A DNA stretch of 64,000 nt, taken from IMG/VR virus record IMGVR_UViG_3300047160_018490, positions 13,903-77,902 of that record. One strand, given 5' to 3'. Under the pieces are notes generated by a model. That model worked only from the letters and a program-made list of their open reading frames with translations, was not told the origin of the DNA and searched no databases. This document shows, piece by piece, positions 1 through 64,000 of this stretch. Numbering within the stretch: position 1 is the first letter of the stretch; each line of letters starts with the position of its first letter. The DNA is from a virus (lineage: Duplodnaviria > Caudoviricetes). The translations under genes and the position numbers were made by a program.

Positions 1-1075
1 CCTGACCCACGGGGTTGGCGGCTACCCTTCTTACCGCATCACTGAAGCGAGCCAGGGTAAGGGGGTCTCCAGGGTCACCTGGGATGATCCAGCCATGCTT
101 CACGTTGTCTGCAAGGGCCCAGACGGGAGAGCAGATGGGCATGCACCCACACGCCTGGGCCTCCATGCACTGGATGCAGGAGGTCTCAGTGAAGCCAGTA
201 CAGTAGACCCACATTCCCGCGGAGAGCATCTCCCTCCAGAGGTCCGGTTGCCCGAGGCGCCCCCTCCAGGTGATCCCAGGCTGCTCCAGGAGGGGGATGG
301 CCCTTCTCTTGAAGTCTGCCCAGGAGGACTTCGGGTGGTCGCGGACGATCTTGTCGATGTTGTCCCAGCCGTAGCAGACGGAGAGCTTCAGAGAAGGTTC
401 ATACTCCCTGGCCCTCTTGAAGATGTTCAGGAGTGGTAGTAGTCCTCTATCTGGAGAGGAAGCATAGACGATCTTCTTTGGATCACGCTCCAGCCTGCCG
501 CATGGGTCTTTCGTGTTCCCAGGGCAATTGCAGGACGGCCAATTGCAACCAGGAGTCATTGCCCGTGCCAGGTTCTCCACAGCTTCGATCCCGTCCGTGC
601 AGATGCCGTTGCTGGAGACGCACACCTTCTCCGCCACGTCCGGGTAGCGGTAACGCAGGTGGCCGGCGTGCGTCTGGCACAGGGCGATGATACGGTCGAG
701 CTTCTTTCGTCTCGCCTCATTCAGCCCGGCTAGTGGCCCGCTGTCGGGATAGTCTACGTCCTGGCAGATTAACCACAATTGCTGTCCTGGATGTTCCTCA
801 GGGAAGTGATCCAGAGCATCCGGGCAGCGATAGAGAAGCCATACACCTGGCCTGGTGAAGGTGACATCATGGCGGTGCAGCCAGTCTACACCACCAGGAC
901 CTGGAGAAAGGCAATCCTCGGGGATGGGGGCATAGGAGAGTACGTCATGACCGCGATCAGCCAGGCGGCGAGAAAGCTCTACATGGGAGGTTTCACTTCC
1001 CCCAATACCATTCAGAGTGGGGTTTCTCCAATCCCAGTCCTCGAAAGATACTGGACTATAAAGGGTGAACCTCAT
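1..1075 (-). CDS. GT4-family (GT-B fold) glycosyltransferase, C-terminally truncated by the window edge
   Basis: Absent from the ORF track because it has no stop in the window. Manual translation from ATG 1075 (ATGA overlap with the upstream stop) is open to position 1: MRFTLYSPVSFEDWDW...GIGGSETSHVELSRRLA...VSSNGI...IVYASSPDRGLLPLL...FTETSCIQCMEAQACG (E-x7-E motif of GT4). Confidence 0.85.
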   Translation of the reverse strand, partial: MRFTLYSPVSFEDWDWRNPTLNGIGGSETSHVELSRRLADRGHDVLSYAPIPEDCLSPGPGGVDWLHRHDVTFTRPGVWLLYRCPDALDHFPEEHPGQQLWLICQDVDYPDSGPLAGLNEARRKKLDRIIALCQTHAGHLRYRYPDVAEKVCVSSNGICTDGIEAVENLARAMTPGCNWPSCNCPGNTKDPCGRLERDPKKIVYASSPDRGLLPLLNIFKRAREYEPSLKLSVCYGWDNIDKIVRDHPKSSWADFKRRAIPLLEQPGITWRGRLGQPDLWREMLSAGMWVYCTGFTETSCIQCMEAQACGCMPICSPVWALADNVKHGWIIPGDPGDPLTLARFSDAVRRVAANPVGQ

Positions 1076-1632
1076 GGCTCCTCCCCCCGGGAGAGGATGG
1101 TAAGCCCACAGCAGTTCCGGTAGTGCCTCATCACTTTCCACTCGGGATGTGTCTGCAGGAACCTTCCCAGGGCCAGCAAGAGGCCCTCCCTCTTGTCCTC
1201 GCCAATTACCCCCCACTCCTGAGTGTCATGCAGCAAGATCCACTTACTTACCTTCTCGGCATGCAGCTCCAACTCCCTGTGCAGAATGGTTCCTGCATGG
1301 AAGGTGTCGATGAGGAGGAGATCCGTTGGCTCGATCTCTACCTCCCTGGTGTCCCCCTGGATAAAGAGCCAGCAATCCCATGCCAGAGGTCCCAGGGCGG
1401 CCACCGTCTGCGTGCAAGGGTCGCGGTCATAGGAGATGAGGCGCCCGTGTCCCTCCTTGCAGCCCATCAGCAGCGCCACCGTGGAAACCCCATGACGGAC
1501 GCCGAATTCCGTGACGTGGGTACAGCGGGAGGCCAGCTTGCGCAGGAGAGGGCAGTGATCCCGCATGTCCGAAGATGCGACGCACACCTCGGCATAGGCC
1601 GCCTCAAGGTTTGGAGAGGTCAGGTGTGTCAT
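1072..1632 (-). CDS. class I SAM-dependent methyltransferase (Methyltransf_24-like)
   Basis: Motifs VTEFGVRHGVST, LISYDRD, DLLLIDTFH and WILLHDT. Confidence 0.8.
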   Translation of the reverse strand: MTHLTSPNLEAAYAEVCVASSDMRDHCPLLRKLASRCTHVTEFGVRHGVSTVALLMGCKEGHGRLISYDRDPCTQTVAALGPLAWDCWLFIQGDTREVEIEPTDLLLIDTFHAGTILHRELELHAEKVSKWILLHDTQEWGVIGEDKREGLLLALGRFLQTHPEWKVMRHYRNCCGLTILSRGEEP

Positions 1633-2267
1633 CAGTTGAAGTCGTTGAAGATGGCGGAGACCGCGTTGTTGATGTCCGTGTCTGCTTGCGAGGCAGCGAC
1701 ATTGAGCTGGTAGTGGTTGCTGGCTGGGTAGTCCGTCTGGGTTGTACTCAACACCGCCACCGGCAGCAAGTAAAGCTGGGCATAGTTTGACTGGTTCAGG
1801 AGGATCTGCTTGGCCTGAGCCGCTCTTGCTGTGTGATTGACCACAGACACCCCTGCTGTGGTGCGAGACACCGATGGGGTAGGGGTGGAGCCTCCTGTCA
1901 GGCTGTTCGTGCCAATCGTGATGAGATTGAGAGGCAGGTTCCCCAGCGTACCAGCGAAGGTGATCGTGATTGGCGTTCCAGGCAGGGGACCACCTGTGCA
2001 GATCACGTTTCCACTACCAATGGAAGTAAGGTTCTGGAGAGCCGTCTGTACTGTGGCGGCGTTGGCGTTGAAGGCGATGGTGACAGTAGTTTGCCCTGCG
2101 TAGGTGAGGGTGAACGTACCCCCTGTAGGACCACCAGAGATGGAGAGGGTCTGGACCTCATTGGCCACCTCTGTCCCAACGTTCACGGCCGCCTGCACCA
2201 CCGCGGCAGCAACCCTCTGCTGAAAGTCACCTACGGAGGTGATCTGGACTGCATCGGACAGGCTCAT
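1632..2267 (-). CDS. virion/tail-associated structural protein with a TGGTFTLTY..GQTT..IAFNA domain
   Basis: Thr/Gly-rich beta module EVQTLSISGGPTGGTFTLTYAGQTTVTIAFNANAATVQTALQNL..IGSGNV, of a type I recognise from phage tail proteins; located at the distal end of the tail cluster. Confidence 0.55.
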   Translation of the reverse strand: MSLSDAVQITSVGDFQQRVAAAVVQAAVNVGTEVANEVQTLSISGGPTGGTFTLTYAGQTTVTIAFNANAATVQTALQNLTSIGSGNVICTGGPLPGTPITITFAGTLGNLPLNLITIGTNSLTGGSTPTPSVSRTTAGVSVVNHTARAAQAKQILLNQSNYAQLYLLPVAVLSTTQTDYPASNHYQLNVAASQADTDINNAVSAIFNDFN

Positions 2268-2271
2268 GGTA

Positions 2272-3720
2272 TTACCCTCCCGAGATGCCCGTGATTGAAA
2301 CCGTCTTCGTGTAGATGCAGGAAATTTTGGTGGGCGGGCCGGTAAACTGAGGCACGAAGGTAACCCATTCCTCTGTGTCTTGGAAGGCCACTGGGTAGGA
2401 GTAGGTTGTCTGTACCTGCATCACCCAGGGGGCCTCATCATCACTCCAGGGCCCCAGGAGCTGCACCCCCTCGCTTTCGTCCTTGGAGAGAAAGGGCGCC
2501 CAGGGAACCCGTTGGATGGGCGTAAAGGGGCCCTGCTCGTCCTCCAGGGGCATGTTTGCGAGAAGGGTAGAGATCTCCTCGAAGGCGGCTACTGGAGCAT
2601 TCCAGTACCCCTGCGTGGTCCCGGGGGAAAGATACTCCTCCTGCTCCAGGGCAAAGTTCATGAGGAAGGCAGAAGCTCCTACCTCATCGTCTGCAGAAAG
2701 GAGAGGGGTCCAGGGCACCTGCTGCTGGAGGGGAAGGAAACCCTCTTCCTGCTCATAGGGGAAGTTCAGGAGTGGGGAGGTTACTTCCTCAGGAGCGGGA
2801 AGGAAAACACCCCAGGGTACTCGCTGCTGAGGAAGAGATGGCTGGTCCTCCTGATCCACCCCCAAAGTAAACCACATCTCGTCTTCCTTCCCTGGTGAGG
2901 TGTGGACTTCCCCCGGGGGAAGAGGGATAACCTGGATGCCTGGAGGGAAGTAATCCTCGCTCTCCACGTTGATGGGGGTGATGCCCTCGCTTTCATCTCC
3001 TGCGGCAGGAGGAGGAGGAAGGAATGGCCTTTGCATTCCTGGGGGGAAGTAGTCCTCCTGCTCTGGGGTGTAAATCAGGACCTCATCTCCCTGCACTGCG
3101 GTGAGAGGTGGGTAAGGAGTTTGCTGAGTAAGAGGGGGGGAGGGGTTTTCTTCCTGCTCCAAACCGAAGTTCAGGAGGCTGACCCCTTCTTCCTCGCTCA
3201 GAGACGCCATCAGAGGAGGGGTAGGGATGCTCTGTGCAGAGGGAAGAGCAAAGAGGTCATCTTCCCAGCGCAACTGCCCCAGGGTGCCAGACTCCTCGGT
3301 ATCGGGGGGGAGGAAGACCCGGGTGAGGACCTTCTGAACAGGGAAGAGGACCAGCTCGTCTGCATCGATTCCAGGACCTACCAGAGGGATGAGGTCTTCG
3401 TCTACCGGGCTTCCATTGATAGCTGGCAGGGAAGGGGGCAAGGCATAGAGGCTGGAGGGAAGAGGCGGTGGTTCTTCCTGATCCAGACCCAGGAAGTGCA
3501 AGGCGATGCCGGCATCTTCATCAAGGGCTACCGAGGTATTTGTGGGATAAAGAACTGGCGGCTGCGCAGGGGGGAGCCCCTGGCTTGCGTAGAATGCCTC
3601 CTCCTGCTCTATACCAAACTGGATGCCTGCAATACCCTGGGCCTCATCGTCCTGCGCGGCGGCGAGCAGGGAGAGAGTATTCAGGATACGAGGGTTCTGG
3701 ATGGGATAGAGGAGTTGCAA
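2272..3720 (-). CDS. acidic Pro-rich repeat protein, about 12 degenerate 30-40 aa units
   Basis: TTG start with AAGGAGG 9 nt upstream. Recurrent (F/L)G(L/V/I)(E/D)QE(E/D)..P...Q..PW.P units; very few Lys/Arg. Confidence 0.65.
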   Translation of the reverse strand: MQLLYPIQNPRILNTLSLLAAAQDDEAQGIAGIQFGIEQEEAFYASQGLPPAQPPVLYPTNTSVALDEDAGIALHFLGLDQEEPPPLPSSLYALPPSLPAINGSPVDEDLIPLVGPGIDADELVLFPVQKVLTRVFLPPDTEESGTLGQLRWEDDLFALPSAQSIPTPPLMASLSEEEGVSLLNFGLEQEENPSPPLTQQTPYPPLTAVQGDEVLIYTPEQEDYFPPGMQRPFLPPPPAAGDESEGITPINVESEDYFPPGIQVIPLPPGEVHTSPGKEDEMWFTLGVDQEDQPSLPQQRVPWGVFLPAPEEVTSPLLNFPYEQEEGFLPLQQQVPWTPLLSADDEVGASAFLMNFALEQEEYLSPGTTQGYWNAPVAAFEEISTLLANMPLEDEQGPFTPIQRVPWAPFLSKDESEGVQLLGPWSDDEAPWVMQVQTTYSYPVAFQDTEEWVTFVPQFTGPPTKISCIYTKTVSITGISGG

Positions 3721-3721
3721 T

Positions 3722-4507
3722 CTAGGCTGCCTCCTTACCTTTCAGCAGCATCTCGGGGAAGCAGTAAAGAATCTTTCCTGTACCTGGCCTGCGCTCAGGC
3801 TTCCTTCCCGGTCTGCGAAACCAGGTGTAGGAGGGCTGGATTATCAGCCCTTCATCCTCATCCACCATTGGGGCTGCGAGGGCTGCTGAAAACTGTGAGG
3901 CAGACCAGGACACACTCGATCCAGCGGTGTACGCCGCACCCTGAGGCGAGGTGGCACTGAGGAGGTAGGCACCATCAAAGAAGGAAAACGTCTCCTTCAC
4001 CGCACCACCACCTGCTGCTGTGTAACCTCCTGGAGCTGTCATGCTCACGAGCTGGGAGGAAACGGCACAACTGAAGACCGGCTCCCCGCTGGTGAAGGAC
4101 ATGCTCGCAGGGGCGGGGGCCGTACTCGTCCCTGTGAGGCTGGAGGCATTGTCCGTGGAGACAATCCCGTTTACCTCCAGCGTGTCAATGAAAAGGTCCC
4201 CGGTTGTCTCATTGGCTACTGTTACCGTGGCATGAACGCTGCTGCCCACAGTGATGCTGTAGGTGACGAAACAGCAACTCCACGGACCAGACCCAATACC
4301 GTTGTAGCCCAGGCGGGAGTATGAGCTGCTAAGAGTATCTGTGCAGGTAATATCCGTATTTACCCTATGGGAGGATGAGTTGTACCCCCCGCACAGAACC
4401 ACGATGGCATTACCGGAAGTGGTAGTAAGGGAGAAATTGAGGGAGTTCAGAGTGGTAACGGTGGTATTACCCTGAGTAACTGTACTCTGGACAATCGAGG
4501 CAGACAC
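3722..4507 (-). CDS. Ser/Thr-rich beta-rich putative tail fibre/receptor-binding or structural protein
   Basis: Composition (TTTSGNAIVVLCGG, GEPVFSCAVSS) and position downstream of the tail tip genes. Confidence 0.5.
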   Translation of the reverse strand: MSASIVQSTVTQGNTTVTTLNSLNFSLTTTSGNAIVVLCGGYNSSSHRVNTDITCTDTLSSSYSRLGYNGIGSGPWSCCFVTYSITVGSSVHATVTVANETTGDLFIDTLEVNGIVSTDNASSLTGTSTAPAPASMSFTSGEPVFSCAVSSQLVSMTAPGGYTAAGGGAVKETFSFFDGAYLLSATSPQGAAYTAGSSVSWSASQFSAALAAPMVDEDEGLIIQPSYTWFRRPGRKPERRPGTGKILYCFPEMLLKGKEAA

Positions 4508-4536
4508 AGTTACCTCCCCTCACTCCCGAACCCTCT

Positions 4537-4869
4537 TCAGGCGACGGCGTTGACCTCGTCCGAATTGGCCCCCGCAGGATGATCGCTTGCTGCCTTCGGG
4601 AGGGAGGAGAGGATCTCCTTCAGGTCCTCCACATTGACCTGAGGGGAGGTGAAGTGGAGCGTCCAGTGCTCCGCCTCCATCGGCTGGTATACAACACCAC
4701 CCTTCTTGTGAAAGTGCTCTGCCTCCTCGTTCGTGAGGGGCTTGTCGGTCTTGCCGCCCAGGTTGTGCTGGTTGGTGGTCAGGATCCCCAGGAGGAAACC
4801 CTGGAAGGTGGAGGTCCGGCCCTTGTAGACCCGGTAGCCCTCAGGAATCTTGTAGAAGGTGACACTCAT
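4537..4869 (-). CDS. hypothetical protein
   Basis: 110 aa ORF co-directional with the operon; AGGAG upstream. Confidence 0.55.
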   Translation of the reverse strand: MSVTFYKIPEGYRVYKGRTSTFQGFLLGILTTNQHNLGGKTDKPLTNEEAEHFHKKGGVVYQPMEAEHWTLHFTSPQVNVEDLKEILSSLPKAASDHPAGANSDEVNAVA

Positions 4870-5037
4870 GATCTTCTATCTCCTGCGCCTGCGGAGGCGT
4901 CTTCGATACCTGCAAGGGAGGATGACTCGCCTCCGGATGATCTGAAGGCGAGGAGGACGGGGGTACTTGTGATGCACCTCATTCGAGGGATCTTTGTACC
5001 CCCCATTTCTACTGCGAGAACCCAAGCGAGAGGGGTC

Positions 5038-5544
5038 TTACCCTTCCTGATTGTCCCACTCGGCCTCGAAGTTCAGGGAGGCAGTGGGGGAAGCGCTGAA
5101 CAGGTCCATGCTCTTGTTGGCATTGCCATCCAGGAGTGGCACGTCATCGGGGTTGATTGCCACCCAGCCGCCAGGACCGCTCGCACCCATGCTGCCCAGA
5201 CCAACGACGACGGGACCACCCGTACCACTCGTGACCACGGCTGTACCACCACCCGAACCCATCCCTGCGGTGGCCACGCAGGCAGGGGCCAGGTTGTTCT
5301 TCGGCTGAGGCGTCGTTGCCTGTCCTCCTGAGGAGGTGCCAGATGTCCACTGCTTCAGACGGATGACGATACCCGAGAGTGCCGTCAAGCCGCCACCTTT
5401 ACCCTGGACGCGCAGGGCGATCACCGTGGCTGGCCGGGACGCACCTGGCTTGAGGAAGGCGAAGTCAAGCTCCGTATTGGCGCTGCCCGAGGTGGTGTAG
5501 TTCTCGAACACCTGCTTCGTGGCATTTGCGTAGATGAAAGGCAT
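5038..5544 (-). CDS. putative virion structural protein (beta-sandwich-like)
   Basis: Gly/Ser/Thr-rich 168 aa ORF with AGGAG 6 nt upstream; tail-region context. Confidence 0.5.
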   Translation of the reverse strand: MPFIYANATKQVFENYTTSGSANTELDFAFLKPGASRPATVIALRVQGKGGGLTALSGIVIRLKQWTSGTSSGGQATTPQPKNNLAPACVATAGMGSGGGTAVVTSGTGGPVVVGLGSMGASGPGGWVAINPDDVPLLDGNANKSMDLFSASPTASLNFEAEWDNQEG

Positions 5545-5642
5545 GGATTATCTCCTGTTGCCTGGACACTGCTTCTGCTTGGGTTCCGGCCTCCTGCCAA
5601 GTCCTACCATCCTAACGCATCACTCTTTCCCCTGGGAAGGGT

Positions 5643-6146
5643 CTAGGAGGGGACGGGGAAGGGGCTCTCTTTCTCCAGAAGCTCCAGGGCCTTCCCAAGT
5701 TTACCACACTCCTGAAGGGCGAGGAGTTCCTCCCCTGTGAGGTCCCGCCCGAACTTCTTCCTCATCTCCTCCTGCACACTCTTACAGAACTCATCATCCG
5801 GCTGGGCATAGGTGCCTGCAATGGCTCCGTGGGTCTCGAAGCACTTCGCACAGAGCCAGAAAGCGAAGGAGGTGTTGTCCTTGGGGACGTAGCCGAACTC
5901 CTTGCCGCAATTCGCACAGTAGACCATCACACATTCACACCTCACCGTGGTGCCGTCGGGCATGGGCCAGTCCACCATCTGACTCCCGAAGGTGGGGTGA
6001 TGCGTGAGGCGCGAGTCAGGGAGGATGTGGGCATTTCCTGGGTTCATGAGTGCCCCTCGAACGAGGTTACTGTCACGTCTGGGGGAGAATAGTCCGGGCA
6101 GGTCTGGCAGCAGTAAACCCCCTCCAGGGCCCTCTGTGGGGTGCAT
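5643..6146 (-). CDS. hypothetical protein with CxxC pairs
   Basis: VYCANCGKEFG and WLCAKCFE motifs; start position uncertain. Confidence 0.5.
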   Translation of the reverse strand: MHPTEGPGGGLLLPDLPGLFSPRRDSNLVRGALMNPGNAHILPDSRLTHHPTFGSQMVDWPMPDGTTVRCECVMVYCANCGKEFGYVPKDNTSFAFWLCAKCFETHGAIAGTYAQPDDEFCKSVQEEMRKKFGRDLTGEELLALQECGKLGKALELLEKESPFPVPS

Positions 6147-6451
6147 TTCTCATGGAGGGCACAGGCGAAGAGCTTCAGGAGTACCTTCCCTTCGCATGAT
6201 GGGCACTCCTGTACTTCTCCAGTGGCGTCCCCCAGATGCCTGCAATATCTTCCCCGGGGGAAAGGAGGAGAAGGGAGAGGAGGAGTGGAAGAAGGCATCT
6301 TGCTCTCCAAGGGGAGGAGAGGCCCTACCTCGTCCGGCCAGTTCATGAGCTTCCGCCAACATAGCAGACACTGATCGTAGGTGTAGAAGCCCCTTCTGGC
6401 CTCTCTGCCTGGGTGCTTACCGTCACAGATATTGTGGAGGTTATAGCTCAT
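6044..6451 (-). CDS. Cys-rich hypothetical protein
   Basis: Likely start ATG 6451 (TAAGATG coupling to the upstream stop). C-terminal CRHLG...CPSC..K.FACALHEKCT...CCQTCPDY. Confidence 0.55.
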   Translation of the reverse strand: MSYNLHNICDGKHPGREARRGFYTYDQCLLCWRKLMNWPDEVGPLLPLESKMPSSTPPLPSPPFPRGRYCRHLGDATGEVQECPSCEGKVLLKLFACALHEKCTPQRALEGVYCCQTCPDYSPPDVTVTSFEGHS

Positions 6452-6452
6452 C

Positions 6453-7481
6453 TTATAGGGTGATAGTGACCGTGAATGGACTAGGGGGGCAGCCTCCATG
6501 AGGGCAGCAGGTTATCGGGTCCGTACAGGGAATAGTAGCTCCTGAGCATCCTGCGGAAACTCCACTGGGTCCATTGAAGACTCCTGTGAACTGGAGGAAG
6601 GGTGGGTAACAGGTTCCCGTTACGCTGGTGGTAAAGAGCAGGGTAAAGGATGGCACAGTAGGGTAAGGAGGGATAGAAATCGCCTGAAACTGGAAGAAGT
6701 TAGGGAATCCCTCTACGTGTAAGCACTGGAGGAGGAAGGTAGTTGGGTATCCTGTGCAAGGGTCTCTGGTTCCAGGAGGAGAGGCCCAGGAGAATGAACT
6801 CATGTTCAAGAGCAAGGGAACCGTGAAGCCGTTCCAGCAGCCGCAAGGAGAGGTTGTGACAGTAAAGGTAGCATGGAGGATGGTGGGAAGCCCAATCAAT
6901 CCCCCAGCGGCGTCTCCAATAGCTGCACAGGCTCCCTGAATGCAGGAGTTCGTAAATGGGGGAGAGGGGCAGCACCCGGTGGGGTTATTAACACACACTG
7001 GAGAGGCAAAGGTAGGTGGTGCCTCCAGGCCCACGACTGCTGTAATGTATTCGGCACTGATGCCAGTCACCACCTGGATGGTGTGACCTGCGAGATCAGA
7101 TAGTGCTACTCCGAAGGTTGGGCAAACGTTGTCCAGGTACTTCAGGGTCGCATAGAAAGGGGTGTCAGGAGTGGTGGGTGCTGAGAGATCCACCAGGTAG
7201 GTCCAATCCACCACGGGATCGAAGTAAGCTCTGGTGGCTCGGTGGACGCTGTTGATGGTAATGGTCTGACTATTAGCCTCATAGATAGGGTTGTTCCCTA
7301 CACTCCCGAACCTGCCTCCTGGGCGATCCCGGAAGGAAGCTGGCCCCACAGGGTCTTGCTCGCGCCAGGAGTAGAACTTTCCACTCTGGGAGAGGATCTT
7401 GGCCCAGAAGGGCTTGTTGAGTTGCGCCCAACTCTTCTCCTCCCCCACGAAGGTTCCGCCATGTACTTCCTGCTCGTACAT
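6453..7481 (-). CDS. Cys/Pro/Thr-rich minor tail protein
   Basis: Second gene after the tape measure; many Cys pairs (GCCPSP, PCGCW, ITCCPHGGC). Confidence 0.55.
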   Translation of the reverse strand: MYEQEVHGGTFVGEEKSWAQLNKPFWAKILSQSGKFYSWREQDPVGPASFRDRPGGRFGSVGNNPIYEANSQTITINSVHRATRAYFDPVVDWTYLVDLSAPTTPDTPFYATLKYLDNVCPTFGVALSDLAGHTIQVVTGISAEYITAVVGLEAPPTFASPVCVNNPTGCCPSPPFTNSCIQGACAAIGDAAGGLIGLPTILHATFTVTTSPCGCWNGFTVPLLLNMSSFSWASPPGTRDPCTGYPTTFLLQCLHVEGFPNFFQFQAISIPPYPTVPSFTLLFTTSVTGTCYPPFLQFTGVFNGPSGVSAGCSGATIPCTDPITCCPHGGCPPSPFTVTITL

Positions 7482-8759
7482 CTAAATGACTCTGAAGAGA
7501 TCAGTGAAGTCCGCGAACTGGTAGGGGGTGGTGAATGGGCCGGTGTCTCCGCCATTCTCATCCTTCTGGGCTCGCACAGGCGCCCACAGACCGTTGCCTG
7601 ATTGCGGCATGAGGTTGTGCCCACCAGCCCAGAAGGGGATGTTTGGATCTCCTGGTGGGTCGAAAAGATCCCAGTGGAAGGTTACATCATACTGAACCTG
7701 GGAGAGGGCCTCGGCACCCTTGAAGAAGGGAATGCCCATGAGCACCGCTGGCATCTGGAGAGGTTTGGGAGTGAACTCCACGCCTTCCAGGAGGAGGGTG
7801 CCTACAAGCATGTTAAGAAACATCTTGGCAGGATCTTCCTTGTCAGCGATCACTATAGCCAGGTTGTCACCACCAATCTCTGAATTAACACATCCCAGAA
7901 TAGCCTCCCCAGCCTCGTAGATGAAAGGCTCCGTGCTCCCAGCAGCCCCAAAAGTAAGAGGGTTGCTGGTGGGGGTTTGCGTGTAGAGCTGGTTGACTGG
8001 GGGGCCCTGGGGGGAGCCATCCTGGAGCAGGGAGAACAAGCACTGCTCTGGGACCTCATACCAGGTTCTCTTGAGCTTGACGTGGGTGACCTTCTGCCCA
8101 ACGGCGCCAGGGAATCCCCCCAGTCCACCCTGGGTCCATACGAAGGTCTGGCCCTCGCGGGTGAGCATCTGCACGTCTGGCACCCAGGCTCTATCGAAGA
8201 ACCTAAGGTATTCCGCCTGGTAGGTAAGACCTGGAACGGGCTTGCCCGTTTTTGGGTCCGGCATTAAGTCCGGCATGATTACGCTTTGGTCCGAGCGGAC
8301 ATAATAGGGTGGCCGCCAGAACTGGAGAGTAAGTTGAGCGATAGAGTATGCACTCATGGGCCCCAGGTTGTTTAGGGTTCCTCCTGGGGGGAGCTTGAGA
8401 GGGATACCGGAGAAGGTCTTCCCCTCGAAGCGGATACCTTTGACCTCTGTGATGGCTTTCACGAAGAGCTGGTTGGCATAGGGATGCTGCCAGGGGAGAC
8501 TCCTGGAGAGGCGGGGTACTTTGGCTCTCCCTTTTTGCCAGCTAATCGTGTCGCGGAACGAGAAACCTAGAAGCTGCTGTAAGGCAAGGGCCAGGTCTGA
8601 CCAGAAGATATAGATACTCATTCCCAGTCCAACCCCGTCTGGCCCGGCGTGCATGGAGAAAGTACCACCACCGGGTTCCTGGACCTCGGCCCACGGGAAG
8701 GAGAGGCCGGAGAGTAACTGGATATGCAGGTTGGGGAAAGGATGTGAGGGATTGGCCAT
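7482..8759 (-). CDS. minor tail (distal tail/hub-like) protein
   Basis: 425 aa gene immediately after the tape measure; assignment is positional. Confidence 0.5.
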   Translation of the reverse strand: MANPSHPFPNLHIQLLSGLSFPWAEVQEPGGGTFSMHAGPDGVGLGMSIYIFWSDLALALQQLLGFSFRDTISWQKGRAKVPRLSRSLPWQHPYANQLFVKAITEVKGIRFEGKTFSGIPLKLPPGGTLNNLGPMSAYSIAQLTLQFWRPPYYVRSDQSVIMPDLMPDPKTGKPVPGLTYQAEYLRFFDRAWVPDVQMLTREGQTFVWTQGGLGGFPGAVGQKVTHVKLKRTWYEVPEQCLFSLLQDGSPQGPPVNQLYTQTPTSNPLTFGAAGSTEPFIYEAGEAILGCVNSEIGGDNLAIVIADKEDPAKMFLNMLVGTLLLEGVEFTPKPLQMPAVLMGIPFFKGAEALSQVQYDVTFHWDLFDPPGDPNIPFWAGGHNLMPQSGNGLWAPVRAQKDENGGDTGPFTTPYQFADFTDLFRVI

Positions 8760-8766
8760 GTTTTAG

Positions 8767-10635
8767 TCAAGGGTGCGGTACTGACGCCGCTATTGCCACT
8801 CCTCTTCCTGTGGCCAGTATCTTCGCCTTGTTCTCCGCGATGTATGCCTGCTTTTGCTGTTCCAGCTTCTTGTGCTCCCCAGCCCACCACTTCCCGAAGT
8901 TGTACATGCTCGTCCAGGGGAGCAGACCGCCCGATTTCGCCACAGACGCAGCCGCTTCCTTCGTGCCGATTCCTACACCGCTGGCAACCGCCCAGATCTG
9001 CCTGGCCCAGAGGAAGATTTCATCCAGCTTGGGAATGATACCCTTCACGGAGTGCCAGTTGTTCTTCAGGAAGTTACCAGTGTCCTCCCAGAACTTCGCC
9101 ATCGTGTTGTACAGCTTGAGGGCGTCCTCATCGATCTTCTTCATGTCCAGGGCGATCCTCTTCATCTCACCCTGCCAGGTCATCCTTCCTGGCTCCCGGA
9201 AGGCGGCGAGCTGAAGTTGCTTCCCGTACTCGGAGAGGGAGGTCATGGCAGCAGGTTGAGCCCCAGCGCCCTCCTGGCTGCGAAGATCCCCCCTCCTGTT
9301 GAGCCATGACCATATGCCTGATGCCCTACCACCAAAGACCCCACGCAGGGCAGACACCCACATCATCGTTGCTCGCGCTGCCACCGCCAGCCAGTGAGAG
9401 AGCTGCCGGATAGCATCGATGAGGACCTCACGAATCATGGGTCCCACTTCTCGGAGCATCTCCCGCCACTCCTTACCCATCTGGGCGAAGGCTTGACGGA
9501 ACTCGCTCATGGCCCCTCTTACCTCCTCGGAATCGGGGAGGATGTTGGCCATCGTGTCACCGAGTAGCCGAACCCCTTCCCTCATCATCTCCAGCACGGG
9601 AAGGAAGGTTCTACCGATGACACCCTGGAAGTTGGTGAGGGCCACCTCCCACATATGGAATTGCCCTGGAGAGGCAACCTTCGAGAGGGAGACCATCGTG
9701 GTAGTGATGTCCTCCAGAATCCTGGGCAGGCCAACGATGGAATCGAGCAGGGGGCTGAGGACGGTGCCAATGATGGGAATGGACTCGATGATCTTGGCAG
9801 TGGTTCCCAGCGTCACGTTGAGAGCAGCAAAGCCGATCCCCAGAGGACCCAGGGGGCCCTGTATTGCGTGCAAACTGGTGCTGATGAACTCCAGACCGGA
9901 GCCAACAACCTGGAGGGGAATAGAAGCCAGGCCGGTAAGAGAGGTGGCCAGGTTGCTTACCCAGCCGATGACGACGTTGATCTGCATGGGGGAAATGTGT
10001 GGGAGGACCTTCTTGGCTGCTCCTCCAGCCATTGCGCCTACATCTCCCATCGTCTCCATGAACATCCCTAACCAGCTCTGGGGTTTCTTGCCGCCTTTAC
10101 CTCCTGTAGGCGGGCCACCTCCACCTCCTCCTGCTCCTCCTCCAAAGGGACTTACCAGACCAGCCGCCAGGTAGGCACCCTCTACTTTCAGTCGCTCCTT
10201 GGCAAGGGTCTTCTCCTGGGCAACACGCAGGGCCAGAACATCCGGGTCACGGGCCAGCTTCATGGCGAGAAGCTTCTGCTCCTGCTCGACGGCCATGCCC
10301 ATCATGGCGCCATGCTTGGCCTCCTTGAGGACATCCCCATAGCTCGTCGGCATCGTCCGGGCCTTGGTGGCCTCGGCGGTCTGCTTGGTCTGGAAGATGC
10401 TTCCTAGAGTGGCCTCCTGACGAACCGCAGCCCCCAGAGTGGGATTGAGGACACTGGCGAGGGCGTTGGCTGCCTTCAGTTCGGCCTCCAACTGCTCCCG
10501 GTTACGCCTCTGCTGCTCCCCCTGCTGCCTCTGGAGGGCGAGCGTCTGCTCGTTGACCTTGTAGACCTCCTGAAACTTCTTCAGGAGCTGGTCAACGTCA
10601 GAGTCTATCTTCAGCTTGAGGGGATCGTCTGCCAT
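8767..10635 (-). CDS. tail tape measure protein
   Basis: 622 aa, Ala/Leu/Gly-rich helical protein with hydrophobic segments, directly after the chaperone pair with a frameshift site. Confidence 0.85.
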   Translation of the reverse strand: MADDPLKLKIDSDVDQLLKKFQEVYKVNEQTLALQRQQGEQQRRNREQLEAELKAANALASVLNPTLGAAVRQEATLGSIFQTKQTAEATKARTMPTSYGDVLKEAKHGAMMGMAVEQEQKLLAMKLARDPDVLALRVAQEKTLAKERLKVEGAYLAAGLVSPFGGGAGGGGGGPPTGGKGGKKPQSWLGMFMETMGDVGAMAGGAAKKVLPHISPMQINVVIGWVSNLATSLTGLASIPLQVVGSGLEFISTSLHAIQGPLGPLGIGFAALNVTLGTTAKIIESIPIIGTVLSPLLDSIVGLPRILEDITTTMVSLSKVASPGQFHMWEVALTNFQGVIGRTFLPVLEMMREGVRLLGDTMANILPDSEEVRGAMSEFRQAFAQMGKEWREMLREVGPMIREVLIDAIRQLSHWLAVAARATMMWVSALRGVFGGRASGIWSWLNRRGDLRSQEGAGAQPAAMTSLSEYGKQLQLAAFREPGRMTWQGEMKRIALDMKKIDEDALKLYNTMAKFWEDTGNFLKNNWHSVKGIIPKLDEIFLWARQIWAVASGVGIGTKEAAASVAKSGGLLPWTSMYNFGKWWAGEHKKLEQQKQAYIAENKAKILATGRGVAIAASVPHP

Positions 10636-10655
10636 TTACTGTTCAGGAGTGGAGG

Positions 10656-10994
10656 CTAGTCTTCCTCGTTCAGGACCTTGCCGAACTTGGGGTTTGCCTC
10701 CAGGAACATTTGCCAGGCTTCGTCTGCCTGCTCGAAGGGGGCTTTCTGGTGCCTCTTGGTCTGGTAGAACATTCTCTGGTAGGAGACAGGGTGGGAGACC
10801 ACGCGCATTCCCTCCTCATCCACTTCCACCCCAGGAGGAAGTCCCCTGGGTATGCGGATGAGTGCTCCGTATCTGTTTCGAGGGCGCATGAGGACGTAGC
10901 AGGTGATAAGGGGGTCGAAGCCAGCAACCTGCTCCAGGGTTTTACCGGCATGGAGAAGCTCGGCCACGATCTCCGCTGGCCGGAGGGGAGGCAT
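10656..10994 (-). CDS. tail assembly chaperone, C-terminal (gpT-like) portion
   Basis: Its frame is open upstream to the GGGAAAC site at 11123-11129 (45 codons, no stop), so it can be reached by a -1 frameshift. Confidence 0.75.
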   Translation of the reverse strand: MPPLRPAEIVAELLHAGKTLEQVAGFDPLITCYVLMRPRNRYGALIRIPRGLPPGVEVDEEGMRVVSHPVSYQRMFYQTKRHQKAPFEQADEAWQMFLEANPKFGKVLNEED

Positions 10995-11026
10995 CTCCTC
11001 ATCCTCTTCCTCCTCGAACTCCTCTT

Positions 11027-11668
11027 CTAGTCGTCCATACTCATCGGCTTCCTCGTCTTCGCATCCCTCTTCTGAGTCGTCCTCCCGTTGCCCCCCGAAG
11101 CCTCCTCCTCCGGGGACACCTCGTTTCCCTCCGCCCAGTGAATGGCGAAGGTGCAGGCGCTGGCATTCTCCTTCCAGATTGCACGCACCTGGGAGAGGGT
11201 TACCTTGCGGTCACATCTCCTCAGAAGAAGGTAGACGTAGTAGTGAAGGCCAGGAACATCCGTGCGGGCGCTGCGGCAGTGTTTTCCATCCCAGTTGTAG
11301 TGCCCTGCCCCGCAGTCTCCAATGTAGGTGGAGCGCATCTGGTGCGCCTGCTCAGGGTAGCCTTGAAGGTAGACCTCCTCGATCACTTTCAGGGCGCCAG
11401 CGCGGACCCACTCCTCGAACTGAGCCCGGATGCGGTACTCCAGAGGAGCTACCTTCCACTCCCTGCCCAGGGCGAAGAGAGTGTCTCCGGATTGCCTGTC
11501 CTGAGGAGGGTTTCCTGCATGTTCCCCCAGGACATCAGACCATCCGAGGTTAGGCTCTCCTTCCCCCGGGGGAAGAGATTCCTCCTCTTCCTTCTCATCC
11601 ACAACATCCTGGGCCTCCTTTTCGGCCTCTCGGAGTTGCCTCCTGAGTTCTTCAGTCTCCGCGCTCAT
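11027..11668 (-). CDS. tail assembly chaperone (gpG-like)
   Basis: Lies between the tail tube region and tape measure and contains an in-frame slippery heptamer. Confidence 0.75.
   Translation of the reverse strand: MSAETEELRRQLREAEKEAQDVVDEKEEEESLPPGEGEPNLGWSDVLGEHAGNPPQDRQSGDTLFALGREWKVAPLEYRIRAQFEEWVRAGALKVIEEVYLQGYPEQAHQMRSTYIGDCGAGHYNWDGKHCRSARTDVPGLHYYVYLLLRRCDRKVTLSQVRAIWKENASACTFAIHWAEGNEVSPEEEASGGNGRTTQKRDAKTRKPMSMDD
11123..11129 (-). promoter_or_regulatory. programmed -1 ribosomal frameshift heptamer G GGA AAC
   Basis: The minus strand reads GAG GGA AAC in the gpG frame, the canonical X XXY YYZ phase. A -1 slip gives GGG AAA CGA..., in frame with ATG 10994. Confidence 0.8.
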
Positions 11669-12330
11669 GCGCTGCTCCTTTCTTCTGTGCTCGGCTTCGG
11701 GAGTCTCCTCCCATCAGGTCTTGCATCCGTATCCAGGTCCTGGATGACTTCTCCTCTGGGGTCCAGAAGGCGTGGAGGGGTGTAGCAGGAGGCACAGTAG
11801 TACCTTCTTCCAACCATTGCCCCCCTCAGGTAGAGGACCTTTCCCTTTCTGTCTCCCCATACTCCTGATGGTTTACTTCCAAGTTCAGGAGTCACGTCTA
11901 CTTCATCGCTTACCGCCCAGGTGGCCAGGCGGGAGCACTTGCAGCACTTCCGATCCAGGAGAGGGTTCTGAATCCTCTCTACCTTCATTCGGTTACGCTG
12001 ACCTCTCTCCTTGGCTCTGCAAGCTACACAGAGGTCATCTCCAGGCAGGGTGAGGGGCGAGGGGCAAAGGGCACACCTCGGGGCACCCATCGTGATCTTC
12101 AGGTGTCCTTTTCTTCCTTTATCTTCTCGCGGGATGAAGCGAAACCTCCCCTTCGCTCGATAGGTGAGGAAGTTGCCGTTGAGGTCTGGGATTTCTTCTC
12201 CCAGGGCGTTCACCTGGTAGGCTTCCAGTTCCCCTGTGTCTGTGTTGAGCCAGATGACCTTCGGCACTTTCTTGCCGGTGTCCAGGTCGATCACGGTGCC
12301 ACGGAATCCAGACTGAACGTGCAGGAGCAT
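11665..12330 (-). CDS. hypothetical Zn-finger-like protein
   Basis: CALC...CVAC and CCKC...CASC pairs; inserted between tube and chaperone genes. Confidence 0.6.
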   Translation of the reverse strand: MLLHVQSGFRGTVIDLDTGKKVPKVIWLNTDTGELEAYQVNALGEEIPDLNGNFLTYRAKGRFRFIPREDKGRKGHLKITMGAPRCALCPSPLTLPGDDLCVACRAKERGQRNRMKVERIQNPLLDRKCCKCSRLATWAVSDEVDVTPELGSKPSGVWGDRKGKVLYLRGAMVGRRYYCASCYTPPRLLDPRGEVIQDLDTDARPDGRRLPKPSTEERSSA

Positions 12331-12338
12331 CGCCCCAC

Positions 12339-12776
12339 CTAGACAGAGCCCGTGGGGACGGTGAAGGGACCCTGGCTCATGCCACCACAGTCAAAGGCCA
12401 CCTTGCCCTTCACTTCTGCACCGTTGCTGGCCGAACGCAGGCGGACGAAGGGGAAGGCCCAGAACACGTTATCGAGTCTGGAGGTGTAATGGGTGACTCC
12501 GGCCAGGTCATCACGGGGGAAGAGGCCGGGTGGGGCGTTGAGTGGGTTGAGGCCGGCGTCCCAGTCGCCACCAAAGTGCGTATCACACCCAAGGGCGCCC
12601 AGGATGCCTTCATCATAGGACTGCCCGGAGATGACGTTGTAGCTCTCGAAGTTGAGGGTGGGCTGTTCGTCCCCCTTCAGATCGTTCTTCCATGAGGCGT
12701 AGGTCAGAACCTGTGCCCCCACGAGAATGCGGGCGGTCTTACCGCTGCGCTGCTTCCCAGTTCCGATTAACTGCAT
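12339..12776 (-). CDS. major tail tube protein
   Basis: 145 aa beta-rich protein (SGKTARILVG...ASW...FES...EVKGKVAFDCGG) upstream of the chaperone/TMP genes; no sheath gene seen. Confidence 0.65.
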   Translation of the reverse strand: MQLIGTGKQRSGKTARILVGAQVLTYASWKNDLKGDEQPTLNFESYNVISGQSYDEGILGALGCDTHFGGDWDAGLNPLNAPPGLFPRDDLAGVTHYTSRLDNVFWAFPFVRLRSASNGAEVKGKVAFDCGGMSQGPFTVPTGSV

Positions 12777-12788
12777 TTTACACCTCTC

Positions 12789-13601
12789 TTATGTAGTTGC
12801 CGCCACCAGGTCTATTTCCACCGTGGCTGCATTGAGGGGGTCATTGTTTACAATGAGGATCTGCCTGGAGACTGGAGTAATGGGGCAATACCCGGTGCCC
12901 TGCGGGTCTGCATCCAGGCACATATGCACCCCACCCATCTGAAGAAGGAACTGCCCAATCACCACACTGGGCACGGTGGCACCCGAGTATGCCTTCCCCC
13001 CCGCAAGAAGGGTAGCCGTGGTAGGGACTCCTGAAGCATTGGTGGTAATGGCAACCACGCACCCGGAGCCGTACTGCTGGCAGGGTGCCACCAAGAAGGT
13101 ACTGGAAGGAGAGTAGCCGCTGCCCGCTACCCCGATGGCCACCCCGGTAACCGCACCTGCGCCCACTGTGAGGACGAGGGTGAGGCCAGTGCCTCCGTTC
13201 CCAAAATCGAGCTGGGCTGGCATGGACGCCAGATTGTTTGTGATGGCTACCGTGGTGCCAGGGTCAGGAGCTGGTACGATGTTGGGATTGTTCGTGGCGG
13301 AGAGGAGGCGGAACAGGAAGCTCTTGAGGCGAGCAACTACGACTCCTATTTGTCCTAGAAGATCACCCATCGAGTATAGATCCACTGTGGCTTGACCACC
13401 AGATGCAATGCTGACCTGGAAGGAAAAGACCTCGTCGGCGCCAAGGGTTGTTGTGTTCGCCTTCTGGGTTCCGAAGACATACTGTGTCTGAAGAGTAGTA
13501 GCCTCTACAGTAGGCTGGAGGAGTCCACCCGGTTGGGCAAGTTGCACCTGCCAACCGATGGTGGCTGTAACCGTTGCATTAACGCTGGTGGCACCGGGCA
13601 T
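12789..13601 (-). CDS. virion structural protein (tail/neck associated)
   Basis: Thr/Gly/Val-rich 270 aa ORF within the neck-tail cluster. Confidence 0.5.
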   Translation of the reverse strand: MPGATSVNATVTATIGWQVQLAQPGGLLQPTVEATTLQTQYVFGTQKANTTTLGADEVFSFQVSIASGGQATVDLYSMGDLLGQIGVVVARLKSFLFRLLSATNNPNIVPAPDPGTTVAITNNLASMPAQLDFGNGGTGLTLVLTVGAGAVTGVAIGVAGSGYSPSSTFLVAPCQQYGSGCVVAITTNASGVPTTATLLAGGKAYSGATVPSVVIGQFLLQMGGVHMCLDADPQGTGYCPITPVSRQILIVNNDPLNAATVEIDLVAATT

Positions 13602-13603
13602 GG

Positions 13604-14050
13604 TTACCCCTGGGTGGCTTCCTTGGGGTGGTTGAGAGTGAAGCTGTGTGGGGTCTGCCCATCCGGGTCGAAGGAAAGACCCCGATAGAGGAGCGTAACC
13701 CCTGGTACATTCGAGCGGACCTTCAGGTCACAGGTTCCATCTGGGTTCACCTCATCGATTACGGCCTCCAGGAGCCGCTGCGGCCTCAGGTAGGAGATCT
13801 TCTTGAGTTCCTCGCCTGGGATAGGGCTTTTACGGATGGCTTCCAGGTAACGTTCCAGGTCCAGGCCCTCCAGCTCATGAACACTTTCGAGGATATGGAC
13901 CTTTCCCTTCGTAACCTTGGTGTGAGTAACCGTGACACCTATTGCCCAGGGCCTGACCCCTCTCGCGTCCTTCTCGTGAGCATGGCAGAGGTGCGGCACG
14001 TAGAAGACCTTGTCTCCCTCTTTCAGGGCCACTTTAAGTTCTTCAGGCAT
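13604..14050 (-). CDS. hypothetical protein
   Basis: 148 aa ORF tightly packed in the operon. Confidence 0.55.
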   Translation of the reverse strand: MPEELKVALKEGDKVFYVPHLCHAHEKDARGVRPWAIGVTVTHTKVTKGKVHILESVHELEGLDLERYLEAIRKSPIPGEELKKISYLRPQRLLEAVIDEVNPDGTCDLKVRSNVPGVTLLYRGLSFDPDGQTPHSFTLNHPKEATQG

Positions 14051-14053
14051 CTT

Positions 14054-14554
14054 TTATAGGCTCACCAGGGCGCCGTGGAGGTCCACCTTGTAGTCCAGGT
14101 CGGCTCGGTAGAGGAACTCCCCCTGGGCGGTACGTACCCCCTCCTCCTGAATAGAGCACCAGCGCTGGAGGTACATGGAGATCACGTAGTTCGGGTTGGA
14201 GGAGTCTCCTCCCATGAATTTAGAGATGGCTACCCAGTTGCTTGCCTGCTTCAGGAGTGCCCGTATACTCAGACCCAGTGATTCTACCTGGGAGCGGGAA
14301 GAGCCGTAAACCTGGATGAGGATGGTCCCATCATCATCAAAGGGGTCTTCCGTAGTGTCATTGGAGGTGAAGCCACCCTCCGGCATCTTCACGACGATAA
14401 CGGGCCAGGTAGCAGGGAACTTCCCTCCCGATGTAGAGAGGGGATTGATGGGGTTGCCTTGCATGTCATACCTTGGCACCTCCCCATCCCAGCAGGAGGC
14501 TTTGAGCTGCGGCCCAATGAACTTGACCAGGGCCCCGATGATGGGGAGGCACAT
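14054..14554 (-). CDS. tail terminator / tail completion protein
   Basis: Fourth gene of the head-tail joining set; WPVIVV...ILIQVYGSSRSQVESLGLSIRALL...YRADLDY pattern. Confidence 0.65.
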   Translation of the reverse strand: MCLPIIGALVKFIGPQLKASCWDGEVPRYDMQGNPINPLSTSGGKFPATWPVIVVKMPEGGFTSNDTTEDPFDDDGTILIQVYGSSRSQVESLGLSIRALLKQASNWVAISKFMGGDSSNPNYVISMYLQRWCSIQEEGVRTAQGEFLYRADLDYKVDLHGALVSL

Positions 14555-14556
14555 CC

Positions 14557-15039
14557 TTACTTTGCCTCCAGGACCGCATGGACCTTCCTGCCCAGAATCC
14601 TTTTTATCTCCCCAGCGTACTCCTTGAAGACTGGTCCCACAAAGGGGTGCTGCCCACTCCCGGGTTGCCCGTGGTTCACGCTTTCATGATATACAGGATA
14701 GGCAAAGCCCTGAGGGTACTTCCTCGTGGGGGCGCTTCTGGCATCGCTCATGACGAGGATATGGTCTCCCACCACGCGGTAACGTACTCCTGCGCGGGCG
14801 GCTCCTGTAACCCTTCTGAGGGGGGCGCCAGGGATGGCGGTAGAGAGGGCCCCCCTGTTGAGAGGGGCAGGTGTGCTCATCTTCTGCTTCACCTTCTCGA
14901 CCAGAAAGCGGCCCACTTCATCCAGAGCGATGGCCTTGCCGAAGCCCAGTCTCCTCTGGACCTTGGAAACGAAGCGCCAGGCCCAATCTCCGAGTCCATA
15001 AGTGTTCATTGAGAACCTGGCTCCTGGATCACCTCGCAA
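14557..15039 (-). CDS. neck protein (HK97 gp10-like)
   Basis: Basic protein with AYPVYHE..HG and HPFVGP motifs, in the canonical position. Confidence 0.65.
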   Translation of the reverse strand: MRGDPGARFSMNTYGLGDWAWRFVSKVQRRLGFGKAIALDEVGRFLVEKVKQKMSTPAPLNRGALSTAIPGAPLRRVTGAARAGVRYRVVGDHILVMSDARSAPTRKYPQGFAYPVYHESVNHGQPGSGQHPFVGPVFKEYAGEIKRILGRKVHAVLEAK

Positions 15040-15383
15040 TCCAGCGTCCAGGCCACCGCCCTCCCCAGAGGCTGATGCACTCCACGCACCAGGTAGGTCC
15101 TCTGAATGCCCGAGCGGTCGGTGGCCTTGAAGATGTCATTCACTTCAGCGCGAGGGTTTCTATCGAAGGCTATCCTGGTGTTTACGATCACGTTCCGCTG
15201 GGCGTATAGCTCCTGGACTCTCACCCCTGCTTGGGAGATGGAGCAGGGGATGTTTTGTACCATCACCGCCAGTTGAGGAGGAATGGGCACGAAGGGGTCC
15301 TGGGTGGTGCCTCCCGAGGAGTCCTGCCCGATGGTGGCTCTGTAGAGAGTTCCGAAACTCTCCATCATGGTGGCAAAGGACAT
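15006..15383 (-). CDS. head closure / stopper protein (SPP1 gp16-like)
   Basis: LYRATIGQDSSGG...IPCSIS...TRIAF...VNDIF...YLVRGV pattern, directly after the adaptor. Confidence 0.7.
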   Translation of the reverse strand: MSFATMMESFGTLYRATIGQDSSGGTTQDPFVPIPPQLAVMVQNIPCSISQAGVRVQELYAQRNVIVNTRIAFDRNPRAEVNDIFKATDRSGIQRTYLVRGVHQPLGRAVAWTLDCEVIQEPGSQ

Positions 15384-15419
15384 GCTACCTCAGCATGGAT
15401 GCTTGTAGGGCAGGAAGCC

Positions 15420-16367
15420 CTACCAGCTCGGCTCCCTGTAGCGGGCCAAGATTCTACAGATGCTTCCTATCTCCGGGATGGCCTCTCCTTGCCCAAGGAC
15501 GCTGTAGGAGTACCCTCCCAGGCTCTCAGAGGCCAGAGGGGCTCCCGCGGGGTTGTTGCGAGCCATCCAGGCCACCAGTTGCTTGCAGGCGTTCTGGAGG
15601 GGCAGGGGGATCTTCCCCAGTTGATGCCCAGCGGAATAGAGAACTTTGAGGTTGCCATCCCCTCTAGGCCACATGGGAAGCCTGTAGGCACCCAGCTTCC
15701 CACTGTAGAAGTTTTCAGGATAGAAACCGACGAAGCCGGCTCCGCTCCCTCCAATGCGCCTCAGGAGTCCCCTTTCAGAGATTTTCCCTTGCGAGTCATC
15801 GGTGTCTACTACCACCTGCACTCCCAGTACCAGGAGGGTTCCCGGAGCGAAGGCAGAGGGCGCCTGTCCCCAGTAGCCGCCTGGGTCGAAGAACACACAC
15901 GGAGAGAAGCAGTTATTCAGCCCTGTGGCACTGCTCAGGGTGCCTGTGCCTCCAGAGCAGCCAGTAAAAGAGGTAGCGGTAGTGCCCGTGTAGGTGATGA
16001 CCGAGTAGGTGCTCACCCCTGTCTGGAGGGCCACCGAGGGCAATGCCTGAGAGGGATCACTCCCAGTGCCCTGGTGGAAGCCGGAGGTGCTTACCACGTT
16101 CACCGTGGCTTGGGGAAGCACAGCTCCATTGCTTCCTGCGGCTACCTGAGTATTCCCCACCAGGCAAGGCCACTGGCGGAGGATAATATCCCGGGTCTGA
16201 TCCCCTGAGTGAAACTCCGTGTAGGCGGAAAGCTCCAGGGCGCGTTTGCACCATAGCTTGATGCCTGCGTCTGCCTCGCCAAGGAGGTCATTCAACCAGG
16301 CAAGGGGAATGGCAGCCTGGTTCTGGAGACCAGGCATGTTCAGGACTTGCTCGATGGTGCAGAGCAC
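15420..16367 (-). CDS. head-tail adaptor (HK97 gp6/SPP1 gp15-like) with an inserted beta domain
   Basis: N-terminal LCTIEQV...WCKRAL and C-terminal IPLPLQNACKQLVAW...SESLGGYSYS...ILARYR, flanking a Thr/Gly-rich insert. Confidence 0.75.
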   Translation of the reverse strand: MLCTIEQVLNMPGLQNQAAIPLAWLNDLLGEADAGIKLWCKRALELSAYTEFHSGDQTRDIILRQWPCLVGNTQVAAGSNGAVLPQATVNVVSTSGFHQGTGSDPSQALPSVALQTGVSTYSVITYTGTTATSFTGCSGGTGTLSSATGLNNCFSPCVFFDPGGYWGQAPSAFAPGTLLVLGVQVVVDTDDSQGKISERGLLRRIGGSGAGFVGFYPENFYSGKLGAYRLPMWPRGDGNLKVLYSAGHQLGKIPLPLQNACKQLVAWMARNNPAGAPLASESLGGYSYSVLGQGEAIPEIGSICRILARYREPSW

Positions 16368-16370
16368 GCC

Positions 16371-16937
16371 TTAGGCTGCCTCCTCTTCCCCTTCCATCCC
16401 TGGAAGCCTACATGCCGCCAGAGCGTCTGCCAGGCGTGCCTGAATCCACCTCGCGTTCTCAGGCCGGTCAGAGAGAGGCTTCTGGGCCAGGTTCCTCACG
16501 ACCTCGCACAACTGGGAGTGCGTGAGGTGGAGGACATCATACTTCTTCCCCAGGGTGGCGAGCTGCTCCAGGGGAGTGGGGTCTCTCTGCCCCTCCTCCA
16601 GATCGCGCTGCCTCTGCACCAGGACCGCCTCCTCCATTGAGAGGTCCCATGATACAGGCGGTGCATGGAACTGATGCACCACCTCCTTGCCGCCTCCTAC
16701 AGTAGGAAGCTCCACCGCAGGGCGCATCTCCGCCCGCACAGAACCCTTCCCCCTTGGGTCAGCCCAGCGAGAACCTCCCGTCCCGTTGAAGGAAACCATC
16801 TCCCAGCCGTGGGCTGTGAGGTAGCTCTTCCCCTCCTCGAACCAGTTCGGAGCCAGAAGGGGTGGTCCCACAGGGGGAGCAGGAGCCACCACAGGGGGCG
16901 CTTCAGATGTGTCTACGGTCTCGATTGTCTTTGGCAT
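16371..16937 (-). CDS. hypothetical protein
   Basis: Probable start MPKTIE at 16937 with GGAG upstream; Pro-rich N-terminus and coiled-coil C-terminus. Confidence 0.55.
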   Translation of the reverse strand: MPKTIETVDTSEAPPVVAPAPPVGPPLLAPNWFEEGKSYLTAHGWEMVSFNGTGGSRWADPRGKGSVRAEMRPAVELPTVGGGKEVVHQFHAPPVSWDLSMEEAVLVQRQRDLEEGQRDPTPLEQLATLGKKYDVLHLTHSQLCEVVRNLAQKPLSDRPENARWIQARLADALAACRLPGMEGEEEAA

Positions 16938-17071
16938 CTCTTCTCCAACCTTCACACATGAGGTCTGTATCAGCGTCACCCCTGAGGCAGGCACTCTCGT
17001 AGCAGAGCATGGTGCAGGGGTCACCAGGCTCCAGGGCTTCCTTGGGAACCCCATCCTTGAAGGGGCAATCC

Positions 17072-18733
17072 TTACACGCTTCCGGCCGCGAGAACACGGT
17101 CATAGCGCCCGTTCTCCTCTACAGAATACCCGATAGCAGCGAGGGTGCCCACCTGCCTGAGGAGGCGGAAACCACCCTTATCAAGGAACTCCCCCACTGC
17201 CTCGGTGACGCCCCTGTTTTCCTGAGAGGTGGAGAGGTAGTCATGCACCACGATGATGCCTCCTGCACCCAGCCGGCGGGCGCTCTGCTCCAGGTCATGC
17301 ATGACATCTGCTCTCTCATGGGAGCCATCAATGAAGATGACATCGAACTCATCACCGAGGTTTTCCTCCTCCATCTCCCTGAAGAAGTCCTGGGAGGTGC
17401 CCCGGTAGATCCTCACTTTCACCTCGTGGCGGTTGAGATTGCTGCAAAACTCCTCGAAGGTATCTCGGGGGGAAGAAGTACCCCTACCATCAAAGGGGTC
17501 CACGCAAGTGACCCTCTTCGCCACTCGCCCTATCCACACAGTGGAGAGGCCCAGGTAGGAGCCGATCTCCAATACCTCCTTTCCCTCCGCAAGGGTGGTG
17601 AGGAAGCGTCCCTCGGTGTCTGTAAGCCACCCGAAGACGTTGTCTGGGGGCGTGTAGGAGTCCCTCCTCAGGGGGCGCTGTACGGTGCCACCAAAGCGTG
17701 GGCCATCCGCACTCCCGATGGGATGAGGCTGCGTGGGGATGGGGCTTTGAGAGGGTGGAGGCGGGAGGACGACACTGCGGGCGAGGAGAGCACTCTGGGG
17801 TTCAGGAGTCGTTACACTCCTCTGGCCTTCAGGAGTCACCACAGTTTCCTTCTTCACCTCTCCAGGGATGATGGGCTCGTCCGGAGGAGGTGCAGCAGAG
17901 AGGATGTTCTTCCCCTTGTGCTTCACTACCAGGTTGCCATCCTGCTTCATGTCCCCCCAGGGGTGGTTGTTGGGATAGGGGAGAATACCCACATGAGAGA
18001 CCACTACTCTCCTGGAAGCGGCCACCACAGCCCCAGCCCTCTGGATCTGCCTGGAGAAGTTCCAGTCCTCGGGGTCTACCTCCGAGGACCACTCCCCAGG
18101 AGGGAGAAGGTCTCTCTCAGCCAGCCTGGCAGCCTCTTCCTGGAGGAGCCTTCTCCCATCAGGGAGGCGGTAAACGATCCTGTCGTTGATCTCGAAGTGC
18201 CCTCTGAAACGCCAGGGGCGAGTGAAGTGGCATACCCAGCAGCCTGTGTTCACTAGCAGCATCCTGTCCGGATAGGAAGTATCCTTGGCCATGAAGACAG
18301 AAGGAAGATAGAAAACCTCCTCCATTGTGAGCCTTCTCTCCACGCAGAAGGGGTCGCTGGGGTCGTCAATGGCGGTACTTACCAGACCTCTCTGGTCCTT
18401 GATGGGGATGCAGGCACTCACGAGATCTGCTCCGGAATCTCTCAGGTCTTCCAGGAGGGTAGCCAGCCACCCATCGAGAGGCACCACGTCATCATGCAAC
18501 ATCGCAAAGTGAGTGATGTCCCTCCCGTGCTTCTGGTAGTTGAGGGCACCGCACCACGCCTGGTTGAAGGTGTTGGCAAGGAGGCTCCCACCAAAGGAGG
18601 ACATATCCAGTCTTCCCGAGATGGCATGACCAGGAGGGAGAGGGGAATAGAGGAACGCTCTGTGGCTCTCCGGGCGCCCATTCCCGTAAGTGGGCTGGAA
18701 GCAGAAGACCCTTCCTACCTGCATCGTTGCCAT
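17072..18733 (-). CDS. GT-A-like glycosyltransferase domain fused to a class I SAM methyltransferase
   Basis: N-terminal THFAMLHDDVVP and EDWNFSRQI..VSHVG. Pro-rich linker. C-terminal VLEIGSYLGLST, CVDPF, FDVIFIDGSH and IIVVHDY. Confidence 0.8.
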   Translation of the reverse strand: MATMQVGRVFCFQPTYGNGRPESHRAFLYSPLPPGHAISGRLDMSSFGGSLLANTFNQAWCGALNYQKHGRDITHFAMLHDDVVPLDGWLATLLEDLRDSGADLVSACIPIKDQRGLVSTAIDDPSDPFCVERRLTMEEVFYLPSVFMAKDTSYPDRMLLVNTGCWVCHFTRPWRFRGHFEINDRIVYRLPDGRRLLQEEAARLAERDLLPPGEWSSEVDPEDWNFSRQIQRAGAVVAASRRVVVSHVGILPYPNNHPWGDMKQDGNLVVKHKGKNILSAAPPPDEPIIPGEVKKETVVTPEGQRSVTTPEPQSALLARSVVLPPPPSQSPIPTQPHPIGSADGPRFGGTVQRPLRRDSYTPPDNVFGWLTDTEGRFLTTLAEGKEVLEIGSYLGLSTVWIGRVAKRVTCVDPFDGRGTSSPRDTFEEFCSNLNRHEVKVRIYRGTSQDFFREMEEENLGDEFDVIFIDGSHERADVMHDLEQSARRLGAGGIIVVHDYLSTSQENRGVTEAVGEFLDKGGFRLLRQVGTLAAIGYSVEENGRYDRVLAAGSV

Positions 18734-19434
18734 TAGACTCCTACCCTTTCAGCGTGGGGCGCCTCATTGGCATGGTAGAGGACGCAGTGCTCACCCATGA
18801 GAGGAGACCATGCTCTCTCACAGTAGTGCGCTTCCTCAGGATGAGGGTGGTCCGCGAGGTCCTCCAGCAGCCCTTCATAGAGGGAGCGGGGGCGCCTCTT
18901 AATCATCTCTCTGGAGGCAGCGAAGCAGGCGCCTGGGGCGTAGCGGATCTCCCAGGCGTCTCTCAGCTCAATGCCCAACTTCTCCCGGAACCATGCCAGG
19001 AAGGACAGCCCTGCCGGCCGCATGTCCTTGGGATAGCTATAGACTCTATTGATGTTGGGCCAATTAAGATACCCAGAGGGGAGCCACTCTCTGCAATGCG
19101 TGAACCCAGGAAAGAAGGGGATGCAGGAGGGCTGGAGGAGTCCCTTCACGATGGAGAGGCCGAGCATGTGCGGGAAGGGGTCACCCTGCAAGAAACCAGT
19201 CCAGTCTGCGAGGGTGTCCCACCTGGAGAGGAGGTGGATGAGATAGGTGTGAGCTTCTCTACCCACGTTAGGGAGGGTGATGACCCGTGCGCGAGTGTCC
19301 ACAGCGAGAGGAGAGGGCCCCTTGTTGTAGACTGTGACCTCAAACATCCTTCCGAAGCGGATGCTATCTTCGTAGACATCCGTAACCCACGAGAGGTCCT
19401 CTTCATACCTGGCCACTACCAGCTCGATGCTCAC
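18733..19434 (-). CDS. DUF3431-like protein
   Basis: ELVVARYEEDLSWV...YNKG...LPNVGREAHTYLIHL...FLQGDPFPH. Probable GTG start at 19434 (GTGA overlap with the upstream stop). Confidence 0.8.
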   Translation of the reverse strand: MSIELVVARYEEDLSWVTDVYEDSIRFGRMFEVTVYNKGPSPLAVDTRARVITLPNVGREAHTYLIHLLSRWDTLADWTGFLQGDPFPHMLGLSIVKGLLQPSCIPFFPGFTHCREWLPSGYLNWPNINRVYSYPKDMRPAGLSFLAWFREKLGIELRDAWEIRYAPGACFAASREMIKRRPRSLYEGLLEDLADHPHPEEAHYCERAWSPLMGEHCVLYHANEAPHAERVGV

Positions 19435-20432
19435 TTTCCCACTCCTCTGAAAAGGGCGCTCCAGGCACGCAGGCACTCGCCGTAGTGCTTCAAGTAAGGG
19501 TCCTGGGTCCAATGGAGCTTCGTGCCGATCTCGAACAACATCCCCTGTGCCGTATCGCAGAAGAGGTTGATACCGTCTACCTTCTCCCAGAAGGTCTCGT
19601 TGAATTTCATTCCTGGAGCTTCCAGGGCCAGGTTCTTCCTGGCATCAGAAGCCCTATCATGCCGAATGAAGGGCTCGCCAATGGAGATTTGCCACCCTAG
19701 CCTGTCACAGATTTTTTTGGCTATAATGCCCATCCAGATATCATCGAAGCGGTGGTAGGGCACCCCGTCCCCTGAGGGGGCGAAGTACAGGAGTGGGATA
19801 GCTTCCCTCTTCACACAGAGGTTCATCCCGCAGATGGGGGCATACTCTCCCCTGGCGAGGAGTCTCCCCCCGGGGGGAGGTATATAGGGGCAGCTTTTGC
19901 CCTCTGTTTCTTCATCCCTTTCTAGCTCCGTGCGGGCATCGAAGTCGGGGTTCTTGCTCCACAGGCCCATCGACATCATGACATCTTCTCTCACCCCAAT
20001 GCTCTCGTAGGGGAGGCCCCTCACCCGCATGCCAGGCCAGGTGGTGTTCCACTTCGGGGTGCGAGCGAGGACCTCATGGTGCCTCTGCATGAGGGTGCTC
20101 TGGTCGTGAGGGTAGTGAGGGTAGCAGTCATCGTCCAGGGTGAGGACGAAGTCATACCCCTCCTTCCACGCGATGTAGAGCCCGAAGGAGCGGCATGCAC
20201 TGCTCCCCTTGGAGATGGTGAAGGCACTCTCCCCGAGAATGCGGCGGTAGTCTGCCTGGGAGAAGTGGAGGAGGCGCTTCCCGAGAGTAATAGAGCAAGG
20301 GGTGAAAGTAGGCTGTGGACTGTCCTCAACGAGGATGATAGTGTCCCAACCTCCTTTCCCCTCCCACTCCTGAAGGAAGCGGAGGAAGGAGTCTGGGCGG
20401 TTAGATGGGACTACCAGGGCGGCAGAGGCCAC
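19431..20432 (-). CDS. RGP / UDP-arabinopyranose mutase (GT75)-like protein
   Basis: SACRSFG..., LTLDDDCYP, RGLPY, SMGLWSKNPDFDA, PICGMNL, RFDDIWMG..AKKICDRLG and HDRAS..KNL are colinear with motifs of plant RGP/UAM as I recall them. Confidence 0.8.
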   Translation of the reverse strand: MASAALVVPSNRPDSFLRFLQEWEGKGGWDTIILVEDSPQPTFTPCSITLGKRLLHFSQADYRRILGESAFTISKGSSACRSFGLYIAWKEGYDFVLTLDDDCYPHYPHDQSTLMQRHHEVLARTPKWNTTWPGMRVRGLPYESIGVREDVMMSMGLWSKNPDFDARTELERDEETEGKSCPYIPPPGGRLLARGEYAPICGMNLCVKREAIPLLYFAPSGDGVPYHRFDDIWMGIIAKKICDRLGWQISIGEPFIRHDRASDARKNLALEAPGMKFNETFWEKVDGINLFCDTAQGMLFEIGTKLHWTQDPYLKHYGECLRAWSALFRGVGK

Positions 20433-20460
20433 GATTCTGCCCTCCAGGTGAAGGAAGTGT

Positions 20461-20493
20461 TGGGGGAGTACCTCGCGGCAGAGGACTCCCCCA
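20461..20493 (-). terminator. GC-rich hairpin just after the decoration gene
   Basis: TGGGGGAGT(a)CCTC-gcggca-GAGG-ACTCCCCCA forms a 13 bp stem with one bulge; the U-tract is weak. Confidence 0.45.
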
Positions 20494-20499
20494 GTTATG

Positions 20500-20976
20500 C
20501 TACATCACCTGCCGGTTGAGCAGCGAGGTGTTGGTGCTGAAGTCGAACTGGTTGCAGGGCTCGTAGCTTCCATGACCACCAAACAGGCTGCCGGCGATGT
20601 TGACGTTGTTGCCGGCGTTGGTGTTGGTGGTGGTCTGAATGAGCATCTGCACCCAGGTGTTGTTCGCCGGGATCTGGTCCGCCCGCATTTCGATGGTGCC
20701 CTCGGAGTTGCTCGTGTTGAGGGTCACCGTAGCCCCTGAAGGCACATTCGAGAAGGTGCCGTTGTTGGCGTTCGAGGACTGAAACTGGGCTGTGATGTTG
20801 GTCACGTTCGCGCCAATCGTCTGGGCCATGACGTGGCCCATGATGCGGCGGAACTTGGCCATGCTCACCGGCCCCACCAGCGTGTTGACCGTGTTGTTGT
20901 TGCTGTTGGGCGCCGCAGGGTAGCTGGACGCAGCCGGAATGGTGATCGCCTGCGTCATCTGCTCGACAAACTTCAT
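20500..20976 (-). CDS. putative capsid decoration/cement protein
   Basis: 158 aa Asn/Thr-rich beta protein immediately after the capsid genes; AGGAG upstream. Confidence 0.55.
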   Translation of the reverse strand: MKFVEQMTQAITIPAASSYPAAPNSNNNTVNTLVGPVSMAKFRRIMGHVMAQTIGANVTNITAQFQSSNANNGTFSNVPSGATVTLNTSNSEGTIEMRADQIPANNTWVQMLIQTTTNTNAGNNVNIAGSLFGGHGSYEPCNQFDFSTNTSLLNRQVM

Positions 20977-20998
20977 GGTAATCTCCTGTAGGGAGAGG

Positions 20999-21017
20999 AA
21001 AAGGGAGCAATCTCCCT
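20999..21017 (-). terminator. short intrinsic terminator after the second capsid gene
   Basis: Minus strand AGGGAG-ATTG-CTCCCT followed by TTT; overlaps the stop codon. Confidence 0.45.
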
Positions 21018-22170
21018 ACTTGAGGATGATGTAGGGACTCACCATAGTGGTTCCATCCTGTAAGGTTATGGCAGATTGAACCTGGGGCTTGCCATCTGCC
21101 CGCAACCAGACCCTGAAGTCGGTCTGGTTTGTCTTGAAGGCTGGTCCCAGAGTGTCTGCATCAATGAGGACTTCCTGCCTCATACCGACTACGTAAAGCC
21201 AGGGATCGAAGAAGATCAGGTCACCAAGAGAGCCCAGGGTGGACAACTTCTCTGTGATGAAGACCGGCCTGGTGAGGAGGCTCCCCACCTGGCCGCCCTC
21301 ATCGTTGGCCTCCACGTTCAGGAAGAAGTTGGCCACCTGGATGAGCTGGGCAACACACGCAGGGGAAGAGGCCCAGATGGCGTTCTTCCAGGAGAAAGGC
21401 AACATCGCCGCTGCCATGTTGGCGATATCTACCTGGAGGATCTGGCTTGGTGTGTGCCTGGATACTGTCTTGGCTGCGGGGGCGTTGATGATCCCCAGAG
21501 GCATCTGGTTGGAGGTGCCTGTGCCCTGGAGGAAGGCATATTCCAGATACCACGCTGCCGCCATCCCGAAGAGCTTCAGGAGGTGATCCTCGCCCTCCGT
21601 GTTAGCGTCCTCCAACCAGTCATTAGAGACCGTGGCGTAGCCCAGAAGGTCCCACGCTGTGAGGGGGTCACTCCTGAACTTGGGCTCTGTTTCGGAGGGG
21701 GCTTGCGAGGTGCCCCACTTGAAGATGAGCCCACCGAAGAAGGGAGAGGTGGCTGCCGACTGGGCCGTCTCGGCATCCACCTTTGGACACTCAGTGGTGA
21801 GGGAGCGCATGGGGATCACATGCGCTCGCGGGTAAATGAAGCTGTTCTCGCTGATGGCCTGGAGGAGCTGGTTGGTAAAGTCCGTAGGCACCAGGTAGCC
21901 ACCAACGGCACCCGAGGTCTCTCCCATCGCCGCCTTCTGCACCTGGCCGGGAAGGACACGGAAGGGGCTCCGATAGTGCTTCTGGAGGATGTCTTCTCCA
22001 GCCATTCGGGTGGGTTCAGAGAAGGGGTCCCTGGCAGCCCTTACAGCCTTCAGGAAGCCTGTGAAGGACCTCCGGTGGGGAACCTCCAGAGGGGGAGCGC
22101 CAACCGGGCCACCCCCACGAACCAGGGGGGGACGCATGTTTGGCTTCATTGGCAGTGTCGATACGGCCAT
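21016..22170 (-). CDS. second HK97-fold major capsid paralogue
   Basis: KAAMGETSGAVGGYLVPTDF..., GTGTSNQMPLGIINAP, LLTRPVFITEKL..GDLIFFD...RADGKP; colinear with the 517 aa capsid protein. Confidence 0.9.
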   Translation of the reverse strand: MAVSTLPMKPNMRPPLVRGGGPVGAPPLEVPHRRSFTGFLKAVRAARDPFSEPTRMAGEDILQKHYRSPFRVLPGQVQKAAMGETSGAVGGYLVPTDFTNQLLQAISENSFIYPRAHVIPMRSLTTECPKVDAETAQSAATSPFFGGLIFKWGTSQAPSETEPKFRSDPLTAWDLLGYATVSNDWLEDANTEGEDHLLKLFGMAAAWYLEYAFLQGTGTSNQMPLGIINAPAAKTVSRHTPSQILQVDIANMAAAMLPFSWKNAIWASSPACVAQLIQVANFFLNVEANDEGGQVGSLLTRPVFITEKLSTLGSLGDLIFFDPWLYVVGMRQEVLIDADTLGPAFKTNQTDFRVWLRADGKPQVQSAITLQDGTTMVSPYIILK

Positions 22171-22352
22171 CAGTCCTTTTTCTTCTCCCTGCGAGCCTTC
22201 AGTTCCTCCTCTAACTCCTTTTCAGAGAGCTGGGAGAGGAGATGCTGTCTGAGATCGTGGGCCCTATCGAGGAACCTCCGTGCCTCCTCTTCAGAGGGGA
22301 GGGAGTCCTTCGGGGAGTTATCCCTGTCGATGCCAAACTTCGCGTGAGCCAA
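22170..22352 (-). CDS. small charged hypothetical protein
   Basis: 60 aa ORF whose stop abuts the capsid-2 start (TGATG). Confidence 0.45.
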   Translation of the reverse strand: MAHAKFGIDRDNSPKDSLPSEEEARRFLDRAHDLRQHLLSQLSEKELEEELKARREKKKD

Positions 22353-22375
22353 GGAAACCTCTATCAGAAAGGGAG

Positions 22376-22443
22376 GCTGCTGGGGGGCCTGACACCCACC
22401 CTCTCCGTGGGGAATGGCCGGACACCACTCTCCCCCCAGCAGC
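22376..22443 (-). terminator. 12 bp perfect inverted repeat downstream of the major capsid gene
   Basis: GCTGCTGGGGGG (22376-22387) and CCCCCCAGCAGC (22432-22443) with a 44 nt loop; CTCCCTTTCT follows on the minus strand. Confidence 0.45.
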
Positions 22444-22475
22444 GGAGTCCCTTGAATGTACCCCTTGAGAGGTTC

Positions 22476-24029
22476 TCAGTTTAGCACAACAAACGGCGAG
22501 ATCGTCCATCCCGCCTGGTCCGTGATGGCGTTGTTCAGCCAGGGCTTGCCATCGCACCGGGCGATGACCCGCCACGCCAACTGGTTGTTGCGGAAGAGGT
22601 AATGCGGGCTGACATCAATCTGCATGTCCAACCGCATGCCGATGACGTAGCGGCTCCAATCCACCAGCATCACGTCGCCCTTGGTTCCAAGCTGCGGCAG
22701 CTTCTCGGTGAAGAAGACTGGCAAGCCGTTCAAGAAGGCGTTGGGGAGCTTGGAGGCAGCGGGGCCCCTGTCCGTGGTCATCGTGGGATTGACCCACACG
22801 AGGCGGTTGCCGGCCGGGAAGGACGAGGATGGAGAGGCGGCGTTGCCCCAACCTCCATCGACCATCATCAGGAGCTGAGGCAGCACGCTCTGATGCATGA
22901 TCCAGGCGGCGTCATCCCAGGAGCGCACCTGGAGGTGGGCCAGCATGGTGGCCGCGTCCTGGTAGAGGAAGCGCGAGGACTGGAGGCGGCCCTGGGAGAT
23001 GGTGGCCGGGGCGTTGAGGATGCCCAGAGGCATCGAGGAGCCGGCTCCCTTCCCTTGCAGATAGGCAAACTCCTTGTACCAGGTAATCGCCTGGCCAAAC
23101 AACTGCGTCAAAAGGGCGTCCAGCCCGATGCCGTTGTCTGCCAGGAGCTGGTTGCTGGAGACGCTGTAGAGGACCAGGTCCCACGCGGTCCAGACACTCT
23201 GCTTGAAGGCTGGCTCCGTCTCGTTGATGGTGGCCGCTTCAGGCTGCCACTGGGCCAGGATGCCGCCGAAGTACGGAGAGGTGCCGCTGGCCTGGACAGT
23301 GGTGATGTCCAGCATCGGCCACTCAGCCGTGCGGGAATTCATTGGCACCACCTTGGCGCGGGGCTCGATGAAGCCATCCTCGGCCGCGATGGTAAGCAGC
23401 TCCTGCATGAACTGCGGGGGGATCAGGTATCCACCCGTCTGGCCGGAGCCTTCTGCGAGGGCTGTCTTGCGCCTCTCATTCAGGAGTACCTGCCCATTGC
23501 GATAGGTGGGCACCCCCACAGTGGCAGCCTTGGCAACGGTGACGAAGCCGTGCTGCCTCTCAAACTGCTCCATGCCGTAGTTTTCGCCAAACAGTCCCTG
23601 CGACTTGGCGATGGCCTGGGCATCCTTGTTGCCTGAGAGGGCTGCCATCGAGACCAGGGCCGGGCCGATGCCGGAGATGCGAGGTCTGCCACTCTTCCGC
23701 ATCCCGAACAGGTCCACTGCGGCAGGTGAGGTATAGGCCCCACCCAGGGCCTTCAACTGCTCCACCGGCCAATCGCGGTAGGAGGACTGCCGCCACCTCT
23801 CATAGGAGCGGTCGATGTCCCCGATGATGGCACCCGGAGATGGGCCAGCAGGGGTGCGAGCCATCTTCTCAACGGCTTTCTCGATCTGGTCGAGCCGCTG
23901 GAGGGCGAGAAGGTTGATGTCCGCAGGGGGACGAGGGGGCTGCTGGGGCTGGTAGCCAGGACCACCAGGAGGAGCGCCCGCAGGACGGCGCTGGGGCGGA
24001 GGAGGGGTACGAGTTGGGACGGTCGCCAT
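22476..24029 (-). CDS. HK97-family major capsid protein with an N-terminal delta/scaffold domain
   Basis: KTALAEGSGQTGGYLIPPQF, GKGAGSSMPLGILNAP, FLNGLPVFFTEKLP..GDVMLVDWSRY..RCDGKP; about 188 aa N-terminal extension. Confidence 0.92.
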   Translation of the reverse strand: MATVPTRTPPPPQRRPAGAPPGGPGYQPQQPPRPPADINLLALQRLDQIEKAVEKMARTPAGPSPGAIIGDIDRSYERWRQSSYRDWPVEQLKALGGAYTSPAAVDLFGMRKSGRPRISGIGPALVSMAALSGNKDAQAIAKSQGLFGENYGMEQFERQHGFVTVAKAATVGVPTYRNGQVLLNERRKTALAEGSGQTGGYLIPPQFMQELLTIAAEDGFIEPRAKVVPMNSRTAEWPMLDITTVQASGTSPYFGGILAQWQPEAATINETEPAFKQSVWTAWDLVLYSVSSNQLLADNGIGLDALLTQLFGQAITWYKEFAYLQGKGAGSSMPLGILNAPATISQGRLQSSRFLYQDAATMLAHLQVRSWDDAAWIMHQSVLPQLLMMVDGGWGNAASPSSSFPAGNRLVWVNPTMTTDRGPAASKLPNAFLNGLPVFFTEKLPQLGTKGDVMLVDWSRYVIGMRLDMQIDVSPHYLFRNNQLAWRVIARCDGKPWLNNAITDQAGWTISPFVVLN

Positions 24030-24040
24030 GTTCGGTTCTC

Positions 24041-24200
24041 CGGCAGGATGCCTCCCCGAAGGGTCGGCAGGATGCCCCTAAGAGAGGGGCCAAAAAGAGA
24101 ACCCGCGGGCCTGGCAGGGTTGAGGGAACTCTTCGGGAGAAGAAGAGCTTGCCAGGGACCGCGGGTTCATGCCAACTCCTGAGAGCCTTCTCTCAGGTTG
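24041..24200 (-). ncRNA. candidate structured RNA in the capsid-gene leader
   Basis: Nested stems GAACCCGCGG/CCGCGGGTTC, CCTGGCA/TGCCAGG and CTCTTC/GAAGAG (24099-24168); hairpins at 24074-24090 and 24178-24197; direct repeat CGGCAGGATGCC at 24041 and 24065. Confidence 0.4.
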
Positions 24201-24232
24201 AACCGAACACCCGCTTGCGGGATAAAGTTAGA

Positions 24233-24418
24233 CTACTTCTCCTTAGCTTTCAGTGTCACCCACTTTGCCGTCACGCTACCATCCTGGAGGTCCAGTTCCA
24301 GGGTCATCCGGCCTGTCACTTTCCTCTCCCTGGCGCCCATGAGGTGCCGGAGGAGGAGGTTGAGGAGGTCCCGGTCTGCCTGGGTCAGTTCTTCCCTGAG
24401 CGCTGGTGTACTCGCCAT
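24233..24418 (-). CDS. small DUF2292/YezD-like protein
   Basis: KVTGRMTLELDLQDGSVT pattern; probable start MASTP at 24418. Confidence 0.45.
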   Translation of the reverse strand: MASTPALREELTQADRDLLNLLLRHLMGARERKVTGRMTLELDLQDGSVTAKWVTLKAKEK

Positions 24419-24446
24419 ACAGGTTACGGGAGGGAGAGAGCCCTGT

Positions 24447-24893
24447 CTAGACCTCCGAGGGAATGCCAGGACCATCTCCTGAGTGAGCGTCCTCCCGAAG
24501 AGGAGGCTTCTTCACTGCGGCCTTCTCCAGATTGTGAGGATGCCTGGGGTGATCCAGGAAGCGGTTACTGGCGAAGGTGCCTTTCACCAGGTCCTCGATG
24601 CCCTGGGCGCTCATCTCTCCTTCCCTCCTGGCCACCGGCCTGCCATCAACGAAGACCATGATGGTGGGAAGGGCGTGGACGTTGTACTGCGAGGCCACGC
24701 TCTCCTGCGCGTCGGTATCCAGCCTGGCAAAGTGCGCCCTCTCCTTCATGGACTCGGCCGCCTCCTTGAAGGCAGGCTCCAGGTTCTTGCAATGAGGACA
24801 CCATTCCGCGAAAAAGTCCACCACGCAGCAGGGGGGCTCCTTGACTGCTTGCTGGAAGCTGGCGGAGTCCAGTTCTTTGACCAGGTCACTCAT
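24447..24893 (-). CDS. thioredoxin-fold protein with a WCPHC active site
   Basis: VVDFFAEWCPHCKNLEP...FARLDTD...YNVHALPTIMVFVDG. Thioredoxin fold, but the active-site dipeptide is not the canonical GP, so no symbol is given. Confidence 0.92.
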   Translation of the reverse strand: MSDLVKELDSASFQQAVKEPPCCVVDFFAEWCPHCKNLEPAFKEAAESMKERAHFARLDTDAQESVASQYNVHALPTIMVFVDGRPVARREGEMSAQGIEDLVKGTFASNRFLDHPRHPHNLEKAAVKKPPLREDAHSGDGPGIPSEV

Positions 24894-24955
24894 GTCTTCC
24901 TCCTACAATTTCCTGATGCCATCGAAGAAGATACCCGGGAGTATCTTGCTCTCGA

Positions 24956-25384
24956 TCATCTCGGCTCCATTCTGCGAAACATCCATACGGGGGTGGAGTT
25001 GGGCATGACTCCCTCCCAGTAGGCTTTGGCACCCAGGTCCATTCGCAGCATGTTCAGGTCGTTCAGGACAGCCTTCATGTTTCCTGCCTTCATTGCGCTT
25101 TGTGCAGCCTGAAGGTGAAGCCAGGGATACCACCTCTCATACATCTCCAGATACCACTCCTGATAGGAACACCCTTCCCAGACCTCCAGCTCCGGCTTCC
25201 AGTGATTCTCCTTGCAGATCCCATACTCCCAATGTTGGTAGTGAAAGCGAAGTTGCAGGATTACGACCTCAGGGGGTGGAAACCTTCCGAGGTCTTCAAC
25301 CTCTACAGGAGGGAGAGAGGATCCCTCCTCACTCCCGGGGGAAGGGAAGAAACTGAGGGCAAGGATGAGGGCAGTGGAGTTCAT
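24956..25384 (-). CDS. hypothetical protein with an N-terminal hydrophobic signal, Trp/Tyr-rich
   Basis: MNSTALILALSFF; DLGRFPP motif. Confidence 0.55.
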   Translation of the reverse strand: MNSTALILALSFFPSPGSEEGSSLPPVEVEDLGRFPPPEVVILQLRFHYQHWEYGICKENHWKPELEVWEGCSYQEWYLEMYERWYPWLHLQAAQSAMKAGNMKAVLNDLNMLRMDLGAKAYWEGVMPNSTPVWMFRRMEPR

Positions 25385-25605
25385 TCCTCTTTCTTCTCTG
25401 CCTCCCCTTGTGTGGGCCTCGATTGCATGCGCGAGAGGATGCCGGCCACCACAGCGTCATCGAGGTTGATTGCCCTTTGGAGGTCGTGGAGGAGCTGCAT
25501 CTGAGAGGCTGTGAAGATGCTTGCACAGGCCACCGGGCGCCCGAAGAGGGTGTCGAAGAGGGCCACGAGCTGCGTCCTCAGTTCAGCCACGGAAAGGGTT
25601 GGCAC
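25381..25605 (-). CDS. hypothetical protein
   Basis: 74 aa ORF with ATGA coupling to the downstream gene. Confidence 0.5.
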   Translation of the reverse strand: MPTLSVAELRTQLVALFDTLFGRPVACASIFTASQMQLLHDLQRAINLDDAVVAGILSRMQSRPTQGEAEKKEE

Positions 25606-25614
25606 GAGAGGCTC

Positions 25615-25824
25615 CTATTTCACAGGGAAGAAGGCATGTCCGATCAAGACGCCAAGCAAGAGGACGAAGTACAGGAGTAGGAGGGGGTATTTCGCTCCCA
25701 GACTGTGTACGTATCTTGAGAGGGTAGGTGCTCTCTTGGTGGCGTAGGCCCAGCTATCAAAGACCACCAGGAGGGTAATGGCTATCAGGATAATCCAACC
25801 AGTAAGGACCATCCCTATTACCAC
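25615..25824 (-). CDS. small two-TM membrane protein (holin candidate)
   Basis: Two hydrophobic segments in 69 aa with a basic loop. Confidence 0.45.
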   Translation of the reverse strand: MVIGMVLTGWIILIAITLLVVFDSWAYATKRAPTLSRYVHSLGAKYPLLLLYFVLLLGVLIGHAFFPVK

Positions 25825-26085
25825 TCAAGCACGCGCCCGGAAGCTCGCTGCTGGTGGCGTGCCAGCCGTAGCCAACCATGTTTGCACATCAGTCTGGAGC
25901 TGGGAGGCAGCAGCCTGGGTGGCGGTGGCGGCCGTAGTCAGGGCCGCCTGGTCAGCAGCCAGTTGCTGCTGGGCGGCGGTCAGGGCCGCCTGGGCCTGGT
26001 TGACCTGGGCGGCGGCCTGCTGCTGGGCGGTAATCGCTGCGTCGAGTGCAGACAGATCGGTCTGCACGTTAGAGGGTACAGACAT
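25825..26085 (-). CDS. Ala/Gln-rich coiled-coil protein
   Basis: AQQQAAAQVNQAQAALTAAQQQLAADQAAL heptad-like repeats; AGGAGAG upstream. Confidence 0.6.
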   Translation of the reverse strand: MSVPSNVQTDLSALDAAITAQQQAAAQVNQAQAALTAAQQQLAADQAALTTAATATQAAASQLQTDVQTWLATAGTPPAASFRARA

Positions 26086-26290
26086 GGTAATCTCTCCTGT
26101 TGAAGGACCAGTAACTACCTCAGCAGAGGGAAGAGAGGAGAGGTTTCTTGTACCCGGAAGGTTCCCGCACGGTATCCACCTTGCAACCGGGCCCTGAGTC
26201 CTCTCCCTCCCCCAAAAGAGCCAGTACCTCAGATCACGGAACGGAGGATGCCCCCAGGCACTACTCCAACCGAGGTCTGGCCCCTTCTTC

Positions 26291-26707
26291 TCAGCAGCAC
26301 AGGTGTGCCGTGCAGCACTCCACTGCCTTCAGGAGGTGCCCCAGGGTTTCCTGGCAGCACTTCTTGCAGTCGCACTCCTTCTCGCTGCAATGGCACTCGC
26401 AGCACAGGGCGGCGAGAAGGATCTGCCGCTGACAGCAGTGACAGCAGGCATGGCCGTCCTTGCCATCCGGACAGGGGCAGTCGTCCACCATCCCCTGGAG
26501 GTCGGCCTTCGGCGCCGGCTTCAGGTCCCCAATGAGGGCGATGACGAGGTTGACGAAGAGGCTGCCGTACTTGCCAACGAGGGCGAGGACGGCCTGCCAG
26601 TCGATGGCGCCAGTCGGGGTGAGGACTCCGGACTTCAGAAGGTGCTTCTTCTGCGCCTCAGTCAGAGTCAGGGGGACGGCATCAGGCATGATTCGGCTCC
26701 TTTTCAT
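26291..26707 (-). CDS. protein with a Cys-rich C-terminus
   Basis: CPCP...CCHCCQ...LCCECHC...CDCKKCC...ECC. Confidence 0.55.
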   Translation of the reverse strand: MKRSRIMPDAVPLTLTEAQKKHLLKSGVLTPTGAIDWQAVLALVGKYGSLFVNLVIALIGDLKPAPKADLQGMVDDCPCPDGKDGHACCHCCQRQILLAALCCECHCSEKECDCKKCCQETLGHLLKAVECCTAHLCC

Positions 26708-27086
26708 TGCTGGGAAACATCTGGTTGAAGAGGGAACACACCTCTTGCAAGTGGGCGATGCACACAGGCGAGGCTTGTTGCATGGAGGCTTCTGAGGCCA
26801 GAACCTCCCTCTGCTCCTGAAGGGTCATGTGCCCCCACAGGAGCCAGGTATTCTTGAGGCGGGTGAAGTTGGATAGGCTATGCGCCCTCAGGGTATCCGG
26901 ATCGAGGGGGCCAGCACCTTCCAGGCCCAGGTTGGCTGAGGCGATGGCGCGGATCTGCTCCAGGGCCAGGATACGGACTTCCCCCTCCTGCGCGGCAACG
27001 GTGGCGAGACGCAGGATTGCTGTCATTGCCTCTCTCAGATGGTCGAAGTCTACCTCTTCCATCATTCCTCCGTTACCTTCACACAC
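26682..27086 (-). CDS. hypothetical helical protein
   Basis: Co-directional ORF; the start may be MMEEVD. Confidence 0.5.
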   Translation of the reverse strand: MCEGNGGMMEEVDFDHLREAMTAILRLATVAAQEGEVRILALEQIRAIASANLGLEGAGPLDPDTLRAHSLSNFTRLKNTWLLWGHMTLQEQREVLASEASMQQASPVCIAHLQEVCSLFNQMFPSNEKEPNHA

Positions 27087-27217
27087 ACCTCGGCAGCCCC
27101 TTCGTCCCTGAACTCCTGGGCCACCTCCTCTGCTACCTCCCTGGTAAGGAGCTTCATGAGGAGGCGGGGCTCCTCGTCATCAGGCTCCTGCCCCCAGACC
27201 TCGTACCAGGTGCTCAT
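27062..27217 (-). CDS. small acidic hypothetical protein
   Basis: Probable start MSTWYEV at 27217. Confidence 0.45.
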   Translation of the reverse strand: MSTWYEVWGQEPDDEEPRLLMKLLTREVAEEVAQEFRDEGAAEVCVKVTEE

Positions 27218-27400
27218 GGATTTCCCTCGATCAAGGGGAGGACACCCTTCCAGAACATCCAGGAGAACAGGAGGAACATGACGAGGAAGAGGAGAGAGAT
27301 CACGAGCACCCTCAGGCAACCGTTCCCCCTCCTGATCGTCTCGTGCATGGGGAACTTTGGCTTCTGTCTCATGGAGGTAACTACCCCCTAAGGCTCAGTG

Positions 27401-28117
27401 TCAGCCCCCGCATCCACCGCCACCGCAGGAACCACCCGAGCATCCCCCTCCGAAGCTCCCACATCCCCCGAAGGAAGGAGCGCAGCCACCATAGCCACAG
27501 CCTCCAAACGAGGGGGTGAAGGAGGGGTAGAAGGCTGGCGTAAAGGTGGGGACGTAGTAGGTGGGGGTGCAGCTAGAGCAGGAAGGGCAGGAAGGAGCTT
27601 CCAGGGCCTTCTTGATCTCAGGTCCCTGAGGGGCGCCTGGGAGGTCCGCTGCCCTCACAAGGCCACCATTACCATCCGAGACTCCAAGCACCACCCCAGG
27701 GGCGTAGGCACCAGGGTACGCCTTCACATGGACGTGCTCGTACTCCGGCATGCTCCTCTCCAGGGCGGCCTGACGCTTGTTGACCCAGATCACCAGGGGG
27801 ACGTGCCTCTCGACCGCACAGGCCATCGCGTCCTTGAAGTTCCGGTCGCGCGTGAGGGAAGGGCAGTTGGGATCTCCGCACTCCCCCGCCGTGCAGGTGC
27901 AGGAAGGACCACAGCGGCAGGAGAATGCCTTCGGGAAGGTCTTCAAGACCTCGGCAGGAAGAGTAGGTGCCTGTGGGGGCTTCATGGCTTGCGGGGGCAG
28001 CGTGACCTGCGGCAGCGTTCCCGCGGTGAGAGGAAAGGGCTCCACGGCGAGGACAAAGAGGCCAACGAGGAAGAGACAAAAGAAGGTCTTCAATGCTGTC
28101 TTCATGTTACCTCCCAA
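27401..28117 (-). CDS. exported Cys-rich protein with a Gly/Cys tail
   Basis: Signal peptide-like N-terminus, CRCGPSCTC..CGDPNC motif, and C-terminal GGCGYGGC...CGGGGCGG. Confidence 0.6.
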   Translation of the reverse strand: MGGNMKTALKTFFCLFLVGLFVLAVEPFPLTAGTLPQVTLPPQAMKPPQAPTLPAEVLKTFPKAFSCRCGPSCTCTAGECGDPNCPSLTRDRNFKDAMACAVERHVPLVIWVNKRQAALERSMPEYEHVHVKAYPGAYAPGVVLGVSDGNGGLVRAADLPGAPQGPEIKKALEAPSCPSCSSCTPTYYVPTFTPAFYPSFTPSFGGCGYGGCAPSFGGCGSFGGGCSGGSCGGGGCGG

Positions 28118-28279
28118 CGAAGCTGGTAAGGGCAGGACGAGAGGGGTGTGGTGGGTAGTCAGCCCTTTCGCGCACTTTGAAGAGTTGTTCCCACATTCGG
28201 TAAGCGTGACGTACCCGCGACAGGGGGCTCACTCCCTCTGGGGGACGTACTGCTTTCAGGATCTCGCGGCAGTGGCTAC

Positions 28280-29083
28280 TCATGCAGCACTCGCAGTCAC
28301 AGAGATGCAGGCCCAGGCGTCATCCGCGATGAACTTTCTCCACTCCAGGGATCCCATGCCATTTGCACTCCATTTATCTCCCCAGGAGTTCCAGATGCGC
28401 CCCGTCTTCCCAATCTCGACCACATCGACCGCGCATACGGAGTGTGACCACCAGTTATAGTCTACCACAAGGGGCCAGCCCAGGAGCAGGCAGGAGACCA
28501 TCTGCTCTTCCATCTGGGAGGAATCGAGCTGGACCCAGGAAACGTACTTGTGCTTCGCAGCGTTGGCCCAGGTCTGCGGGTTGTCGTTGCTGCGCGAGGC
28601 GCTCTGCTGAGGCCAGAACTGGCTGGTGGGGCATCCCCTCTCCTGCTGGAACTGGATGCCGTCGATGCCGTTCCCACCCTCATCTCTGTAATCTTTGATG
28701 ATGCAGGCCACCGCGTAGGCAGAGAGGTCAGCGTAAGGATCTCCGTCTACAGCCCTGCGGACCAGATGTGCAGACACTCCTGAATGCGCCCAGCAGTACC
28801 CTCTACCATTCTGGTCACGGCTGGGGATGGGCTGGCCGAACATGCCCCTGTTGCGGACATCGGAGAGCAGGCTCTTGCTGGCCACCAGAGCATCCAGACG
28901 AGCCTGCCACTCTCCCTTGGGGATGATGGGGAGGGCCAGCTCCCTATAAGTGCGCATCCCTGTGGGAATGCTTCTGTCCCTGGGAATGAGGCCATGACGC
29001 TGCCTTACACCATCCACTACGGGATTGAAGTGGTCCCGGAAATTGGCGCTGGTGATGAGGACTTCATTGGGCAGGAGCGGCAT
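28280..29083 (-). CDS. papain-like (C1A) cysteine peptidase
   Basis: Oxyanion Gln and catalytic Cys in DQNGRGYCWAHS, His in WSHSVC, Asn in RIWNSWG. Confidence 0.88.
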   Translation of the reverse strand: MPLLPNEVLITSANFRDHFNPVVDGVRQRHGLIPRDRSIPTGMRTYRELALPIIPKGEWQARLDALVASKSLLSDVRNRGMFGQPIPSRDQNGRGYCWAHSGVSAHLVRRAVDGDPYADLSAYAVACIIKDYRDEGGNGIDGIQFQQERGCPTSQFWPQQSASRSNDNPQTWANAAKHKYVSWVQLDSSQMEEQMVSCLLLGWPLVVDYNWWSHSVCAVDVVEIGKTGRIWNSWGDKWSANGMGSLEWRKFIADDAWACISVTASAA

Positions 29084-29273
29084 CGTGGACCTCCATCACT
29101 TCGATCTTGTAGACCTTGCCAATCTCGAAACGCCGCACCGTCACGTCCGGACCTCGTATGGAAACCCAGCCCAGGATTCCATCTGTCCTCTCCAGTTGCA
29201 CCGTAGGACCGTAGTCCTCTGGCCGCCTGGAGATGGCCACACAGAGGTAGGTGGTGAGCAGGGCGCCGTCCAT
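29064..29273 (-). CDS. small hypothetical protein
   Basis: 69 aa ORF between co-directional genes. Confidence 0.4.
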   Translation of the reverse strand: MDGALLTTYLCVAISRRPEDYGPTVQLERTDGILGWVSIRGPDVTVRRFEIGKVYKIEVMEVHDAAPAQ

Positions 29274-29277
29274 ACTC

Positions 29278-29526
29278 TCAGCCTACAGGCTCCTTCCTCT
29301 CCTCTGTAGGGGCGCACCTCTCACTTGTCTCAGGAGGGGGCTTTTCCCCGGGGGGAGGAGAGTAGGGAGTAGGAGGGAGCATAAGCTGGGCTGCAGCCTC
29401 TGCTGCCATGTCGGCAACAATACGCAGCTTCGGGTGGGGTGTAGGCTGAGGCTCGGCTGCGATGGCCTCGATCTGACCAAACACTCTACGGGCATACTCA
29501 ACCTGCTGGTAGACGTTCACGATCAA
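29278..29526 (-). CDS. small hypothetical protein
   Basis: 82 aa ORF with TGAT overlap to the upstream gene. Confidence 0.45.
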   Translation of the reverse strand: MIVNVYQQVEYARRVFGQIEAIAAEPQPTPHPKLRIVADMAAEAAAQLMLPPTPYSPPPGEKPPPETSERCAPTEERKEPVG

Positions 29527-30308
29527 CCCCCCGTGTACTTGGCCAGGAGCGTGAGGGTGTCCTGAGTGTTTGCAGGCAGGACTCCTGAATAGGCCACCTT
29601 GCCATCCTTGGTGGCCAGGACAATCCAGGGCAGAGAGGTGTGGGGCGTCTTGACCAGGGCTTTCCAGAAATCGGTTTCAGCAGAGACATCTACCCCCGCG
29701 TCCCAGATCCTCCAGAGGTGCGTCTTCCCATCGGCATCCAGGGTGGTGTGCCCATCCAGGAAGGTGCGCACGCTCTGGGCATAGAGGATGTCATGCTGAG
29801 GCTGGGGGAGAATTCCCAGGGTGGCGCTATCAAAGAGGATGAGGGCGCCATCGGCCTTCGTGGGAGTAGGCGGCGTGGGGGGTACAGGAGGCACCGGAGG
29901 AGTGGGTGGTGCAGGGGGAGGAGGCGTCCCTACCACCACGTTCGTGACTGCCCGGAGGACGACATCTCCCTGGGCGGCGAAGGCTTCCAGGCGGTACTTC
30001 CCCTCTGTATCAGAGGTGATGAGGACGCTGTTGGGCTTCTTGAGGACCACGTCATCGATGATCTGGAGGTTGTCATCGAGGCTGACCCACTGCACGTTCT
30101 TCGCTGTGGTGGTGGCCGTGACGACGACGTACTTCCCTGCCTTGCACTTCACCTCCGCGGGCAAGGTTAGAGAGGGTGCAGGAGGTGGAGGTGGGGTAGG
30201 GTCCTTGTCCGCGAAGGCAGAGGCGGGTGGCAGCGTCATGAGTCCCAGACCCACCCCTGTGAAGAGGGACAGGAATACCAGGGTCAGGGTGGTGACGAGC
30301 TTTCTCAT
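29523..30308 (-). CDS. membrane-anchored/exported protein: Ig-like domain, Pro-rich linker, C-terminal alpha/beta domain
   Basis: N-terminal TM, TPPPPAPPTPPVPPVPPTPPTPT linker, and SLPWIVL...YSGVLP C-terminus. Confidence 0.65.
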   Translation of the reverse strand: MRKLVTTLTLVFLSLFTGVGLGLMTLPPASAFADKDPTPPPPPAPSLTLPAEVKCKAGKYVVVTATTTAKNVQWVSLDDNLQIIDDVVLKKPNSVLITSDTEGKYRLEAFAAQGDVVLRAVTNVVVGTPPPPAPPTPPVPPVPPTPPTPTKADGALILFDSATLGILPQPQHDILYAQSVRTFLDGHTTLDADGKTHLWRIWDAGVDVSAETDFWKALVKTPHTSLPWIVLATKDGKVAYSGVLPANTQDTLTLLAKYTGG

Positions 30309-30748
30309 GTTGCTCCTTTCATATTTGGAGAGGGAGACGGCGGCGAGGGGGGAGGAGGTGTTTTGCCCTCGATGAGACGAGATAGCCTATCCAGCTCTCC
30401 ATCACAGTGCCTGCTAATCTCTACCGTCACGGCCCGAAACTCGGCGGCGAGGCCCTTGACGGCTTCACGATGATCTGAAGAGAGCTGAGAGATGGCTGCC
30501 CATTTATGTTCAAGGAGAATGGCGAGCTGCTTATCCTTGTCAGCGAGGATTTTGTCCTTGTCCGCGATGAGGGCTTGCAACATCCTGTCATTGGCTGGCA
30601 GCCTCACATAACAGAGCCAGGCGAGCACCGCTCCGAGGAGGCCAGTGCCGACCCAACCAGCACCCCCTGCCAAACTCTCCGCAACGTCCGCGGCGAGGAC
30701 AAGGGGCATGGCGACCAATATAGCTACAGGGATGGTAGCTTGCAACAT
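30305..30748 (-). CDS. membrane protein with a C-terminal coiled coil (holin-like)
   Basis: Two N-terminal hydrophobic segments (WVGTGLLGAVLAWL) followed by heptads. Confidence 0.5.
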   Translation of the reverse strand: MLQATIPVAILVAMPLVLAADVAESLAGGAGWVGTGLLGAVLAWLCYVRLPANDRMLQALIADKDKILADKDKQLAILLEHKWAAISQLSSDHREAVKGLAAEFRAVTVEISRHCDGELDRLSRLIEGKTPPPPSPPSPSPNMKGAT

Positions 30749-30751
30749 CTA

Positions 30752-31093
30752 TCAGGGTTTGGATGGCCACCGCGTATCAAGCATCAACTGAATGTCCTTG
30801 CAGACCCCCTCGATGCGAGTTTGCAGACCCCAGTGCTTCTCCCTCGCCTCCTTGAAATCTAGCCCCAGGGCCTCCAGCTTGTCAGTGATATCCGTGTGGA
30901 CTAACCTACCCTCCAGCAGCTCGCTGTTCATTCGCTGCTGGTTTGTTTCGATCTGCCTGAGCTGGCAGGCTATAGTAATGAAACCACCTGATGCTGTGAG
31001 GAGGCAGCAGAAGATTCCTCCCACCACGAAGTACGCAAGGGGAGTATCCTTCGGTTCCAGGACCGCTACGGCGAGGACCGCCATGCAGGTCAA
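30752..31093 (-). CDS. membrane protein with a coiled coil (holin/anti-holin-like)
   Basis: YFVVGGIFCCLLTASGGFITIA TM segment followed by heptads. Confidence 0.45.
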   Translation of the reverse strand: MTCMAVLAVAVLEPKDTPLAYFVVGGIFCCLLTASGGFITIACQLRQIETNQQRMNSELLEGRLVHTDITDKLEALGLDFKEAREKHWGLQTRIEGVCKDIQLMLDTRWPSKP

Positions 31094-31134
31094 AAACCCA
31101 GAAACGATCAGCCCAAAGCCTGCAAGGTTGTAGT

Positions 31135-33075
31135 TCAGGCTCTTCCCCCTGTGACTTGCATGATCTTCCTCCCCAGGGCCTGGATACGGGCGAGGACTTC
31201 AGGGGCGATCCTTCCCTTCACGGGGCGCCTCCGAGGAAGTGCTCTCCTTCCTGTACCCTTGCAGATGCGGCAGCCAGCTCCCTTGCAGGTGGCGCACTTG
31301 TCCATCTCGCCATCCCCTTCTTCCATGTCCTTCACCTCCTCAGCGAGGTTGGCAGGAGAGGGGCGCCTCTCCCTGGGGTTCATGAGGCCACCAGAGGGCC
31401 ACCCAGGGATGACATCCTTCAGCTCCTCGGGGTTGCCCTCATCTTGCAAGTTTACCCCCGCGCCCATCCCCTGGCGGAGAGCAGCCTCTCCTGGGTCTTC
31501 CAGGTTCTCGCCAGCGCCCATGCCTTGCCTCAGGAGGGCCTCTCCCGGGTTCTGGAGGTGCTCTACCTCCTTCAGCTCATCCGGGTTGCCTTCGTCCTCC
31601 AGGTGGGCTCCTGCACCCATTCCCTGCCTCAGGGCGGCCTCTCCTGGATCGGGGAGGTTCACGCCTGCCCCCTCTCCCTGGCGAAGGGCGGCCTCACCAG
31701 GGTCTTGCAGATGGGCATCCTGCCGGTCTTCGAGGTCCTTGGGGCGCCCTCTGGCTGGAGCGCCACGAGGGGGGGTCTGCCGCATGGGGACTCCTGGGCC
31801 CTTCTGCCTGATGAGGTAGGGCCGCCCATCCTTTCCCCAGCGAATCCTGTGCTTGAGGATGAACCATTGCAGCGTCTTGGGGTTCTGGTAGCGCTCCAGG
31901 ATCTCGTCATCGTCCTCGCTGCCAGGGGCTTCTCCAGCTCCACCTCCTGCGCCACCACCAGGAGGCTGATGCCCTTCCAGAGCTTCCTCTTCAGGAGTCT
32001 CCTCCCCTGCGAAAGGCTGGGCGTCACCGTGACCTCCCTCTCCCTGGTTGGTATCGAGGTCGCTGCTTCCAGGGGGCGCTGCACTTCCCTGTCCTTCAGG
32101 AGTATCTCTTCCTCTCTCCAGCTCCTCGATGGCTGCTCTCTCGATGGCCTCCAGCTCGGCCATCTGCTGCGGGTCCAGGTTACCTGCACCTGCCGCTCCC
32201 TGATCTTCTCCGCCCTGCACCACGCCATCCTGCTCACCAGGAGGAATTTCTGGCTGCCTCCCCGAGATGCCGAGGTCACCAGGAGGGATCTCTCCCTCCT
32301 CCACGCTGCCTTCTTCCCCTGGGTGGGCCTCATGGCCACCCTTCTCAGGATCGACCTCCAGGGCCTTGGAATACTTGCGCGTGTACCCCTTCTTGGCCTC
32401 TCCTCCAGGGGCGCCGATGCCGTGATGTTCAGAGAGGAGATTGCGCAGATGCTGCATGATGCCAGGGAGCTTGTCTACCCCCAGCTTCTGAAGCTCCTGA
32501 GCGATCTTGGGGTGATCCATCATCGGCAGGATATCCCGGATGTAGTCCACTCCTGTACCCAGGTGGTCGTGCAGGTCTCTGAGGACTCGCGCACTCTGCT
32601 TTACAGGAGTGGAGTCCCCTTTTCCTCCCTGAGAGGGGGTTCCTCCCCGGGGGGAAGGAGGGGTAGAAGGAGCAGGGCCCTTGATCTCATCTGGGGAGCC
32701 TACAGCCTTACCGCGGGTTCTGGTGGTCATCTGCTTGCCCTCTCTTACATTCCGGCCGAAGTGCATCAGTTCATGAGGCTCTGCGGTTGTCTCGTCACCC
32801 CACTCATCCCAGGAGCTGCGACGGCGGTTGTAGTGCGTCCTTATCTTGATACCACCTTCATGGGGCGGAACGCTATAGACTTCTCCGTACTCACCCCTGT
32901 AAGGGTGGTTTGTACCATAGCGGATATAGACTACATCTTCAGGGTTAAATTCTTGCCCCCCTGCTTCCTCTTCCTCCGGCTGCTTCTCCTGCTCGGGAGG
33001 CCACCTCTCCTCAGGGACCAGGTAACCTCCTGCGGCTCCTGAACTTTCATTGAGGGCCATCTTATTCTTCTCCAT
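31135..33075 (-). CDS. acidic, low-complexity scaffold/core-like head protein
   Basis: Start at ATG 33075 (MEKNK) or 33060 (MALNE). Begins with ALNESSGAAGGYLVP, and has DPGEAALRQG repeats, CxxCxGxGCxxCxGxG and a C-terminal amphipathic helix. Confidence 0.75.
   Translation of the reverse strand: MEKNKMALNESSGAAGGYLVPEERWPPEQEKQPEEEEAGGQEFNPEDVVYIRYGTNHPYRGEYGEVYSVPPHEGGIKIRTHYNRRRSSWDEWGDETTAEPHELMHFGRNVREGKQMTTRTRGKAVGSPDEIKGPAPSTPPSPRGGTPSQGGKGDSTPVKQSARVLRDLHDHLGTGVDYIRDILPMMDHPKIAQELQKLGVDKLPGIMQHLRNLLSEHHGIGAPGGEAKKGYTRKYSKALEVDPEKGGHEAHPGEEGSVEEGEIPPGDLGISGRQPEIPPGEQDGVVQGGEDQGAAGAGNLDPQQMAELEAIERAAIEELERGRDTPEGQGSAAPPGSSDLDTNQGEGGHGDAQPFAGEETPEEEALEGHQPPGGGAGGGAGEAPGSEDDDEILERYQNPKTLQWFILKHRIRWGKDGRPYLIRQKGPGVPMRQTPPRGAPARGRPKDLEDRQDAHLQDPGEAALRQGEGAGVNLPDPGEAALRQGMGAGAHLEDEGNPDELKEVEHLQNPGEALLRQGMGAGENLEDPGEAALRQGMGAGVNLQDEGNPEELKDVIPGWPSGGLMNPRERRPSPANLAEEVKDMEEGDGEMDKCATCKGAGCRICKGTGRRALPRRRPVKGRIAPEVLARIQALGRKIMQVTGGRA
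31411..31722 (-). repeat. intragenic repeat (A-A-B)x2
   Basis: A = (D/N)PGEA(A/L)LRQG(M/E)GAG, four copies; B = DEGNP(D/E)ELK, two copies. Confidence 0.85.
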
Positions 33076-36000
33076 AAAGATACCCATGAGGCAGGTGCTC
33101 ATAGAATGCAGCAATACTAGTCCTTGCCTCCTGGGTCAACTCATGCCAGGGGCGAGGGTAATTAGGATGGTTGGGGTCCTGAATGGGGTGGGCAGCCCTC
33201 GCGTTCTCCCAGCGAGTCATGGGATCTGGCTCGGCGTCGTTATGATATTCCTCTTCTGGCTGCTTCTCTACATCCCCTTCTAGAGCGTTCTCCTCCTCCT
33301 CTCCTCCCTCACCGAAAAGGGCGCCATGAGGTAGATGAGAGTAGAGGTCTGCTATGTGCCCTCTCTCACCTTGAGGCATCCTGTCCCAGGCAGCTCCGGG
33401 ACCAATCTCTGGGTAATGCTCGGCCAGGTACTCACTGGCTCTTCCATACCTCTCCGAGGGGTCGTTGTAGGGAGTCTCCGCGGGGAGGTGTTCTTCCTCC
33501 TCTTCTCCCTCTGCCTTCTCCCACTCCTCCCAGTAGGGATCTACCTTCTCCCCGGGGGAAGAGGAAGGAGGATGTTCCCACTCCTCCCAGTAGGGCTCGG
33601 AAGTAGGAGGCTTGGGGTTTCTGGCGTCATGCTCCCACGCCTCGTAGTAGGGATCGTGGGCGGCCTTCTCCTCCTCTTCTGGCTCTACCGTATGTTCAGA
33701 AGGATGAGGCCCTGGGTCGCCTACCATCTGGAAATACTGGCGGTTGGATTGTCTCTCTCCCTGAGACAAACCTTCCCAGGGAGTAAGAGGATGTTGAGGA
33801 TGCTGCTCTTCCCAGTAGCGCCTGTGAGACTCCCACCTCTCTTCAGGAGACCTGGGAGGGGGGTTAGAAGACTGCTTCTCCTCGTCTTCCACTCCCTCGT
33901 AGTATTCCTCACGCTCAAACGGCCCTGGGGTATGCTCCTCCCATTCGGGGTATTCCTCGTCCTCTGAGGCTTCAGAATGGTGCCTGGGGGTTGGTAGAGG
34001 GTGTCTGCAGCCTTCATGGTATCCCTGAGACATCTCGCTCCAGGTGGGGCGCACATGGACCCCTGGATTCAGCGCCTCCCGGTCTATGTCATGACGCCTG
34101 TGAGTTTCCCATACCTCATCCGGGGTGATACTGGCTTTTCCCTCCTCCAGAAATCTCTCATGCTCGCCTGGTTGATATTCCTCCCACTCAGGATACTCCA
34201 GGTGAGAGGGGTGTTCGGAGTGGTGGGCGGGTTCTGGATGAAAACCAGTCTCCGGGCTAACCCCTTGCAGGACATCTCTACCAGTTTGGGAAATTTCCTC
34301 CCAGGGCTCGCGGGGGCCGAAGTAGCCTATAGGATGGCGTCTTCGGAAGGATTCATACCAGTCATCGAGAGAACGGGGTGCCTTCTCCTCCTCAAAGTCC
34401 GAGACTACAGTAGCCTCCGCCCTGTGAGGACCCTCGTCCTCCTCGTGCGCGTACCTTGTAGCCTGACGGTCGCGGGTAGACTGCGAGAGTCCTTCCCAGG
34501 GCCTACCCTCTGACCCAGTCCTTCCATACCTCTCCTGGCTCTGATGGCGGGAGGTCTGGTAGCGCTCATCAGGAGTGCGGGGAGCTTTCTCTTCCTCTTC
34601 AGGGTATGCCCACTCAGGAGGCTCATTCTCTCCCAGAGGGCTTCCCCTCTCCCCTTCTCCTTCTTCCTCTTCTGGGGGGGTGTCCTCATCGTAGGGGTCC
34701 ACGTAGCCAGTATGCTGTCTCAGTCCAGCGTAATAGTCCCGCAAGTTTTGGTTGAGGTCACGCCAGTGGAGGCCGGTGGTTCCCCTTCTCCTGGCAGATT
34801 CCCACGCCTCGTCATGGGATCGGGGAGCTTTCTCTTCCTCAAGTGGCTCCCACTCAGGGTACTCCTGAATTTCGCTTTGCTCTGAGGGGTGGAAGCCAGG
34901 GTCCCTTACCATACCAGGCACGAGATCCCTCTGACCCTGGGTGAGATTCTCCCATTTTCTACCGCTGCCACTGCCTCTATCCTCTCTATATCTCCTCTCA
35001 GACTCCCACACCTCATCAGGAGCACGGCGGAAGGGCTGGCCTTCTTCCTTCCTCCTCTCCAGCCTCGCCTTCAGCCTCCTGTATTGCGGAGCTACCTTCT
35101 CCCCGATACCAGGTATCTGCTCGTTGATGCCAGGGCGAATATGAGCGGGAGGGCGAAGAGGAGCATCCTCTGCCTCGTTGATGGTCCTACCACGATTAAG
35201 CTCATCAGCATGTGCCTGAGCCTCCGCAAGAGTGTCGTGGTCCCCAGCGGAGCCAAAGAAGTAGGGGTGTTCCGGGTCAAATGTCCCCTCGGGGCCGAAG
35301 TGGGGGTGGAACTCGGTGGGGTAGACTCCATATCTCCCTGGCTGCTCGTGGTGTGGGCGAGCTTCATAGTAGGGGGCGCCTGGGTTGGCTGTAATGGCAG
35401 GATTCCCCTCTGGCTGCTTCTGTACCCCCTTCTCTGCGTCCAGCCTCCTGTAGCCAGCAGAGTGGGCCAGTTGGTAGTGCATGTCCCCAATCCAGTCATT
35501 GGCCTCATCAATGTTTTGGGCAACGAAGACGGGATCATGGGTCATCCCTGCTGGGTGCTGGGGAGAGCGGTGGACATCAAAGGTGCCTGGCTCATCCTCT
35601 CTCTCTACCATGTGATACCAGGTCGCCGGCCTGCCTGTGCGGAGGTCGTGGATGGCCTTCCCCTCGATGCCAGGGAGCTGCTCATTCCTCGCCGGTCTGT
35701 TCTGGACCCCTCTTCCACGCCTGGCCCTCGCAGTCCCTGTCATCGTGGCCCACATTCCCTCCTGGAGCCTCCGGGCATGGGCATGGGCCTCCTCGGCAGT
35801 CTGATGCGGTGGGAGCGGGTTCTGCGGGTTTTCTATGTTACGGCGAAGAGGATGGTGCTCGGAGGGGGTGACAGCATGAGCCCCTTCCTCAGTGGGCTCA
35901 ACATCCCAGTAAGGGTGCCCAGGGTTGGCCGTTACTACCGCGCCCTGCTCCTCCTCTCCTTCCACCTTGGGGGCCTTTTCCACCCCTTCTTCCAGAGCGT

Positions 36001-39000
36001 TTTCCTCTTCTTCAGGGGGTAAATGGAGATCGGGGTCCTCGTACATGCTTTCGTAATTACGCGCAATACCACCAGCATACTCTTCCGTCATGGGGCCAGT
36101 AACTGGGCCTTCTCCGTGGGAATGAAACGCTGGGTGTTCCCGCGTTCGATAGACGCTGTAGCGCCCTGGGCGAACTGGTGATAGCCTGGTCTCGTAGAAC
36201 CTGAGTTCTCCTGTCTTGGGGTCCGCCTTCTCTTCCACCCCCTCCAGACCCTTGTTGGGCTTCTCCCCTGCCTCCTCCAGCGAGGAGTAGCACACGCGAT
36301 GGGCTTTCCCCGCGTCTGCACCCTCTGCTTCCAGATCAGCGATGCAGCGCTCCATCCTCTCCGTGTGGTAGTGGTGGGGGTGCTCCACGTTGGGCTTCCG
36401 GATCTCTTCCCCTTCGAGGTCTTTCTCTTCCTCTGCTGGGTTGAGAGGAGTGCAGTTAGGAGAGAGGTGCGCCATCCGGTTGATGGACTCCTGGGCCCGC
36501 TGGTTCTGCCTCTCTGCCTCCTCTTCTGCCTCTGCCTGCGTGCAGTGGAGAGACCACCCCACTCCTGTACGGCGGGATGCTACCTGGTAAAGCTCCGGCT
36601 GCTCCTCGCTGGGGCGGACGTAGAAGTGTCCTGGGCTCTCTTCTCCTCCTTCTGCCTTCTCCCGGGGAATAGGAGATACCCTGTTCTCGTAGGGGTGGTT
36701 GAGGTCAGGGTTGTGACCCACCAGGAAGCGGTACGCAACACCTTGGACGCGCTTCCCTGTCTTGGGATCTACTGCTTTCTCCTCCTTACCCTGATCCCAC
36801 GCCTGGAAATACTGCTCGCCAGTCCAATGCCCTCTACCAGGATTGTCTGTATAGCGGTCAGCATGGGCATTCAACTCATCCGCTCGCTGCTGGGCTTCTT
36901 CGAGTTCATATCGGCCCACGTCGCGGTTTCCATCTGGATCGACAAGGGAGTGCGTGCCATCCTCATTGGGCACAACCCTCCAGTGGAGTGATTGCTTCCT
37001 TCTCTGCAAGCGGTCCCACAGCCTCTTGCACTTCTTCTCCGCGATGGTGCCACTCTCATCCTCTGGCACCTCCGTCTGATCTCCCCACTTCTCGAACTCC
37101 CTGACCTTCTCTGCTTCTGCCTCCGCCTCCGCCTGCGTCTGGTGAGAAGAGGTAAACCACACCTCCCCGTTGGCCCGTGTGTGCCGCACCAGGTAGGGAT
37201 ACACCGTCCTCCCTGGGCGGTAGATGACATCTACCTTCTTCTCCACTTCCAGTTCAGGAGTGTCCCCAGTTTCGATGTCCGAGCCCTCTCCAGGGTTAGT
37301 CTCGGGAGGGATGCCTGTTCTATCAATCTCTCCAGGAGTGCCCCTTCCTGCTTCCATGTCGGCCTGGTTGGCGTCCTTCTCAGAGGGGTGAGGTGTCTCG
37401 TCTACTACTCCCATACTCCCGTGCCGCCAATTCAATTGGCTTGTGCAGTACCTTACCTCCTCTGGGGTGGCAGCGTAGTAGACATGCCTACCAGTGCGGG
37501 CATGAACGATCTCATAAGGGAGGTGCTCTATACCCGTTCTCCTGGCCTCGTAGAGGGGCTCGTCCTGGCCTGTAAGGGGGTCTTCTGTACTGTCCTTCTC
37601 TTCAGGAGCAGGGAGGTTGACTCTCGGGTTATCGGGCCCTTGCAGCTCGCCACTCATGATCCTCTGGTGGGCAGCCTCCTGGTAATCGCGGGCCATATCC
37701 TCCGCTTCCCAGTGGGGGTGGAGGTGAGATGCCAGGCGCCCTCTACCGCCCTCTGGATGAGATCCAGTCCTATATAGAGCGTCGAAGTCCTCAATGCTGG
37801 GATGCTCCCGCAGTTCATAGAAGGGCTCCATCTTCTCCCCCGTCTTGGGGTCCAGGGCCTTCTCCTCCCTCTCCGGCTCCATCTGGTACCGCGGTGGCGT
37901 GCCTTCGGTATCCCGGACCCACTGGCGGTTTTCCTCTGCATGCCTGTCCTGCATTGCCAGCTCGTCCAGGGAGTTCTCGGCAAACTGCTCTACCTGCCTG
38001 TGGGCCTCTTCAGGAGTACGGAACCCCCCTGTGCGCAATCCAGCCTGTCCTAGAGGGTGCTGCTCCGTGCGGACGATCTGGTAGGCGCCAGGGATGTGTG
38101 GGTCCTCCTCCACGCGCCACCAGGGATGATTCTGCTTCTTCATCTCCTTGTTAGGCGCCCAGATCGTCTCCAGCAGGTTCTCCTCCGCAATGTGAGCAAT
38201 CGTCTCCGCCTCGTGCTGCGTCCTGTAGCCAGTCAGGCTTCTCGCATCCCTGCCCTCGGGGTGGAACATGGTAGGGATGACATCGAAGGTCCCTGGGTTC
38301 TCCTCGCTCTCCTGGACGTGGTAGAAGGACTTTTCCACTGCTCCTGAGAGAGCATTCTCCTCCTCTGCAGGGATGTTGGCCGCCTCCGTCCTCTGCTGGC
38401 TTACCAGATTGGCGTAGTGCCTCCTGGTGGCTTCCTGCTGCCTGGCGTGCTGAGTGGCCCATCTCGCTCCGGCGGCGGCCTCCTCATGAGATGTGTAGCC
38501 ACCAAAGCCTGAGTAGCGCCCTGCCCTGCCATGAGGATGGTGCTCCGAGTAGTGAAGGTCATACCTCTCAGGGTCGTCCTCGTTCTGCTGCACCGTGAAC
38601 CAGGGAGGAGAGGTGTCTTTACTCACACTACCTCCTGCAACCTTCTGGCTCTCTTCCCAGGTAGCCTGATCCATACGGGACTGGACGGTGTCCTCGTGCA
38701 TATCTCTGGCAAGTTCCCTGGCCTCTTCCGGAGTGAGGTGTCTGTGCGGTACTCGGTCTGAGGGATATTGGTGGATATTGGGGTGGTCAGGGGTCCGAAA
38801 GATCCGTGGGCGCCCGTTTTCGTCCCTGACTCCGTAGTAGGGCTTATCGTGGAAGCCCTTCTCCTCCTCATTCCTTCTGTGGATGTCCTCTGTCCTCAGA
38901 GAGACATTCTCTGCGAGCTGTGCCTGGATGCGGTCTATGACTTCCTGGGCCTCCTGAGTGGAGGTGTAAGGGCCACCACCCCAGATGGGCTTGCCCTGAT

Positions 39001-42000
39001 GGTCTCTGCCACCCAAGGGGTGCTCGTCCGTCCTCCAGATGTCATGGGTGCCTGGTACGTTGGGGCGCTCCACAATCTTGTACCAGGGCGGGCGGTCTTT
39101 TCTCACTCCTGAAGAGAGGGCATCCTCGTGGTGCTGTGGGGCATCCCACTGCTCGGGGTCTTCATTTCTAGACCATTCCAGTTGCCGTAACCCGGCTTCG
39201 GCACTGGCTTCCTCCCTGGAGTCACGGGTTGTGAGGGGGTAAGACATCAGTCCAGGAGTGGCGTAGGGATGGTGCTCACTCCTGTAGACTCCCCATCTCC
39301 CTTCAGGGGTCTGGCGGACGTGGAAGTAGCGGTATCCTTTCTCCACTCCTTCGGAGAGGGCATGTGTAACAGGAAGACCATGTCCATGACCGAGGTCATC
39401 CGTTCTTACCTTCTCCAGGTCCTGTGCGCCATCCAGGGCGTCTTCCTCGGTGTCATAGCGGGTGGGTCCCACGGGAATGGTTTGATCCCCAGACTGGAAG
39501 AAGGGATGAGACTCAGTGCGGAAGATTCCATAACCCTCCTGATAGGGCTTGACCTCGAAGAAACCCTTCTCCACTCCTGAAGAGAGAGCAGCCTGCAAGT
39601 ATTGAGGTGGGGGATGGTGTAGCGCCCTATCTTTGATACTCTCCGTTGTATCTTCCACCAGAGACTGAGCCTCTTCCCTGCTTCCCAGGAGGTAAGTGTT
39701 TACCCGCATTCCAGGTCTTCCCCAGGGATGGTGTGCAGTACGGTAAACACTCCAAAAAGTCGGGTGGTCCTCGTCTTCCCGTGCCTCGTACCACGGGCCT
39801 TGCTTCTCCACCCTCTCCTCTAACCCCCTTGCTATCCTTTCCCCCGGGGGAAGCATGGAGAATGGATGCTCTCTGGGGTTGCCTGTGCCTCTGGGGGCGT
39901 CATCATACTCCGGGCCCAAAGACTCCATGTGCCTGGCCCAGTCTCTGGCCTCTCCGTGATCCAGGAAGGAGAGATGAGAGTGCCTCACTCCTGAAGGGGA
40001 GACAACCTGGAAGTGACCCATATCCGGGTCATGCTCCACGCTCCACTTACCGGATGGTTTGTCTTCTATTGGAGGGACGTAGGGGGCGGTGGCGCCTGTG
40101 CTCTCTTCTTCCTTTCCTTTCTCCACACCTCCAGAGAGGGAGTTCTCCTCGACCTGGAGAGGGATGTCACTGATCCCTGGTTCTTCTTCACCGCGCCACA
40201 GGTCGTACTGTCTCTGCCCAGCAGCGATCCAGGCATCCTCGTGGCTGGCATGGGTGGAGAGAGGCGCCTCATCAGGCCCATGAGGGCCGTATGGGTGGCG
40301 CCCACTTCGGTAGACTCCATACCCTCCTTCTGGGGTTGGGAGGACCAGGTAGTGGCTGTAGTTCTTCTCCACCTCTTCTCCCTGATAGACGATGGAGCCG
40401 TATGTGCCCTCAGAAGGCTCCGTCTGGCCGCCGAGGGAGTTCTCCTCGATGTCCGGAACATTCACGCCCCTGTTTTTTCCCTCCTTGTACCAACCATCTA
40501 CTGCGTCCTGGAGTCTGTCTGCTCTCTCCTGCTGCTCTTCCAGAGTGTTGGGACGGAAGGGGGTTATTCCCTCTCCCATAGGATGGTGCTCAGTACGATA
40601 TAGCAGGTACAGCTTACCACCTGGGTTCTGTACAATCCGGTAGTAGGGCCTCTGGAGGGCTTTCTCCACTCCCTCCAGGGCGTCCTCCAGATCCATCCTC
40701 TCCATGAGGGTCCTGTGTGTCTGATCGTGCAGCCTCTGGGCTTCTTCCTCGGCAAGACCCTGGGTGGTATGGTCTGGAGACTCGGGAGAGGAGAGTCTTC
40801 CCTTGGGGTGGTAGGAAGACCTCCATACGTCGTAGTTCCCAGCCGGGCGCTGGTGGACCTCGTAGAAGTAGTGTGGGGATAGGTCCTTCTCCACACTGCC
40901 TTCCAGGGCATTCTCCTCATAGGCTGGAAGGCCCTGCCCCATGCCCAATCTCTCTGTCTGCATCCTCACCTCGCTAGCCGTTAGCTCGCGTGCCATGTCG
41001 TGGGCAGAACCCTCCTCAAGGCCTCCGATGATAACCATTCCTGCGTCACCACCTGGGTGGGTGGCAGAGCGGCGGACCTCGAACTGACCCTGGCGCCGGC
41101 CTTCGTGGACCTCATAGTAAGAAGGTGGTTCAGGAGTACCCTCATCTTTCTGCACACCTCCCTCCAGAGCGTGCTGCACAGGAGGGGTGTAGGGGAGGCC
41201 CTGACTCTGGCCTGCCCAGTCTGTCTCTATGCTACGAGAGCGTGCAAACCTTCTCGTCCTCTCCTGTGCGTCTGCCTCTGCCTGCTCTGGATCCTGGAAG
41301 TGGGTGATCCTGGCCTCTCCATAAGGGTGCTGGGAGGTACGCCACACCTCATGCCTCTCCCCTCTGGAGCGGACCTCGTAAAGGGGAGGAACTCCGGTGT
41401 CTTTCTCCACCCACCCAGAGAGGGAGTGCTGCACAAGGGGTGTAGGTGGTAGACCCTGCTCTCTTCCCAGTCTGGACGTGTCCATGTTCTGGTAGCGAGT
41501 GGCCCCCAGACGGTAAATATCACTTATAGTCCTGGCACGTTCGCCTGCCTCTTCCTGGGTTGAGTAAGGACCCATACCAAGGTCCTCCCCACGAGAGGGA
41601 GCGTAGGGGTGCTCCTGAGAGCGGCGAACACGCCATCCTTCTCCCTCCACCTCGTAGGGCTCATAGAACTGGGGGAGCTTCTCCAGGGCGGTGGCTACCT
41701 CCTCAGGAGTGGCACCAGCTTTCTCTATACTTCCTTCCAGGGAGTATTGCTGTATGTGAGGGGGTTGGTTGACTGGTAGACCCTGGTTTTGCCCCAGTTC
41801 GTCTGTCAGTCTCCGCTCCCACCTTCCTGCGTAGTGCCTGGCATCCTCTTCCAGGTGAAACCTGGCCAGGGGGGAGTCTCCGTGTTCGCCAACCATCGAG
41901 GTTGCATTCCAGGGGTGGTTTGCTGTCCGGAAGACGCCATAGCCGCCCGCATGCGGGCGGACCTCGTAGAAGGACTTTTCCACGCTGCCTTCCAGGGCGT

Positions 42001-42229
42001 TCTCCTCTGGAGCTGGTGTCCTCCGGTGGCCGCCTTGGTTCACGTTTGCCTTGTCCTCATCCTCGTAGCTCTCATCGAGCTGCCTGGCTGCTTCCCTTGC
42101 AGCATCCTGCCCCCAGCGTGCAGGAAAGACCATGCTCTCCCCCATATAATGCAGGGCCGTCCTCCAGACCTCCCAGCGCCCTGCTTCCTGGTTGTAACGA
42201 GGCTCATAGGTAGGAGATGCTTCACTCAT
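33062..42229 (-). CDS. giant 3055 aa modular repeat protein, putative internal-head polyprotein
   Basis: Single uninterrupted ORF. About 25 modules of YEVR..x..YGVYR(T/S)..HP...T.EEA...A and about 8 modules of P(D/E)E.W.....W..L.Q..R, joined by ..(A/S)LEG.VEK or EEEK linkers. Confidence 0.9.
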   Translation of the reverse strand: MSEASPTYEPRYNQEAGRWEVWRTALHYMGESMVFPARWGQDAAREAARQLDESYEDEDKANVNQGGHRRTPAPEENALEGSVEKSFYEVRPHAGGYGVFRTANHPWNATSMVGEHGDSPLARFHLEEDARHYAGRWERRLTDELGQNQGLPVNQPPHIQQYSLEGSIEKAGATPEEVATALEKLPQFYEPYEVEGEGWRVRRSQEHPYAPSRGEDLGMGPYSTQEEAGERARTISDIYRLGATRYQNMDTSRLGREQGLPPTPLVQHSLSGWVEKDTGVPPLYEVRSRGERHEVWRTSQHPYGEARITHFQDPEQAEADAQERTRRFARSRSIETDWAGQSQGLPYTPPVQHALEGGVQKDEGTPEPPSYYEVHEGRRQGQFEVRRSATHPGGDAGMVIIGGLEEGSAHDMARELTASEVRMQTERLGMGQGLPAYEENALEGSVEKDLSPHYFYEVHQRPAGNYDVWRSSYHPKGRLSSPESPDHTTQGLAEEEAQRLHDQTHRTLMERMDLEDALEGVEKALQRPYYRIVQNPGGKLYLLYRTEHHPMGEGITPFRPNTLEEQQERADRLQDAVDGWYKEGKNRGVNVPDIEENSLGGQTEPSEGTYGSIVYQGEEVEKNYSHYLVLPTPEGGYGVYRSGRHPYGPHGPDEAPLSTHASHEDAWIAAGQRQYDLWRGEEEPGISDIPLQVEENSLSGGVEKGKEEESTGATAPYVPPIEDKPSGKWSVEHDPDMGHFQVVSPSGVRHSHLSFLDHGEARDWARHMESLGPEYDDAPRGTGNPREHPFSMLPPGERIARGLEERVEKQGPWYEAREDEDHPTFWSVYRTAHHPWGRPGMRVNTYLLGSREEAQSLVEDTTESIKDRALHHPPPQYLQAALSSGVEKGFFEVKPYQEGYGIFRTESHPFFQSGDQTIPVGPTRYDTEEDALDGAQDLEKVRTDDLGHGHGLPVTHALSEGVEKGYRYFHVRQTPEGRWGVYRSEHHPYATPGLMSYPLTTRDSREEASAEAGLRQLEWSRNEDPEQWDAPQHHEDALSSGVRKDRPPWYKIVERPNVPGTHDIWRTDEHPLGGRDHQGKPIWGGGPYTSTQEAQEVIDRIQAQLAENVSLRTEDIHRRNEEEKGFHDKPYYGVRDENGRPRIFRTPDHPNIHQYPSDRVPHRHLTPEEARELARDMHEDTVQSRMDQATWEESQKVAGGSVSKDTSPPWFTVQQNEDDPERYDLHYSEHHPHGRAGRYSGFGGYTSHEEAAAGARWATQHARQQEATRRHYANLVSQQRTEAANIPAEEENALSGAVEKSFYHVQESEENPGTFDVIPTMFHPEGRDARSLTGYRTQHEAETIAHIAEENLLETIWAPNKEMKKQNHPWWRVEEDPHIPGAYQIVRTEQHPLGQAGLRTGGFRTPEEAHRQVEQFAENSLDELAMQDRHAEENRQWVRDTEGTPPRYQMEPEREEKALDPKTGEKMEPFYELREHPSIEDFDALYRTGSHPEGGRGRLASHLHPHWEAEDMARDYQEAAHQRIMSGELQGPDNPRVNLPAPEEKDSTEDPLTGQDEPLYEARRTGIEHLPYEIVHARTGRHVYYAATPEEVRYCTSQLNWRHGSMGVVDETPHPSEKDANQADMEAGRGTPGEIDRTGIPPETNPGEGSDIETGDTPELEVEKKVDVIYRPGRTVYPYLVRHTRANGEVWFTSSHQTQAEAEAEAEKVREFEKWGDQTEVPEDESGTIAEKKCKRLWDRLQRRKQSLHWRVVPNEDGTHSLVDPDGNRDVGRYELEEAQQRADELNAHADRYTDNPGRGHWTGEQYFQAWDQGKEEKAVDPKTGKRVQGVAYRFLVGHNPDLNHPYENRVSPIPREKAEGGEESPGHFYVRPSEEQPELYQVASRRTGVGWSLHCTQAEAEEEAERQNQRAQESINRMAHLSPNCTPLNPAEEEKDLEGEEIRKPNVEHPHHYHTERMERCIADLEAEGADAGKAHRVCYSSLEEAGEKPNKGLEGVEEKADPKTGELRFYETRLSPVRPGRYSVYRTREHPAFHSHGEGPVTGPMTEEYAGGIARNYESMYEDPDLHLPPEEEENALEEGVEKAPKVEGEEEQGAVVTANPGHPYWDVEPTEEGAHAVTPSEHHPLRRNIENPQNPLPPHQTAEEAHAHARRLQEGMWATMTGTARARRGRGVQNRPARNEQLPGIEGKAIHDLRTGRPATWYHMVEREDEPGTFDVHRSPQHPAGMTHDPVFVAQNIDEANDWIGDMHYQLAHSAGYRRLDAEKGVQKQPEGNPAITANPGAPYYEARPHHEQPGRYGVYPTEFHPHFGPEGTFDPEHPYFFGSAGDHDTLAEAQAHADELNRGRTINEAEDAPLRPPAHIRPGINEQIPGIGEKVAPQYRRLKARLERRKEEGQPFRRAPDEVWESERRYREDRGSGSGRKWENLTQGQRDLVPGMVRDPGFHPSEQSEIQEYPEWEPLEEEKAPRSHDEAWESARRRGTTGLHWRDLNQNLRDYYAGLRQHTGYVDPYDEDTPPEEEEGEGERGSPLGENEPPEWAYPEEEEKAPRTPDERYQTSRHQSQERYGRTGSEGRPWEGLSQSTRDRQATRYAHEEDEGPHRAEATVVSDFEEEKAPRSLDDWYESFRRRHPIGYFGPREPWEEISQTGRDVLQGVSPETGFHPEPAHHSEHPSHLEYPEWEEYQPGEHERFLEEGKASITPDEVWETHRRHDIDREALNPGVHVRPTWSEMSQGYHEGCRHPLPTPRHHSEASEDEEYPEWEEHTPGPFEREEYYEGVEDEEKQSSNPPPRSPEERWESHRRYWEEQHPQHPLTPWEGLSQGERQSNRQYFQMVGDPGPHPSEHTVEPEEEEKAAHDPYYEAWEHDARNPKPPTSEPYWEEWEHPPSSSPGEKVDPYWEEWEKAEGEEEEEHLPAETPYNDPSERYGRASEYLAEHYPEIGPGAAWDRMPQGERGHIADLYSHLPHGALFGEGGEEEENALEGDVEKQPEEEYHNDAEPDPMTRWENARAAHPIQDPNHPNYPRPWHELTQEARTSIAAFYEHLPHGYLYGEE

Positions 42230-45200
42230 ACCCCTATCCTCCTTGCGAGGGCCTCGATGCGATGGAGGAGTTCAGGAGAGAAGGCTTTATCAGATGGCTT
42301 TGGGGTTTCTCTGTACTGCCGGTTGTGACGCTCCACCCAGTCCAGGAGCCCACCCAGGTGACTCGACTGTGACCACAAGGCTTCACCACTGGGCCTGTGG
42401 ATGATCTGGTAGAGGCCACTCAGGTGAGACTCCTCATGGGGACGCACCTCGTAAATGTCCTCTGGGTCCTCTACCCAGGTAATATCTTTGGGGTCCACCT
42501 TCTCTATGCTCTTCTCCTCCTCCACCTCTCTCTGAAGGCTCCTGATGGTTGCGCCTGGGCCCTGGGGGATTTCCTCTGCCCGCAGAGGTCTCCTTCTTGG
42601 GGCGCCTCCTCCTGCTTGCGGTAGAGGAGGAGGAAGAGAAGCAGGAGAAGGAGGTGGAGTCTTCTCTGGGGCGCGCCTATTCGTGTGCAGGAGGAGGTTA
42701 CTCGCTGCCTGGTTGTGCAAGTGGCTTACGTAGGAGTTGGCCCTATCCAGGGTGTCAGTCCTTACAGCCGGCTCATCACTGGCGCCCATAGGGTGATGTT
42801 CACTCCGGTGAATCCCGTACCCACCTTCTGGGTGGTCCCTTACCTCGTAGTAGGGCATCTCCGGTGGCCCTGGCTTCGATGCTGTGGACGGTTGTGGAGG
42901 CTCTTCTCCCTGACCCGCGCCCACGTCAAAGGGCGCGTCCTCAGGGTTCTGATGCACGAGCGCTGTGGGCTTGGCTGGACGGCGGGGTAGTGGTGGCGGT
43001 CCCTTCTGCAAGCTCTTCATGGTCTCTGCCTCTGTAGTGAGCTTGTTTGCCAGGGCCCTCTGGAGGCGGTCCCTGTTCTCTTCTGCTCTGTACCAGTCCG
43101 TCCACGCTCCTACGGGTGGGCCACCAGTAGGGGGTGCTCCTGAAGGGTGATTGGAGGTCCTGAAGACCCCGAAGCGGTCGTTCTCCGTGGGATGGGGGAG
43201 GACCTCATAGAGGGCGGGGAAGTCCTTCTGGATGGCCTTGTGGTACTCGGCGGTATCGGCTGTCTCATCAACGTAATTGGCATGGAGTCCCCTGGCAAAT
43301 CGGTGAGCCTCCTCTTCCGTTCCCGTATCTAGGATCGGATACCCCTCTCCAACACCGTAGGGGTGGCTTTCCGTGCGGTAGACACCAAACTTACCATTCT
43401 TCATAGGGCGGACCTCATAGTAGAGGGCCTTCCTGGCTGCCTTATGCTCTTCCTCCCGGACAGTGCGCAGGTTCATGTAACGGGCGTGCATTGCGCGGGC
43501 ATACTCTGCAGCCTGTGCCTCATGATCCGTCTGATAGACCGGCGCCTCTTCAGGACCCCAAGGGTGAGTGTCTGTACGATAAACTCCATACAGGGGAGGG
43601 TCATCATTGGTAGAGCGGACCTCGTAGATGAGTTTCTTCCTCACTCCCTTTTCAGGAGTAGACTCTCCTCCCTCCCATGCCCGCAGAGTGCCTGGGGCGT
43701 CCCAGTAGGCACAGCAATTCCTCTTGTTGACTGGCTGACCCTTGATGCGCTTCTCCTGGCAGATGCCGCCCTGGTTGTACTGGCAGTTACCGCAGTTGCT
43801 GCCCTCCACTCCTTCCCCGTAGGTGATGAAGTCCGCCGCCTGTAGAGCTTCAGAGGAGACCTGGGGAAGCTCGCCACCCTGGGTATCGAGGGCCTTCCTC
43901 GTTTCACTTGGAGAGCCTTCGGCGGACTTCCCGATCTCGTCAAGGATAGCGTGTGTATCTAGATAGCGAGCATGAAGACGCCTGGCTTCTGCGTAGGCTT
44001 CCTCCTCCGAGTGTGTTTCATAGATGGCATAAGGGTACTGCTGCTGCTGCGGGTGGCTTGGCGAGCGGTGGACTCTGTAAAGGGTAGAGCCCTCATCAGG
44101 AGGCCGCACCTCGTAGATGAGGGCCTTCTCCACCACATCCTTCTTGCAAGGGCATGCCTTCCCCCTGGAGCAATTCTTGCAGCCGCAGGAGCCCTTGAAA
44201 TGTTTTGGAATGCGGTGGAGGAACCCTGGATTGTTCTCTGAGTGCTCTCCTACAGGGTCCTCGCTCTCTTCAGGATGGGGAATAAGATCCTCTGGAGGGT
44301 CTATACCCTGAAGTGCTTCCCCAAACGTGGGAGACCTTGTGTCACCTTCCAGCCTGGCCAGTTCCCGAGAACGCCGAGCTATCCTAGCCTCCTCGGATGC
44401 AGAGGTATACTGAGGATCATATACCCAGTCTCTTGGGTGTCCGGACCCGAAAGCCCATTCCCTTTCATCTGTGGCAAAACCTTCTGGGGTGTATTCGTTA
44501 TGATGAGGTCCCACCCCTTCTGGCCTGTCTGCCTTTCTTAAACCTTTCTTGTCCTCTCCAGAAGTAGGAGGGTCCACATCACCTTCCAGCACCTCTCTCG
44601 CTTGCATCTCCCGAGAACGCTGATTGATGCGAGCCCTTTCACTAGCCATGCTGATTGGGGGAATATCGTGGCGCCATTCCTCTGGATTGGGGCCATAGGG
44701 AGGGTGCCAGTCCCAATCTTCCTCATGCTCACCAACAGTGCCCCATTCCGGGTCGTGCTCTGGCCTCCCTATCTCGTTGGGGTCTGGCTCAGGCTCAGAG
44801 GCCGCCTTCTCCTCGGGACCCTCTATCTTGTCCAGGTCCTCGGCCCTTCGGTTGATCCTCTCCATCTCCTCTTCAGGAGTACCCTTGGGATCACGCTGCC
44901 ACTGGTGAGAAGAGGACTCTCCGTAATCCCTGCTGGCCCGATCTGCGGTTGCCTGTGCCTGCTCCAGAGTAGTGCCAGGTGGCTGAGGTATGTCGTGTCC
45001 ATACTCAGTGTGTCTGATGTAGGTCCCGCCATTTGGGTACTGCCCCGCAGCCCAGCGCCCCTTCTGGAGGTCCTTCTCCTCCTCCTCGATGGGTCTCCCC
45101 TGCTCGTCTGTATCTTCCACAGCCCTCAGTGTCCCTGAGAGACGGTTTATCCTCTCCGTCTCTGCTTCATGAGTGGTGGGTGGTGCATTCCCCCCAATGA

Positions 45201-48200
45201 ACTCGAATGCTCCAGCCATGTGCCTCTGGTTCCCGCGATCTGCCTGCTGTTCTGCGGCTTCCTGGTTGGCAATGCCCTCATGGACTCGATTGCCAGTGTA
45301 GGTGTCCTGTATGTACCACTGGCCGGTGCCATCGTTGTAGGGTTGAGCCCTGTAGCGAGGAGCCTTTCTCACAGCCTTCTCCTCGGGCTCACTTTCATCC
45401 AGCTCCTCTGAGTGGCGTGCAACCCTCTCTGCCTCCTCCTGGGGACTACTCAATGGCTCTCCCTGCCAGGAGGAGGCCGGGTGAGATTCCATCTCGTGGA
45501 GCTTGTTAGCCCTGTCTGCACTGGCCTGGGCTGCCTCTCTCCCTCCTGGGTGAGGGTGGTTCCAACCTGTGTGTGAGTCATGGATGACAGTCCCGTGCCG
45601 CGGGTGGTCCTGAACTATGTAACGCTGCTTCTCTACCACCCCTCTCTCAAAAGGGGAGGGGCCCTCTCTTCTCCCTCTCTTCAGGCCCTTCGCCATCACC
45701 CCAGGGTAGCCCAGCCTTCCTCTCTCCCCGCGAGAGCGAAGGGGGTTGTAGTTGCTGCCCTCCAGTTGCAGCCTCGTGATGAGTTCCTTCTGCTCCTCCA
45801 CCTTCTTGAGGGCCTCCATGAGGGCCTTCTCAGGAGGTAGCCCATCGTGCTCTGAGAGGGACTCAGCAAACTTGGCAAGCTCGTAGCAGTGTGCTCCGGA
45901 ATAGCCTTCCGTCTTCGCCACCGCATGAGAGAGATGTTTAGGTGTGACCTTGGGCAGCCACTTCCTCAGCATCTCACTCCTGGCCTTCACCGTGGGGAGC
46001 CCAAACTCCAGCACGTCATGGAACCTCCCAGGGCGGTCAATGAGGGCATCTGGAAGGGACTCAGGGAAGTTGGTCGTTAGTACGGTAAGGACACCCTTGC
46101 TCCTTGCAATACCGTCCATCTCCGTCTTGAGGAGGTCGATGGTGGTGGGGTGAAGCCAGTTGTCAACGTCCTCCATGCAGATGATGGCCGGTGCCAGTTC
46201 CTTCGCCATCTCGAAGGCACTACCAATACCACCTACACTCCCAGCGGCGTGGAAGTCCCTGCTAGAGATCCAGATGAACGTGCCCTTGCTCTTGTTGCGC
46301 AGCACCCGCGAGGACATCGTCTTGCCAGTGCCTGGAGGGCCGGTAAGGATCACGCCTCTGTTGGCAAAGAGGATGCCCTTCTCATTGAAGAGATCCAATG
46401 TCCTTCTAAGGGAGGTCTTGTTGTGCTCCTCCAGGAAGACATCGTCCCAACCCTCCTCCGTGCGGGGGAGAAACTCCCCTGAAAGAGAGAAGGCTTCTCC
46501 TTTGAGGAAGTTATTCTCCCTCGCCCAGGTCCATGCTTTATCAATCACCTCCTGAGAGATGGGAGCTTCCTGAAGTCTGGTAAAGGCAGTCACCTTCAGC
46601 CCGTTCCAGGTGGGCTCGAACTTCAGGACGAACTTCTCTCCACTACCTCGAAAGGCGTTGTGAGGCCCTCTACCTTTCTCCTGGTAGAGAGGGCTTCTTC
46701 CCAGGATGCCCTTCCTGATCTGCAATGGCATGCCCCTCTTGATAGGAAGCATCCCCTCGAAGAAGGCTGTCCCCTGCACGAGGAAGGTATCTCTTTGGGT
46801 GGAGTTGAGCTGGATGGTCTCGTAGACAGGGGGCGCCTCCATGCCCTTGCTCTGGTAGCCCTCCTGGAAGTTCCTCACCTCTACCAGCTTGTACCCAGAG
46901 ACTGCGTGCTTGAGGCCAGTGAGGAAGGAGCCCAGTCTGGGAGAGGGAATGAGGGCGGTGTTCTGGACGAGGTCCTTTATCTCACATCCCAGGTACTTGG
47001 CCGCCACCCGGTAGATGACAGAAGCACCCACAGGAGGGGCATCCTCCATCTCCACTCCTGTATCGAAGGAGTCGAAGATAGAAGGGAGGGCCTTGTTCCA
47101 GCGCTCCCTTTTCCTTACCTCTCTCCCGGGGGAAATAGCATGCTCATGGTGTGGCTCATCACCCCAGTTGTACTCCTCTTCCTCCTCGGGGTCGAAGTGA
47201 GACATCCCCCCTTCCATTGCATCACTGGCACAGTCGTCACAGAAGTGCGCCTGGTCACTGGGCTCATCGTACTGGGGGTTGTACATGCGGGTGGTAGCAG
47301 GCCGGGTGCAGGCTCCTGAATGGTGGGGGCAGCCTGGGTCGTCACACTCGCAGGTTCCGAGGTTCTCATGTTCAGGAGTGTGTTGACCTCTGGAGCGCAG
47401 GAGTTGCTCCTCACCCTCGATGGGGATGGCGCCCTTCTCTACCTGCTTCTGAATGCAGGAAGAGGGGGAAGACTCCTGACCTTTCGTAACGATGGTGCTG
47501 CAAGGGACGCAGACGCCGCTGGGAGTCTCGCACCATCCATTCCAGCAACCAGATGCCTTTGCACAGTAGGGGAGCCACGCCTTCTGAAGCCTGGGAGACA
47601 TCCAGACCTTCTCCTGGTCATAAGCGTCCCTGATGGCTCCCTGGTTGCTTCCTACCCCTACCACAGACCATTCTGTAACGTCATACCTCTTGAAGAGCCA
47701 CCCAGGCGGCATGAGAGGAGGATGCTGCGGGTGGGCCTTCCCGCTATCGAAGTCCTTCAGACCATAGTGCTCTCCTCGCTCCCTCCTGTAGGCTTCGATG
47801 GGCACGAAGGCGATGCTGGCAGCGGAGAGTATCCTTCTCTTCACCTTGCCATAGATGAAGTCCGCATCCGGATCAGCGCGATCAAAGTAGCCTACTGCAC
47901 GTATCCGGTTCTCTTCAGGATAGACAGTGATGCGCCCATCGGGGGAGCGAGATACTCCAATAGGGATCTCCCACCCCTGCTGCTGGTGGCCGAAGAAGAT
48001 GACCGGGTTGCGTGCGTAGTTCTCCAGTTGGGCGCCCAGAGGCACCACCACGTCACCATCCCTATCCTCATCCAGGTTGGTGATGACGAAGGGGATGCTG
48101 CCTTCGTCATCGTTTGCTTCCCCTGGGAGAGCAGCTCCTGGAGTAACGAGGCCGAGGGTGTTTTCCTTCCCAAGCTGGACCCAGGAGTAGGCGGAGAGGG

Positions 48201-48333
48201 CCTTGGGAAGGGAAATGACCCCCCTCCGCGTCATCTCCTGGAGGGAGGTGTAGCGGTCCTGAACCTTGTCAATGACTGGGTGGAGGATAATAGGAGAGCC
48301 CTCAAGGAGAAAAGTGGGCAAAGAGGCTCGCAC
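42226..48333 (-). CDS. HK97-type prohead serine protease fused to an AAA+ ATPase and repeat modules (2035 aa)
   Basis: Protease: DRDGDVVVP, NPVIFFGH (His), LSAASIAF (Ser), EWSVVGVGSNQGA. ATPase: GVILTGPPGTGKT, IICMEDVD, TTNFPESLPDALIDRPGRF. The C-terminal region carries YEVR..YRT..HP modules. Confidence 0.9.
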   Translation of the reverse strand: MRASLPTFLLEGSPIILHPVIDKVQDRYTSLQEMTRRGVISLPKALSAYSWVQLGKENTLGLVTPGAALPGEANDDEGSIPFVITNLDEDRDGDVVVPLGAQLENYARNPVIFFGHQQQGWEIPIGVSRSPDGRITVYPEENRIRAVGYFDRADPDADFIYGKVKRRILSAASIAFVPIEAYRRERGEHYGLKDFDSGKAHPQHPPLMPPGWLFKRYDVTEWSVVGVGSNQGAIRDAYDQEKVWMSPRLQKAWLPYCAKASGCWNGWCETPSGVCVPCSTIVTKGQESSPSSCIQKQVEKGAIPIEGEEQLLRSRGQHTPEHENLGTCECDDPGCPHHSGACTRPATTRMYNPQYDEPSDQAHFCDDCASDAMEGGMSHFDPEEEEEYNWGDEPHHEHAISPGREVRKRERWNKALPSIFDSFDTGVEMEDAPPVGASVIYRVAAKYLGCEIKDLVQNTALIPSPRLGSFLTGLKHAVSGYKLVEVRNFQEGYQSKGMEAPPVYETIQLNSTQRDTFLVQGTAFFEGMLPIKRGMPLQIRKGILGRSPLYQEKGRGPHNAFRGSGEKFVLKFEPTWNGLKVTAFTRLQEAPISQEVIDKAWTWARENNFLKGEAFSLSGEFLPRTEEGWDDVFLEEHNKTSLRRTLDLFNEKGILFANRGVILTGPPGTGKTMSSRVLRNKSKGTFIWISSRDFHAAGSVGGIGSAFEMAKELAPAIICMEDVDNWLHPTTIDLLKTEMDGIARSKGVLTVLTTNFPESLPDALIDRPGRFHDVLEFGLPTVKARSEMLRKWLPKVTPKHLSHAVAKTEGYSGAHCYELAKFAESLSEHDGLPPEKALMEALKKVEEQKELITRLQLEGSNYNPLRSRGERGRLGYPGVMAKGLKRGRREGPSPFERGVVEKQRYIVQDHPRHGTVIHDSHTGWNHPHPGGREAAQASADRANKLHEMESHPASSWQGEPLSSPQEEAERVARHSEELDESEPEEKAVRKAPRYRAQPYNDGTGQWYIQDTYTGNRVHEGIANQEAAEQQADRGNQRHMAGAFEFIGGNAPPTTHEAETERINRLSGTLRAVEDTDEQGRPIEEEEKDLQKGRWAAGQYPNGGTYIRHTEYGHDIPQPPGTTLEQAQATADRASRDYGESSSHQWQRDPKGTPEEEMERINRRAEDLDKIEGPEEKAASEPEPDPNEIGRPEHDPEWGTVGEHEEDWDWHPPYGPNPEEWRHDIPPISMASERARINQRSREMQAREVLEGDVDPPTSGEDKKGLRKADRPEGVGPHHNEYTPEGFATDEREWAFGSGHPRDWVYDPQYTSASEEARIARRSRELARLEGDTRSPTFGEALQGIDPPEDLIPHPEESEDPVGEHSENNPGFLHRIPKHFKGSCGCKNCSRGKACPCKKDVVEKALIYEVRPPDEGSTLYRVHRSPSHPQQQQYPYAIYETHSEEEAYAEARRLHARYLDTHAILDEIGKSAEGSPSETRKALDTQGGELPQVSSEALQAADFITYGEGVEGSNCGNCQYNQGGICQEKRIKGQPVNKRNCCAYWDAPGTLRAWEGGESTPEKGVRKKLIYEVRSTNDDPPLYGVYRTDTHPWGPEEAPVYQTDHEAQAAEYARAMHARYMNLRTVREEEHKAARKALYYEVRPMKNGKFGVYRTESHPYGVGEGYPILDTGTEEEAHRFARGLHANYVDETADTAEYHKAIQKDFPALYEVLPHPTENDRFGVFRTSNHPSGAPPTGGPPVGAWTDWYRAEENRDRLQRALANKLTTEAETMKSLQKGPPPLPRRPAKPTALVHQNPEDAPFDVGAGQGEEPPQPSTASKPGPPEMPYYEVRDHPEGGYGIHRSEHHPMGASDEPAVRTDTLDRANSYVSHLHNQAASNLLLHTNRRAPEKTPPPSPASLPPPLPQAGGGAPRRRPLRAEEIPQGPGATIRSLQREVEEEKSIEKVDPKDITWVEDPEDIYEVRPHEESHLSGLYQIIHRPSGEALWSQSSHLGGLLDWVERHNRQYRETPKPSDKAFSPELLHRIEALARRIGV

Positions 48334-48390
48334 GGACGCAGGCGAGCGCAGCGAGGCTCTATCACTCTACGGGCTGAAGATGGGTGGCGT

Positions 48391-48630
48391 CTACGCTTTC
48401 TTCCTCATCACCACCTTGGGCCCACTCTTGCTGGGAGATCTCTCTTTGCAAGAAGGGCACTCAGCGTAGGGGCATCCCTCCCAGAAGGGCATATCTTTTC
48501 CTTGCTGAGGAGTGGGCGCAGGAGTCACCTCCCTCCTGGGGAGGAAGAAGGTTTGCTTGCAGACGTGGCAGACCCCGAAGAGGATCTCCTCAGGGTCTGC
48601 ATCTTCAGGAGGTTTGCGTGGGAGGAGCAA
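48391..48630 (-). CDS. small Zn-ribbon protein
   Basis: CHVC...CPYAECPSC. Confidence 0.5.
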   Translation of the reverse strand: MLLPRKPPEDADPEEILFGVCHVCKQTFFLPRREVTPAPTPQQGKDMPFWEGCPYAECPSCKERSPSKSGPKVVMRKKA

Positions 48631-48820
48631 AGATGTGATCCTTGAAGTGCTCGTCCAGATAGGTAGAAGCCTGCTCCTTTACACGCACTCTCTCTGTCTC
48701 CGTCAGGATTCTCCCACACTCTCCACAGGAGAAGTGGTCAATGAGAATGACACTCCTGGCGGCCTGGAAACACTTGCAGTAAGGACAGTAGAAGTAGGTG
48801 GTCATAACGCCTCCCCACAA
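48605..48820 (-). CDS. small Zn-ribbon protein
   Basis: YCPYCKC...FSCGECG; probable start MTTY. Confidence 0.5.
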   Translation of the reverse strand: MWGGVMTTYFYCPYCKCFQAARSVILIDHFSCGECGRILTETERVRVKEQASTYLDEHFKDHIFAPPTQTS

Positions 48821-49083
48821 GGGTCTGCGAGAGGGTATGCCTTCAGGAAGCGTAGGGCGTCATTCACACTCTCGAAGTATCGCAGCTTGGGACCATCGAA
48901 TACCAGCCCATTCTCCATGCCCAGGGAGACGAACCAGCGGGGCTTCTCACCTTCTTCCATCTTCTTCTTCCTGCGGCCTACCTTGCTCTGGAAGATAACC
49001 GGACCCTGGAGCCTGTAGGGCCCAGGACAGAGCCAGTAGGTGCCATAGGCGTCTGGTTCAGGAGTGGCGTTAGGTAGAAGCAC
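48802..49083 (-). CDS. hypothetical protein
   Basis: Co-directional 93 aa ORF overlapping its neighbours. Confidence 0.4.
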   Translation of the reverse strand: MLLPNATPEPDAYGTYWLCPGPYRLQGPVIFQSKVGRRKKKMEEGEKPRWFVSLGMENGLVFDGPKLRYFESVNDALRFLKAYPLADPCGEAL

Positions 49084-49720
49084 TGGTGCCCCCTGACAGC
49101 GTCTTGAACTGGATGGCGATGTGAGCCCACTTGCTCATAGTGGCCTTTGCTGGGGTGAAGAGGTAGCGGCAATCCTTCAGGAAGGCGAGGGCCTTCAGAC
49201 AAATCTCCTCCTTCTTCTTGCAATCCTCCAGGATGGCCTCGCTCTCTCTTTTCCCCTGGGCCAGCATATCCTCCAGCACGTTCTGTGCCTCGCCCTTCAC
49301 CAGGAAGCGGTTCTGGGCTCTCATGATGGCGTCGATGGAAGCCTTGCAGGAGCCTTTATTTTCCCTGATGGCATCGAGGGAGGCTTGTACTTTCCTCCTC
49401 ATCCAGTCTACGAGGTCAATCTCCTCCGGCTTGCCATATCCCTTGGCACACTCCTGAATGCACGCCCCCAAGGTGTTGTTCAGGATGACCACCACCTGTA
49501 AGAAGGAGTTGTCAGCCTGGGCGCCGAGGTCCCCTGTGCGGTCATAGTTCGCCCTTCTCTCCTCATCTGAAAGGACATCGTAGGCGAGCTGCACCTCCTG
49601 GAAGACCTTCACATCCCCTCCCCTATCGGGATGGGACTTCATGGCCTTCTTGCGATAGGCTTTCTTCACCTGCTCAGGGGTAGCCTCTTTGGGGATACCC
49701 AGTACCACATACGGGTTCAC
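49070..49720 (-). CDS. J-domain (Hsp40 class C-like) protein
   Basis: MNPYVVLGIPKEAT.EQVKKAYRKKAMKSHPDRGG...FQEVQLAYDVLSDEERRANYD with an intact HPD; helical C-terminal domain. Confidence 0.92.
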   Translation of the reverse strand: MNPYVVLGIPKEATPEQVKKAYRKKAMKSHPDRGGDVKVFQEVQLAYDVLSDEERRANYDRTGDLGAQADNSFLQVVVILNNTLGACIQECAKGYGKPEEIDLVDWMRRKVQASLDAIRENKGSCKASIDAIMRAQNRFLVKGEAQNVLEDMLAQGKRESEAILEDCKKKEEICLKALAFLKDCRYLFTPAKATMSKWAHIAIQFKTLSGGTSAST

Positions 49721-49722
49721 GG

Positions 49723-50994
49723 TTACCGCTTTCTGTAAAGGGGAGACTTACGGAGGATGCTCTTGCTTTCCTCAGGAGGGGGAGGAAAAGCGGGCTCTTC
49801 CTTCCCGGGACGCAGCCTAATGCGAGACATACCCGCCGCTGTCCTTCCCTGGTCAGAGTCCGGGTTGTTTGACCCTCTGGACCCTTCTGTACCTGCTGGA
49901 GACCGAGCCCTTTCACCTTCCAGGAGCATGTCCTCTTCGATCTGGGTAAGCGGGTCAGGAGTATGCTCTGGTTGCTTCTCCACTTCTTCCTCTGGAGGGG
50001 CTTCCTCTTCCAGATCCCTTTGCATACGCTGACCCTCTGGGGAATTCCAGAACCGTAACCTCTCCTGCTCTATACTCCCCTCCGAGCGTCCCGCTGAGGA
50101 GGCCGGGTTGTTGGTCCCACGGGCACCTCTTGTACCAGCACGGGACGGTCTCTGCTCGTGCTCTCGCTGAGAACCAGGCACCAGAGGAGGCTGCTTCTCC
50201 ACTTCACCTCCCATCAGCTTCCTTACAGTGGCAAGGGGTATGCCCTTTCTCACAGCCTGACGCATGAGGTTACTGAGCTGCTTCTTCAGCTCCTTCACGG
50301 CATCGGTATCTGTTACCACTTTCCCCTCCCCATTACCAGCAGCAGTACCCTCTTTCCTCATCATGAACTCGATGCGTGAAGCCTTCTTGTGGGCCTCATC
50401 ATAGCCCATCCCTCCCTGCATGAGCTTCCTCTCCGCTGTCTCGTGCATGAGGGTATACTCCTTCTCGTTCTCCGAGAGGGTGTCCTCCAGCCAAATCTCA
50501 TCGCGGGGAACCCAGGGGTAAACTTCCCCATTGCCGCCCTCCACAAAATCAGTCTTGTAGAGGTCCCTCACCTTGTGGCCGTCCACCAGGTAAACCTTCA
50601 GCCCCTCCTCGGGAAGCTCCTTCCAAAGGGATGTCCTCACGTCACTCAGAGCAGGGCCGCCTTCCTCGCCCTCGCCTGGTTGCCGGCCGCCAGAAGATAG
50701 GCCCTCTTTCTCTCTCTCAGCCCGTTCTACACTCTGGCCTCTCTCATAGGCGTCATCCTCTGAGAGACCACCCTTCTGTGCCCTCTCCACAGCCAGGGCG
50801 CCATCTACCAGGATGCGCCTCTCCTCTGGCTCTACATTCTCGTCTAACCACACCTCTCCGGGGGGAATAAGGGAGGGAAAGTCAGAATGCAGCCCCACCA
50901 CGCCGAACTCCTGGTTGGTAAGGCCAGAGGAGCGTATCTTCTCCGCGTTTACCAGGTGGACGCGGGTGCTCTTTCTGTACTCAGGAATGGGCAT
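49723..50994 (-). CDS. head-associated protein with a duplicated domain (one HExxE...H copy) and C-terminal VEKQP repeats
   Basis: IPPGEVWLDENV / VPRDEIWLEDTL duplication, LMHETAERKLM...YDEAH motif, and two VEKQP...RG.NNP.S..GR units; directly after the portal gene. Confidence 0.7.
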   Translation of the reverse strand: MPIPEYRKSTRVHLVNAEKIRSSGLTNQEFGVVGLHSDFPSLIPPGEVWLDENVEPEERRILVDGALAVERAQKGGLSEDDAYERGQSVERAEREKEGLSSGGRQPGEGEEGGPALSDVRTSLWKELPEEGLKVYLVDGHKVRDLYKTDFVEGGNGEVYPWVPRDEIWLEDTLSENEKEYTLMHETAERKLMQGGMGYDEAHKKASRIEFMMRKEGTAAGNGEGKVVTDTDAVKELKKQLSNLMRQAVRKGIPLATVRKLMGGEVEKQPPLVPGSQREHEQRPSRAGTRGARGTNNPASSAGRSEGSIEQERLRFWNSPEGQRMQRDLEEEAPPEEEVEKQPEHTPDPLTQIEEDMLLEGERARSPAGTEGSRGSNNPDSDQGRTAAGMSRIRLRPGKEEPAFPPPPEESKSILRKSPLYRKR

Positions 50995-53317
50995 ACGCCT
51001 TCCCGTTACTCTTCTCAGGTTGCAGGTGAAGCCTGTTCAGGAGTGTGGTGTAGTCTCTTCCCAGCGTCCTGGAGAAGGTGGAGAAGACCTCCCTCGCCTT
51101 CTTCCACGAGAAGGGAAGGATCTCATCCCTTACCATCGTCCCCTTCAGCGTCTCACCTACGCCCAGCACACATTCTGCAAGGGCGGCACCAGGGAGCGAG
51201 CCCCAGAGGCTATTAAAGCTCGCCCCTGATGACCACCCCGCGGTCCCCAACAGGAGACCAGCACCAGGCGCACTCCACAACGCCTGCCCCGACATGAGGA
51301 CCATCATGGCACCAGGAGAGCCATACTCCTTCACCAGGTTGGTGGTAAAGCCCTCCGCTCGCTTCTCCAGGAAATGAGAGGCTGCATCTAACTGCTCCAG
51401 CGTCTTTCTGTCTTTGATGGCTCTGAGGGCTTGCTGGTGTTTCAGGAGTGTGCTCCCTGCTCTGTGAAGAGATCTGGACAGGCGTGCAGAGAAGCTCCTA
51501 TCGAGGCTTCTCCTATCTACCCTTTCCCCCGGGAAGGACTTGAGGAACTTTCTGGGAGGTCCAGCCTGCATGGCCTGGGAGTTGGGGTTTTCCACCTCGC
51601 CACCACCGGCTTCCATCTGCTGGCCGTTTCCGCCTCCCTCTTCTTCCTCGCCCTCTGCACCTTCTTCCCCTTCTGGAGGCAGCATGGGCTGAGGCATCAT
51701 GGCCTCCAGGTATTCCCCCATCGCCAGGTAGGGCTCGATGGGCTCCTGAGCGTTCACAGCCCAGGGGGTGAGGCCACCTGGCCCTGCAATCATGGGGTTG
51801 TCGCCACCGAAGCGATAGGGCTTGCGTCCTCGCAGGGCGCGGACCTCGTTGGGCGTGATGGCATAGAACGCCCCGTCTACCTGGAGGTCTGCGTTCACCT
51901 GCTGGGGATCTGCGGGGACACAATCATCCCACCAGAGCCGTACATAGCGAGCGCCATAAGTGCCTCCAGCACTACCATCCCCGAGGGCCCAAGCAGATCG
52001 GGTTGAGGCAGGCTCGTCCCACTTCTTCGCAAGGTGCTTGGTAAGAGTCTGCCCCCTCTGCGCCAGCCTTGGATTGAAGCAGTTGCTGCACAGGGCGGCC
52101 AGCACGGCAAGAACACTGCCATACGTCATGCCCTCACTGATACCGATGGCGGTCTTGGGGACGTGGAAGGCAGCCAGGATCATGTCACGGATCTGCTCCT
52201 CCGATTGGAAATAGGCCATCTCCGTGGGGGAGAAGGAGAGAGGTGTGATCTTCGCCCCAGGAGGGGTGATGACTGGCTTACCGTAGTTGTATTCTCCCTG
52301 GATCTTGCTCATGAACTTCGCCTCCAGACGAGCTATCCTGTTGTCGTCTGGATCTTCGTAGCCCTCGCCCAGCTCCACCCAAAATTCTGGGCGGGCCTGG
52401 TTCATGAACTGGGACCATCTGGACTTGGAGATGGACTCCTCGCTGTCGATCCACTGCGCCACCGCGGCGAGCTTGGCATAGCCATCAATCTTGTTGATGG
52501 GGCTCTTCCACCGGGTCATGATGACTTCATCAGGGGGAAGGCGCAGGATACCCGCACTCCCCATCCCACCCCAGGGGCGTACCTCGTAATACTGGATGAG
52601 TTCATCGAAGTGAGGGTTATCAGGAGGTACATAGGAGTATCTGTAACGGAGGTAATCACCAACCTCTTGCCCCTCGTCGTAGCGCCTCAACTTGTCGTAG
52701 TCGATCCTGTTGCCGCTTCCTCCTGTGCGTGGCCATACCCAGTGGCTCGGGATGACCCACAGCTCGCATGGGATGCCCCACCTATTGGGGACCATCCAGA
52801 TGTAATCTACCCCGCAAAGCTCAGAAAACATCTGAGCTTCGTAGGCAAAATCAAAGGCTGTGTCGTGCTTGTTGGGGTTCTCGATCAGCTCGCGGAGGGT
52901 GTGGTCTCTCTCCAGTGGCTCCAGCTCCTCGTGGGGCTTCACCACAGAGAGGGCCTTACTCCTGTATGCCCCCATCGTGAGCCAGGAGTATCCACCCTCA
53001 GTCACCCAGGAATCCTGCCCAAAGCCACCACCCATGAAGCGATGAGCAGCCTTCTGGGTATTGGGACCTGGCATGTCTGAGACGTATGCCATGTTGGGCA
53101 TCATGCCAGCCATCTTGCTGCAGATGAGGTCTATGGCAACGAAGCACCAGTTCCTCATGTGGAGGACTTGTTCCAGGCGATCTTGTGACCATCCCCCAGG
53201 CCAACCCGTTCCCCTGTTGGGGAAGAGGGAGGCCATGATGCGCTCGCCCTTGGCTGCACGCTTCTCCCTCAGGCCCCTGATGGACCTGAGTGCTGGGAGG
53301 TATTTGTCTACGCGCAT
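50981..53317 (-). CDS. HK97-family portal protein with a C-terminal extension
   Basis: NWCFVAIDLICSKMA, ELIENPN, LWVIPSHWV, LPPDEVIMTRW..P...DGY, PTEMAYF, AAFHVP and ITPNEVRALRG.KP motifs. Confidence 0.9.
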   Translation of the reverse strand: MRVDKYLPALRSIRGLREKRAAKGERIMASLFPNRGTGWPGGWSQDRLEQVLHMRNWCFVAIDLICSKMAGMMPNMAYVSDMPGPNTQKAAHRFMGGGFGQDSWVTEGGYSWLTMGAYRSKALSVVKPHEELEPLERDHTLRELIENPNKHDTAFDFAYEAQMFSELCGVDYIWMVPNRWGIPCELWVIPSHWVWPRTGGSGNRIDYDKLRRYDEGQEVGDYLRYRYSYVPPDNPHFDELIQYYEVRPWGGMGSAGILRLPPDEVIMTRWKSPINKIDGYAKLAAVAQWIDSEESISKSRWSQFMNQARPEFWVELGEGYEDPDDNRIARLEAKFMSKIQGEYNYGKPVITPPGAKITPLSFSPTEMAYFQSEEQIRDMILAAFHVPKTAIGISEGMTYGSVLAVLAALCSNCFNPRLAQRGQTLTKHLAKKWDEPASTRSAWALGDGSAGGTYGARYVRLWWDDCVPADPQQVNADLQVDGAFYAITPNEVRALRGRKPYRFGGDNPMIAGPGGLTPWAVNAQEPIEPYLAMGEYLEAMMPQPMLPPEGEEGAEGEEEEGGGNGQQMEAGGGEVENPNSQAMQAGPPRKFLKSFPGERVDRRSLDRSFSARLSRSLHRAGSTLLKHQQALRAIKDRKTLEQLDAASHFLEKRAEGFTTNLVKEYGSPGAMMVLMSGQALWSAPGAGLLLGTAGWSSGASFNSLWGSLPGAALAECVLGVGETLKGTMVRDEILPFSWKKAREVFSTFSRTLGRDYTTLLNRLHLQPEKSNGKAYAHS

Positions 53318-53356
53318 GAGGAGAGAAGAGAGAAAAAGAGGGTAGCCACGCCCCTA

Positions 53357-53650
53357 CTATCCCAGGCCGTTCCTCCTGAGGGAAGAGGCTTGCTCCCTGA
53401 GGACGTTGGCCACGAGAGGATGGTCTGGGAAGTCGAGGGCCCTCTTCTCAAGCCTGCAAGCTACTTCCTCCAGAGCCCAGCAGACCGCTTTGCCCATAGC
53501 CTTCCTGGCTACCTGGGTGAGCTGCTCTCCGAAGTGGGGGATGAGGGAGCGGATGAACTCGTGCGTGAGGTCTGTGCTGGCTTTCAGGATTCCATCCATC
53601 TCTTCCACCGCTCTCCTATGGTATCCATGAGGGTGAAGAAGTAGGCGCAC
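53357..53650 (-). CDS. hypothetical protein
   Basis: 97 aa co-directional ORF. Confidence 0.45.
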   Translation of the reverse strand: MRLLLHPHGYHRRAVEEMDGILKASTDLTHEFIRSLIPHFGEQLTQVARKAMGKAVCWALEEVACRLEKRALDFPDHPLVANVLREQASSLRRNGLG

Positions 53651-53736
53651 ACTATCAGGGCAGCAGTAACAGGGATCACGACGGCTATGGACAGGAAGAG
53701 GCCGACGAGGTCACTCAGCTCTGATAGAACACGCAT
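53584..53736 (-). CDS. small single-TM protein
   Basis: Probable start MRVLSE at 53736; one hydrophobic segment. Confidence 0.35.
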   Translation of the reverse strand: MRVLSELSDLVGLFLSIAVVIPVTAALIVCAYFFTLMDTIGERWKRWMES

Positions 53737-54014
53737 GCGATGGCCGTGAGCAAGATAAGGAAGAGGACGGCGCCCAGCACGCAGAAGGCATACCAGACGA
53801 TCTGGGAGAGAAGGGAGATGGCGCGCAGGAGGGGGGTGAGGAGCCTCTCCAGAAGAGGAGGAGGAAGTGGGGCCTCCTCGTACCAGCCATACTCCTGAGG
53901 AGGTTGCTTCACCTCGCTCAGGAGCTTCAATACGTACTCCACCATTTCCATGTGAGCCGTGTTCTGAGGGGGCATCAGGCACCTGTCATGGATTTGATCT
54001 GGGCTGACAGCCAC
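53715..54014 (-). CDS. small membrane protein
   Basis: C-terminal TM segment IVWYAFCVLGAVLFLILLTAIACVF. Confidence 0.45.
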   Translation of the reverse strand: MAVSPDQIHDRCLMPPQNTAHMEMVEYVLKLLSEVKQPPQEYGWYEEAPLPPPLLERLLTPLLRAISLLSQIVWYAFCVLGAVLFLILLTAIACVFYQS

Positions 54015-54172
54015 ACGAACACAGGCGTGAGGATGACCACCACTCCCACGACGATAGCGGCTATTCCGATCCAGAAAACCAGCTCCTTCAGGAGTGGGTA
54101 ACGAAGCTGTCCTGAGTAGGCCGCCATCAGGATGCCGGCGAGGATGATGCCTAGAAGGATGAGGAAGTACAT
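53975..54172 (-). CDS. small two-TM membrane protein
   Basis: Two hydrophobic helices; GAGG upstream. Confidence 0.6.
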   Translation of the reverse strand: MYFLILLGIILAGILMAAYSGQLRYPLLKELVFWIGIAAIVVGVVVILTPVFVWLSAQIKSMTGA

Positions 54173-54176
54173 GGTC

Positions 54177-54395
54177 TTACCCTCTCTGTTTCATGGCCTT
54201 TTCCTGCTCTCCCCTCTCTACAGGCTCACCGATGGCTGTCTTGAGGAACTCGGCCAGGGTCTCATCTACTTTATCAAGGTTGGCCTCCAGCTTCGCTACT
54301 TTCCACCACAGAAAGGGGATCGCCCCCAGGCAGAGCCCTGTGGTTATCGAGAGGACAACAAGGGAGCAAGACAGTGCCACAACCGCCGTCTCCAT
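54177..54395 (-). CDS. small membrane protein with a coiled coil
   Basis: Probable start METAVV at 54395, just after the upstream stop. Confidence 0.5.
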   Translation of the reverse strand: METAVVALSCSLVVLSITTGLCLGAIPFLWWKVAKLEANLDKVDETLAEFLKTAIGEPVERGEQEKAMKQRG

Positions 54396-54397
54396 CC

Positions 54398-55132
54398 CTA
54401 GATGGCGTTTCTCCTGGGGCCAGAAGAGCCGGTGTTCAACCTCGGGATGCGGCGCAAGAGGTCTTCCGCAACCTGGTTGGGGTTCTGGCTTTGGGAGATC
54501 ATCAGGCAGAGCATGTCCACGAGATCGCGCGGGCAAGCCTGCCTCGCAATCGTCACGGCGGTTGGGTACTGCTGCTCAGGAGGCCGGCGAGGAGAGACCT
54601 TCCTCACTGCCCCCACACCCTCATCCACGAGTAGCTGCCTCACTTCCTGGATGTCCATACTCTCTTTGATGGCCCTCTCATAAAGAGGACGCACCTTCTC
54701 GTCCGTAAGTTCATACCTTTCGGCCTGGGAGGGGAGGAGTTTTCCTTCTTCAGGAGTCCCCCCAGCATTCCGATAGACGAGGCCCCTTCCTCTACGCCTC
54801 CTTACGAACCTCTGAAAGTACCTTACTGCCCCGTAGGTGAGTGGTCCTGGAGGTCCCAGGATTACCACAACCCCAGCAGTCCGGATAAGGGCTTGAACCA
54901 TTTCCTTGGAAATGTCAAGACCCTCGGCAGCATTCTTGATACCCTCTCGCCGCGTAAGTTTCAAGCGCCTTCTCTCGCCTTCGGGGAGAAAGTCACCCTT
55001 TTTCAGGTGCTCTATAAGGTAACGCAAGAGGAGATCTCCGGCCTCGATGTAGGCGTCTCTTCCCCTCTTCAGGCAGACTTTCACCCGGTTAAGAAGTGGC
55101 TGCGCCCCTTTGTCCTTCAGGAGTGTGCTCAC
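54398..55132 (-). CDS. basic helical hypothetical protein, possibly nucleic-acid binding
   Basis: 244 aa Arg/Lys-rich ORF; no family recognised. Confidence 0.6.
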   Translation of the reverse strand: MSTLLKDKGAQPLLNRVKVCLKRGRDAYIEAGDLLLRYLIEHLKKGDFLPEGERRRLKLTRREGIKNAAEGLDISKEMVQALIRTAGVVVILGPPGPLTYGAVRYFQRFVRRRRGRGLVYRNAGGTPEEGKLLPSQAERYELTDEKVRPLYERAIKESMDIQEVRQLLVDEGVGAVRKVSPRRPPEQQYPTAVTIARQACPRDLVDMLCLMISQSQNPNQVAEDLLRRIPRLNTGSSGPRRNAI

Positions 55133-55612
55133 CTACCAGTTTCCTGGGTCCTGGGCGATGAAGAAAGTGTAAGTGCCTGGCTTATCAGGGGTAACGACCA
55201 CACCAGCTCCTGAGGGGTGGGGGTCGTGGATTACCCTTTCTCCCAGGGAAACTACGCAATGCTGGAAGGGCTCCCCATCGGTGGCACGAGGAGAGAGGGC
55301 TGTGAAGATATTCCAGATGTCTGGGAGGGCATCAGCGAGGGGCGCCCTCACCTCCAGCATCCACAGGCCCCTCTCTGCACAGGCATCCTGCGTTCGCTTC
55401 CAGAGTTCCGCCCAGCTTCTATGAAGACGCCACCTTGTGGGAGCCATGTCCCACTTCACCGGGCCGTGCTCCTTTCTCAGCTCCTTGATGATCTCCACCT
55501 CATCAGGGAGGTCGGAGAGGTCGCACTCGATGATAGAGGCCGCGCAGGCGCTGAAGCAGTTGCCTGGAGAGAGGGGAGTGTGCTCAGTACGTGTCTGGAA
55601 GACCTTACGCAG
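55133..55612 (-). CDS. small papain-fold (C39-like) hydrolase, probably longer than the track ORF
   Basis: The frame is open to 55621 and adds LRKVFQTR...GNCFSACAASIIECDLSDLPD ahead of the listed ORF. Putative Cys (GNC), His (FQHCVV) and Asp (IHDPHP). Confidence 0.55.
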   Translation of the reverse strand: MRKVFQTRTEHTPLSPGNCFSACAASIIECDLSDLPDEVEIIKELRKEHGPVKWDMAPTRWRLHRSWAELWKRTQDACAERGLWMLEVRAPLADALPDIWNIFTALSPRATDGEPFQHCVVSLGERVIHDPHPSGAGVVVTPDKPGTYTFFIAQDPGNW

Positions 55613-55859
55613 GGGGAAGCCCTATGGAGGCAAGGAAGTCAGGACAGGAGACCAGCACCCTATCAGTACCTCTGAACACATCTTCAGGAACACCGAGGCG
55701 GGCGTAGTCATCCTCCTGAGGTGCGTACTCCTGCCCCCTCTTGCACTCGGGGCAGAGGTAATGCCCAACGCAGGTGAGCACGACCTCTTTCCCGCAGCAG
55801 TCACAGTAGGCACAGCCCACCCTCTGATGGATAGGCCAGCCGTCTTTATCCCACGTCAT
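55605..55859 (-). CDS. small Zn-finger protein
   Basis: CAYCDCC...HYLCPEC. Confidence 0.5.
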   Translation of the reverse strand: MTWDKDGWPIHQRVGCAYCDCCGKEVVLTCVGHYLCPECKRGQEYAPQEDDYARLGVPEDVFRGTDRVLVSCPDFLASIGLPPA

Positions 55860-56205
55860 CCGGGGCCTCCACCTTGGCGAGGATGTCGCTCTCCACCATC
55901 ATGCGAAACTCCGGCTCCTTGCCCTTCACCTTCTCCTCCTTCTTGAGGATGTAGGCGGTGCAGCACTCAGGAGGGACGCTGCTGCCTGCGTAAGCAGGGA
56001 AAAGCACCACGTCCCCCACAGCCAGGCCCATCGGCACTCTCTGCCTGTCGTAGTGATCGAGGCGCCCGGGTCCAATCTCCACGATGAGGCCCTTGCAGGG
56101 GCGGTCCTTCGCTGCATCAGGGAGCAGGATGCCACCTTTCGTGATGCCCTGGGTGTCCAGGATCTTGACGAGGACACGATCATTGCGAGGGTGGACGCGC
56201 GGCAT
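55846..56205 (-). CDS. groES: co-chaperonin GroES (Cpn10) homologue
   Basis: VHPRNDRVLVK...TKGGILLPDAAKDRP..G.IVEIGPG...VGDVVLFPAYAG...ESDILAKV. Confidence 0.93.
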   Translation of the reverse strand: MPRVHPRNDRVLVKILDTQGITKGGILLPDAAKDRPCKGLIVEIGPGRLDHYDRQRVPMGLAVGDVVLFPAYAGSSVPPECCTAYILKKEEKVKGKEPEFRMMVESDILAKVEAPDDVG

Positions 56206-56214
56206 GGGAAGCTC

Positions 56215-56436
56215 CTAAAGAGAGGTATAGGTCAGGTAGATGGCGACAATGAGCAGGGCGAGCATGACCCCCACCAGAAAGGAGATGCAGAAGGTGAGGA
56301 TGACAGCAATCCAGTCACCTCCTCTTCGTGGAGGGTCGTACCATTCTTTCCTTCTCTGTGGGGGGTGGTTGCAGCTCATGAAAGAAAAAGGTGGCGGTGT
56401 TGCCTGGTGGTAACCCAGCGGGTTTGCACTGTCCAC
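56215..56436 (-). CDS. small membrane protein
   Basis: C-terminal TM segment; start uncertain. Confidence 0.4.
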   Translation of the reverse strand: MDSANPLGYHQATPPPFSFMSCNHPPQRRKEWYDPPRRGGDWIAVILTFCISFLVGVMLALLIVAIYLTYTSL

Positions 56437-56468
56437 CTGGCACCAGGCAGCATCGCCATAGGTGCCCT

Positions 56469-56765
56469 TTACTGGTTATCAACCAGCTTCTGGAGGTCGG
56501 TAATCCGCTTCTCCATCTCACCCATATGGGCTTCAAGGTTCTTGCAGCGCTGCTCGGACTCCCTGAGCTTCTCCTCGTAATGGCCACGCAGGATGTTCTG
56601 CCTATCCAGCTCCTTCAGGAGGTCCCCCACGTCCTGGGCGTACTCAGCGTTCTTGCAATTGCCGTAGCCGAAGCCAGCGTCCTTGCACCTGTTGCGGATC
56701 TCCTTCTCCCGCTTCTCGGAGAGGGGAGGCATGGGGATCACGACGGGGGTCTCACTCGCTGGCAC
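56469..56765 (-). CDS. coiled-coil hypothetical protein
   Basis: AEYAQDVGDLLKELDR followed by heptads. Confidence 0.55.
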   Translation of the reverse strand: MPASETPVVIPMPPLSEKREKEIRNRCKDAGFGYGNCKNAEYAQDVGDLLKELDRQNILRGHYEEKLRESEQRCKNLEAHMGEMEKRITDLQKLVDNQ

Positions 56766-56886
56766 AGCTCACCATTCCCTTTCAGGAGTAGCTCCACGAT
56801 GAGGAGGAGGTCCCACACGGCATCGAAGACGATGAGTATGATCTCCAGAACGTCTTCGGTGTCCGTACCTTGCGCCCTCCTCCATT

Positions 56887-57123
56887 CTAGATGGCCCTGG
56901 CAAAGGCGAGGGCAGAGACCAGAGCATTCCAGTCCTCCAGAGGCACTACCATGACCTCGTTCGGGCCTCTTTTGGAGTGCTTGGAGGAGGCGACTACCTT
57001 CTGCACAGCGCGGGTGAGGCGATCCAGCGAGAGGGCCTTCTTCTGGAGGGCTTTCTCCTCCCTGCCCTCCACTGCCTTCTTATATGCCCCGCCACCCAGT
57101 CTTCTTTCCTTTTCCTCAGCCAT
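56887..57123 (-). CDS. basic hypothetical protein
   Basis: 78 aa ORF whose ATG lies 6 nt after a putative -10 box. Confidence 0.5.
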   Translation of the reverse strand: MAEEKERRLGGGAYKKAVEGREEKALQKKALSLDRLTRAVQKVVASSKHSKRGPNEVMVVPLEDWNALVSALAFARAI

Positions 57124-57129
57124 GCCCTC

Positions 57130-57158
57130 TCTATACCTTTCCCCCGGGAGGGAATCAA
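57130..57158 (-). promoter_or_regulatory. putative sigma70-type promoter
   Basis: TTGATT-17 nt-TATAGA; the spacer holds a degenerate copy of the C5G5 palindrome. Confidence 0.4.
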
Positions 57159-57177
57159 GCGGAGTTTTTCCTTTTCC

Positions 57178-58578
57178 CTATCTTATCCAGAACTCCTTCT
57201 GAACCCCTCTCAGGTGGGAGATGATATATCTTAGCGCATCTAGCCGGTGATAATCCTCCTTGTCTTCGATGTCCTCAGTGGGATTGCTGGCGTCATCCAG
57301 CTCGCGGGAGTAGTTCTGGAACTCATCAATCAGGCCGGTGCAAGAAGAGAACACCCTGAGCTGGTCCTGCTTCAAGGTGGCGGTGACTCTGTTGATGCCT
57401 ACCTCCACGTCCTTGATGGGTGGCGCGTTCACGAAGAGGCCGCCTACCCTAAACTCTTCTCTCCACTGGTCTTCGGAGTGGGAGCCACCATAAGCCTTCG
57501 GGCGCCTGGTAGCTCCGGCTGGACCTAGAGGGTCCTCACACACTTCACCCTTCAGGAGTGCCTCCACATGCTTCTTCGCCGTCTGGGAGACCCATCTCCC
57601 CTCTTTGGGATATTCCCTGTAGCAATAGAGCTTGCCCGTCTTGTTGCCGTTGGCATCCAGTTCGGCTGCAAGGAAGACTCCTGCTGTATGCACTCCTCCA
57701 AAGTCCAGCCCTAGATAGCGTGGCCAGGAGTGGGGAATAGAAAAGGGAGCACACACATGCCTCTCAGTGAGGAAGTCCTCATAGATGATGCCAGCCGGTC
57801 GCTCGAACTCCCCGTCATAGAACATCTTATGCTTCCAGGTGGGGAGGATGGCCTTCGTCCTTTCATACTCCTCCCGGGGGAAACAGGGATTCTCGATACT
57901 CCGAAATTGCACCACGTCGATGTAGGGGTGGGAGTGGTCTGGCTCATCTTTATCCTTGCAGGAGCACAGCCTCCTCTGGCACCTTCTCCACGGCTCGAAG
58001 AGGAGGTTACGCAACCATCCCAGGGTATAGGGGGTGGTGGTGATGAGGACGCGCCCCTGGTGGATGGAGAGGCGCCGCTGGACTGCTTCCCAGGTCTCCA
58101 GCTTGAACTTCTTCTGTCCGGCCTCATCCAACCAGGCTGCCTTCGCAGTGGCACTCTCGATGGAGTCCGGGTCCATTGCGTGACCGAAGAAGACCTGGGT
58201 GTCTTCCGAAGTCACATGGCCATAAAGACTTCTGGCACCATGCGCGTTGAAGAGGAAGCGACTCTGAAAAGAGCCCCTCCCCGTGAAGTCACCCCAGCGG
58301 CACTGGGTGCGAAAGAGCCTAAGGAACTCCGGAAAAAGCTTGAGGGAGAGGAGGCGGAAAGTGGGGGCTACCACCAGGTAGTCTCCTGGCCCCTTTTCCT
58401 GCACCTCTCTGGATAGCCAATAGGGCCCAAATGAGGTTTTTCCCGATTGCGCCCCAGAGAGGACCAGTATTATCCTCTTCCTGGAGTTCCATGCCCTCCA
58501 CTGCCCTCGGTGGAAGTTGAGGTGCATCACTCCTGATGAGTCTACGTAACTCAGTGGCCGTACTAGAGTTGCAACCAT
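57178..58578 (-). CDS. terL: terminase large subunit
   Basis: Walker A SGAQSGKTS, Walker B AAWLDEAG, coupling motif TTTP, nuclease GLDFGG and C-terminal YHRLDALRY. Confidence 0.95.
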   Translation of the reverse strand: MVATLVRPLSYVDSSGVMHLNFHRGQWRAWNSRKRIILVLSGAQSGKTSFGPYWLSREVQEKGPGDYLVVAPTFRLLSLKLFPEFLRLFRTQCRWGDFTGRGSFQSRFLFNAHGARSLYGHVTSEDTQVFFGHAMDPDSIESATAKAAWLDEAGQKKFKLETWEAVQRRLSIHQGRVLITTTPYTLGWLRNLLFEPWRRCQRRLCSCKDKDEPDHSHPYIDVVQFRSIENPCFPREEYERTKAILPTWKHKMFYDGEFERPAGIIYEDFLTERHVCAPFSIPHSWPRYLGLDFGGVHTAGVFLAAELDANGNKTGKLYCYREYPKEGRWVSQTAKKHVEALLKGEVCEDPLGPAGATRRPKAYGGSHSEDQWREEFRVGGLFVNAPPIKDVEVGINRVTATLKQDQLRVFSSCTGLIDEFQNYSRELDDASNPTEDIEDKEDYHRLDALRYIISHLRGVQKEFWIR

Positions 58579-59042
58579 TCTTCTATAGCCCGCACGCAGT
58601 TCTCCCAGCCAGGAGATGGGTCATCTCTCGGTGGGTAGTTCCTCTGGGGTAGTGGGTCTTCTGGGTCATAGGAGAGGTGCGAGCAATGTGGCCTGGACCC
58701 ACTTCCTACATCACTCCTGCACAGGAGGCAACACTCATAGCGGTTACTGAGGAAAACCCTCTCGCAGCGGACGCAAACCTTCAGGTGGTAGAGGCCCATG
58801 ACTCCTGAATGGCGGCATGGCGTACAGAGGCCAACAATCTGATCGTAGCGCCTCTTCCTGCACCCCCTGCACAGTGAGGGATCAGGACCCAGGTAGAGCT
58901 TGAGTGGTGGTAGCTCAAAGGGTATCCGATACTTCCTCGCATTCACTACCCGCTTACAGAGGTCCTCTATCGGCAACTGATCCCAGGGAGTCCATACCTC
59001 TAGCACCATCTGCTTACCCTTAGCAAACGTCTTAACTTTCAC
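58563..59042 (-). CDS. Cys-rich hypothetical protein upstream of terL
   Basis: CRGC, CTPC, CVRC and CCLLC pairs; no terminase small subunit motif recognised. Confidence 0.5.
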   Translation of the reverse strand: MKVKTFAKGKQMVLEVWTPWDQLPIEDLCKRVVNARKYRIPFELPPLKLYLGPDPSLCRGCRKRRYDQIVGLCTPCRHSGVMGLYHLKVCVRCERVFLSNRYECCLLCRSDVGSGSRPHCSHLSYDPEDPLPQRNYPPRDDPSPGWENCVRAIEEWLQL

Positions 59043-59060
59043 CTCTGACTCAGGCAGTGC

Positions 59061-59462
59061 TCATGGCCTGTTTCCGAAGACGGCGCCCTCAGCGAGGGAG
59101 GCTGGCAGCGAGTCTCTGAGGGTCTGCATCCTCCTTCTATGCAACCTATCTTCTGCCATCTGCGCGCTGACCTCGACCACCGCCTGCCACTCATCCTTGA
59201 TGATGGCCTTCAGAGTCATGGACTCGCTGGCCTCCAGCTTGGGGGCGTCCAGGGCCTTCAGGGCATTCTCCACGTTCAGGATGGACTGCTCGCAGGTCTT
59301 GATGAGATTGGAGAGGTACTCATCCCCGAAGGCAATCTGGCCCTGCGTCTGTGCTTCTCTGGAGGCGATGCGATAGGCGCACAGAGCATCCCTGAAGTCC
59401 TCCCTCAGGTCGTGGAGAAGGGAGAGGGCCTGCTGCGCCATCTCTTTGGTGTCTTCTGTCAT
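59061..59462 (-). CDS. helical hypothetical protein
   Basis: 133 aa ORF with AAGGAG upstream. Confidence 0.6.
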   Translation of the reverse strand: MTEDTKEMAQQALSLLHDLREDFRDALCAYRIASREAQTQGQIAFGDEYLSNLIKTCEQSILNVENALKALDAPKLEASESMTLKAIIKDEWQAVVEVSAQMAEDRLHRRRMQTLRDSLPASLAEGAVFGNRP

Positions 59463-59465
59463 GCG

Positions 59466-59651
59466 TTACTCCTTGCATACCTCGGGTGAACAGGGAACCA
59501 TCTCGGTCACCTCGCTGCACTTGAAGAGGCAGCGCCCGCACACCAGCCTTCCATCGACCAGCATCACGGGTTGAGGGTGCTCGCAGCCATCGGGGCAATG
59601 GGCGTGGTCGCAACCCCTCTCCGCGCACCACTCTGTGTAATAGTCCCTCAC
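59466..59651 (-). CDS. small Cys/His-rich protein, first gene of the leftward arm
   Basis: Probable GTG start at 59651 (VRDYYTEWC..CDHAHCPDGCEHPQP...VCGRC). Confidence 0.5.
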   Translation of the reverse strand: MRDYYTEWCAERGCDHAHCPDGCEHPQPVMLVDGRLVCGRCLFKCSEVTEMVPCSPEVCKE

Positions 59652-59718
59652 TCCTGAACTTTCCTCTTCTCTTTTCCTGGAGACCGTAGATAATGACCCC
59701 TGGGAGGAGCCCTGGTTT

Positions 59719-59746
59719 ATCCTACTTCCCCCGGGGGAAGAAACAA
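59719..59746 (-). promoter_or_regulatory. putative leftward promoter with a palindromic operator as its spacer
   Basis: Minus strand TTGTTT-CTTCCCCCGGGGGAAG-TAGGAT, located in the divergent intergenic region. Confidence 0.5.
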
Positions 59747-59757
59747 GAGGGGGGAGC

Positions 59758-60045
59758 GTGAGATACAAGATCATTTACCGGGTCTGGTACACCTCCGAAG
59801 GAGTTTTCCGCGAGGGCTGGTGCCCTTATGACTCACTGGATGAACTCGTGGTGGGTATCGAGCACTGCTGCCCGGCCGACGCCAGCATTATCTGCAACTA
59901 CCTGAACGAGCGCTACGAGCCGGAGGACGAGTTAGTGCAGAGGTTTAGAAGGTGGTTCACCTGCCAGCGGCTCTTCGGGCTACCAATCCTCGGGGTACAG
60001 GATACTCCGGTCTGGATACATGGCACCGAGGGAGCAGACCCATGA
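59758..60045 (+). CDS. MRY-family small protein 1
   Basis: GTG start MRYKIIYRVWY..EG.F.EGW..YDSL. Confidence 0.65.
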   Translation: MRYKIIYRVWYTSEGVFREGWCPYDSLDELVVGIEHCCPADASIICNYLNERYEPEDELVQRFRRWFTCQRLFGLPILGVQDTPVWIHGTEGADP

Positions 60046-60275
60046 GATACCAGGTACTCCTGAAGACTTGCTACGAAGGTGAATGCCTCTTCTTCTGGTG
60101 GGCCGCCTACGACTCCCTGAAAGACGTGGAGTGCGGGTGGTTCCACAGGCGCGAGGACGCCATCGATCAATGCAACATCAGGGAGACAGGTAAAAACAGT
60201 GCCTCCTCGATACAGCGTGCTTTCTACCGTCATATAGAGGAGTTTGGAGAGTGGGGTGTGTGGTATATTTTATGA
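60042..60275 (+). CDS. MRY-family small protein 2
   Basis: ATG at 60042 (ATGA overlap); MRYQVLLKTCYEGEC...AYDSL. Confidence 0.65.
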   Translation: MRYQVLLKTCYEGECLFFWWAAYDSLKDVECGWFHRREDAIDQCNIRETGKNSASSIQRAFYRHIEEFGEWGVWYIL

Positions 60276-60511
60276 GATACCGCCTCACCTACATCGTGGA
60301 GTATACCTGTGACGGCACCTTCGAGGATGGCTATGGCATCTGGGACGAGGTCGTAAGGTTCTGGTACTGGGTCTTCCCTGCCGACCATTACGGGGAGGCC
60401 AGGGCCATGTGCAACTTCCTGAACGATGCCTTCCCCTCTCCAGGATACTATGAGGGATGGAGCATCCTCGTGCGCAACCGCTTCCTGTTTCGGATGTATG
60501 AGGAGTCCTGA
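60272..60511 (+). CDS. MRY-family small protein 3
   Basis: ATG at 60272 (ATGA overlap); MRYRLTYIVEYTCDGTFEDGY. Confidence 0.65.
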   Translation: MRYRLTYIVEYTCDGTFEDGYGIWDEVVRFWYWVFPADHYGEARAMCNFLNDAFPSPGYYEGWSILVRNRFLFRMYEES

Positions 60512-60759
60512 TGAGGTACACACCTGTTTACCGCCTGTGCTATGACCAGGAAACAGACTCCTTTGTGGAGGGCTGGCTGGTGGAAGATAGCCTCACGGGT
60601 GGGATCTTCTGCTCTGCCTGCGGGTGGTTTGGGGCCCAGCAGGAAGCCCACTATCAAAACCGGGTGTGGCAATCAGGCCAGGGGAGCATGTGGTGGGTGA
60701 GGCACTGCCTGAAGATGTGGACTGGCTATGACCTCGTTATCCCCAACCCTCCGGAGTAG
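60511..60759 (+). CDS. MRY-family small protein 4
   Basis: TGATG overlap; MRYTPVYRLCY...SFVEGW..EDSL. Confidence 0.65.
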   Translation: MRYTPVYRLCYDQETDSFVEGWLVEDSLTGGIFCSACGWFGAQQEAHYQNRVWQSGQGSMWWVRHCLKMWTGYDLVIPNPPE

Positions 60760-60762
60760 CAG

Positions 60763-61011
60763 ATGGAGCACTGCGCTGATTGCGGGAGGCTTATCCCCAC
60801 CGTCGTCTCGGCCGGGATGGTGCTTTCTGACTTCTCCTTCCTCTGCGTAGGCTGCATACACGGTGGCGCCTTCCTGTGCAGGGACTGCGGCGACAAGTAC
60901 GCCAAGCAGCACCCCAACGCCGCAGATGAGGGTGACTACCGCTGCTCGCGCTGCCTGGCCTCAGGGCGGAACCCCTTCTACGAGCGCCTGGCTTCCTCCC
61001 CCCACTCCTGA
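60763..61011 (+). CDS. small Zn-finger protein
   Basis: CADC, CVGC, CRDC and CSRC pairs. Confidence 0.55.
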   Translation: MEHCADCGRLIPTVVSAGMVLSDFSFLCVGCIHGGAFLCRDCGDKYAKQHPNAADEGDYRCSRCLASGRNPFYERLASSPHS

Positions 61012-61040
61012 ATTCCTGAAAATTCTTCCCCCCCCGCTCC

Positions 61041-61069
61041 TTGCCTATGATGTCGGTGGTGTCTAGACT
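61041..61069 (+). promoter_or_regulatory. putative sigma70 promoter for the rightward small-gene cluster
   Basis: TTGCCT-17 nt-TAGACT, then a small hairpin CTCCC-acgc-GGGAG and the SD AAAGGAGG before ATG 61125. Confidence 0.55.
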
Positions 61070-61124
61070 GTAGATAAGACCTCCCACGCGGGAGGGAAGA
61101 GAAAGCCTGAAAGGAGGCGTAACT

Positions 61125-61433
61125 ATGGACGTACACGAGACTTACAGAAGCTGGGCGCGGAGGAAGCAGGAGGCGGAGCGGCTGATCGATACCCTGAAGA
61201 TCGGCCAGAGCCTCACCTACATCGTGGGTGGGGTGGAGTTCTCGGTGGAGCGCGTCGCCTCTCCCTTCTCGGATGGGCCGCGCTACGCCTGCTACCGCGA
61301 TGGCGTGCGCCTGCGGGTGGGGTTGCCTGGGGCCTACGAGAGCGACCTGCTTACCCACGGGGAAGCAGCCTCCATGCTCTGCATCTGCACCCCCCTCCCC
61401 ATCCACCACAACCCCGAAGGCAACCAGTATTAG
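61125..61433 (+). CDS. hypothetical early protein
   Basis: Strong SD AAAGGAGG. Confidence 0.65.
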   Translation: MDVHETYRSWARRKQEAERLIDTLKIGQSLTYIVGGVEFSVERVASPFSDGPRYACYRDGVRLRVGLPGAYESDLLTHGEAASMLCICTPLPIHHNPEGNQY

Positions 61434-61447
61434 AGAGGAGGTGCGCC

Positions 61448-61978
61448 ATGAACGATACCACCTTGCAAGCGAGCGCCCTCCGTGGCCTGGTGCGCGACGC
61501 CATCGAGCACCCCGAGTTGCTGGGGGTGCTGGCCGATTGGATTGCCGAGAACTACCCCGCGGCCCGTGACGCTGAGGCGATGGTCCGCACTGGCAGCGCC
61601 ACCATCCCCTACCTCCTGGAGTGGGTTCTGGGTGAGTTCGGGGTGAAGGGGGATGCCTCCCTCGCGCTGAAGGGCCTCAAGATCTTCAAGGAGGGGGTGA
61701 AGCGCATCTACCAGCCCAGGAAGGCACGCCAGGTCCACCCCTCAGGCACCTTCGACAAGCAGGGGCGCTGGTATCCCGATGGAGACGAGCGCTGCGGATG
61801 CTGCCGCTCGATCAGGTCCCCCTCCTCGGCCTGGCCTTACTCCTGCATGGTGCATTGCCGCACCCGCACCCACTGTGAGGTCCTCCTCTCCGCCGGCATC
61901 TGGGGAGAGGACGTGGCCGCGGACGCCAGGGGGGTCGCGGAGACCGTGAGGAAAGAGCTGCTGGAGCTGCTGGCCTAA
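61448..61978 (+). CDS. hypothetical protein with a TIGR02996-like N-terminus and a Cys/His C-terminal domain
   Basis: LLGVLADWIAENY..RDAEAM; HPSGTFDKQGRWYP..E.CGCCRSIRSPS.AWPYS..HCRT..H; SD GAGGAGGT. Confidence 0.6.
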   Translation: MNDTTLQASALRGLVRDAIEHPELLGVLADWIAENYPAARDAEAMVRTGSATIPYLLEWVLGEFGVKGDASLALKGLKIFKEGVKRIYQPRKARQVHPSGTFDKQGRWYPDGDERCGCCRSIRSPSSAWPYSCMVHCRTRTHCEVLLSAGIWGEDVAADARGVAETVRKELLELLA

Positions 61979-62013
61979 CCTACTTTCACCATCGCCCCGA
62001 GAAGGAGACTGCC

Positions 62014-62241
62014 ATGAGCAACAACACCACCCCCACCACCGTCAACTTCACGGACGAAATCCGCAAGAAGCTGGTGGACGCCACCGCCCGCTGCGAGGCT
62101 GTGCCCGTGTGGCAGAGGGCGCCCATCCTGGAGGAGATCGGGGACATCCTCAAGGAGGCTGGCGTCCCGGAGCCCCTCTGGCGCTCCTGGTACGAGGCTG
62201 CGGAGTGGGTCCGCACCACCTACCTCTACCAGGCTGGTTAG
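62014..62241 (+). CDS. hypothetical early protein
   Basis: SD AAGGAG. Confidence 0.6.
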   Translation: MSNNTTPTTVNFTDEIRKKLVDATARCEAVPVWQRAPILEEIGDILKEAGVPEPLWRSWYEAAEWVRTTYLYQAG

Positions 62242-62254
62242 AAAGGAGGCTGAC

Positions 62255-62488
62255 ATGGACCCCGTGGCGTGCTGGAGGGAGCTGTGCGATGCCCTCCTGA
62301 ATGGAGATCCCGAGGTGGCCGCCCATCGCGCTCGGGATCTTCATATGTGGTTCCGCAAGGGGGGCTTCCTGCCCAGGGAGGTCCCCTACGTGGTGTGGCA
62401 GGATGGCGCCCTGCTTCCCTTCGCCCAGCTCTGCGAGGCCGTCGTCTTTTCCGTGAAGAGGAGTAATCCCGAGAAGAAAGGAACCTAA
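62255..62488 (+). CDS. hypothetical early protein
   Basis: SD AAAGGAGG; MDPVACWREL...LHMWFRKGGFLP. Confidence 0.6.
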   Translation: MDPVACWRELCDALLNGDPEVAAHRARDLHMWFRKGGFLPREVPYVVWQDGALLPFAQLCEAVVFSVKRSNPEKKGT

Positions 62489-62490
62489 CC

Positions 62491-62880
62491 ATGAAGCAAC
62501 CCGATTGGGCCCTGTTACCCTTCCCTACTACGCGAGAGGACTGGATGGGCTATGCAGAGACGGAGAGCCCCCAGGAGACGATTTGTCTGCTCCAGGGGGC
62601 CACCGCCCCTACCCCTGTCTACATCCATCACAAGGCCCTGGTGGCGTTTGCACAGGCCGCCGGGATCGCCCTGGGAAGGGCCCTCATCGAGCTGGGATCG
62701 GGCATCCTGAGGTGGAAGGAGAGCGAGCGGCCTGGAGAGAAGGGCTACGCAGTCCGCCTGAGGGGGGCGCCCAACCTCCCCCTGGTGTTTGGTTATCTGG
62801 ATGGGTGCTTGCTGGTACATCACCTCCCCGAGGGGATGAAGGACCCCAACGAGGGCAAGACCTTCGAGAAAGGAGAGTAG
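62491..62880 (+). CDS. hypothetical early protein
   Basis: Co-directional and tightly packed. Confidence 0.55.
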   Translation: MKQPDWALLPFPTTREDWMGYAETESPQETICLLQGATAPTPVYIHHKALVAFAQAAGIALGRALIELGSGILRWKESERPGEKGYAVRLRGAPNLPLVFGYLDGCLLVHHLPEGMKDPNEGKTFEKGE

Positions 62881-62882
62881 CC

Positions 62883-63161
62883 ATGAAGACCCCATTCCCT
62901 AGCGTGAGAGACCTGGCCGCCAACCTCATCTTCACCAAGGTGGAGCTGAGGAACTACCCCAGGGGAGAGGTGGAGGAGATCGAGGTGCGTCTCCAGGTCA
63001 CGGAGGAGGGGTGGTGGCTGTGGACGGGTGACCCCCAGTATGACACCGACCATCGCGGTTGGTGGGGTTCAGGAGTCATCACCCGTACCACCAACTGCGC
63101 CGAGCTGGCAAAGGAGCTGCTGGCGGAGGCGAGGTGCGATCAGTCCATGTGCGGAAGCTAG
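62883..63161 (+). CDS. hypothetical early protein
   Basis: ATG at 62883 with AAAGGAG upstream; EVRLQV...WWLWTGDPQYDTDHRGWWG. Confidence 0.6.
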   Translation: MKTPFPSVRDLAANLIFTKVELRNYPRGEVEEIEVRLQVTEEGWWLWTGDPQYDTDHRGWWGSGVITRTTNCAELAKELLAEARCDQSMCGS

Positions 63162-63174
63162 AAGGGAGGAGACC

Positions 63175-63405
63175 ATGAAGACAGGCATTGACCACGAGAT
63201 GGACGCCATCCAGAGCATGATGGCCATTGCCCAGGGCGCCCGTGCGCTGGCCGTCCAGGTAGACACCACCAGGCAGAAATTCGTCCAGGACAGCGTGGGC
63301 AGTCTCCGCCTCATCACGCAGAACCTGGTGAGGGACGTAGATACCCTTAAGAGGGGAGTGGAAGCCCTGGTGGCGTGGTTGGAGAAGAACTACTTACCCG
63401 ATTAA
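63175..63405 (+). CDS. hypothetical helical early protein
   Basis: ATG at 63175 with GGAGG upstream. Confidence 0.6.
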   Translation: MKTGIDHEMDAIQSMMAIAQGARALAVQVDTTRQKFVQDSVGSLRLITQNLVRDVDTLKRGVEALVAWLEKNYLPD

Positions 63406-63416
63406 GGAGGTGACTC

Positions 63417-63689
63417 ATGAAGCCCAGCACTAACCCGAGAACCATCCCCCAGGAGCCGCACTGGATCAGGTGGCTGCATGACGCCGTCCGGGTGCTGAAG
63501 GAAGGCGGGATGCTCGTCATGCCCGGCCCCATGCTCATCTACCGGGTGAGCCACCAGGAGAAGACCTTGACCCTCGTCAACGCCCCGCCGGGATACGACA
63601 AGGAAGAGAAGGTCACCGTCATTACGGAGAGGTGCGCCGAGGTCCTGGGGTATCGCGTGATCTACCCCGAGGCGCCCAAGCAGAGCTAG
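63417..63689 (+). CDS. hypothetical early protein
   Basis: SD AAGGAGGT. Confidence 0.6.
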   Translation: MKPSTNPRTIPQEPHWIRWLHDAVRVLKEGGMLVMPGPMLIYRVSHQEKTLTLVNAPPGYDKEEKVTVITERCAEVLGYRVIYPEAPKQS

Positions 63690-63704
63690 AAAGGATAATG
63701 TGCC

Positions 63705-63932
63705 ATGAGCGAAGAGCTGCATCCCTTCCACCTCACCCGGGAGACCCACTCGATGGGGAAGACCCTGGTGACCGGCCTCTTCCCAGGAGAGAAGTGGCAG
63801 ACCTGGTTGGTGGCCCCCAAGAAGAAGGAAGATGACCCTGAGGCGAGGATGCTGAGGGAGTGGCCCGACGAGGATGCTGCCTTCCTGGGGCACGAGCTGC
63901 AATCCAGGGAGGTCTTCGAGAAGAGGCGGTAG
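63705..63932 (+). CDS. hypothetical early protein
   Basis: Co-directional 75 aa ORF. Confidence 0.55.
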   Translation: MSEELHPFHLTRETHSMGKTLVTGLFPGEKWQTWLVAPKKKEDDPEARMLREWPDEDAAFLGHELQSREVFEKRR

Positions 63933-63945
63933 AAGTGGCCTCCTC

Positions 63946-64000
63946 TCTTCTTACAGGCTACCGGAAGCTCCCAGAGGGCCGCCGGTAGCCTGTAAGAAGA
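63946..64000. repeat. 19 bp perfect inverted repeat (hairpin), possibly longer beyond the window
   Basis: TCTTCTTACAGGCTACCGG (63946-63964), 17 nt loop, CCGGTAGCCTGTAAGAAGA (63982-64000). Confidence 0.85.

Follow-up and report, generated by a model that had tools for sequence, protein, structure and literature searches.

What is the function of the 3,055-residue beads-on-a-string protein, here P0001, that this phage encodes within its head-gene operon, and is it, as the original prediction had it, a precursor cut by the prohead protease? The phage is known from a single uncultured contig, its genome measures about 100 kb, and the analysis covered a stretch of 64,000 nucleotides (the window). 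As had been claimed, we found a single ORF coupled to the protease gene: the ATG of P0001 overlaps the TGA of the 2,035-residue P0002 in an ATGA, AGGAGG sits 8 nt 5' of this ATG, and the frame is open over 9.2 kb. The gene order is portal, two small genes, P0002, P0001, P0005, further genes and two capsid genes, with a J-domain gene just upstream which is missing at that position in a related locus (L009). The three central genes are:

33062..42229, minus strand: P0001, 3,055 aa, ATG start, the ORF of the finding
42226..48333, minus strand: P0002, 2,035 aa, with protease, AAA+ domain, variant modules, five first-type modules and C-terminal tail, in that order
31135..33060, minus strand: P0005, scaffold-like, beginning one base past the P0001 stop with MALNESSGAAGGYLVP and having the same C-terminal tail as P0002

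P0001 was found between the protease and the major capsid gene, which is the scaffold position, inside a protease-scaffold-capsid block and outside any tail block. Some 12 kb of the operon is taken up by two giant proteins with about 45 small acidic domains.

Comparison of P0001 with Pfam, PHROG and NCBIfam returned no family match, and no Ig-like, FN3 or fibre domains were found in it. An HMM of the first module type, seeded from regex matches, detected 22 strong modules in P0001 and 5 in P0002, and these 27 modules align as one family, the domain E-value being 1e-14 to 1e-21 for each except the copy at residues 1867-1921 (9e-9). About 25 such modules had been expected, all of them within 33062-42229; 22 are indeed in P0001, but the other five sit in P0002, and the array extends into 42226-48333. 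An additional 6-10 or so degenerate copies are weakly supported (hhalign E 5e-4 to 0.07). The arrays in P0001 are:

35168..42214, minus strand: first-type module array, aa 6-2354 of P0001, 22 strong modules (HMM)
36632..37651, minus strand: degenerate zone, aa 1527-1866 of P0001, three to four short module variants without the HP loop, weakly supported
33083..35032, minus strand: second-type module array, aa 2400-3049 of P0001, eight copies

First-type modules comprise 53-69 aa, with three strands, a helix and a nearly invariant H-P and A, and are joined by linkers of 10-40 aa that mostly end in (V/E)(E/Q)K. AlphaFold2 modelled the first-type module with a pLDDT of 93 (strands 4-8, 14-18 and 33-35; helix 38-60), a confident prediction of a three-strand-plus-helix fold. 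Pairwise identity among these modules ranged from 10 to 48%, with a mean of 25%; all copies keep the fold-core residues and the linker sites, and within modules only the fold core is conserved. Given this divergence and DNA repeats of at most 36-62 nt, assembly collapse and recent slippage are excluded, and recent tandem duplication was ruled out by the absence of a neighbour effect together with repeats no longer than 62 nt. The second type, for which about eight copies had been predicted, was counted at exactly eight. In each, a helix, a hairpin and a second helix make up a mini-domain of some 40 aa, behind which runs a disordered acidic tail, and EEEK/A separates most copies (a slash marks a predicted cut here and below).

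P0002 carries the following parts:

47635..48081, minus strand: HK97-type prohead protease region, aa 85-233, in which FFGH aligns with the catalytic His of HK97 gp4
45790..46395, minus strand: AAA+ ATPase domain, aa 647-848 (PF00004, E 5e-16), nearest to the PAN/Cdc48/FtsH models
44134..45636, minus strand: variant hairpin-plus-helix units, aa 900-1400, with EEK or VEK sites between them
42688..44118, minus strand: five first-type modules, aa 1406-1882 (HMM)
42229..42285, minus strand: C-terminal tail, ...LHRIEALARRIGV, a candidate capsid-targeting signal

The protease region matched phrog_80 (E 1.2e-8) and, by BLASTP, HK97 gp4 (E 7e-7 across the catalytic-His motif FFxH); its match to TIGR01543 was weak (E 1.3e-3, below the cut-off), and ASIAF, read by eye, is a candidate Ser motif. 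The five first-type modules are in frame with this protease, between the AAA+ domain and a C-terminal tail common to P0005, the relatives and a planctomycete (Singulisphaera) prophage, of which no recognisable copy was detected in P0001. P0001 contains two basic helices.

The recurring linker claimed for P0001 was borne out, since the full pattern [AS]L[ESG][GSE]x0-1[VIT][EQRS][KE] occurs 13 times in the protein against 0.016 expected from shuffles, and gave no match elsewhere in the window. No part of the array is better conserved at the DNA level than the linker, which forms a 36-nt family of 14 copies. A resemblance to the P0005 repeat noticed by eye was discarded, as a linker HMM gave no support for homology. 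The 13 copies are:

41975..41998, minus strand: linker core ALEGSVEK, aa 78-85 of P0001, an example copy
41720, 41402, 41147, 40886, 40661 and 40118 (lower coordinates), minus strand: further full linkers, copies 1-6
39566, 39338, 39098, 38330, 35975 and 33263 (lower coordinates), minus strand: further full linkers, copies 7-12

Lysine is largely confined to these linkers: it accounts for 9 of the 1,292 module residues (0.7%) and for 55 of the 1,062 linker residues (5.2%; Fisher p 1.2e-11), whereas arginine makes up 9.4% of module residues. In 38 of 78 cases the lysine directly follows a glutamate (11 expected), and half of all lysines stand in this E-K context right before a module. Other phage proteins carry 3-6% lysine, so the low content of the modules does not reflect a genome-wide bias, and a halophile-type proteome was rejected as the cause of acidity and low lysine, those proteins having a normal pI as well.

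The residues that precede the module-preceding lysines resemble a predicted capsid maturation site. A matrix of the seven positions before each such lysine was tested on about 940 lysine sites of the window outside P0001; the top six sites were all in head-module proteins, with the predicted site of capsid protein 2 third and a propeptide site of capsid protein 1 fifth:

21934..21936, minus strand: Lys79 of capsid protein 2, VLPGQVQK/AAMGETSGAVGGYLVP, predicted maturation site, matrix rank third
23865..23867, minus strand: Lys55 of capsid protein 1, QIEKAVEK/MARTPAG, in an N-terminal propeptide-like region, matrix rank fifth
23466..23468, minus strand: Lys188 of capsid protein 1, NERRK/TALAEGSGQTGGYLIP, an invariant column in the capsid alignment

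HK97 gp5, which is cut between K103 and S104, reads FNK/SLGSDADSAGSLIQP, and the predicted site of capsid protein 2 (VLPGQVQK/AAMGETSG) is homologous to K103/S104. The aligned lysine is invariant in both capsid paralogues and in a relative, where it precedes (T/A)A(L/M)xE(G/T)SG..GGY, and homology of the Singulisphaera prophage capsid protein begins exactly at Lys188 of capsid protein 1; this homology is a weak hint that the host may be a planctomycete. Since ALEGS in the linker is also similar to ALAEGSG on the P' side of the capsid site, it is ambiguous precisely which bond would be cut. Moreover, a lysine alone would not be a cut site, since the capsid proteins contain 3-4% lysine and yet must survive the protease; lysine avoidance in the modules could therefore have a cause other than protease survival. 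Taken together, the lysines confined to linkers, the match to the predicted capsid maturation site and the in-frame fusion of modules to the protease indicate that P0001 looks like a head-protease substrate, and it is in this sense, a substrate-like sequence, that the proposal of a protease-processed polyprotein stands.

Are these modules a general feature of such phages? No module was present in 10 related loci with the same protease, AAA and scaffold genes or in 5 whole related records, all of them fragments. In relative L009 the protease and an AAA/scaffold protein lie directly before the capsid gene, and four K/ASVDEP(F/Y) sites are found but no modules; the C-terminal part of this AAA/scaffold protein has its match in the middle of P0005. 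A link between modules and a larger genome was discarded, as the CheckV-based expected sizes of the relatives (a rough measure) are also about 90-120 kb. The module profile gave five matches among 1.84 billion representative proteins, none of them below 1e-10 (E 5e-5 to 5e-4); of the three that were inspected, two proved to be short hairpin repeats and one an unrelated repeat protein, and the three short profile matches were each the sole member of their own cluster. There was likewise no match for P0001 among 5.8 billion clusters, for the second-type profile among longer proteins, for 17 modules in a tblastn search of 50,697 phage records, for peptide and DNA patterns in IMG/VR or for sequences in the PDB; the linker pattern had only five chance matches in JGI metagenomes, ESM Atlas yielded no usable match, and no prophage relatives of the AAA part were found in GTDB genomes. 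The ten relatives without modules and the lack of homologues in the libraries searched indicate that the array is a lineage-specific addition and not an ancestral scaffold.

Structure comparisons pointed to no particular family either. Foldseek of a module against the PDB gave E-values of at least 1.6, and VIA gave Z-scores of at most 5.3 to generic three-strand-plus-helix domains (HicB N-terminal domain, AP2, lambda Int arm, YegP), none of which stood out; AP2 and the lambda Int arm, at 3.9-4.1, scored no better than unrelated entries. In BFVD, many small uncharacterised phage proteins appeared at E 0.02-0.3, values that are suggestive only. The topology of DUF2188 (PF09954) is the same, and one of the 27 modules reached 13.2 bits against this model (cut-off 22; model positions 7-53); in the per-module scan one module matched it at E 0.062. 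The first-type module accordingly represents a small fold family that is new and for which relatives could not be detected, and a cargo or core function for it would be new biology.

On these grounds, our preferred reading, to which we give slightly better than even chances, is that P0001 and the C-terminal 1,150 aa of P0002 constitute a capsid-cargo polyprotein. Both chains would be made alongside the head proteins from translationally coupled genes and would then enter the procapsid, P0002 probably by means of the C-terminal tail found throughout the clade. Its N-terminal HK97-type serine protease would then cut on the C-terminal side of each linker's final lysine (consensus L-x-G-x-V-[E/Q]-K; E-E-K among the second-type modules) and set free some 45-50 mini-proteins, each of them folded, 40-110 aa long, acidic and rich in His. 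Having hardly any lysine, they would survive the protease. Packaging, cutting and the fate of the products, whether ejected with the DNA or pushed out, are what we infer from these features. The predicted products are acidic without exception, the net charge being near -250 for P0001 as a whole and between -9 and +1 for single modules, so that a DNA-condensing role is unlikely, and a histone-like one was rejected on the same ground. Their acidity resembles that of expelled scaffolds and argues against retention beside the DNA, and at the 40-107 aa predicted for them they would in principle be small enough to pass through a tail channel. A bolder version, which we regard as rather improbable, is that the two coupled genes and a Lys-specific protease supply about 45 protease-proof mini-proteins of one fold, free of lysine, which are delivered with the DNA as a panel of host-directed (e.g. 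anti-defence) binders; the purge of lysine might then also shield the modules from lysine-directed host attack.

The modules might instead be an expanded sacrificial scaffold or core that provides bulk to the procapsid, is cut only to leave through the capsid pores as DNA enters, and has no later role. The location of the genes between those for protease and capsid, the strongly acidic composition, as in known scaffolds, the insertion of the array between the AAA domain and P0005, which are one protein in L009, and a conservation limited to fold-core residues at 25% mean identity are all in keeping with this proposal. Nevertheless, the ten relatives that have the same head genes but no modules show that these are not needed for assembly in the clade, there would be no reason to purge lysine from the folded parts of a throw-away protein, and known scaffolds are helical or disordered and have no arrays of small folded domains, so we consider this explanation unlikely. 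As relatives build heads without the modules and the ancestral scaffold part is kept as P0005, the likeliest role of the modules is that of accessory proteins inside the head and not of a scaffold; the capsid core envisaged originally is thereby less likely in the sense of an assembly scaffold, the scaffold-like part being a separate gene. More doubtful still is an uncleaved giant structural protein, whether inside the particle (a ruler or tether) or outside it (a fibre or decoration), with Lys-rich linkers serving cross-linking, modification or flexibility. Phage fibres and decoration proteins often contain such beads-on-a-string arrays, and P0001 is without the tail that the relatives have in common with P0002 and P0005. 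Against this, the linker fits the predicted capsid maturation site on its P side, the same modules are fused to an internal protease, the searches for fibre-type domains and families were negative, and the gene is in the protease-scaffold-capsid block and not in a tail block.

That PAN/Cdc48-like AAA+ domain, protease and modules share one chain, with the J-domain gene just upstream that L009 lacks there, could mean that the modules act on the assembly machinery as a maturation timer, in which they would inhibit or pace the fused AAA+ unfoldase/protease or serve as its substrates, instead of being products with a task of their own later on. We find this very improbable: the relatives hold AAA+ domain and protease without modules, the module model suggests neither a degron nor an inhibitor, and 45 diverged copies would be left unexplained. 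Finally, an array without relatives on a single contig might be an ORF created by an assembly error or a runaway expansion of repeats that serves no function, possibilities to which we attach hardly any credence in view of the 9.2-kb open frame, the 10-48% identity between modules with DNA repeats of at most 36-62 nt, and the maintenance of fold-core residues and linker sites in all copies.

If P0001 is cut as its sequence suggests, tailed phages can deliver head cargo as polyproteins, of which we found no description in the literature searched, nor in any cultured phage. Cleavage would also offer a clean handle on the specificity of HK97-type proteases, with dozens of natural sites and Lys-free modules as a built-in negative control, and the linker could be a portable cut site with which to load foreign proteins into HK97-like capsids.

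The analogy originally drawn with T4 holds at the functional level only. The T4 proteins IPI, IPII, IPIII and Alt are small, enter the prohead, where the head protease trims them, and leave with the DNA on ejection, and the predicted products here, of 5-12 kDa, are similar in size to IPI*. T4 internal proteins, however, come from separate genes, bear an N-terminal capsid-targeting sequence and undergo gp21-type cleavage after Glu in L/I-x-E, whereas here a single chain with predicted Lys cuts and acidic products faces a protease of the HK97 type; no L/I-x-E sites were found in the module-junction linkers and no N-terminal targeting peptide was recognised in P0001. ASFV pp220/pp62 core-shell precursors and retroviral Gag offer a parallel for a particle-loaded chain cut by a viral protease at stereotyped junctions, but neither the lineages nor the proteases are related, and what is released there is a set of different proteins, not dozens of paralogous mini-domains. 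Phages and conjugative elements also encode polyvalent proteins (Iyer et al. 2017, PMC5512222). These are of giant size with many domains, belong to phages with portal-terminase packaging, and are predicted to be packaged in the head and sometimes to be processed by a built-in peptidase; a single one combines 2-15 different recognisable effector domains (methylase-helicase, ART, ParB-like and others) with zincin-like peptidases. P0001 differs in having no recognisable domain, its modules being paralogues of one or two small folds. Two reports on phiKZ-like giant phages (PMC7411985, PMC10052503) describe inner-body and ejection proteins, many of these head-internal proteins, some of them paralogous, being processed by the prohead protease (the substrates of SPN3US gp245) and a large protein mass being packed with the DNA, but these come from separate genes, with a Glu-based motif, a T4-like protease and genomes above 200 kb. 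The present phage has two polyproteins, a genome of about 100 kb and predicted Lys-based sites. The likeness to HK97 lies in a protease of the same fold family as gp4, with its conserved His motif, and in a predicted cut after Lys just before the N-arm motif of the capsid protein, as in gp5. P0002, a protease chain with scaffold-like sequence and a C-terminal tail, is also akin to the protease-scaffold fusions of P2 gpO and the Singulisphaera prophage. Known fusions of this kind contain a few hundred residues of helical or disordered scaffold, whereas here an AAA+ domain is fused in and about 4,200 aa of folded modules, spread over two genes, stand between the protease/AAA and the scaffold parts.

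The source record is 77.9 kb long, with a CheckV completeness of 77%, and its bases 13903-77902 make up the window, in which all head genes lie on the minus strand:

57178-58578 (-): large terminase
50981-53317 (-): portal
49723-50994 (-): 423-aa protein, no family match
49070-49720 (-): J-domain protein (DnaJ, PF00226, E 3e-20), between portal and protease/AAA gene
42226-48333 (-): P0002, 2035 aa, HK97-type protease, AAA+, modules and C-terminal tail
33062-42229 (-): P0001, 3055 aa, the ORF under study
31135-33060 (-): P0005, scaffold-like protein, with several small genes between it and the capsid genes
22476-24029 (-): capsid protein 1, HK97-fold, 517 aa
21016-22170 (-): capsid protein 2, HK97-fold, 384 aa

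P0001 is a real ORF, and its coupling to the protease gene, described in the original prediction, is confirmed: its ATG overlaps the P0002 stop codon (ATGA), with AGGAGG upstream. As P0005 in turn starts one base past the P0001 stop, the three genes are translationally coupled. The J-domain protein might recruit host Hsp70 to fold the giant chains, a suggestion that rests on one case; the closest relative (L009) carries a DNA methylase at this place.

An HMM grown from regex seeds united the first-type modules in one family, with 22 strong copies in P0001 where about 25 had been counted, but the array is not confined to this ORF and also reaches P0002 (5 modules). Beyond these two proteins, a six-frame search of the entire record found no further first-type modules. 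Their pairwise identity averaged 25% (range 10-48%), adjacent modules being no closer in sequence than distant ones, and the near-invariant residues were Tyr3, Val5, Val17, Arg19, Thr/Ser20, His23, Pro24, Gly26, Ala42 and Ala46. Visual inspection showed degenerate copies without the His-Pro loop at aa 724-809 and 1546-1815 of P0001 and at aa 900-1180 and 1950-2012 of P0002, scoring just E 5e-4 to 0.07 by hhalign. AlphaFold2, given 27 copies as alignment, modelled three strands and a helix (pLDDT 93). Eight second-type modules were recovered (P0001 aa 2400-3049; consensus APRSPDExWESxRR...PWExLSQGxRD), in line with the roughly 8 described; in the model (pLDDT 70) the type forms a mini-domain of some 40 residues, behind which comes a disordered acidic tail. 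Histidine, besides the nearly invariant His23-Pro24 pair, amounts to 5.6% of P0001 (6.7% in modules) and 4.7% of the P0002 C-terminal part, and to about 0.4-3.4% in the remaining phage proteins.

No homologues of either module type were found in any library searched. Fold searches, including the suggested AP2/DUF2188-like folds, returned only generic similarity, a single module matching DUF2188 with a score below threshold. The first-type profile also matched P0008 and P0010, proteins of 112-132 aa from metagenome-derived genomes (one Thermodesulfobacteriota), each the sole member of its own cluster; both are built from 4-5 hairpins in tandem (PDYEVRxGKIYRTxxHPxG), equivalent to the module's first half with the helix missing.

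Peptide-pattern scans of IMG/VR yielded two relatives of the capsid protein and ten loci that carry the AAA/scaffold gene (27-64% identity). In L009, whose capsid is 64% identical, the gene for a 507-aa protease comes first, that for a 1210-aa protein second, and the capsid gene immediately after them; the N-terminus of the 1210-aa protein matches P0002 aa 411-860 (66%) and a later part of it matches P0005. Since modules were found in none of the 10 AAA/scaffold loci and none of 5 whole related records, the arrays, about 4200 aa, are a lineage-specific insertion. It separates the AAA domain from the scaffold-like part, now a separate gene.

The recurring linker withstood statistical scrutiny, its full motif occurring 13 times against 0.016 expected, and it is the best-conserved DNA stretch within the array. 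Lysine in P0001 aa 1-2354 accounted for 9 of 1292 module residues versus 55 of 1062 linker residues (p 1.2e-11), and arginine for 9.4% of module residues. Glutamate preceded 38 of the 78 lysines (11 expected), and alanine most frequently followed them. Other phage proteins have 3-6% lysine and ordinary isoelectric points, so the bias is not genomic. Copies of the 9-mer ACTCCTGAA at 39102-39133, 39570-39601 and 39984-40015 lie within linker codons (…LSSGV…), so the repetition of the linker explains part of the window-wide excess of this 9-mer.

A matrix of the seven residues preceding each module-preceding lysine was scored on about 940 lysine sites outside P0001. The top six sites all fell within head-module proteins, with capsid protein 2 ranking third (VLPGQVQK|AAMGETSG) and capsid protein 1 fifth (QIEKAVEK|MARTPAG). 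The lysine aligned with the HK97 gp5 site (FNK|SLGSDADSAGSLIQP) is invariant across both capsid paralogues and the relative's capsid (RRK|TALAEGSG, VQK|AAMGETSG, VRK|TALAEGSG), and homology with the planctomycete prophage capsid starts exactly there. Four K|ASVDEP(F/Y) sites occur in the relative's AAA/scaffold protein. Ranks 1 and 6 lie in the 423-aa protein (PPEEEVEK|QP and LMGGEVEK|QP), both preceding a similar segment (...AGT.G.RG.NNP.S..GR...); this protein is probably another substrate of the protease. In silico cutting at every lysine left P0001 with 35 pieces that reach 40 aa or more and the P0002 C-terminal part with 14, all acidic except two.

We favour, with moderate confidence, P0001 being a capsid-cargo polyprotein, whose chains the P0002 protease would cut after the linker lysines. 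For the products, a role as accessory internal proteins is more probable than one as scaffold, because relatives manage without modules and a disposable scaffold needs no exclusion of lysine from its folded parts. That the modules form a sacrificial core expelled upon DNA entry is unlikely, and retains some weight because strongly negative products would favour such expulsion. An uncleaved structural role is less probable still, pacing of the AAA/protease machine appears rather improbable, and an artefact is hardly to be expected.

The main gap in the cargo model is the absence from P0001 of a C-terminal tail common to P0002, P0005, proteins of the relatives and the end of the planctomycete protease-scaffold fusion (...RIEALARRIGV, ...RIQALGRKIMQV, ...IDLARGRIS, ...EEAERITGVV). 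Entry of the HK97 protease into the prohead is directed by its C-terminal part, which makes the shared tail a candidate targeting signal. In P0005, a motif of about 20 aa (PGEAALRQGMGAGVNLxD) is also repeated five times in tandem (31435-31707 (-)), in some copies with NPEELK after it; these repeats resemble the P0001 linkers by eye, a likeness that HMM comparison did not support.

The closest cultured capsid protein, from Streptomyces phage Dagobah, is 34% identical. Only two cellular matches were obtained: the stronger (37%, residue 188 onward) lies in Singulisphaera acidiphila, a planctomycete, within a prophage-like region, and the weaker in a metagenome-assembled Rhodoblastus genome. In the Singulisphaera region (NC_019892; L028:8081-10969), an HK97-type protease shares one chain with an acidic, DELEEDE-rich stretch and the tail ...EEAERITGVV, and a capsid gene with K|DMAEGSGATGGY comes after it, a hint that the host range of the wider group includes planctomycetes.

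On tailed-phage polyproteins, literature searches turned up only the polyvalent-protein paper (PMC5512222) and studies of head-protein processing in T4 and SPN3US, and nothing closer was found on HK97-type cleavage specificity. Capsid protein 1 bears a Pro/Arg-rich N-terminal extension of about 33 residues (TRTPPPPQRRPAGAPPGGPGYQPQQPPRPP; 23931-24029 (-)), lacking in the L009 capsid protein; speculatively, the acidic cargo could dock there. The two paralogues are 40% identical to each other, and the shorter capsid protein 2, with its short propeptide, may by analogy be a vertex protein, as T4 gp24 is to gp23.

Follow-up and report, generated by a model that had tools for sequence, protein, structure and literature searches.

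A capsid N-arm-like peptide shared by two capsid proteins and a scaffold-like protein of one phage: a candidate processing signal of the head-maturation protease

Why does a protein that does not resemble a capsid protein begin with a peptide from the N-arm of the capsids encoded downstream of it? The question is raised by a scaffold-like protein in a stretch of 64,000 nucleotides from a virus of the Caudoviricetes (IMG/VR record IMGVR_UViG_3300047160_018490), here called the window. To our knowledge, substrate recognition by HK97-type prohead proteases is poorly defined. The family described here supplies a long, sharply bounded candidate signal, which occurs in three putative substrates within a single phage and again in dozens of diverged relatives. 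We consider it probable that the peptide is a processing signal of the head-maturation protease, common to capsid protein A, capsid protein B and the scaffold.

The shared peptide and its place in the capsid proteins

The window holds three copies of the peptide:

33013..33063, minus strand: 17-residue capsid N-arm-like motif K-MALNESSGAAGGYLVP, opening the scaffold-like protein (from the translation)
23418..23468, minus strand: motif of capsid protein A, K188-TALAEGSGQTGGYLIP (from the translation and a capsid-only HMM; protein of 517 aa, 22476-24029)
21886..21936, minus strand: motif of capsid protein B, K79-AAMGETSGAVGGYLVP (from the translation and a capsid-only HMM; protein of 384 aa, 21016-22170)

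The capsid-only HMM has 17 columns and was made from 57 distinct capsid copies of related loci, with no scaffold copy in the training set. Run against the full six-frame set of 1172 ORFs in the window, it gave 36.5 and 33.6 bits for the two capsids and 25.0 bits (E 8.4e-7) for the start of the scaffold-like ORF, while the next-ranked match reached 4.7 bits (E 2.1). The match at the scaffold start is thus far beyond chance, and the original prediction that this protein opens with a capsid N-arm peptide is borne out. A weaker echo that had been proposed in the 2035-aa protein, RK-ALDTQGGELP near 43893, obtained no score with either motif model.

At the DNA level, 36 of 57 bases are common to all three copies, and identical residues use the same codon in only about half of the cases. 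These codon differences indicate that the likeness is held at the peptide level and rule out recent gene conversion as the origin of the motif. The presence of glycosyltransferase-like genes after the capsids prompted a reading as a glycosylation sequon. It was dropped, as the motif segment would by analogy be internal in HK97-type shells.

Both capsid proteins belong to PF05065, and position 1 of the family falls on GGY in both Pfam matches. The peptide had been placed in the capsid N-arm just after the maturation cut, and this agrees with the start of the domain and with HK97, where cleavage at K103/S104 marks the delta/N-arm junction (PMC10275583). Among 47 capsid sequences, Lys79 is kept in at least 90%, and G87, G90, G91 and P95 are invariant; in the 57 capsid copies, Lys precedes the motif in 54 and the motif Pro is present in all. 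In the AlphaFold model of capsid B, residues K79-A81 are flexible (pLDDT <50) and GGYL forms a beta strand. A comparable flexibility is known from published proheads: L105-R130 are disordered in HK97 Prohead I (PMC10275583), and an equally flexible segment was found in the D3 prohead, where the authors state that flexibility 'might expose' the cut site (PMC12749128). The phi12 capsid protein is cut at R128|L129 and Ccm at K87|Q88 (PMC8569155). The published delta/N-arm cuts of HK97, phi12 and Ccm follow a basic residue, Lys or Arg.

The scaffold-like protein and its relatives

The following features concern the protein that carries the third copy:

31135..33060, minus strand: scaffold-like protein, 641 aa from ATG 33060 (homology to C-terminal parts of relatives' polyproteins)
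31150..31203, minus strand: its C-terminal amphipathic helix, PEVLARIQALGRKIMQVT (AlphaFold helix 620-637, pLDDT ~90)
42229..42294, minus strand: C-terminal helix of the 2035-aa protein, SPELLHRIEALARRIGV, similar to that of the scaffold-like protein

The protein matched no Pfam and no PHROG family, and a Pfam search did not find the capsid domain PF05065 in it. With hhalign, only the 18 motif columns align to a capsid profile of 47 sequences. The AlphaFold model, made from a 10-sequence alignment, has a pLDDT of 47, with 450 of 641 residues below 50 (about 70% disordered) and an N-terminus at about 35. Its ordered parts are limited to a helical hairpin, one more helix, a small sheet and the C-terminal helix, and an HK97 fold is absent. 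The capsid B model served as a control for the fold. It reached a pLDDT of 85.6 and matched the GTA, T5 and HK97 capsids in a fold search, whereas sequence searches of the PDB with the capsids gave no matches; phage relatives of capsid B are distant, with an identity of at most 31%. The short hhalign match and the disordered model uphold the view that the remainder of the scaffold-like protein is not capsid-like. It contains a small beta unit, five G-rich repeats and a DnaJ-type CxxCxGxG pair, and is the counterpart of the C-terminal part of related protease-scaffold polyproteins. We regard this part as a putative scaffold on its position upstream of the capsid genes, its predicted helical and disordered character and its conserved C-terminal helix.

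This helix was aligned by MAFFT in seven of nine relatives. Two members, L003 and L010, end with a similar-looking LSPEDMERLK.L segment, which MAFFT left unaligned. The C-terminal helices of the 2035-aa and 641-aa proteins are identical at 10 of 22 positions (E 4e-6 for the pair). We infer that this helix, rather than the motif peptide, is the capsid-binding end of the scaffold. Like helices on the two proteins would fit separate proteins that each need a capsid-binding tail.

For the scaffold protein, no matches were obtained with tblastn against GenBank phages or in a single-protein scan of viral contigs, and the latter gave none for capsid B either. A word-indexed protein search returned two homologues only, with a single sequence as well as with an alignment, probably because low-complexity words crowded the candidates. 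A full HMMER scan with a trimmed alignment of the scaffold core yielded 108 family representatives.

Nine of ten related loci have the motif. The protein that carries it, internally or at its start, is encoded upstream of the two capsid genes, and in seven loci a single ORF includes both the motif and the protease domain. Two further copies are truncated by the contig end; in L007/L035 the motif is lost. In 55 family representatives, 400 aa or more precede the core; 41 of these have the motif, and in 14 none is recognisable. Wherever present, it is located 49-566 aa upstream of the scaffold core, and in 38 of the 41 a protease box lies upstream in the same chain. Its absence from the 14 members and from L007/L035 indicates that it is dispensable in some lineages. 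Of 48 scaffold copies, 47 have Lys or Arg 10 or 11 residues before GG; the Lys position is mostly -10 in scaffolds and -11 in capsids. Identity among the scaffold copies is 54% within the motif as opposed to 8-10% in the flanks, and conservation extends over about 14 residues past the Lys. Of the scaffold copies, that of the window is the most capsid-like, with 25 bits from the capsid-only HMM compared with 10-19 bits for the others.

These data bear on the proposal that the peptide has no function of its own and was left behind by a third capsid gene, or was copied recently at the DNA level from a fragment of a capsid gene. The peptide does match the start of the conserved capsid domain. However, scaffold and capsid profiles align over 18 columns only, the model lacks an HK97 fold, the codons differ among the copies, and the motif is conserved in 48 diverged representatives whose flanks cannot be aligned. 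A likeness confined to 17-18 residues, under selection in dozens of diverged lineages, makes a relic hardly credible. Overall, the original prediction stands as regards the copied capsid segment, its conservation in homologues (nine of ten loci, 41 of 55 representatives), on which it had made itself depend, and the restart at the gene junction discussed below; the third-capsid relic and the echo in the protease protein do not.

The split polyprotein and its junctions

Upstream of the scaffold-like gene lie two giant ORFs:

42226..48333, minus strand: 2035-aa protein, first ORF of the split polyprotein, with prohead protease domain, AAA ATPase and repeats
33062..42229, minus strand: 3055-aa repeat protein, the middle ORF, in which Lys is rare and concentrated in ..G.VEK linkers
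33062..33064, minus strand: TAA stop of the 3055-aa ORF, followed by one base (G) and ATG 33060 (TAAGATG)
33070..33073, minus strand: GGAG ribosome-binding site, 9 nt upstream of ATG 33060
33076..33085, minus strand: GGG-TAT-CTTT in the 3055-aa frame, resembling the prfB +1 site but followed by TAT and no stop

The protease domain of the 2035-aa protein (about 47635-48069) gave a match to the head maturation protease phrog_80 (5.7e-10) at the N-terminus, and Pfam assigned the AAA domain to PF00004. The domain is 45-57% identical to the protease domains of the relatives, in which the Pfam S78 match is weak (E 0.04-0.09). Pfam gave no matches for the 3055-aa protein or for most of the small ORFs between the large ORFs and the capsids.

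In the relatives L003, L004, L006, L008, L010 and L013, protease and scaffold share one frame. They do not do so here: there are three ORFs, of which the first stop overlaps the next start as ATGA and the last two are joined by TAAGATG. The sequence indicates that the window contains a split derivative of the protease-scaffold polyprotein. The second junction had been described as a stop that overlaps an ORF opening with MEKNK, together with a TAAGATG restart, and it is as stated. The GGAG box 9 nt before ATG 33060 supports the simple restart, which had been preferred. Further in-frame ATGs at 33075 (MEKNK) and 33087 have no GGAG box upstream. A comparable GGAG lies 8 nt before the start of the MCP-A gene, and several other genes have boxes of the GGAG/AGGAG type. 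The favoured start leaves the motif Lys codon of the scaffold-like copy upstream of the gene.

A programmed +1 frameshift at CTT-T (33079-33076) would instead fuse the 3055-aa and the scaffold-like proteins, which would place the motif inside the chain, to be cut after Lys like that of the relatives. At the prfB +1 site, an SD-like AGGGGG, a 3-nt spacer and the slippery CTTT are combined with an in-frame stop that drives the shift (PMC12421855). The window has the CTTT and the 3-nt spacer of this layout, with GGG in the place of the SD-like element; moreover, the +1 frame is open from 33135, the fusion would keep the Lys before the motif, and the 3055-aa protein is without the C-terminal helix seen on the other two proteins. 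However, the codon after CTT is TAT and a stop comes only four codons later, and the SD-like element is GGG only. The bases encode G-Y-L-Y, which resembles the earlier repeat HGALFGE, so that coding may explain them. The GGAG box and TAAGATG suffice for an ordinary restart, and the other junction, between the first two ORFs, is a simple ATGA overlap. The split occurs in none of the close relatives. The 2.7-kb contig of P0006 (L112) ends too soon upstream to be judged on this point. Taken together, we find a frameshift very improbable.

Processing signal, freed arm and known systems

In the relatives, the motif directly follows a conserved Lys within a protease-scaffold polyprotein, and a cleavage signal is the first reading that this suggests. 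Along their long protein, an HK97-type prohead protease domain comes first, in some members with an AAA ATPase behind it. A linker is next, then the conserved Lys and the 16-17-residue peptide, and after these a Zn-finger cluster; the scaffold part, which is acidic and for the most part disordered, closes with an amphipathic helix. A conserved basic residue, a segment that is flexible in the models and an encoded cognate protease are all found here, and from these we infer cleavage at the motif Lys. By cutting after this residue the protease would release the scaffold part from itself, and the same protease would cut between the delta domain and the N-arm in each capsid protein. In the window phage, small repeats appear to have added about 4,500 residues to the polyprotein, which is broken into three translationally coupled ORFs. 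The third starts, at ATG 33060, with the residue right after the Lys and the presumed cut. Removal of the initiator Met, which is followed by Ala, would give a product beginning with ALNESSGAAGGYLVP, in the same N-terminal register as the predicted cut product of most relatives (e.g. SLSESSG...).

Cleavage alone may not explain the conservation, since 16 conserved residues past the cut are far more than a protease usually reads. Moreover, the window protein needs no cut and yet carries the most capsid-like copy, which hints at a role for the freed arm. The original prediction had suggested an N-arm mimic that docks cargo in the N-arm groove of the shell. In a wider form, the peptide at a free N-terminus would bind where capsid N-arms bind, be it on a neighbouring capsid subunit or on the partner that the arms use, and tether the scaffold or cargo to the shell. 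The roughly 14 conserved residues after the Lys and the retention of the motif in the sole case that needs no cut speak for it, as does the register that the Met-excised product shares with the relatives' cut products; the GGYL strand of the capsid model could add to a sheet in trans. Against this, the first ~24 N-arm residues are disordered rather than docked in the HK97 and D3 proheads and become ordered only at expansion, after the scaffold has left (PMC10275583, PMC12749128), which weakens docking at the stage when the scaffold acts. The Pro invariant in the capsids is kept in only 5 of 9 and 27 of 48 scaffold copies (two sets), and scaffold and capsid copies from the same genome showed no covariation. 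Capsid binding would more conventionally fall to the conserved C-terminal helix, of which the 2035-aa protein has a second copy. Judged on these sequence comparisons, such a mimic is possible but unlikely. It is compatible with the cleavage-site reading; the free N-terminus would arise by cleavage in the relatives and by direct translation in the window phage.

Both roles may be joined in a two-step module, in which the peptide would serve first as a cut site and then, as a free N-terminus, act as a capsid N-arm in trans on the arm-binding position of the shell. We regard this combination as rather doubtful. If true, it would tether the scaffold, and perhaps the partner of the giant repeat proteins, to the capsid interior, and the second step would be fixed in the window phage, whose gene starts where the cut would fall.

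Peptides, point mutants and co-folding would give direct tests of the proposed processing signal. One lineage appears to have swapped the cut for a start codon at the same residue, a natural experiment on whether the arm, once freed, has a role by itself. Tying the three giant ORFs to the single protease-scaffold protein of the relatives also aids the reading of this unusual 17-kb head-cargo region.

In HK97, the site between the delta domain and the N-arm of gp5 is cut by the gp4 prohead protease (MEROPS S78). The window resembles it in the conserved Lys directly before the N-arm, the flexible segment and the protease type (phrog_80), and its capsid copies are homologous in position to the HK97 site, as PF05065 starts at GGY. 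Unlike in HK97, the junction sequence is also found in a non-capsid protein, between protease and scaffold, and cleavage is predicted from sequence. Encapsulin cargo-loading peptides are C-terminal and bind a defined pocket. In both cases a short terminal peptide on a non-shell protein could address an HK97-fold shell, with putative binding here; the two are unlike in sequence and in the terminus used.

In the staphylococcal phage 80alpha, the scaffold and capsid proteins share an N-terminal leader that is cut by the host protease Prp. The involvement of a host protease in its maturation has been described (PMC8569155). Scaffold and capsid bear the same short cleavage motif near the N-terminus, as in the window, but the common part of 80alpha is removed and the protease is the host's, whereas here it would stay on the product and the protease is encoded by the phage itself. 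Head proteins of T4 and giant phages have a short motif in common at which the prohead protease cuts them, and DarA and the capsid protein of P1 are both cut by Pro (PMC12810830). Several head proteins, including internal ones, thus carry the signal of one protease, as proposed here. Their motifs comprise 3-4 residues before the cut, in contrast to about 17, mainly after it, in the present family.

Herpesvirus UL26 (with its R and M sites), lambda C/Nu3 and P2 gpO are protease-scaffold polyproteins with a release site. They share with our family a protease N-terminal to the scaffold in one chain, and a release cut that uses the same protease and site type as other head substrates. The present family differs in that its predicted release site bears 16-17 capsid N-arm residues on the P' side, some members have an AAA ATPase in addition, and in the window the chain is split into three ORFs, with one split at the site itself.

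The motif and the protein that carries it

In this portion of the IMG/VR virus record (77.9 kb), the head genes of the window all lie on the minus strand.

Head genes of the window and ORFs between them
50981-53317, minus strand: portal
Minus strand, between portal and J-domain protein: 423-aa protein
49070-49720, minus strand: J-domain protein of the head module
42226-48333, minus strand: 2035-aa protein
33062-42229, minus strand: 3055-aa protein
31135-33060/33087, minus strand: scaffold-like protein, the motif-bearing ORF
Minus strand, between scaffold-like protein and capsids: several small ORFs and thioredoxin (24447-24893)
22476-24029, minus strand: capsid A (PF05065, 517 aa)
21016-22170, minus strand: capsid B (PF05065, 384 aa)

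The genes that immediately follow the capsids (17072-20432, minus strand) encode a GT75/RGP-like protein (PF03214, 1.4e-31), a DUF3431 protein and a protein with a methyltransferase domain, which may be involved in sugar modification of virion proteins.

The 17-residue motif occurs as K-MALNESSGAAGGYLVP in the scaffold-like ORF (33063-33013, minus strand), as K188-TALAEGSGQTGGYLIP in capsid A and as K79-AAMGETSGAVGGYLVP in capsid B. To avoid circularity, a 17-column HMM was built from capsid copies only (57 distinct copies from related loci) and run against all ORFs in the six reading frames of the window. Scores were 36.5 and 33.6 bits for the two capsids and 25.0 bits (E 8.4e-7) for the start of the scaffold-like ORF, whereas all remaining matches in the window reached at most 4.7 bits. 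The likeness noticed in the original prediction is thus real, while a weaker echo proposed in the 2035-aa protein gave no score at all with the motif HMMs. The three DNA copies have 36 of 57 bases in common and identical residues use the same codon in only about half of the cases, so that the resemblance is maintained at the level of the peptide.

Outside the motif the protein was predicted not to be capsid-like, and this was borne out. We found no Pfam or PHROGs match, and when a scaffold alignment of 10 sequences was compared, profile to profile, with a capsid alignment of 47, only the 18 motif columns aligned (E 3.8e-5). AlphaFold, run with the alignment, gave a pLDDT of 47 and values below 50 for 450 of the 641 residues; order was predicted for a helical hairpin (155-213), one helix (297-317), a small sheet (386-418) and the C-terminal helix (620-637). 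Capsid B, used as a control, reached a pLDDT of 85.6 and its fold matches GTA, T5 and HK97 capsids. "Scaffold-like" is a fair description of the protein.

Related loci and the wider family

A word-indexed search with the scaffold-like protein detected two homologues. One of them, P0005 (914 aa; 21-kb contig L003), is encoded immediately upstream of a pair of capsid genes. Its N-terminal domain is homologous to the beginning of the 2035-aa protein of the window, and KDK-SLSESSGTSGGYLVP follows in the middle of the chain. The N-terminal domain has a match to phrog_80, head maturation protease (5.7e-10 for the 2035-aa protein). With the capsid alignment, 28 viral and 80 metagenomic loci were recovered. 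In the two-capsid-gene clade, the long ORF that precedes the capsid genes encodes, in this order, the protease domain, in some cases an AAA ATPase (L013, L007), a linker, Lys and the motif, followed by a CxxCxGxG zinc-finger cluster, a helical core, an acidic region, an EILERYRHPK box, G-rich repeats and a C-terminal helix. The motif was found in the window and in L003, L010, L004/L032, L006, L008, L012, L013 and L033. Pairwise identity among nine scaffold copies is 54% within the motif and 8-10% in the 16-17 residues flanking it on either side. The L007/L035 lineage has lost the motif, with KKSWGGL as sole remnant at the matching place, so it is dispensable there; this lineage encodes its polyprotein as two ORFs, one for the protease and one for AAA and scaffold (L007, 3735-7415).

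The trimmed scaffold core, searched by HMMER in full against 1.84 billion representatives, returned 108 proteins. In 55 of them the core is preceded by at least 400 residues; the capsid-only model found the motif in 41 of these 55, always 49-566 residues upstream of the core, and 38 of the 41 carry the protease box upstream in the same chain. The consensus of the scaffold copies is K-[A/S]-L-[N/G]-E-[S/T]-S-G-x-A-G-G-Y-[T/A/L]-V-[P], and position -10 or -11 from GG is Lys or Arg in 47 of 48 copies. The original prediction had considered a relic of a third capsid gene; such conservation among homologues excludes a decaying relic.

Further features of these proteins may be mentioned. DnaJ-type CxxCxGxG repeats directly follow the motif in the L004, L006, L007, L012, L013 and L033 polyproteins, and the window copy, CATCKGAGCRICKGTG (31249-31296, minus strand), has moved near the C-terminus. 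Together with the J-domain protein and thioredoxin in one head module, they suggest chaperone-like chemistry in head assembly. Five tandem DPGEAALRQGMGAGxNL(E/Q)D(E)GNP copies in the window (31500-31800, minus strand; residues about 455-550 of the 641-aa protein) correspond to L(T/S)xxGKxQRxGGxGxxL repeats near the relatives' C-terminus. Compact polyproteins have a small KOW/Tudor-like unit (weak PF18337 match, E 0.25) between protease domain and motif (L003 10300-10600, residues about 320-360 of P0005), and DVVYIRYGTNHPYRGEYGEVYSV in the window's scaffold protein looks similar. Among the family members from the HMMER scan, P0034 (544 aa) and P0053 (604 aa) look like candidate separate scaffold genes, in which a 48-56-residue leader ending in Lys, like a miniature delta domain, precedes the motif.

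The gene break at the motif

What relatives such as L013 encode in a single ORF, with protease, AAA, motif and scaffold all within 1386 aa, is spread over three ORFs in the window, where about 4,500 residues of small repeats are added. The chain is broken by an ATGA overlap (42229-42226) and by TAAGATG (33064-33058). Only one of three candidate starts, ATG 33060, has a GGAG box (9 nt upstream, compared with 8 nt at the MCP-A start); no such box precedes ATG 33075 or ATG 33087. The protein therefore most likely begins M-ALNESSG.

The original prediction had also called a +1 fusion of the two ORFs conceivable; a slip at CTT-T would yield ...HGYL-MEKNK-MALNE... and place the motif inside the chain. 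The 3055-aa frame at 33085-33076 reads GGG-TAT-CTT-T, which resembles the prfB site with its SD-like element, 3-nt spacer and CTTT (PMC12421855). However, the prfB shift is driven by a stop, and here TAT follows; moreover, the SD-like element is short, the same bases encode repeat-like G-Y-L-Y, and an ordinary restart is available. We consider a functional fusion very improbable and favour the simple TAAGATG restart, as the original prediction did.

The Met of the restarted protein occupies the Gln position of the 'KQAL' variants (L012, P0020, P0025, P0041). An initiator Met is removed when the next residue is Ala, and the resulting N-terminus is in register with the predicted cut product of most relatives. 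A polyprotein broken exactly at an existing cut position would be easily tolerated, and the gene break at this position supports a cut site.

In the 3055-aa repeat protein (33062-42229, minus strand), Lys is rare (2.6% versus 8.4% Arg), and about half of its Lys residues are preceded by Glu, in ..(L)(E/S)G.VEK linkers that recur between small modules. Such a distribution would fit cleavage after Lys that yields many small head proteins.

Processing signal or docking device

The capsid Lys is at least 90% conserved, its neighbours are flexible in the model, and PF05065 starts at GGY. Published work on HK97-type capsids supports a cut at the Lys/N-arm junction. In HK97 the cut lies at K103/S104, and residues L105-R130 cannot be seen in Prohead I (PMC10275583); D3 is flexible in the same way, and the authors of that study suggest that this exposes the site to the protease (PMC12749128); phi12 CP is cut after R128 and Ccm after K87 (PMC8569155). 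A release site would be expected to look like this, a copy of the capsid junction that sits between protease domain and scaffold part. Because of this placement we regard the motif as a probable shared processing signal of the head protease; the first role of the motif is most likely release and maturation.

The original prediction had suggested that the motif may be an N-arm mimic that docks cargo. Shared constraint extends over about 14 residues after the Lys (-9 to +4), more than a protease usually reads. Of all scaffold copies, the one in the window is the most capsid-like (25 bits versus 10-19) although it requires no cut, which hints at a second role of the freed arm beside the cleavage signal. 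On the other hand, the arm is disordered in HK97 (PMC10275583) and D3 (PMC12749128) proheads, Pro is invariant in capsids and present in only 5 of 9 and 27 of 48 scaffold copies, and no covariation was seen between scaffold and capsid copies of the same genome. Overall, we consider this second role rather unlikely.

Similar amphipathic C-terminal helices (10 of 22 residues identical) end the 2035-aa protease-AAA protein and the 641-aa protein.

C-terminal helices in the window
42229-42294, minus strand: 2035-aa protein, SPELLHRIEALARRI
31150-31203, minus strand: 641-aa protein, APEVLARIQALGRKI

The 3055-aa protein is without this helix, and most aligned relatives have one, at the end of the single chain. 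This fits separate proteins, each with its own putative capsid-binding tail. Since the helix ends both of them, it, rather than the N-terminal peptide, would be the more conventional docking element, comparable to P22 and 80alpha scaffolds and the HK97 protease tail.

Hence, the original interpretation is partly right: the conserved N-arm copy on a non-capsid scaffold protein stands and the relic does not; the copy need not be a docking device. The unusually long signal that follows the presumed cut, and a gene naturally split at this position, provide a good handle on protease recognition. Head substrates with one common protease signal, as well as protease-scaffold polyproteins, are already known precedents.

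Follow-up and report, generated by a model that had tools for sequence, protein, structure and literature searches.

Background

The assembly and maturation of HK97-fold capsids is taught as a spontaneous, protease-driven process in which ATP is spent on DNA packaging only. Canonical maturation proteases of the HK97 gp4 type (S78, PF04586, TIGR01543) are stand-alone, ATP-independent proteins of about 200-250 aa, encoded in the head module by the portal and capsid genes. In fusions of a protease with a scaffold or capsid protein, lambda C/Nu3 among them, the protease is carried in one chain with a shell-interior organiser that is self-processed away; we know of no fusion of this kind that contains an NTPase.

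YjoB and Bcs1 form chambered ATPase rings by which folded proteins are held or moved; they are not unfoldases that thread a substrate and sit on top of a caged protease. They have in common an exceptional Walker B motif of the ED type (PMC9565160). B. subtilis YjoB (PDB 7W42), which consists of an N-domain and a single classical AAA domain, shows ATPase activity and is a chambered holdase; its ED motif sustains ATPase activity, which is abolished by E280Q and D281N (PMC9565160). In Bacilli it serves as a stress protein, free in the cytoplasm; it is non-viral and unfused to a protease. Mitochondrial Bcs1 (PDB 6UKO/6SH3 etc.) is a heptamer with a transmembrane anchor, a BCS1_N region and a middle domain before the AAA domain, and a folded protein is translocated through its chambered ring. 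Stand-alone BCS1-like AAA+ proteins with an ED Walker B are also found in cultured and jumbo phages (ANB28, 98PfluR60PP), and have been proposed to bind and move folded head-bound proteins (Iyer et al. 2021, PMC7824862); they are about 480-490 aa long and unfused, and their genes stand with early or replication genes.

Here we analyse a tailed-phage gene whose product, P0001, joins a prohead protease to an ATPase resembling this second, rare type. The gene lies in a stretch of 64,000 nucleotides (the window; positions 13,903 to 77,902 of IMG/VR record IMGVR_UViG_3300047160_018490). Our literature search, which covered mainly journals open without subscription, returned no description of a prohead protease-AAA fusion. 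The fusion is common in metagenomic phages, and none was found among cultured ones.

Extent and setting of the gene

A preliminary description of this DNA had placed an in-frame fusion of protease and AAA+ ATPase at 45700-48333, a range that represents only the first 878 or so codons of a much longer reading frame and leaves out a tail of about 1150 residues. The frame and its head-gene companions are as follows.

42226..48333, minus strand: fusion ORF of 2035 codons, stop-free, encoding protease, linker, N-domain, AAA domain and repeat tail
49070..49720, minus strand: J-domain (Hsp40-type) protein of 216 aa (PF00226, E 3.2e-20; TIGR02349, E 4.9e-20)
50981..53317, minus strand: portal protein (PF04860, E 8.6e-30; PHROG 2662, E 3e-37)
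22476-24029 and 21016-22170, minus strand: two major capsid protein (MCP) paralogues of 517 aa and 384 aa (PHROG 10, E 4.4e-32 and 1.6e-25)

The order in the window is portal (50981-53317), fusion, MCPs (21016-24029), and the fusion gene, which has the J-domain gene as its upstream neighbour, is part of a head-morphogenesis module. Giant bead-on-a-string proteins encoded beside it resemble internal or ejection proteins; for one of these neighbours, an ORF of 3055 aa, no Pfam or PHROG family was found. The true start of the fusion ORF is likely the ATT at 48291: a GAGGG stands 7 nt upstream of it, and the M-[IL]-LHP start of homologues aligns at residue 15 of the ORF. The database gene call (P0002) begins at Met34 and thereby loses conserved residues.

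The in-frame fusion reported earlier holds. The ORF is continuous, its composition runs smoothly over the protease/AAA join with no break, and the nearest full-length relative (P0006) covers 98% of the first 880 residues of P0001. The same join, in the order protease, N-domain, AAA, recurs in 194 of the 271 cluster representatives retrieved, and is found in hundreds of independently assembled contigs (JGI, ENA, NCBI, Logan). Because it recurs across independent contigs, the fusion is not an assembly artefact, and we consider the probability that an assembly chimera or a sequencing frameshift has welded two separate genes to be negligible. The ORF is a single real gene, and its product a head-morphogenesis polyprotein.

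Protease module and linker

The first 410 residues comprise a conserved and a variable part.

47464..48291, minus strand: conserved protease module, residues 15-290 (PHROG 80, TIGR01543, conserved columns; S78/HK97 core about 75-245)
47986-47988, 47815-47817 and 47671-47673, minus strand: catalytic codons of His116, Ser173 and Glu221
47104..47463, minus strand: variable acidic Cys/His-rich linker, residues 291-410 (composition; no BLAST alignment)

P0001 matches PHROG 80, 'head maturation protease' (E 1.2e-8, residues 89-233), and TIGR01543, proheadase_HK97 (E 1.2e-5; 25 bits, which is under the 59-bit cut-off). Pfam found no family over its protease and linker, and PF04586 gave no match to P0001 at E<1; among the aligned homologues, the same model passes its cut-off in P0016, P0024, P0033, P0034, P0036 and P0037. 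DRDGD (90-94), His116 (in FFGH), Ser173 (in ASIAF) and Glu221 are kept in at least 90% of 54 homologues. Judged by these profiles and motifs, the N-terminal end of the fusion is an S78/HK97-type prohead serine protease, with the His and Ser that had been singled out before. P0001 has DRxGD, the His/Ser/Glu positions and a head-module place in common with the gp4-type proteases, but its protease takes up only the opening tenth of 2035 aa and is followed by an AAA+ module; compared with lambda C/Nu3, an ATPase replaces, or adds to, the scaffold part. Profile searches of P0001 for the self-compartmentalising protease families M41, S16 and S14 gave no match.

The linker begins right after a candidate cleavage motif, IVTK/G (281-285; the slash marks the candidate cut). 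The Cys/His clusters reported previously are present, with 12 Cys within residues 1-410 of P0001, but the stretch 291-410 gave no BLAST alignment to any relative; as the linker is not conserved, a zinc-finger function was dropped.

ATPase module

The boundary of the ATPase module, which spans about 460 residues, is sharply conserved among relatives.

46399..47103, minus strand: family-specific N-domain, residues 411-645, an alpha/beta sheet that opens with a conserved RWNK..FD
45724..46398, minus strand: classical-clade AAA+ domain and lid, residues 646-870 (PF00004), ending QLEGSNYNP
46318-46341, minus strand: Walker A GPPGTGKT, residues 665-672
46162-46185, minus strand: Walker B (ED type) IICMEDVD, residues 717-724

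The AAA domain (PF00004, E 4.8e-16, residues 661-778) has the features of the classical clade, namely Walker A and B, sensor-1 (Asn755), the two Arg of the SRH (Arg767/Arg770 within DRPGRF) and a helical lid. Across 34 homologues that are just 35-70% identical, Walker A, the ED Walker B, sensor-1 and both Arg vary little or not at all. Judged by these motifs, the active site is complete and under selection, as had been proposed, and the idea of an inactive ATPase was dropped since every motif is intact. The Walker B that had been called a variant is real: its hhhhED form occurs in 34/34 family members and is a published hallmark of Bcs1 and YjoB (PMC9565160).

The N-terminal domain that the preliminary description assigned to the module was also recovered, region 411-645 matching 243 clusters (50% identity) at E<=1e-10. 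A phmmer search with it retrieved 272 clusters among 1.84 billion representatives, and AF2 models reached pLDDT 86-87. Pfam BCS1_N (PF08740) gave no match, and residues 261-640 gave none to any Pfam family at E<=1.

By sequence, the AAA domain has its top PDB matches in AFG2/Cdc48/VAT (E 1e-36), and HMM scores place it nearest Cdc48/AFG2/PAN/FtsH. In a Foldseek search with the whole-module model (pLDDT 87), the best eight matches are all YjoB or Bcs1 (E 3e-18 to 2e-14 across 417-451 columns), with YjoB the top match across both domains and mitochondrial Bcs1 at ranks 4-8; a YjoB cluster is also listed among the Atlas leads. As judged from its motifs and predicted fold, the module thus has the ED Walker B of the Bcs1/YjoB group, and its N-domain and AAA domain seem to be arranged as in that group. 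Nevertheless, the YjoB N-domain has no detectable sequence similarity to that of P0001, and neither the transmembrane anchor nor the BCS1_N of Bcs1 was detected in P0001, in which protease and linker, not a transmembrane helix, precede the module. The stand-alone phage proteins are 26-28% identical to P0001 in a match that reaches the end of the N-domain, but are physically unlinked to a protease or a capsid protein. Because of the ED Walker B and the top fold matches to Bcs1/YjoB, the analogy with FtsH, Lon or Clp systems drawn earlier is the less likely one.

Distribution of the family and loss of the ATPase

On the sequence evidence, this architecture is what sets apart a large family of uncultured tailed phages, with about 250 clusters at 50% identity. 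The previously suggested search for protease-plus-AAA architectures found the fusion, but also lowered its novelty, as it is common in sequence databases. The order N-domain, AAA, protease, MCP in a single chain was seen in a further arrangement represented by 21/271 clusters. The family's median length is 934 aa, and most members lack giant core proteins, which argues against the link to a 'large core' made in the preliminary description. Several members have inteins in the P-loop. One candidate locus (L005) was rejected as an ordinary AAA gene. A pattern-based host search of 185,579 species genomes returned 80 loci, almost all FtsH-like and from Alphaproteobacteria, the patterns being too generic.

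The family gene normally fills the protease/scaffold slot between the portal and MCP genes. Portal-fusion-MCP synteny was found in L003, L100 and 8 IMG/VR loci, and the fusion and MCP genes are immediate neighbours in L003, L100 and L091-L097; in L002, the triple fusion is the sole capsid gene seen. Relatives have no separate scaffold gene between the fusion and MCP genes, and the minimal head loci consist of portal, MuF, a 780-aa fusion and MCP.

In the protease tree, the subclade of P0001 itself mixes proteins that lack the ATPase with proteins that have it, and well-supported branches force at least three changes. One protein (P0047) retains just a relic of the lid, as a deletion scar, and the 24.5-kb head locus of an ATPase-less relative (L086) holds no separate ATPase gene. 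Close relatives thus lost the ATPase at least three times, and since ATPase-less proteins are interleaved in this way, the module is dispensable for that head type. Of the dispensable, inactive ATPase envisaged before as a refutation, the first half therefore receives some support, whereas the intact AAA motifs do not look inactive.

Tail, candidate cleavage motifs and C-terminal helix

42229..45723, minus strand: lineage-specific tail, residues 871-2035, with repeats and candidate cleavage motifs
42229..42279, minus strand: C-terminal amphipathic helix SPELLHRIEALARRIGV, a candidate capsid-docking peptide

The tail has a first repeat present three times and six YEVR-type modules of about 60 aa (1403-2022). 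A custom HMM for the latter found 6 in the tail, at least 22 in the neighbouring 3055-aa ORF, and none in 269 other family proteins. Candidate cleavage motifs in the tail are VMAK/G (879), VVEK/Q (899) and VVEK/A (1400). With a motif definition made post hoc, after inspection of the sequences, four h-h-x-K/small sites lie at domain borders against 0.7 expected, and 0/300 shuffles reach four. Across the family, the density of such sites is about 2-4x higher just past the AAA domain, and similar K/AA sites lie ahead of the capsid folds in both MCPs. Self-cleavage of the fusion into pieces, suggested earlier, is plausible because V-x-K/small motifs stand at domain borders. An ORF of 659 aa at 31135-33114 ends with the same motif as the C-terminal helix, and related ends of a helix plus (L/R)TG occur in relatives both with and without the ATPase; this helix may dock the protein to the capsid.

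Proposed role and alternatives

We propose, with about an even chance of being correct, that the fusion is a head-assembly and maturation polyprotein with an ATP-dependent chaperone step of the Bcs1/YjoB type. It would be carried into the assembling prohead via its C-terminal helix or, in triple fusions, because it belongs to the capsid protein's own chain. At this site the ATPase would form a six- or seven-membered chambered ring, like YjoB and Bcs1, and spend ATP on holding, releasing or moving folded domains, the candidate substrates being the MCP scaffolding arm, internal head proteins and the protease itself. The tethered protease would cut V-x-K/small sites, freeing the modules and clearing the shell for DNA. 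An ATP-dependent chaperone step, not a Clp-like degradation machine, would thereby be added to an otherwise ATP-independent maturation.

A ring that, as in FtsH or Clp, threads and unfolds scaffold or core proteins and passes them on to the tethered protease would agree with the sequence matches to classical-clade unfoldases and with the aromatic Y/W found at the pore-loop-1 position in many family members, where H, Y or W is followed by a variable residue. We nevertheless regard it as rather improbable: that position reads H-A-A in P0001 and H-A-A or H-A-S in its near relatives, as against the aromatic-hydrophobic-Gly of unfoldases, the ED Walker B and N-domain suggest Bcs1/YjoB, whose substrates are folded proteins, and S78 proteases do not form chambered rings for docking to an unfoldase. 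It is also unlikely, on present evidence, that the ring is an ATP-regulated scaffold or switch, an oligomerisation platform that remodels no substrate and either nucleates capsomers or the shell or gathers the proteases so that proteolysis waits for assembly. The gene does occupy the position of a scaffolding protein with no separate one before the MCP in relatives, assemblin-fold proteases depend on dimerisation, and the MCP fusions of 21 clusters would put six-fold rings beneath capsomers; however, strict conservation of sensor-1 and both Arg fingers favours hydrolysis beyond nucleotide binding, and the conserved, presumed chamber-forming N-domain suggests a bound client.

Two further explanations were weighed. 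The ATPase might be loaded into the capsid, cut free by the protease, retained in the virion and delivered with the DNA, to act early in infection on membranes or proteins of the host; the module has candidate cleavage motifs on either side, giant proteins of internal or ejection-like appearance adjoin the fusion in this phage, and the stand-alone ED-type AAA proteins of cultured phages are encoded among early, not head, genes. Such a packaged effector is hard to reconcile with a gene placed exactly in the protease/scaffold slot of phages that mostly lack giant internal proteins, and the AAA-protease-MCP chains imply one ATPase per subunit, which by a rough volume estimate would overfill a DNA-filled T=7 head; we hold it to be improbable. 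Very unlikely, in our judgement, is a dispensable passenger, an insertion, accessory or in decay, that is not essential to this phage. The repeated loss among the nearest relatives, the deletion scar of P0047 and the absence of a separate copy from the ATPase-less 24.5-kb head locus speak for it, but all catalytic motifs of P0001 are intact and invariant across a family of this size, and P-loop inteins, present in several members, are typical of genes under strong selection.

More tentatively than the polyprotein role itself, we suggest that a Bcs1-like ring is an ATP-consuming step of HK97-type procapsid assembly or maturation across a large group of uncultured phages, working inside or at the prohead while tethered to the protease and, in certain lineages, to each capsid subunit. 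An intact ATPase welded to the maturation protease or MCP in so many clusters would add an energy input to the capsid pathway and, if this is true, would be the first scaffold or maturation machine of tailed phages, besides the DNA-packaging motor, to run on energy. It would also offer a compact, genetically tractable model for the poorly understood Bcs1/YjoB chaperones of folded proteins, for which the closest relatives, with their repeated loss of the module, are natural controls.

In line with the proposed chaperone step, chaperones are a theme of these head modules: besides the J-domain neighbour in this phage, the nearest relative has a Cpn10 gene within its head module, and some relatives have DnaJ-type zinc fingers in their tails.

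A protease-ATPase gene in the phage head module

A genuine protease-ATPase polyprotein gene lies in the head module of the window. It keeps an intact ATPase site of the ED type and is one of a large uncultured family. Its product, P0001, is encoded by a single stop-free ORF (42226..48333, minus strand, 2035 codons) on a linear 77.9-kb IMG/VR virus record that is about 77% complete, of which the window covers 64 kb. The fusion of the preliminary description lies inside this ORF, but its range reaches only the first ~878 of the 2035 codons. GC content shows no break across the gene, and a 3055-codon ORF lies downstream, overlapping it by 4 nt.

Other genes of the region in relation to the fusion gene
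57178-58578, minus: large terminase, upstream
50981-53317, minus: portal (PF04860, E = 8.6e-30), upstream
minus: 423-aa ORF, no match, upstream
49070-49720, minus: J-domain (Hsp40-type) protein (PF00226, E = 3.2e-20), upstream, inside the head module
31135-33114, minus: 659-aa ORF, downstream
22476-24029, minus: major capsid protein (MCP) paralogue, 517 aa (PHROG 10, E = 4e-32), downstream
21016-22170, minus: MCP paralogue, 384 aa (PHROG 10, E = 2e-25), downstream

With terminase, portal and J-domain genes upstream and the MCP paralogues downstream, the fusion gene belongs to the phage head module. Two minor features adjoin these genes. The 737-nt 'gap' 5' of the fusion gene (48334-49069, minus) holds small ORFs with paired, zinc-ribbon-like CxxC motifs, one from an ATG near 48806 and another being ORF 48391-48630. 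A 553-aa ORF next to the capsid genes (17072-20432, minus) has a PHROG methyltransferase match (E = 2e-13); glycosyltransferase genes occupy the same place in three related loci (L002, L003 and L086).

The start of the gene was assessed from its homologues, which begin with M-[IL]-LHP exactly at P0001 residue 15. At that position lies an ATT codon (48291, minus strand) with GAGGG 7 nt upstream, so 48291 is the probable true start and the GTG at 48333 the alternative, not Met34 (48234, minus strand), the start in the database gene call, which drops about 19 conserved residues. A non-canonical start codon is thus possible.

Protease and ATPase domains

BLAST against the retrieved relatives delimits two conserved blocks in P0001, at residues ~15-290 and ~411-870, separated by an unconserved acidic linker containing Cys and His. 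Within the first, a match to PHROG 80 ('head maturation protease', E = 1.2e-8) spans residues 89-233, and P0001 matches TIGR01543 (proheadase_HK97) at E = 1.2e-5, its 25 bits lying below the model's 59-bit cut-off. PF04586 gave no match in a Pfam search of P0001 itself; it does match, above its gathering score, homologues that align with P0001. In an alignment of 54 homologues, DRDGD (90-94), His116 (FFGH), Ser173 (ASIAF), Glu221, Ser223 and Asn230 are conserved in at least 90% of rows. Both the protease assignment and the catalytic His and Ser proposed in the preliminary description are thereby borne out.

A (D/E)P(I/V)RWNKSLS..FDV motif marks the sharp start of the second block, and QL.GS.Y.P(R/K) its sharp end. 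The C-terminal half of this block is an AAA domain of the classical type (PF00004, E = 4.8e-16), for which AFG2, Cdc48 and VAT are the solved structures closest by sequence (E = 1e-36); among NCBIfam models, PAN, CDC48 and FtsH match, all far under their own cut-offs. Little or no variation is seen in Walker A (GPPGTGKT), Walker B (hhhhED(V/I)DNW), sensor 1 (TTN), DRPGRFH with both arginines, and GYSGAH in the lid across 34 members of the family whose identity is otherwise just 35-70%; this indicates that the ATPase site is under purifying selection. In several members (P0017, P0029, P0035, P0040, P0043 and P0045) an intein (PF14890) directly follows the Walker A P-loop.

The variant Walker B recognized earlier is the main pointer to the kind of AAA: in Bcs1 and YjoB, ED exceptionally replaces DE (Kwon et al., PMC9565160). 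YjoB is an active ATPase whose activity is abolished by E280Q and D281N (Kwon et al., PMC9565160). Residues 405-885 were modelled with AlphaFold2 from 47 sequences (pLDDT 87, pTM 0.81). The best eight Foldseek matches of this model are YjoB (E = 2.9e-18) and Bcs1, with alignments spanning 417-451 of 481 columns and covering both N-domain and AAA domain; YjoB, which shares the ED Walker B, is the best of these. A 'Putative ATPase YjoB' cluster was also among the sub-threshold leads in the ESM Atlas. Pfam BCS1_N was not detected in P0001. We consider it fairly likely that the module belongs to the classical clade as a Bcs1/YjoB-like member, and do not regard it as a Bcs1 orthologue. Stand-alone BCS1 orthologues have been noted in jumbo phages and suggested to bind folded proteins on their way to the head and translocate them (Iyer et al. 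2021); in the window, by contrast, the Bcs1/YjoB-like ATPase is fused to a protease.

Abundance and architectures of the family

A search with the first 880 residues of P0001 returned 73 clusters (1119-3562 aa), and one with the module alone over 120 shorter clusters below E = 1e-110; most of these carry PF04586 and PF00004, and many PF05065 as well. Searching 1.84 billion representatives with just the N-domain yielded 272 clusters (50% identity), of which 243 had E <= 1e-10. The best-scoring ESM Atlas cluster (0.94) is 96% viral. We ran custom HMMs for four domains over 271 retrieved proteins and found the protease-Ndomain-AAA order in 194 (median 934 aa), Ndomain-AAA-protease-MCP in 21, protease and long tail without ATPase in 23, and Ndomain-AAA only in 18, many of them fragments. 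The fusion read from the window's sequence is upheld by the uninterrupted ORF and the recurrence of the protease-Ndomain-AAA order. In a search of 50,697 phage genomes, cultured or deposited, no record covered the query beyond a third of its length and none of the matches listed reached the protease; a literature search found no description of a prohead protease fused to a Bcs1-like AAA. The family is undescribed in the literature searched yet abundant in databases, and combines known kinds of protein, a prohead protease and a phage Bcs1-like ATPase.

Portal-fusion and/or fusion-MCP adjacency is seen in eight IMG/VR loci. Gene order in L003 is portal/MuF, fusion (775 aa), MCP; in L100, a 273-kb contig from a Pirellulales MAG, it is portal, MuF, fusion (784 aa), MCP, connector, tail tube, tape measure, Dit. 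L100 probably represents a siphovirus-type prophage, and its source is a clue to the host, Planctomycetota (Pirellulales). The nearest full-length relative of P0001, P0006 (locus L004), has two MCP genes and, instead of a J-domain gene, a head-region Cpn10/GroES gene (L004:3341-3706), and some relatives' proteins end in DnaJ-type CxxCxGxG zinc fingers. Two capsid genes, as in the window (21016-24029, minus), occur in both L004 and L086.

In L002 a 1100-aa AAA-protease-MCP protein (L002:2699-6001) is the sole capsid gene seen. After the protease comes a typical capsid N-terminal coiled-coil arm, opened by the internal Met641, so that a nested second product is possible. By a rough estimate, a T=7 shell is too small for about 415 copies of the 88-kDa extension; most capsid subunits would then come from the internal start, or the extension would be removed early. 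P0034, P0037 and P0137 are further triple fusions of this kind, each the sole capsid gene seen at its locus.

Tail, C-terminal helix and candidate cleavage sites

The ~1150 residues that follow the ATPase in P0001 are common to no relative. They include six copies (42229-44125) of a ~60-aa YEVR-type module (YEVR..G.Y..HP), for which a custom HMM found at least 22 copies in the neighbouring 3055-aa ORF (33062-42229, minus) and none in 269 other family proteins. Pfam and PHROG searches of the 3055-aa protein gave no family match. The final 17 residues of P0001 (SPELLHRIEALARRIGV; 42229-42279, minus) have their counterpart at the C-terminal end of the 659-aa ORF (APEVLARIQALGRKI...; 31135-33114), and the two share the helix motif (S/A)PE(L/V)L.RI.AL.R.I. 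Relatives with or without the ATPase finish on a comparable amphipathic helix and then (L/R)TG; this helix may be a capsid-docking peptide or capsid-targeting signal.

P0001 contains four instances of the motif h-h-x-K plus a small residue (residues 281, 879, 899 and 1400), always at domain borders, against 0.7 expected from composition (0 of 300 shuffles reach four). The corresponding candidate cleavage sites are at residues 285, 883, 903 and 1404. Across 124 family proteins the density of the motif in the 60 residues past the ATPase is 2-4 times that elsewhere, and V-x-K followed by AA directly precedes the capsid fold in both window MCPs. This pattern would fit a polyprotein cut by its own protease; however, it is suggestive only, as the motif was defined after the sequences had been inspected.

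Loss of the ATPase and its possible roles

A maximum-likelihood phylogeny from 54 rows of the protease block (LG+C20) has the ATPase on all deep branches. The subclade containing P0001 (support 99/96) intermingles 23 proteins lacking the ATPase with 15 that carry it; the best tree requires six changes, at least three of them forced by well-supported branches. The nearest neighbour of P0001 (P0046) and the neighbour of P0006 (P0063) are both without ATPase, and P0047 keeps just the last ~55 lid residues, including the end motif QLGGSTYNP, a deletion scar. No separate ATPase copy was found in the 24.5-kb head locus (L086) of an ATPase-less relative. Interleaved loss and the lack of a separate copy imply that the ATPase is dispensable or replaceable in the long-tailed lineage of P0001.

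The preliminary description interpreted the ATPase as a remodeller loaded into the prohead to unfold or extract the large core, or as a packaged enzyme released by self-cleavage. A head-module protease-ATPase with an intact site supports this in part, but the repeated loss weighs against an indispensable core role. In the mechanism that we favour, with steps in order of decreasing confidence, the protein would enter the prohead together with the capsid protein; the ATPase would assemble a chambered ring resembling YjoB or Bcs1; and ATP would be spent on holding, releasing or moving folded domains as the protease cuts between Lys and a small residue, with capsid scaffolding arms, internal proteins or the protease as candidate clients.

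That the ATPase is instead an ATP-gated oligomerisation scaffold or protease switch seems unlikely. A classical unfoldase feeding the protease is distinctly improbable. Where unfoldases carry aromatic-hydrophobic-Gly, P0001 has H-A-A, and elsewhere in the family H, Y or W precedes a variable residue. We give equally little credence to an ATPase that is packaged in the capsid and then ejected. A dispensable passenger would agree with the repeated loss in the subclade of P0001 and with the 24.5-kb ATPase-less locus, but is very improbable. For experiments, L100 is a compact candidate.
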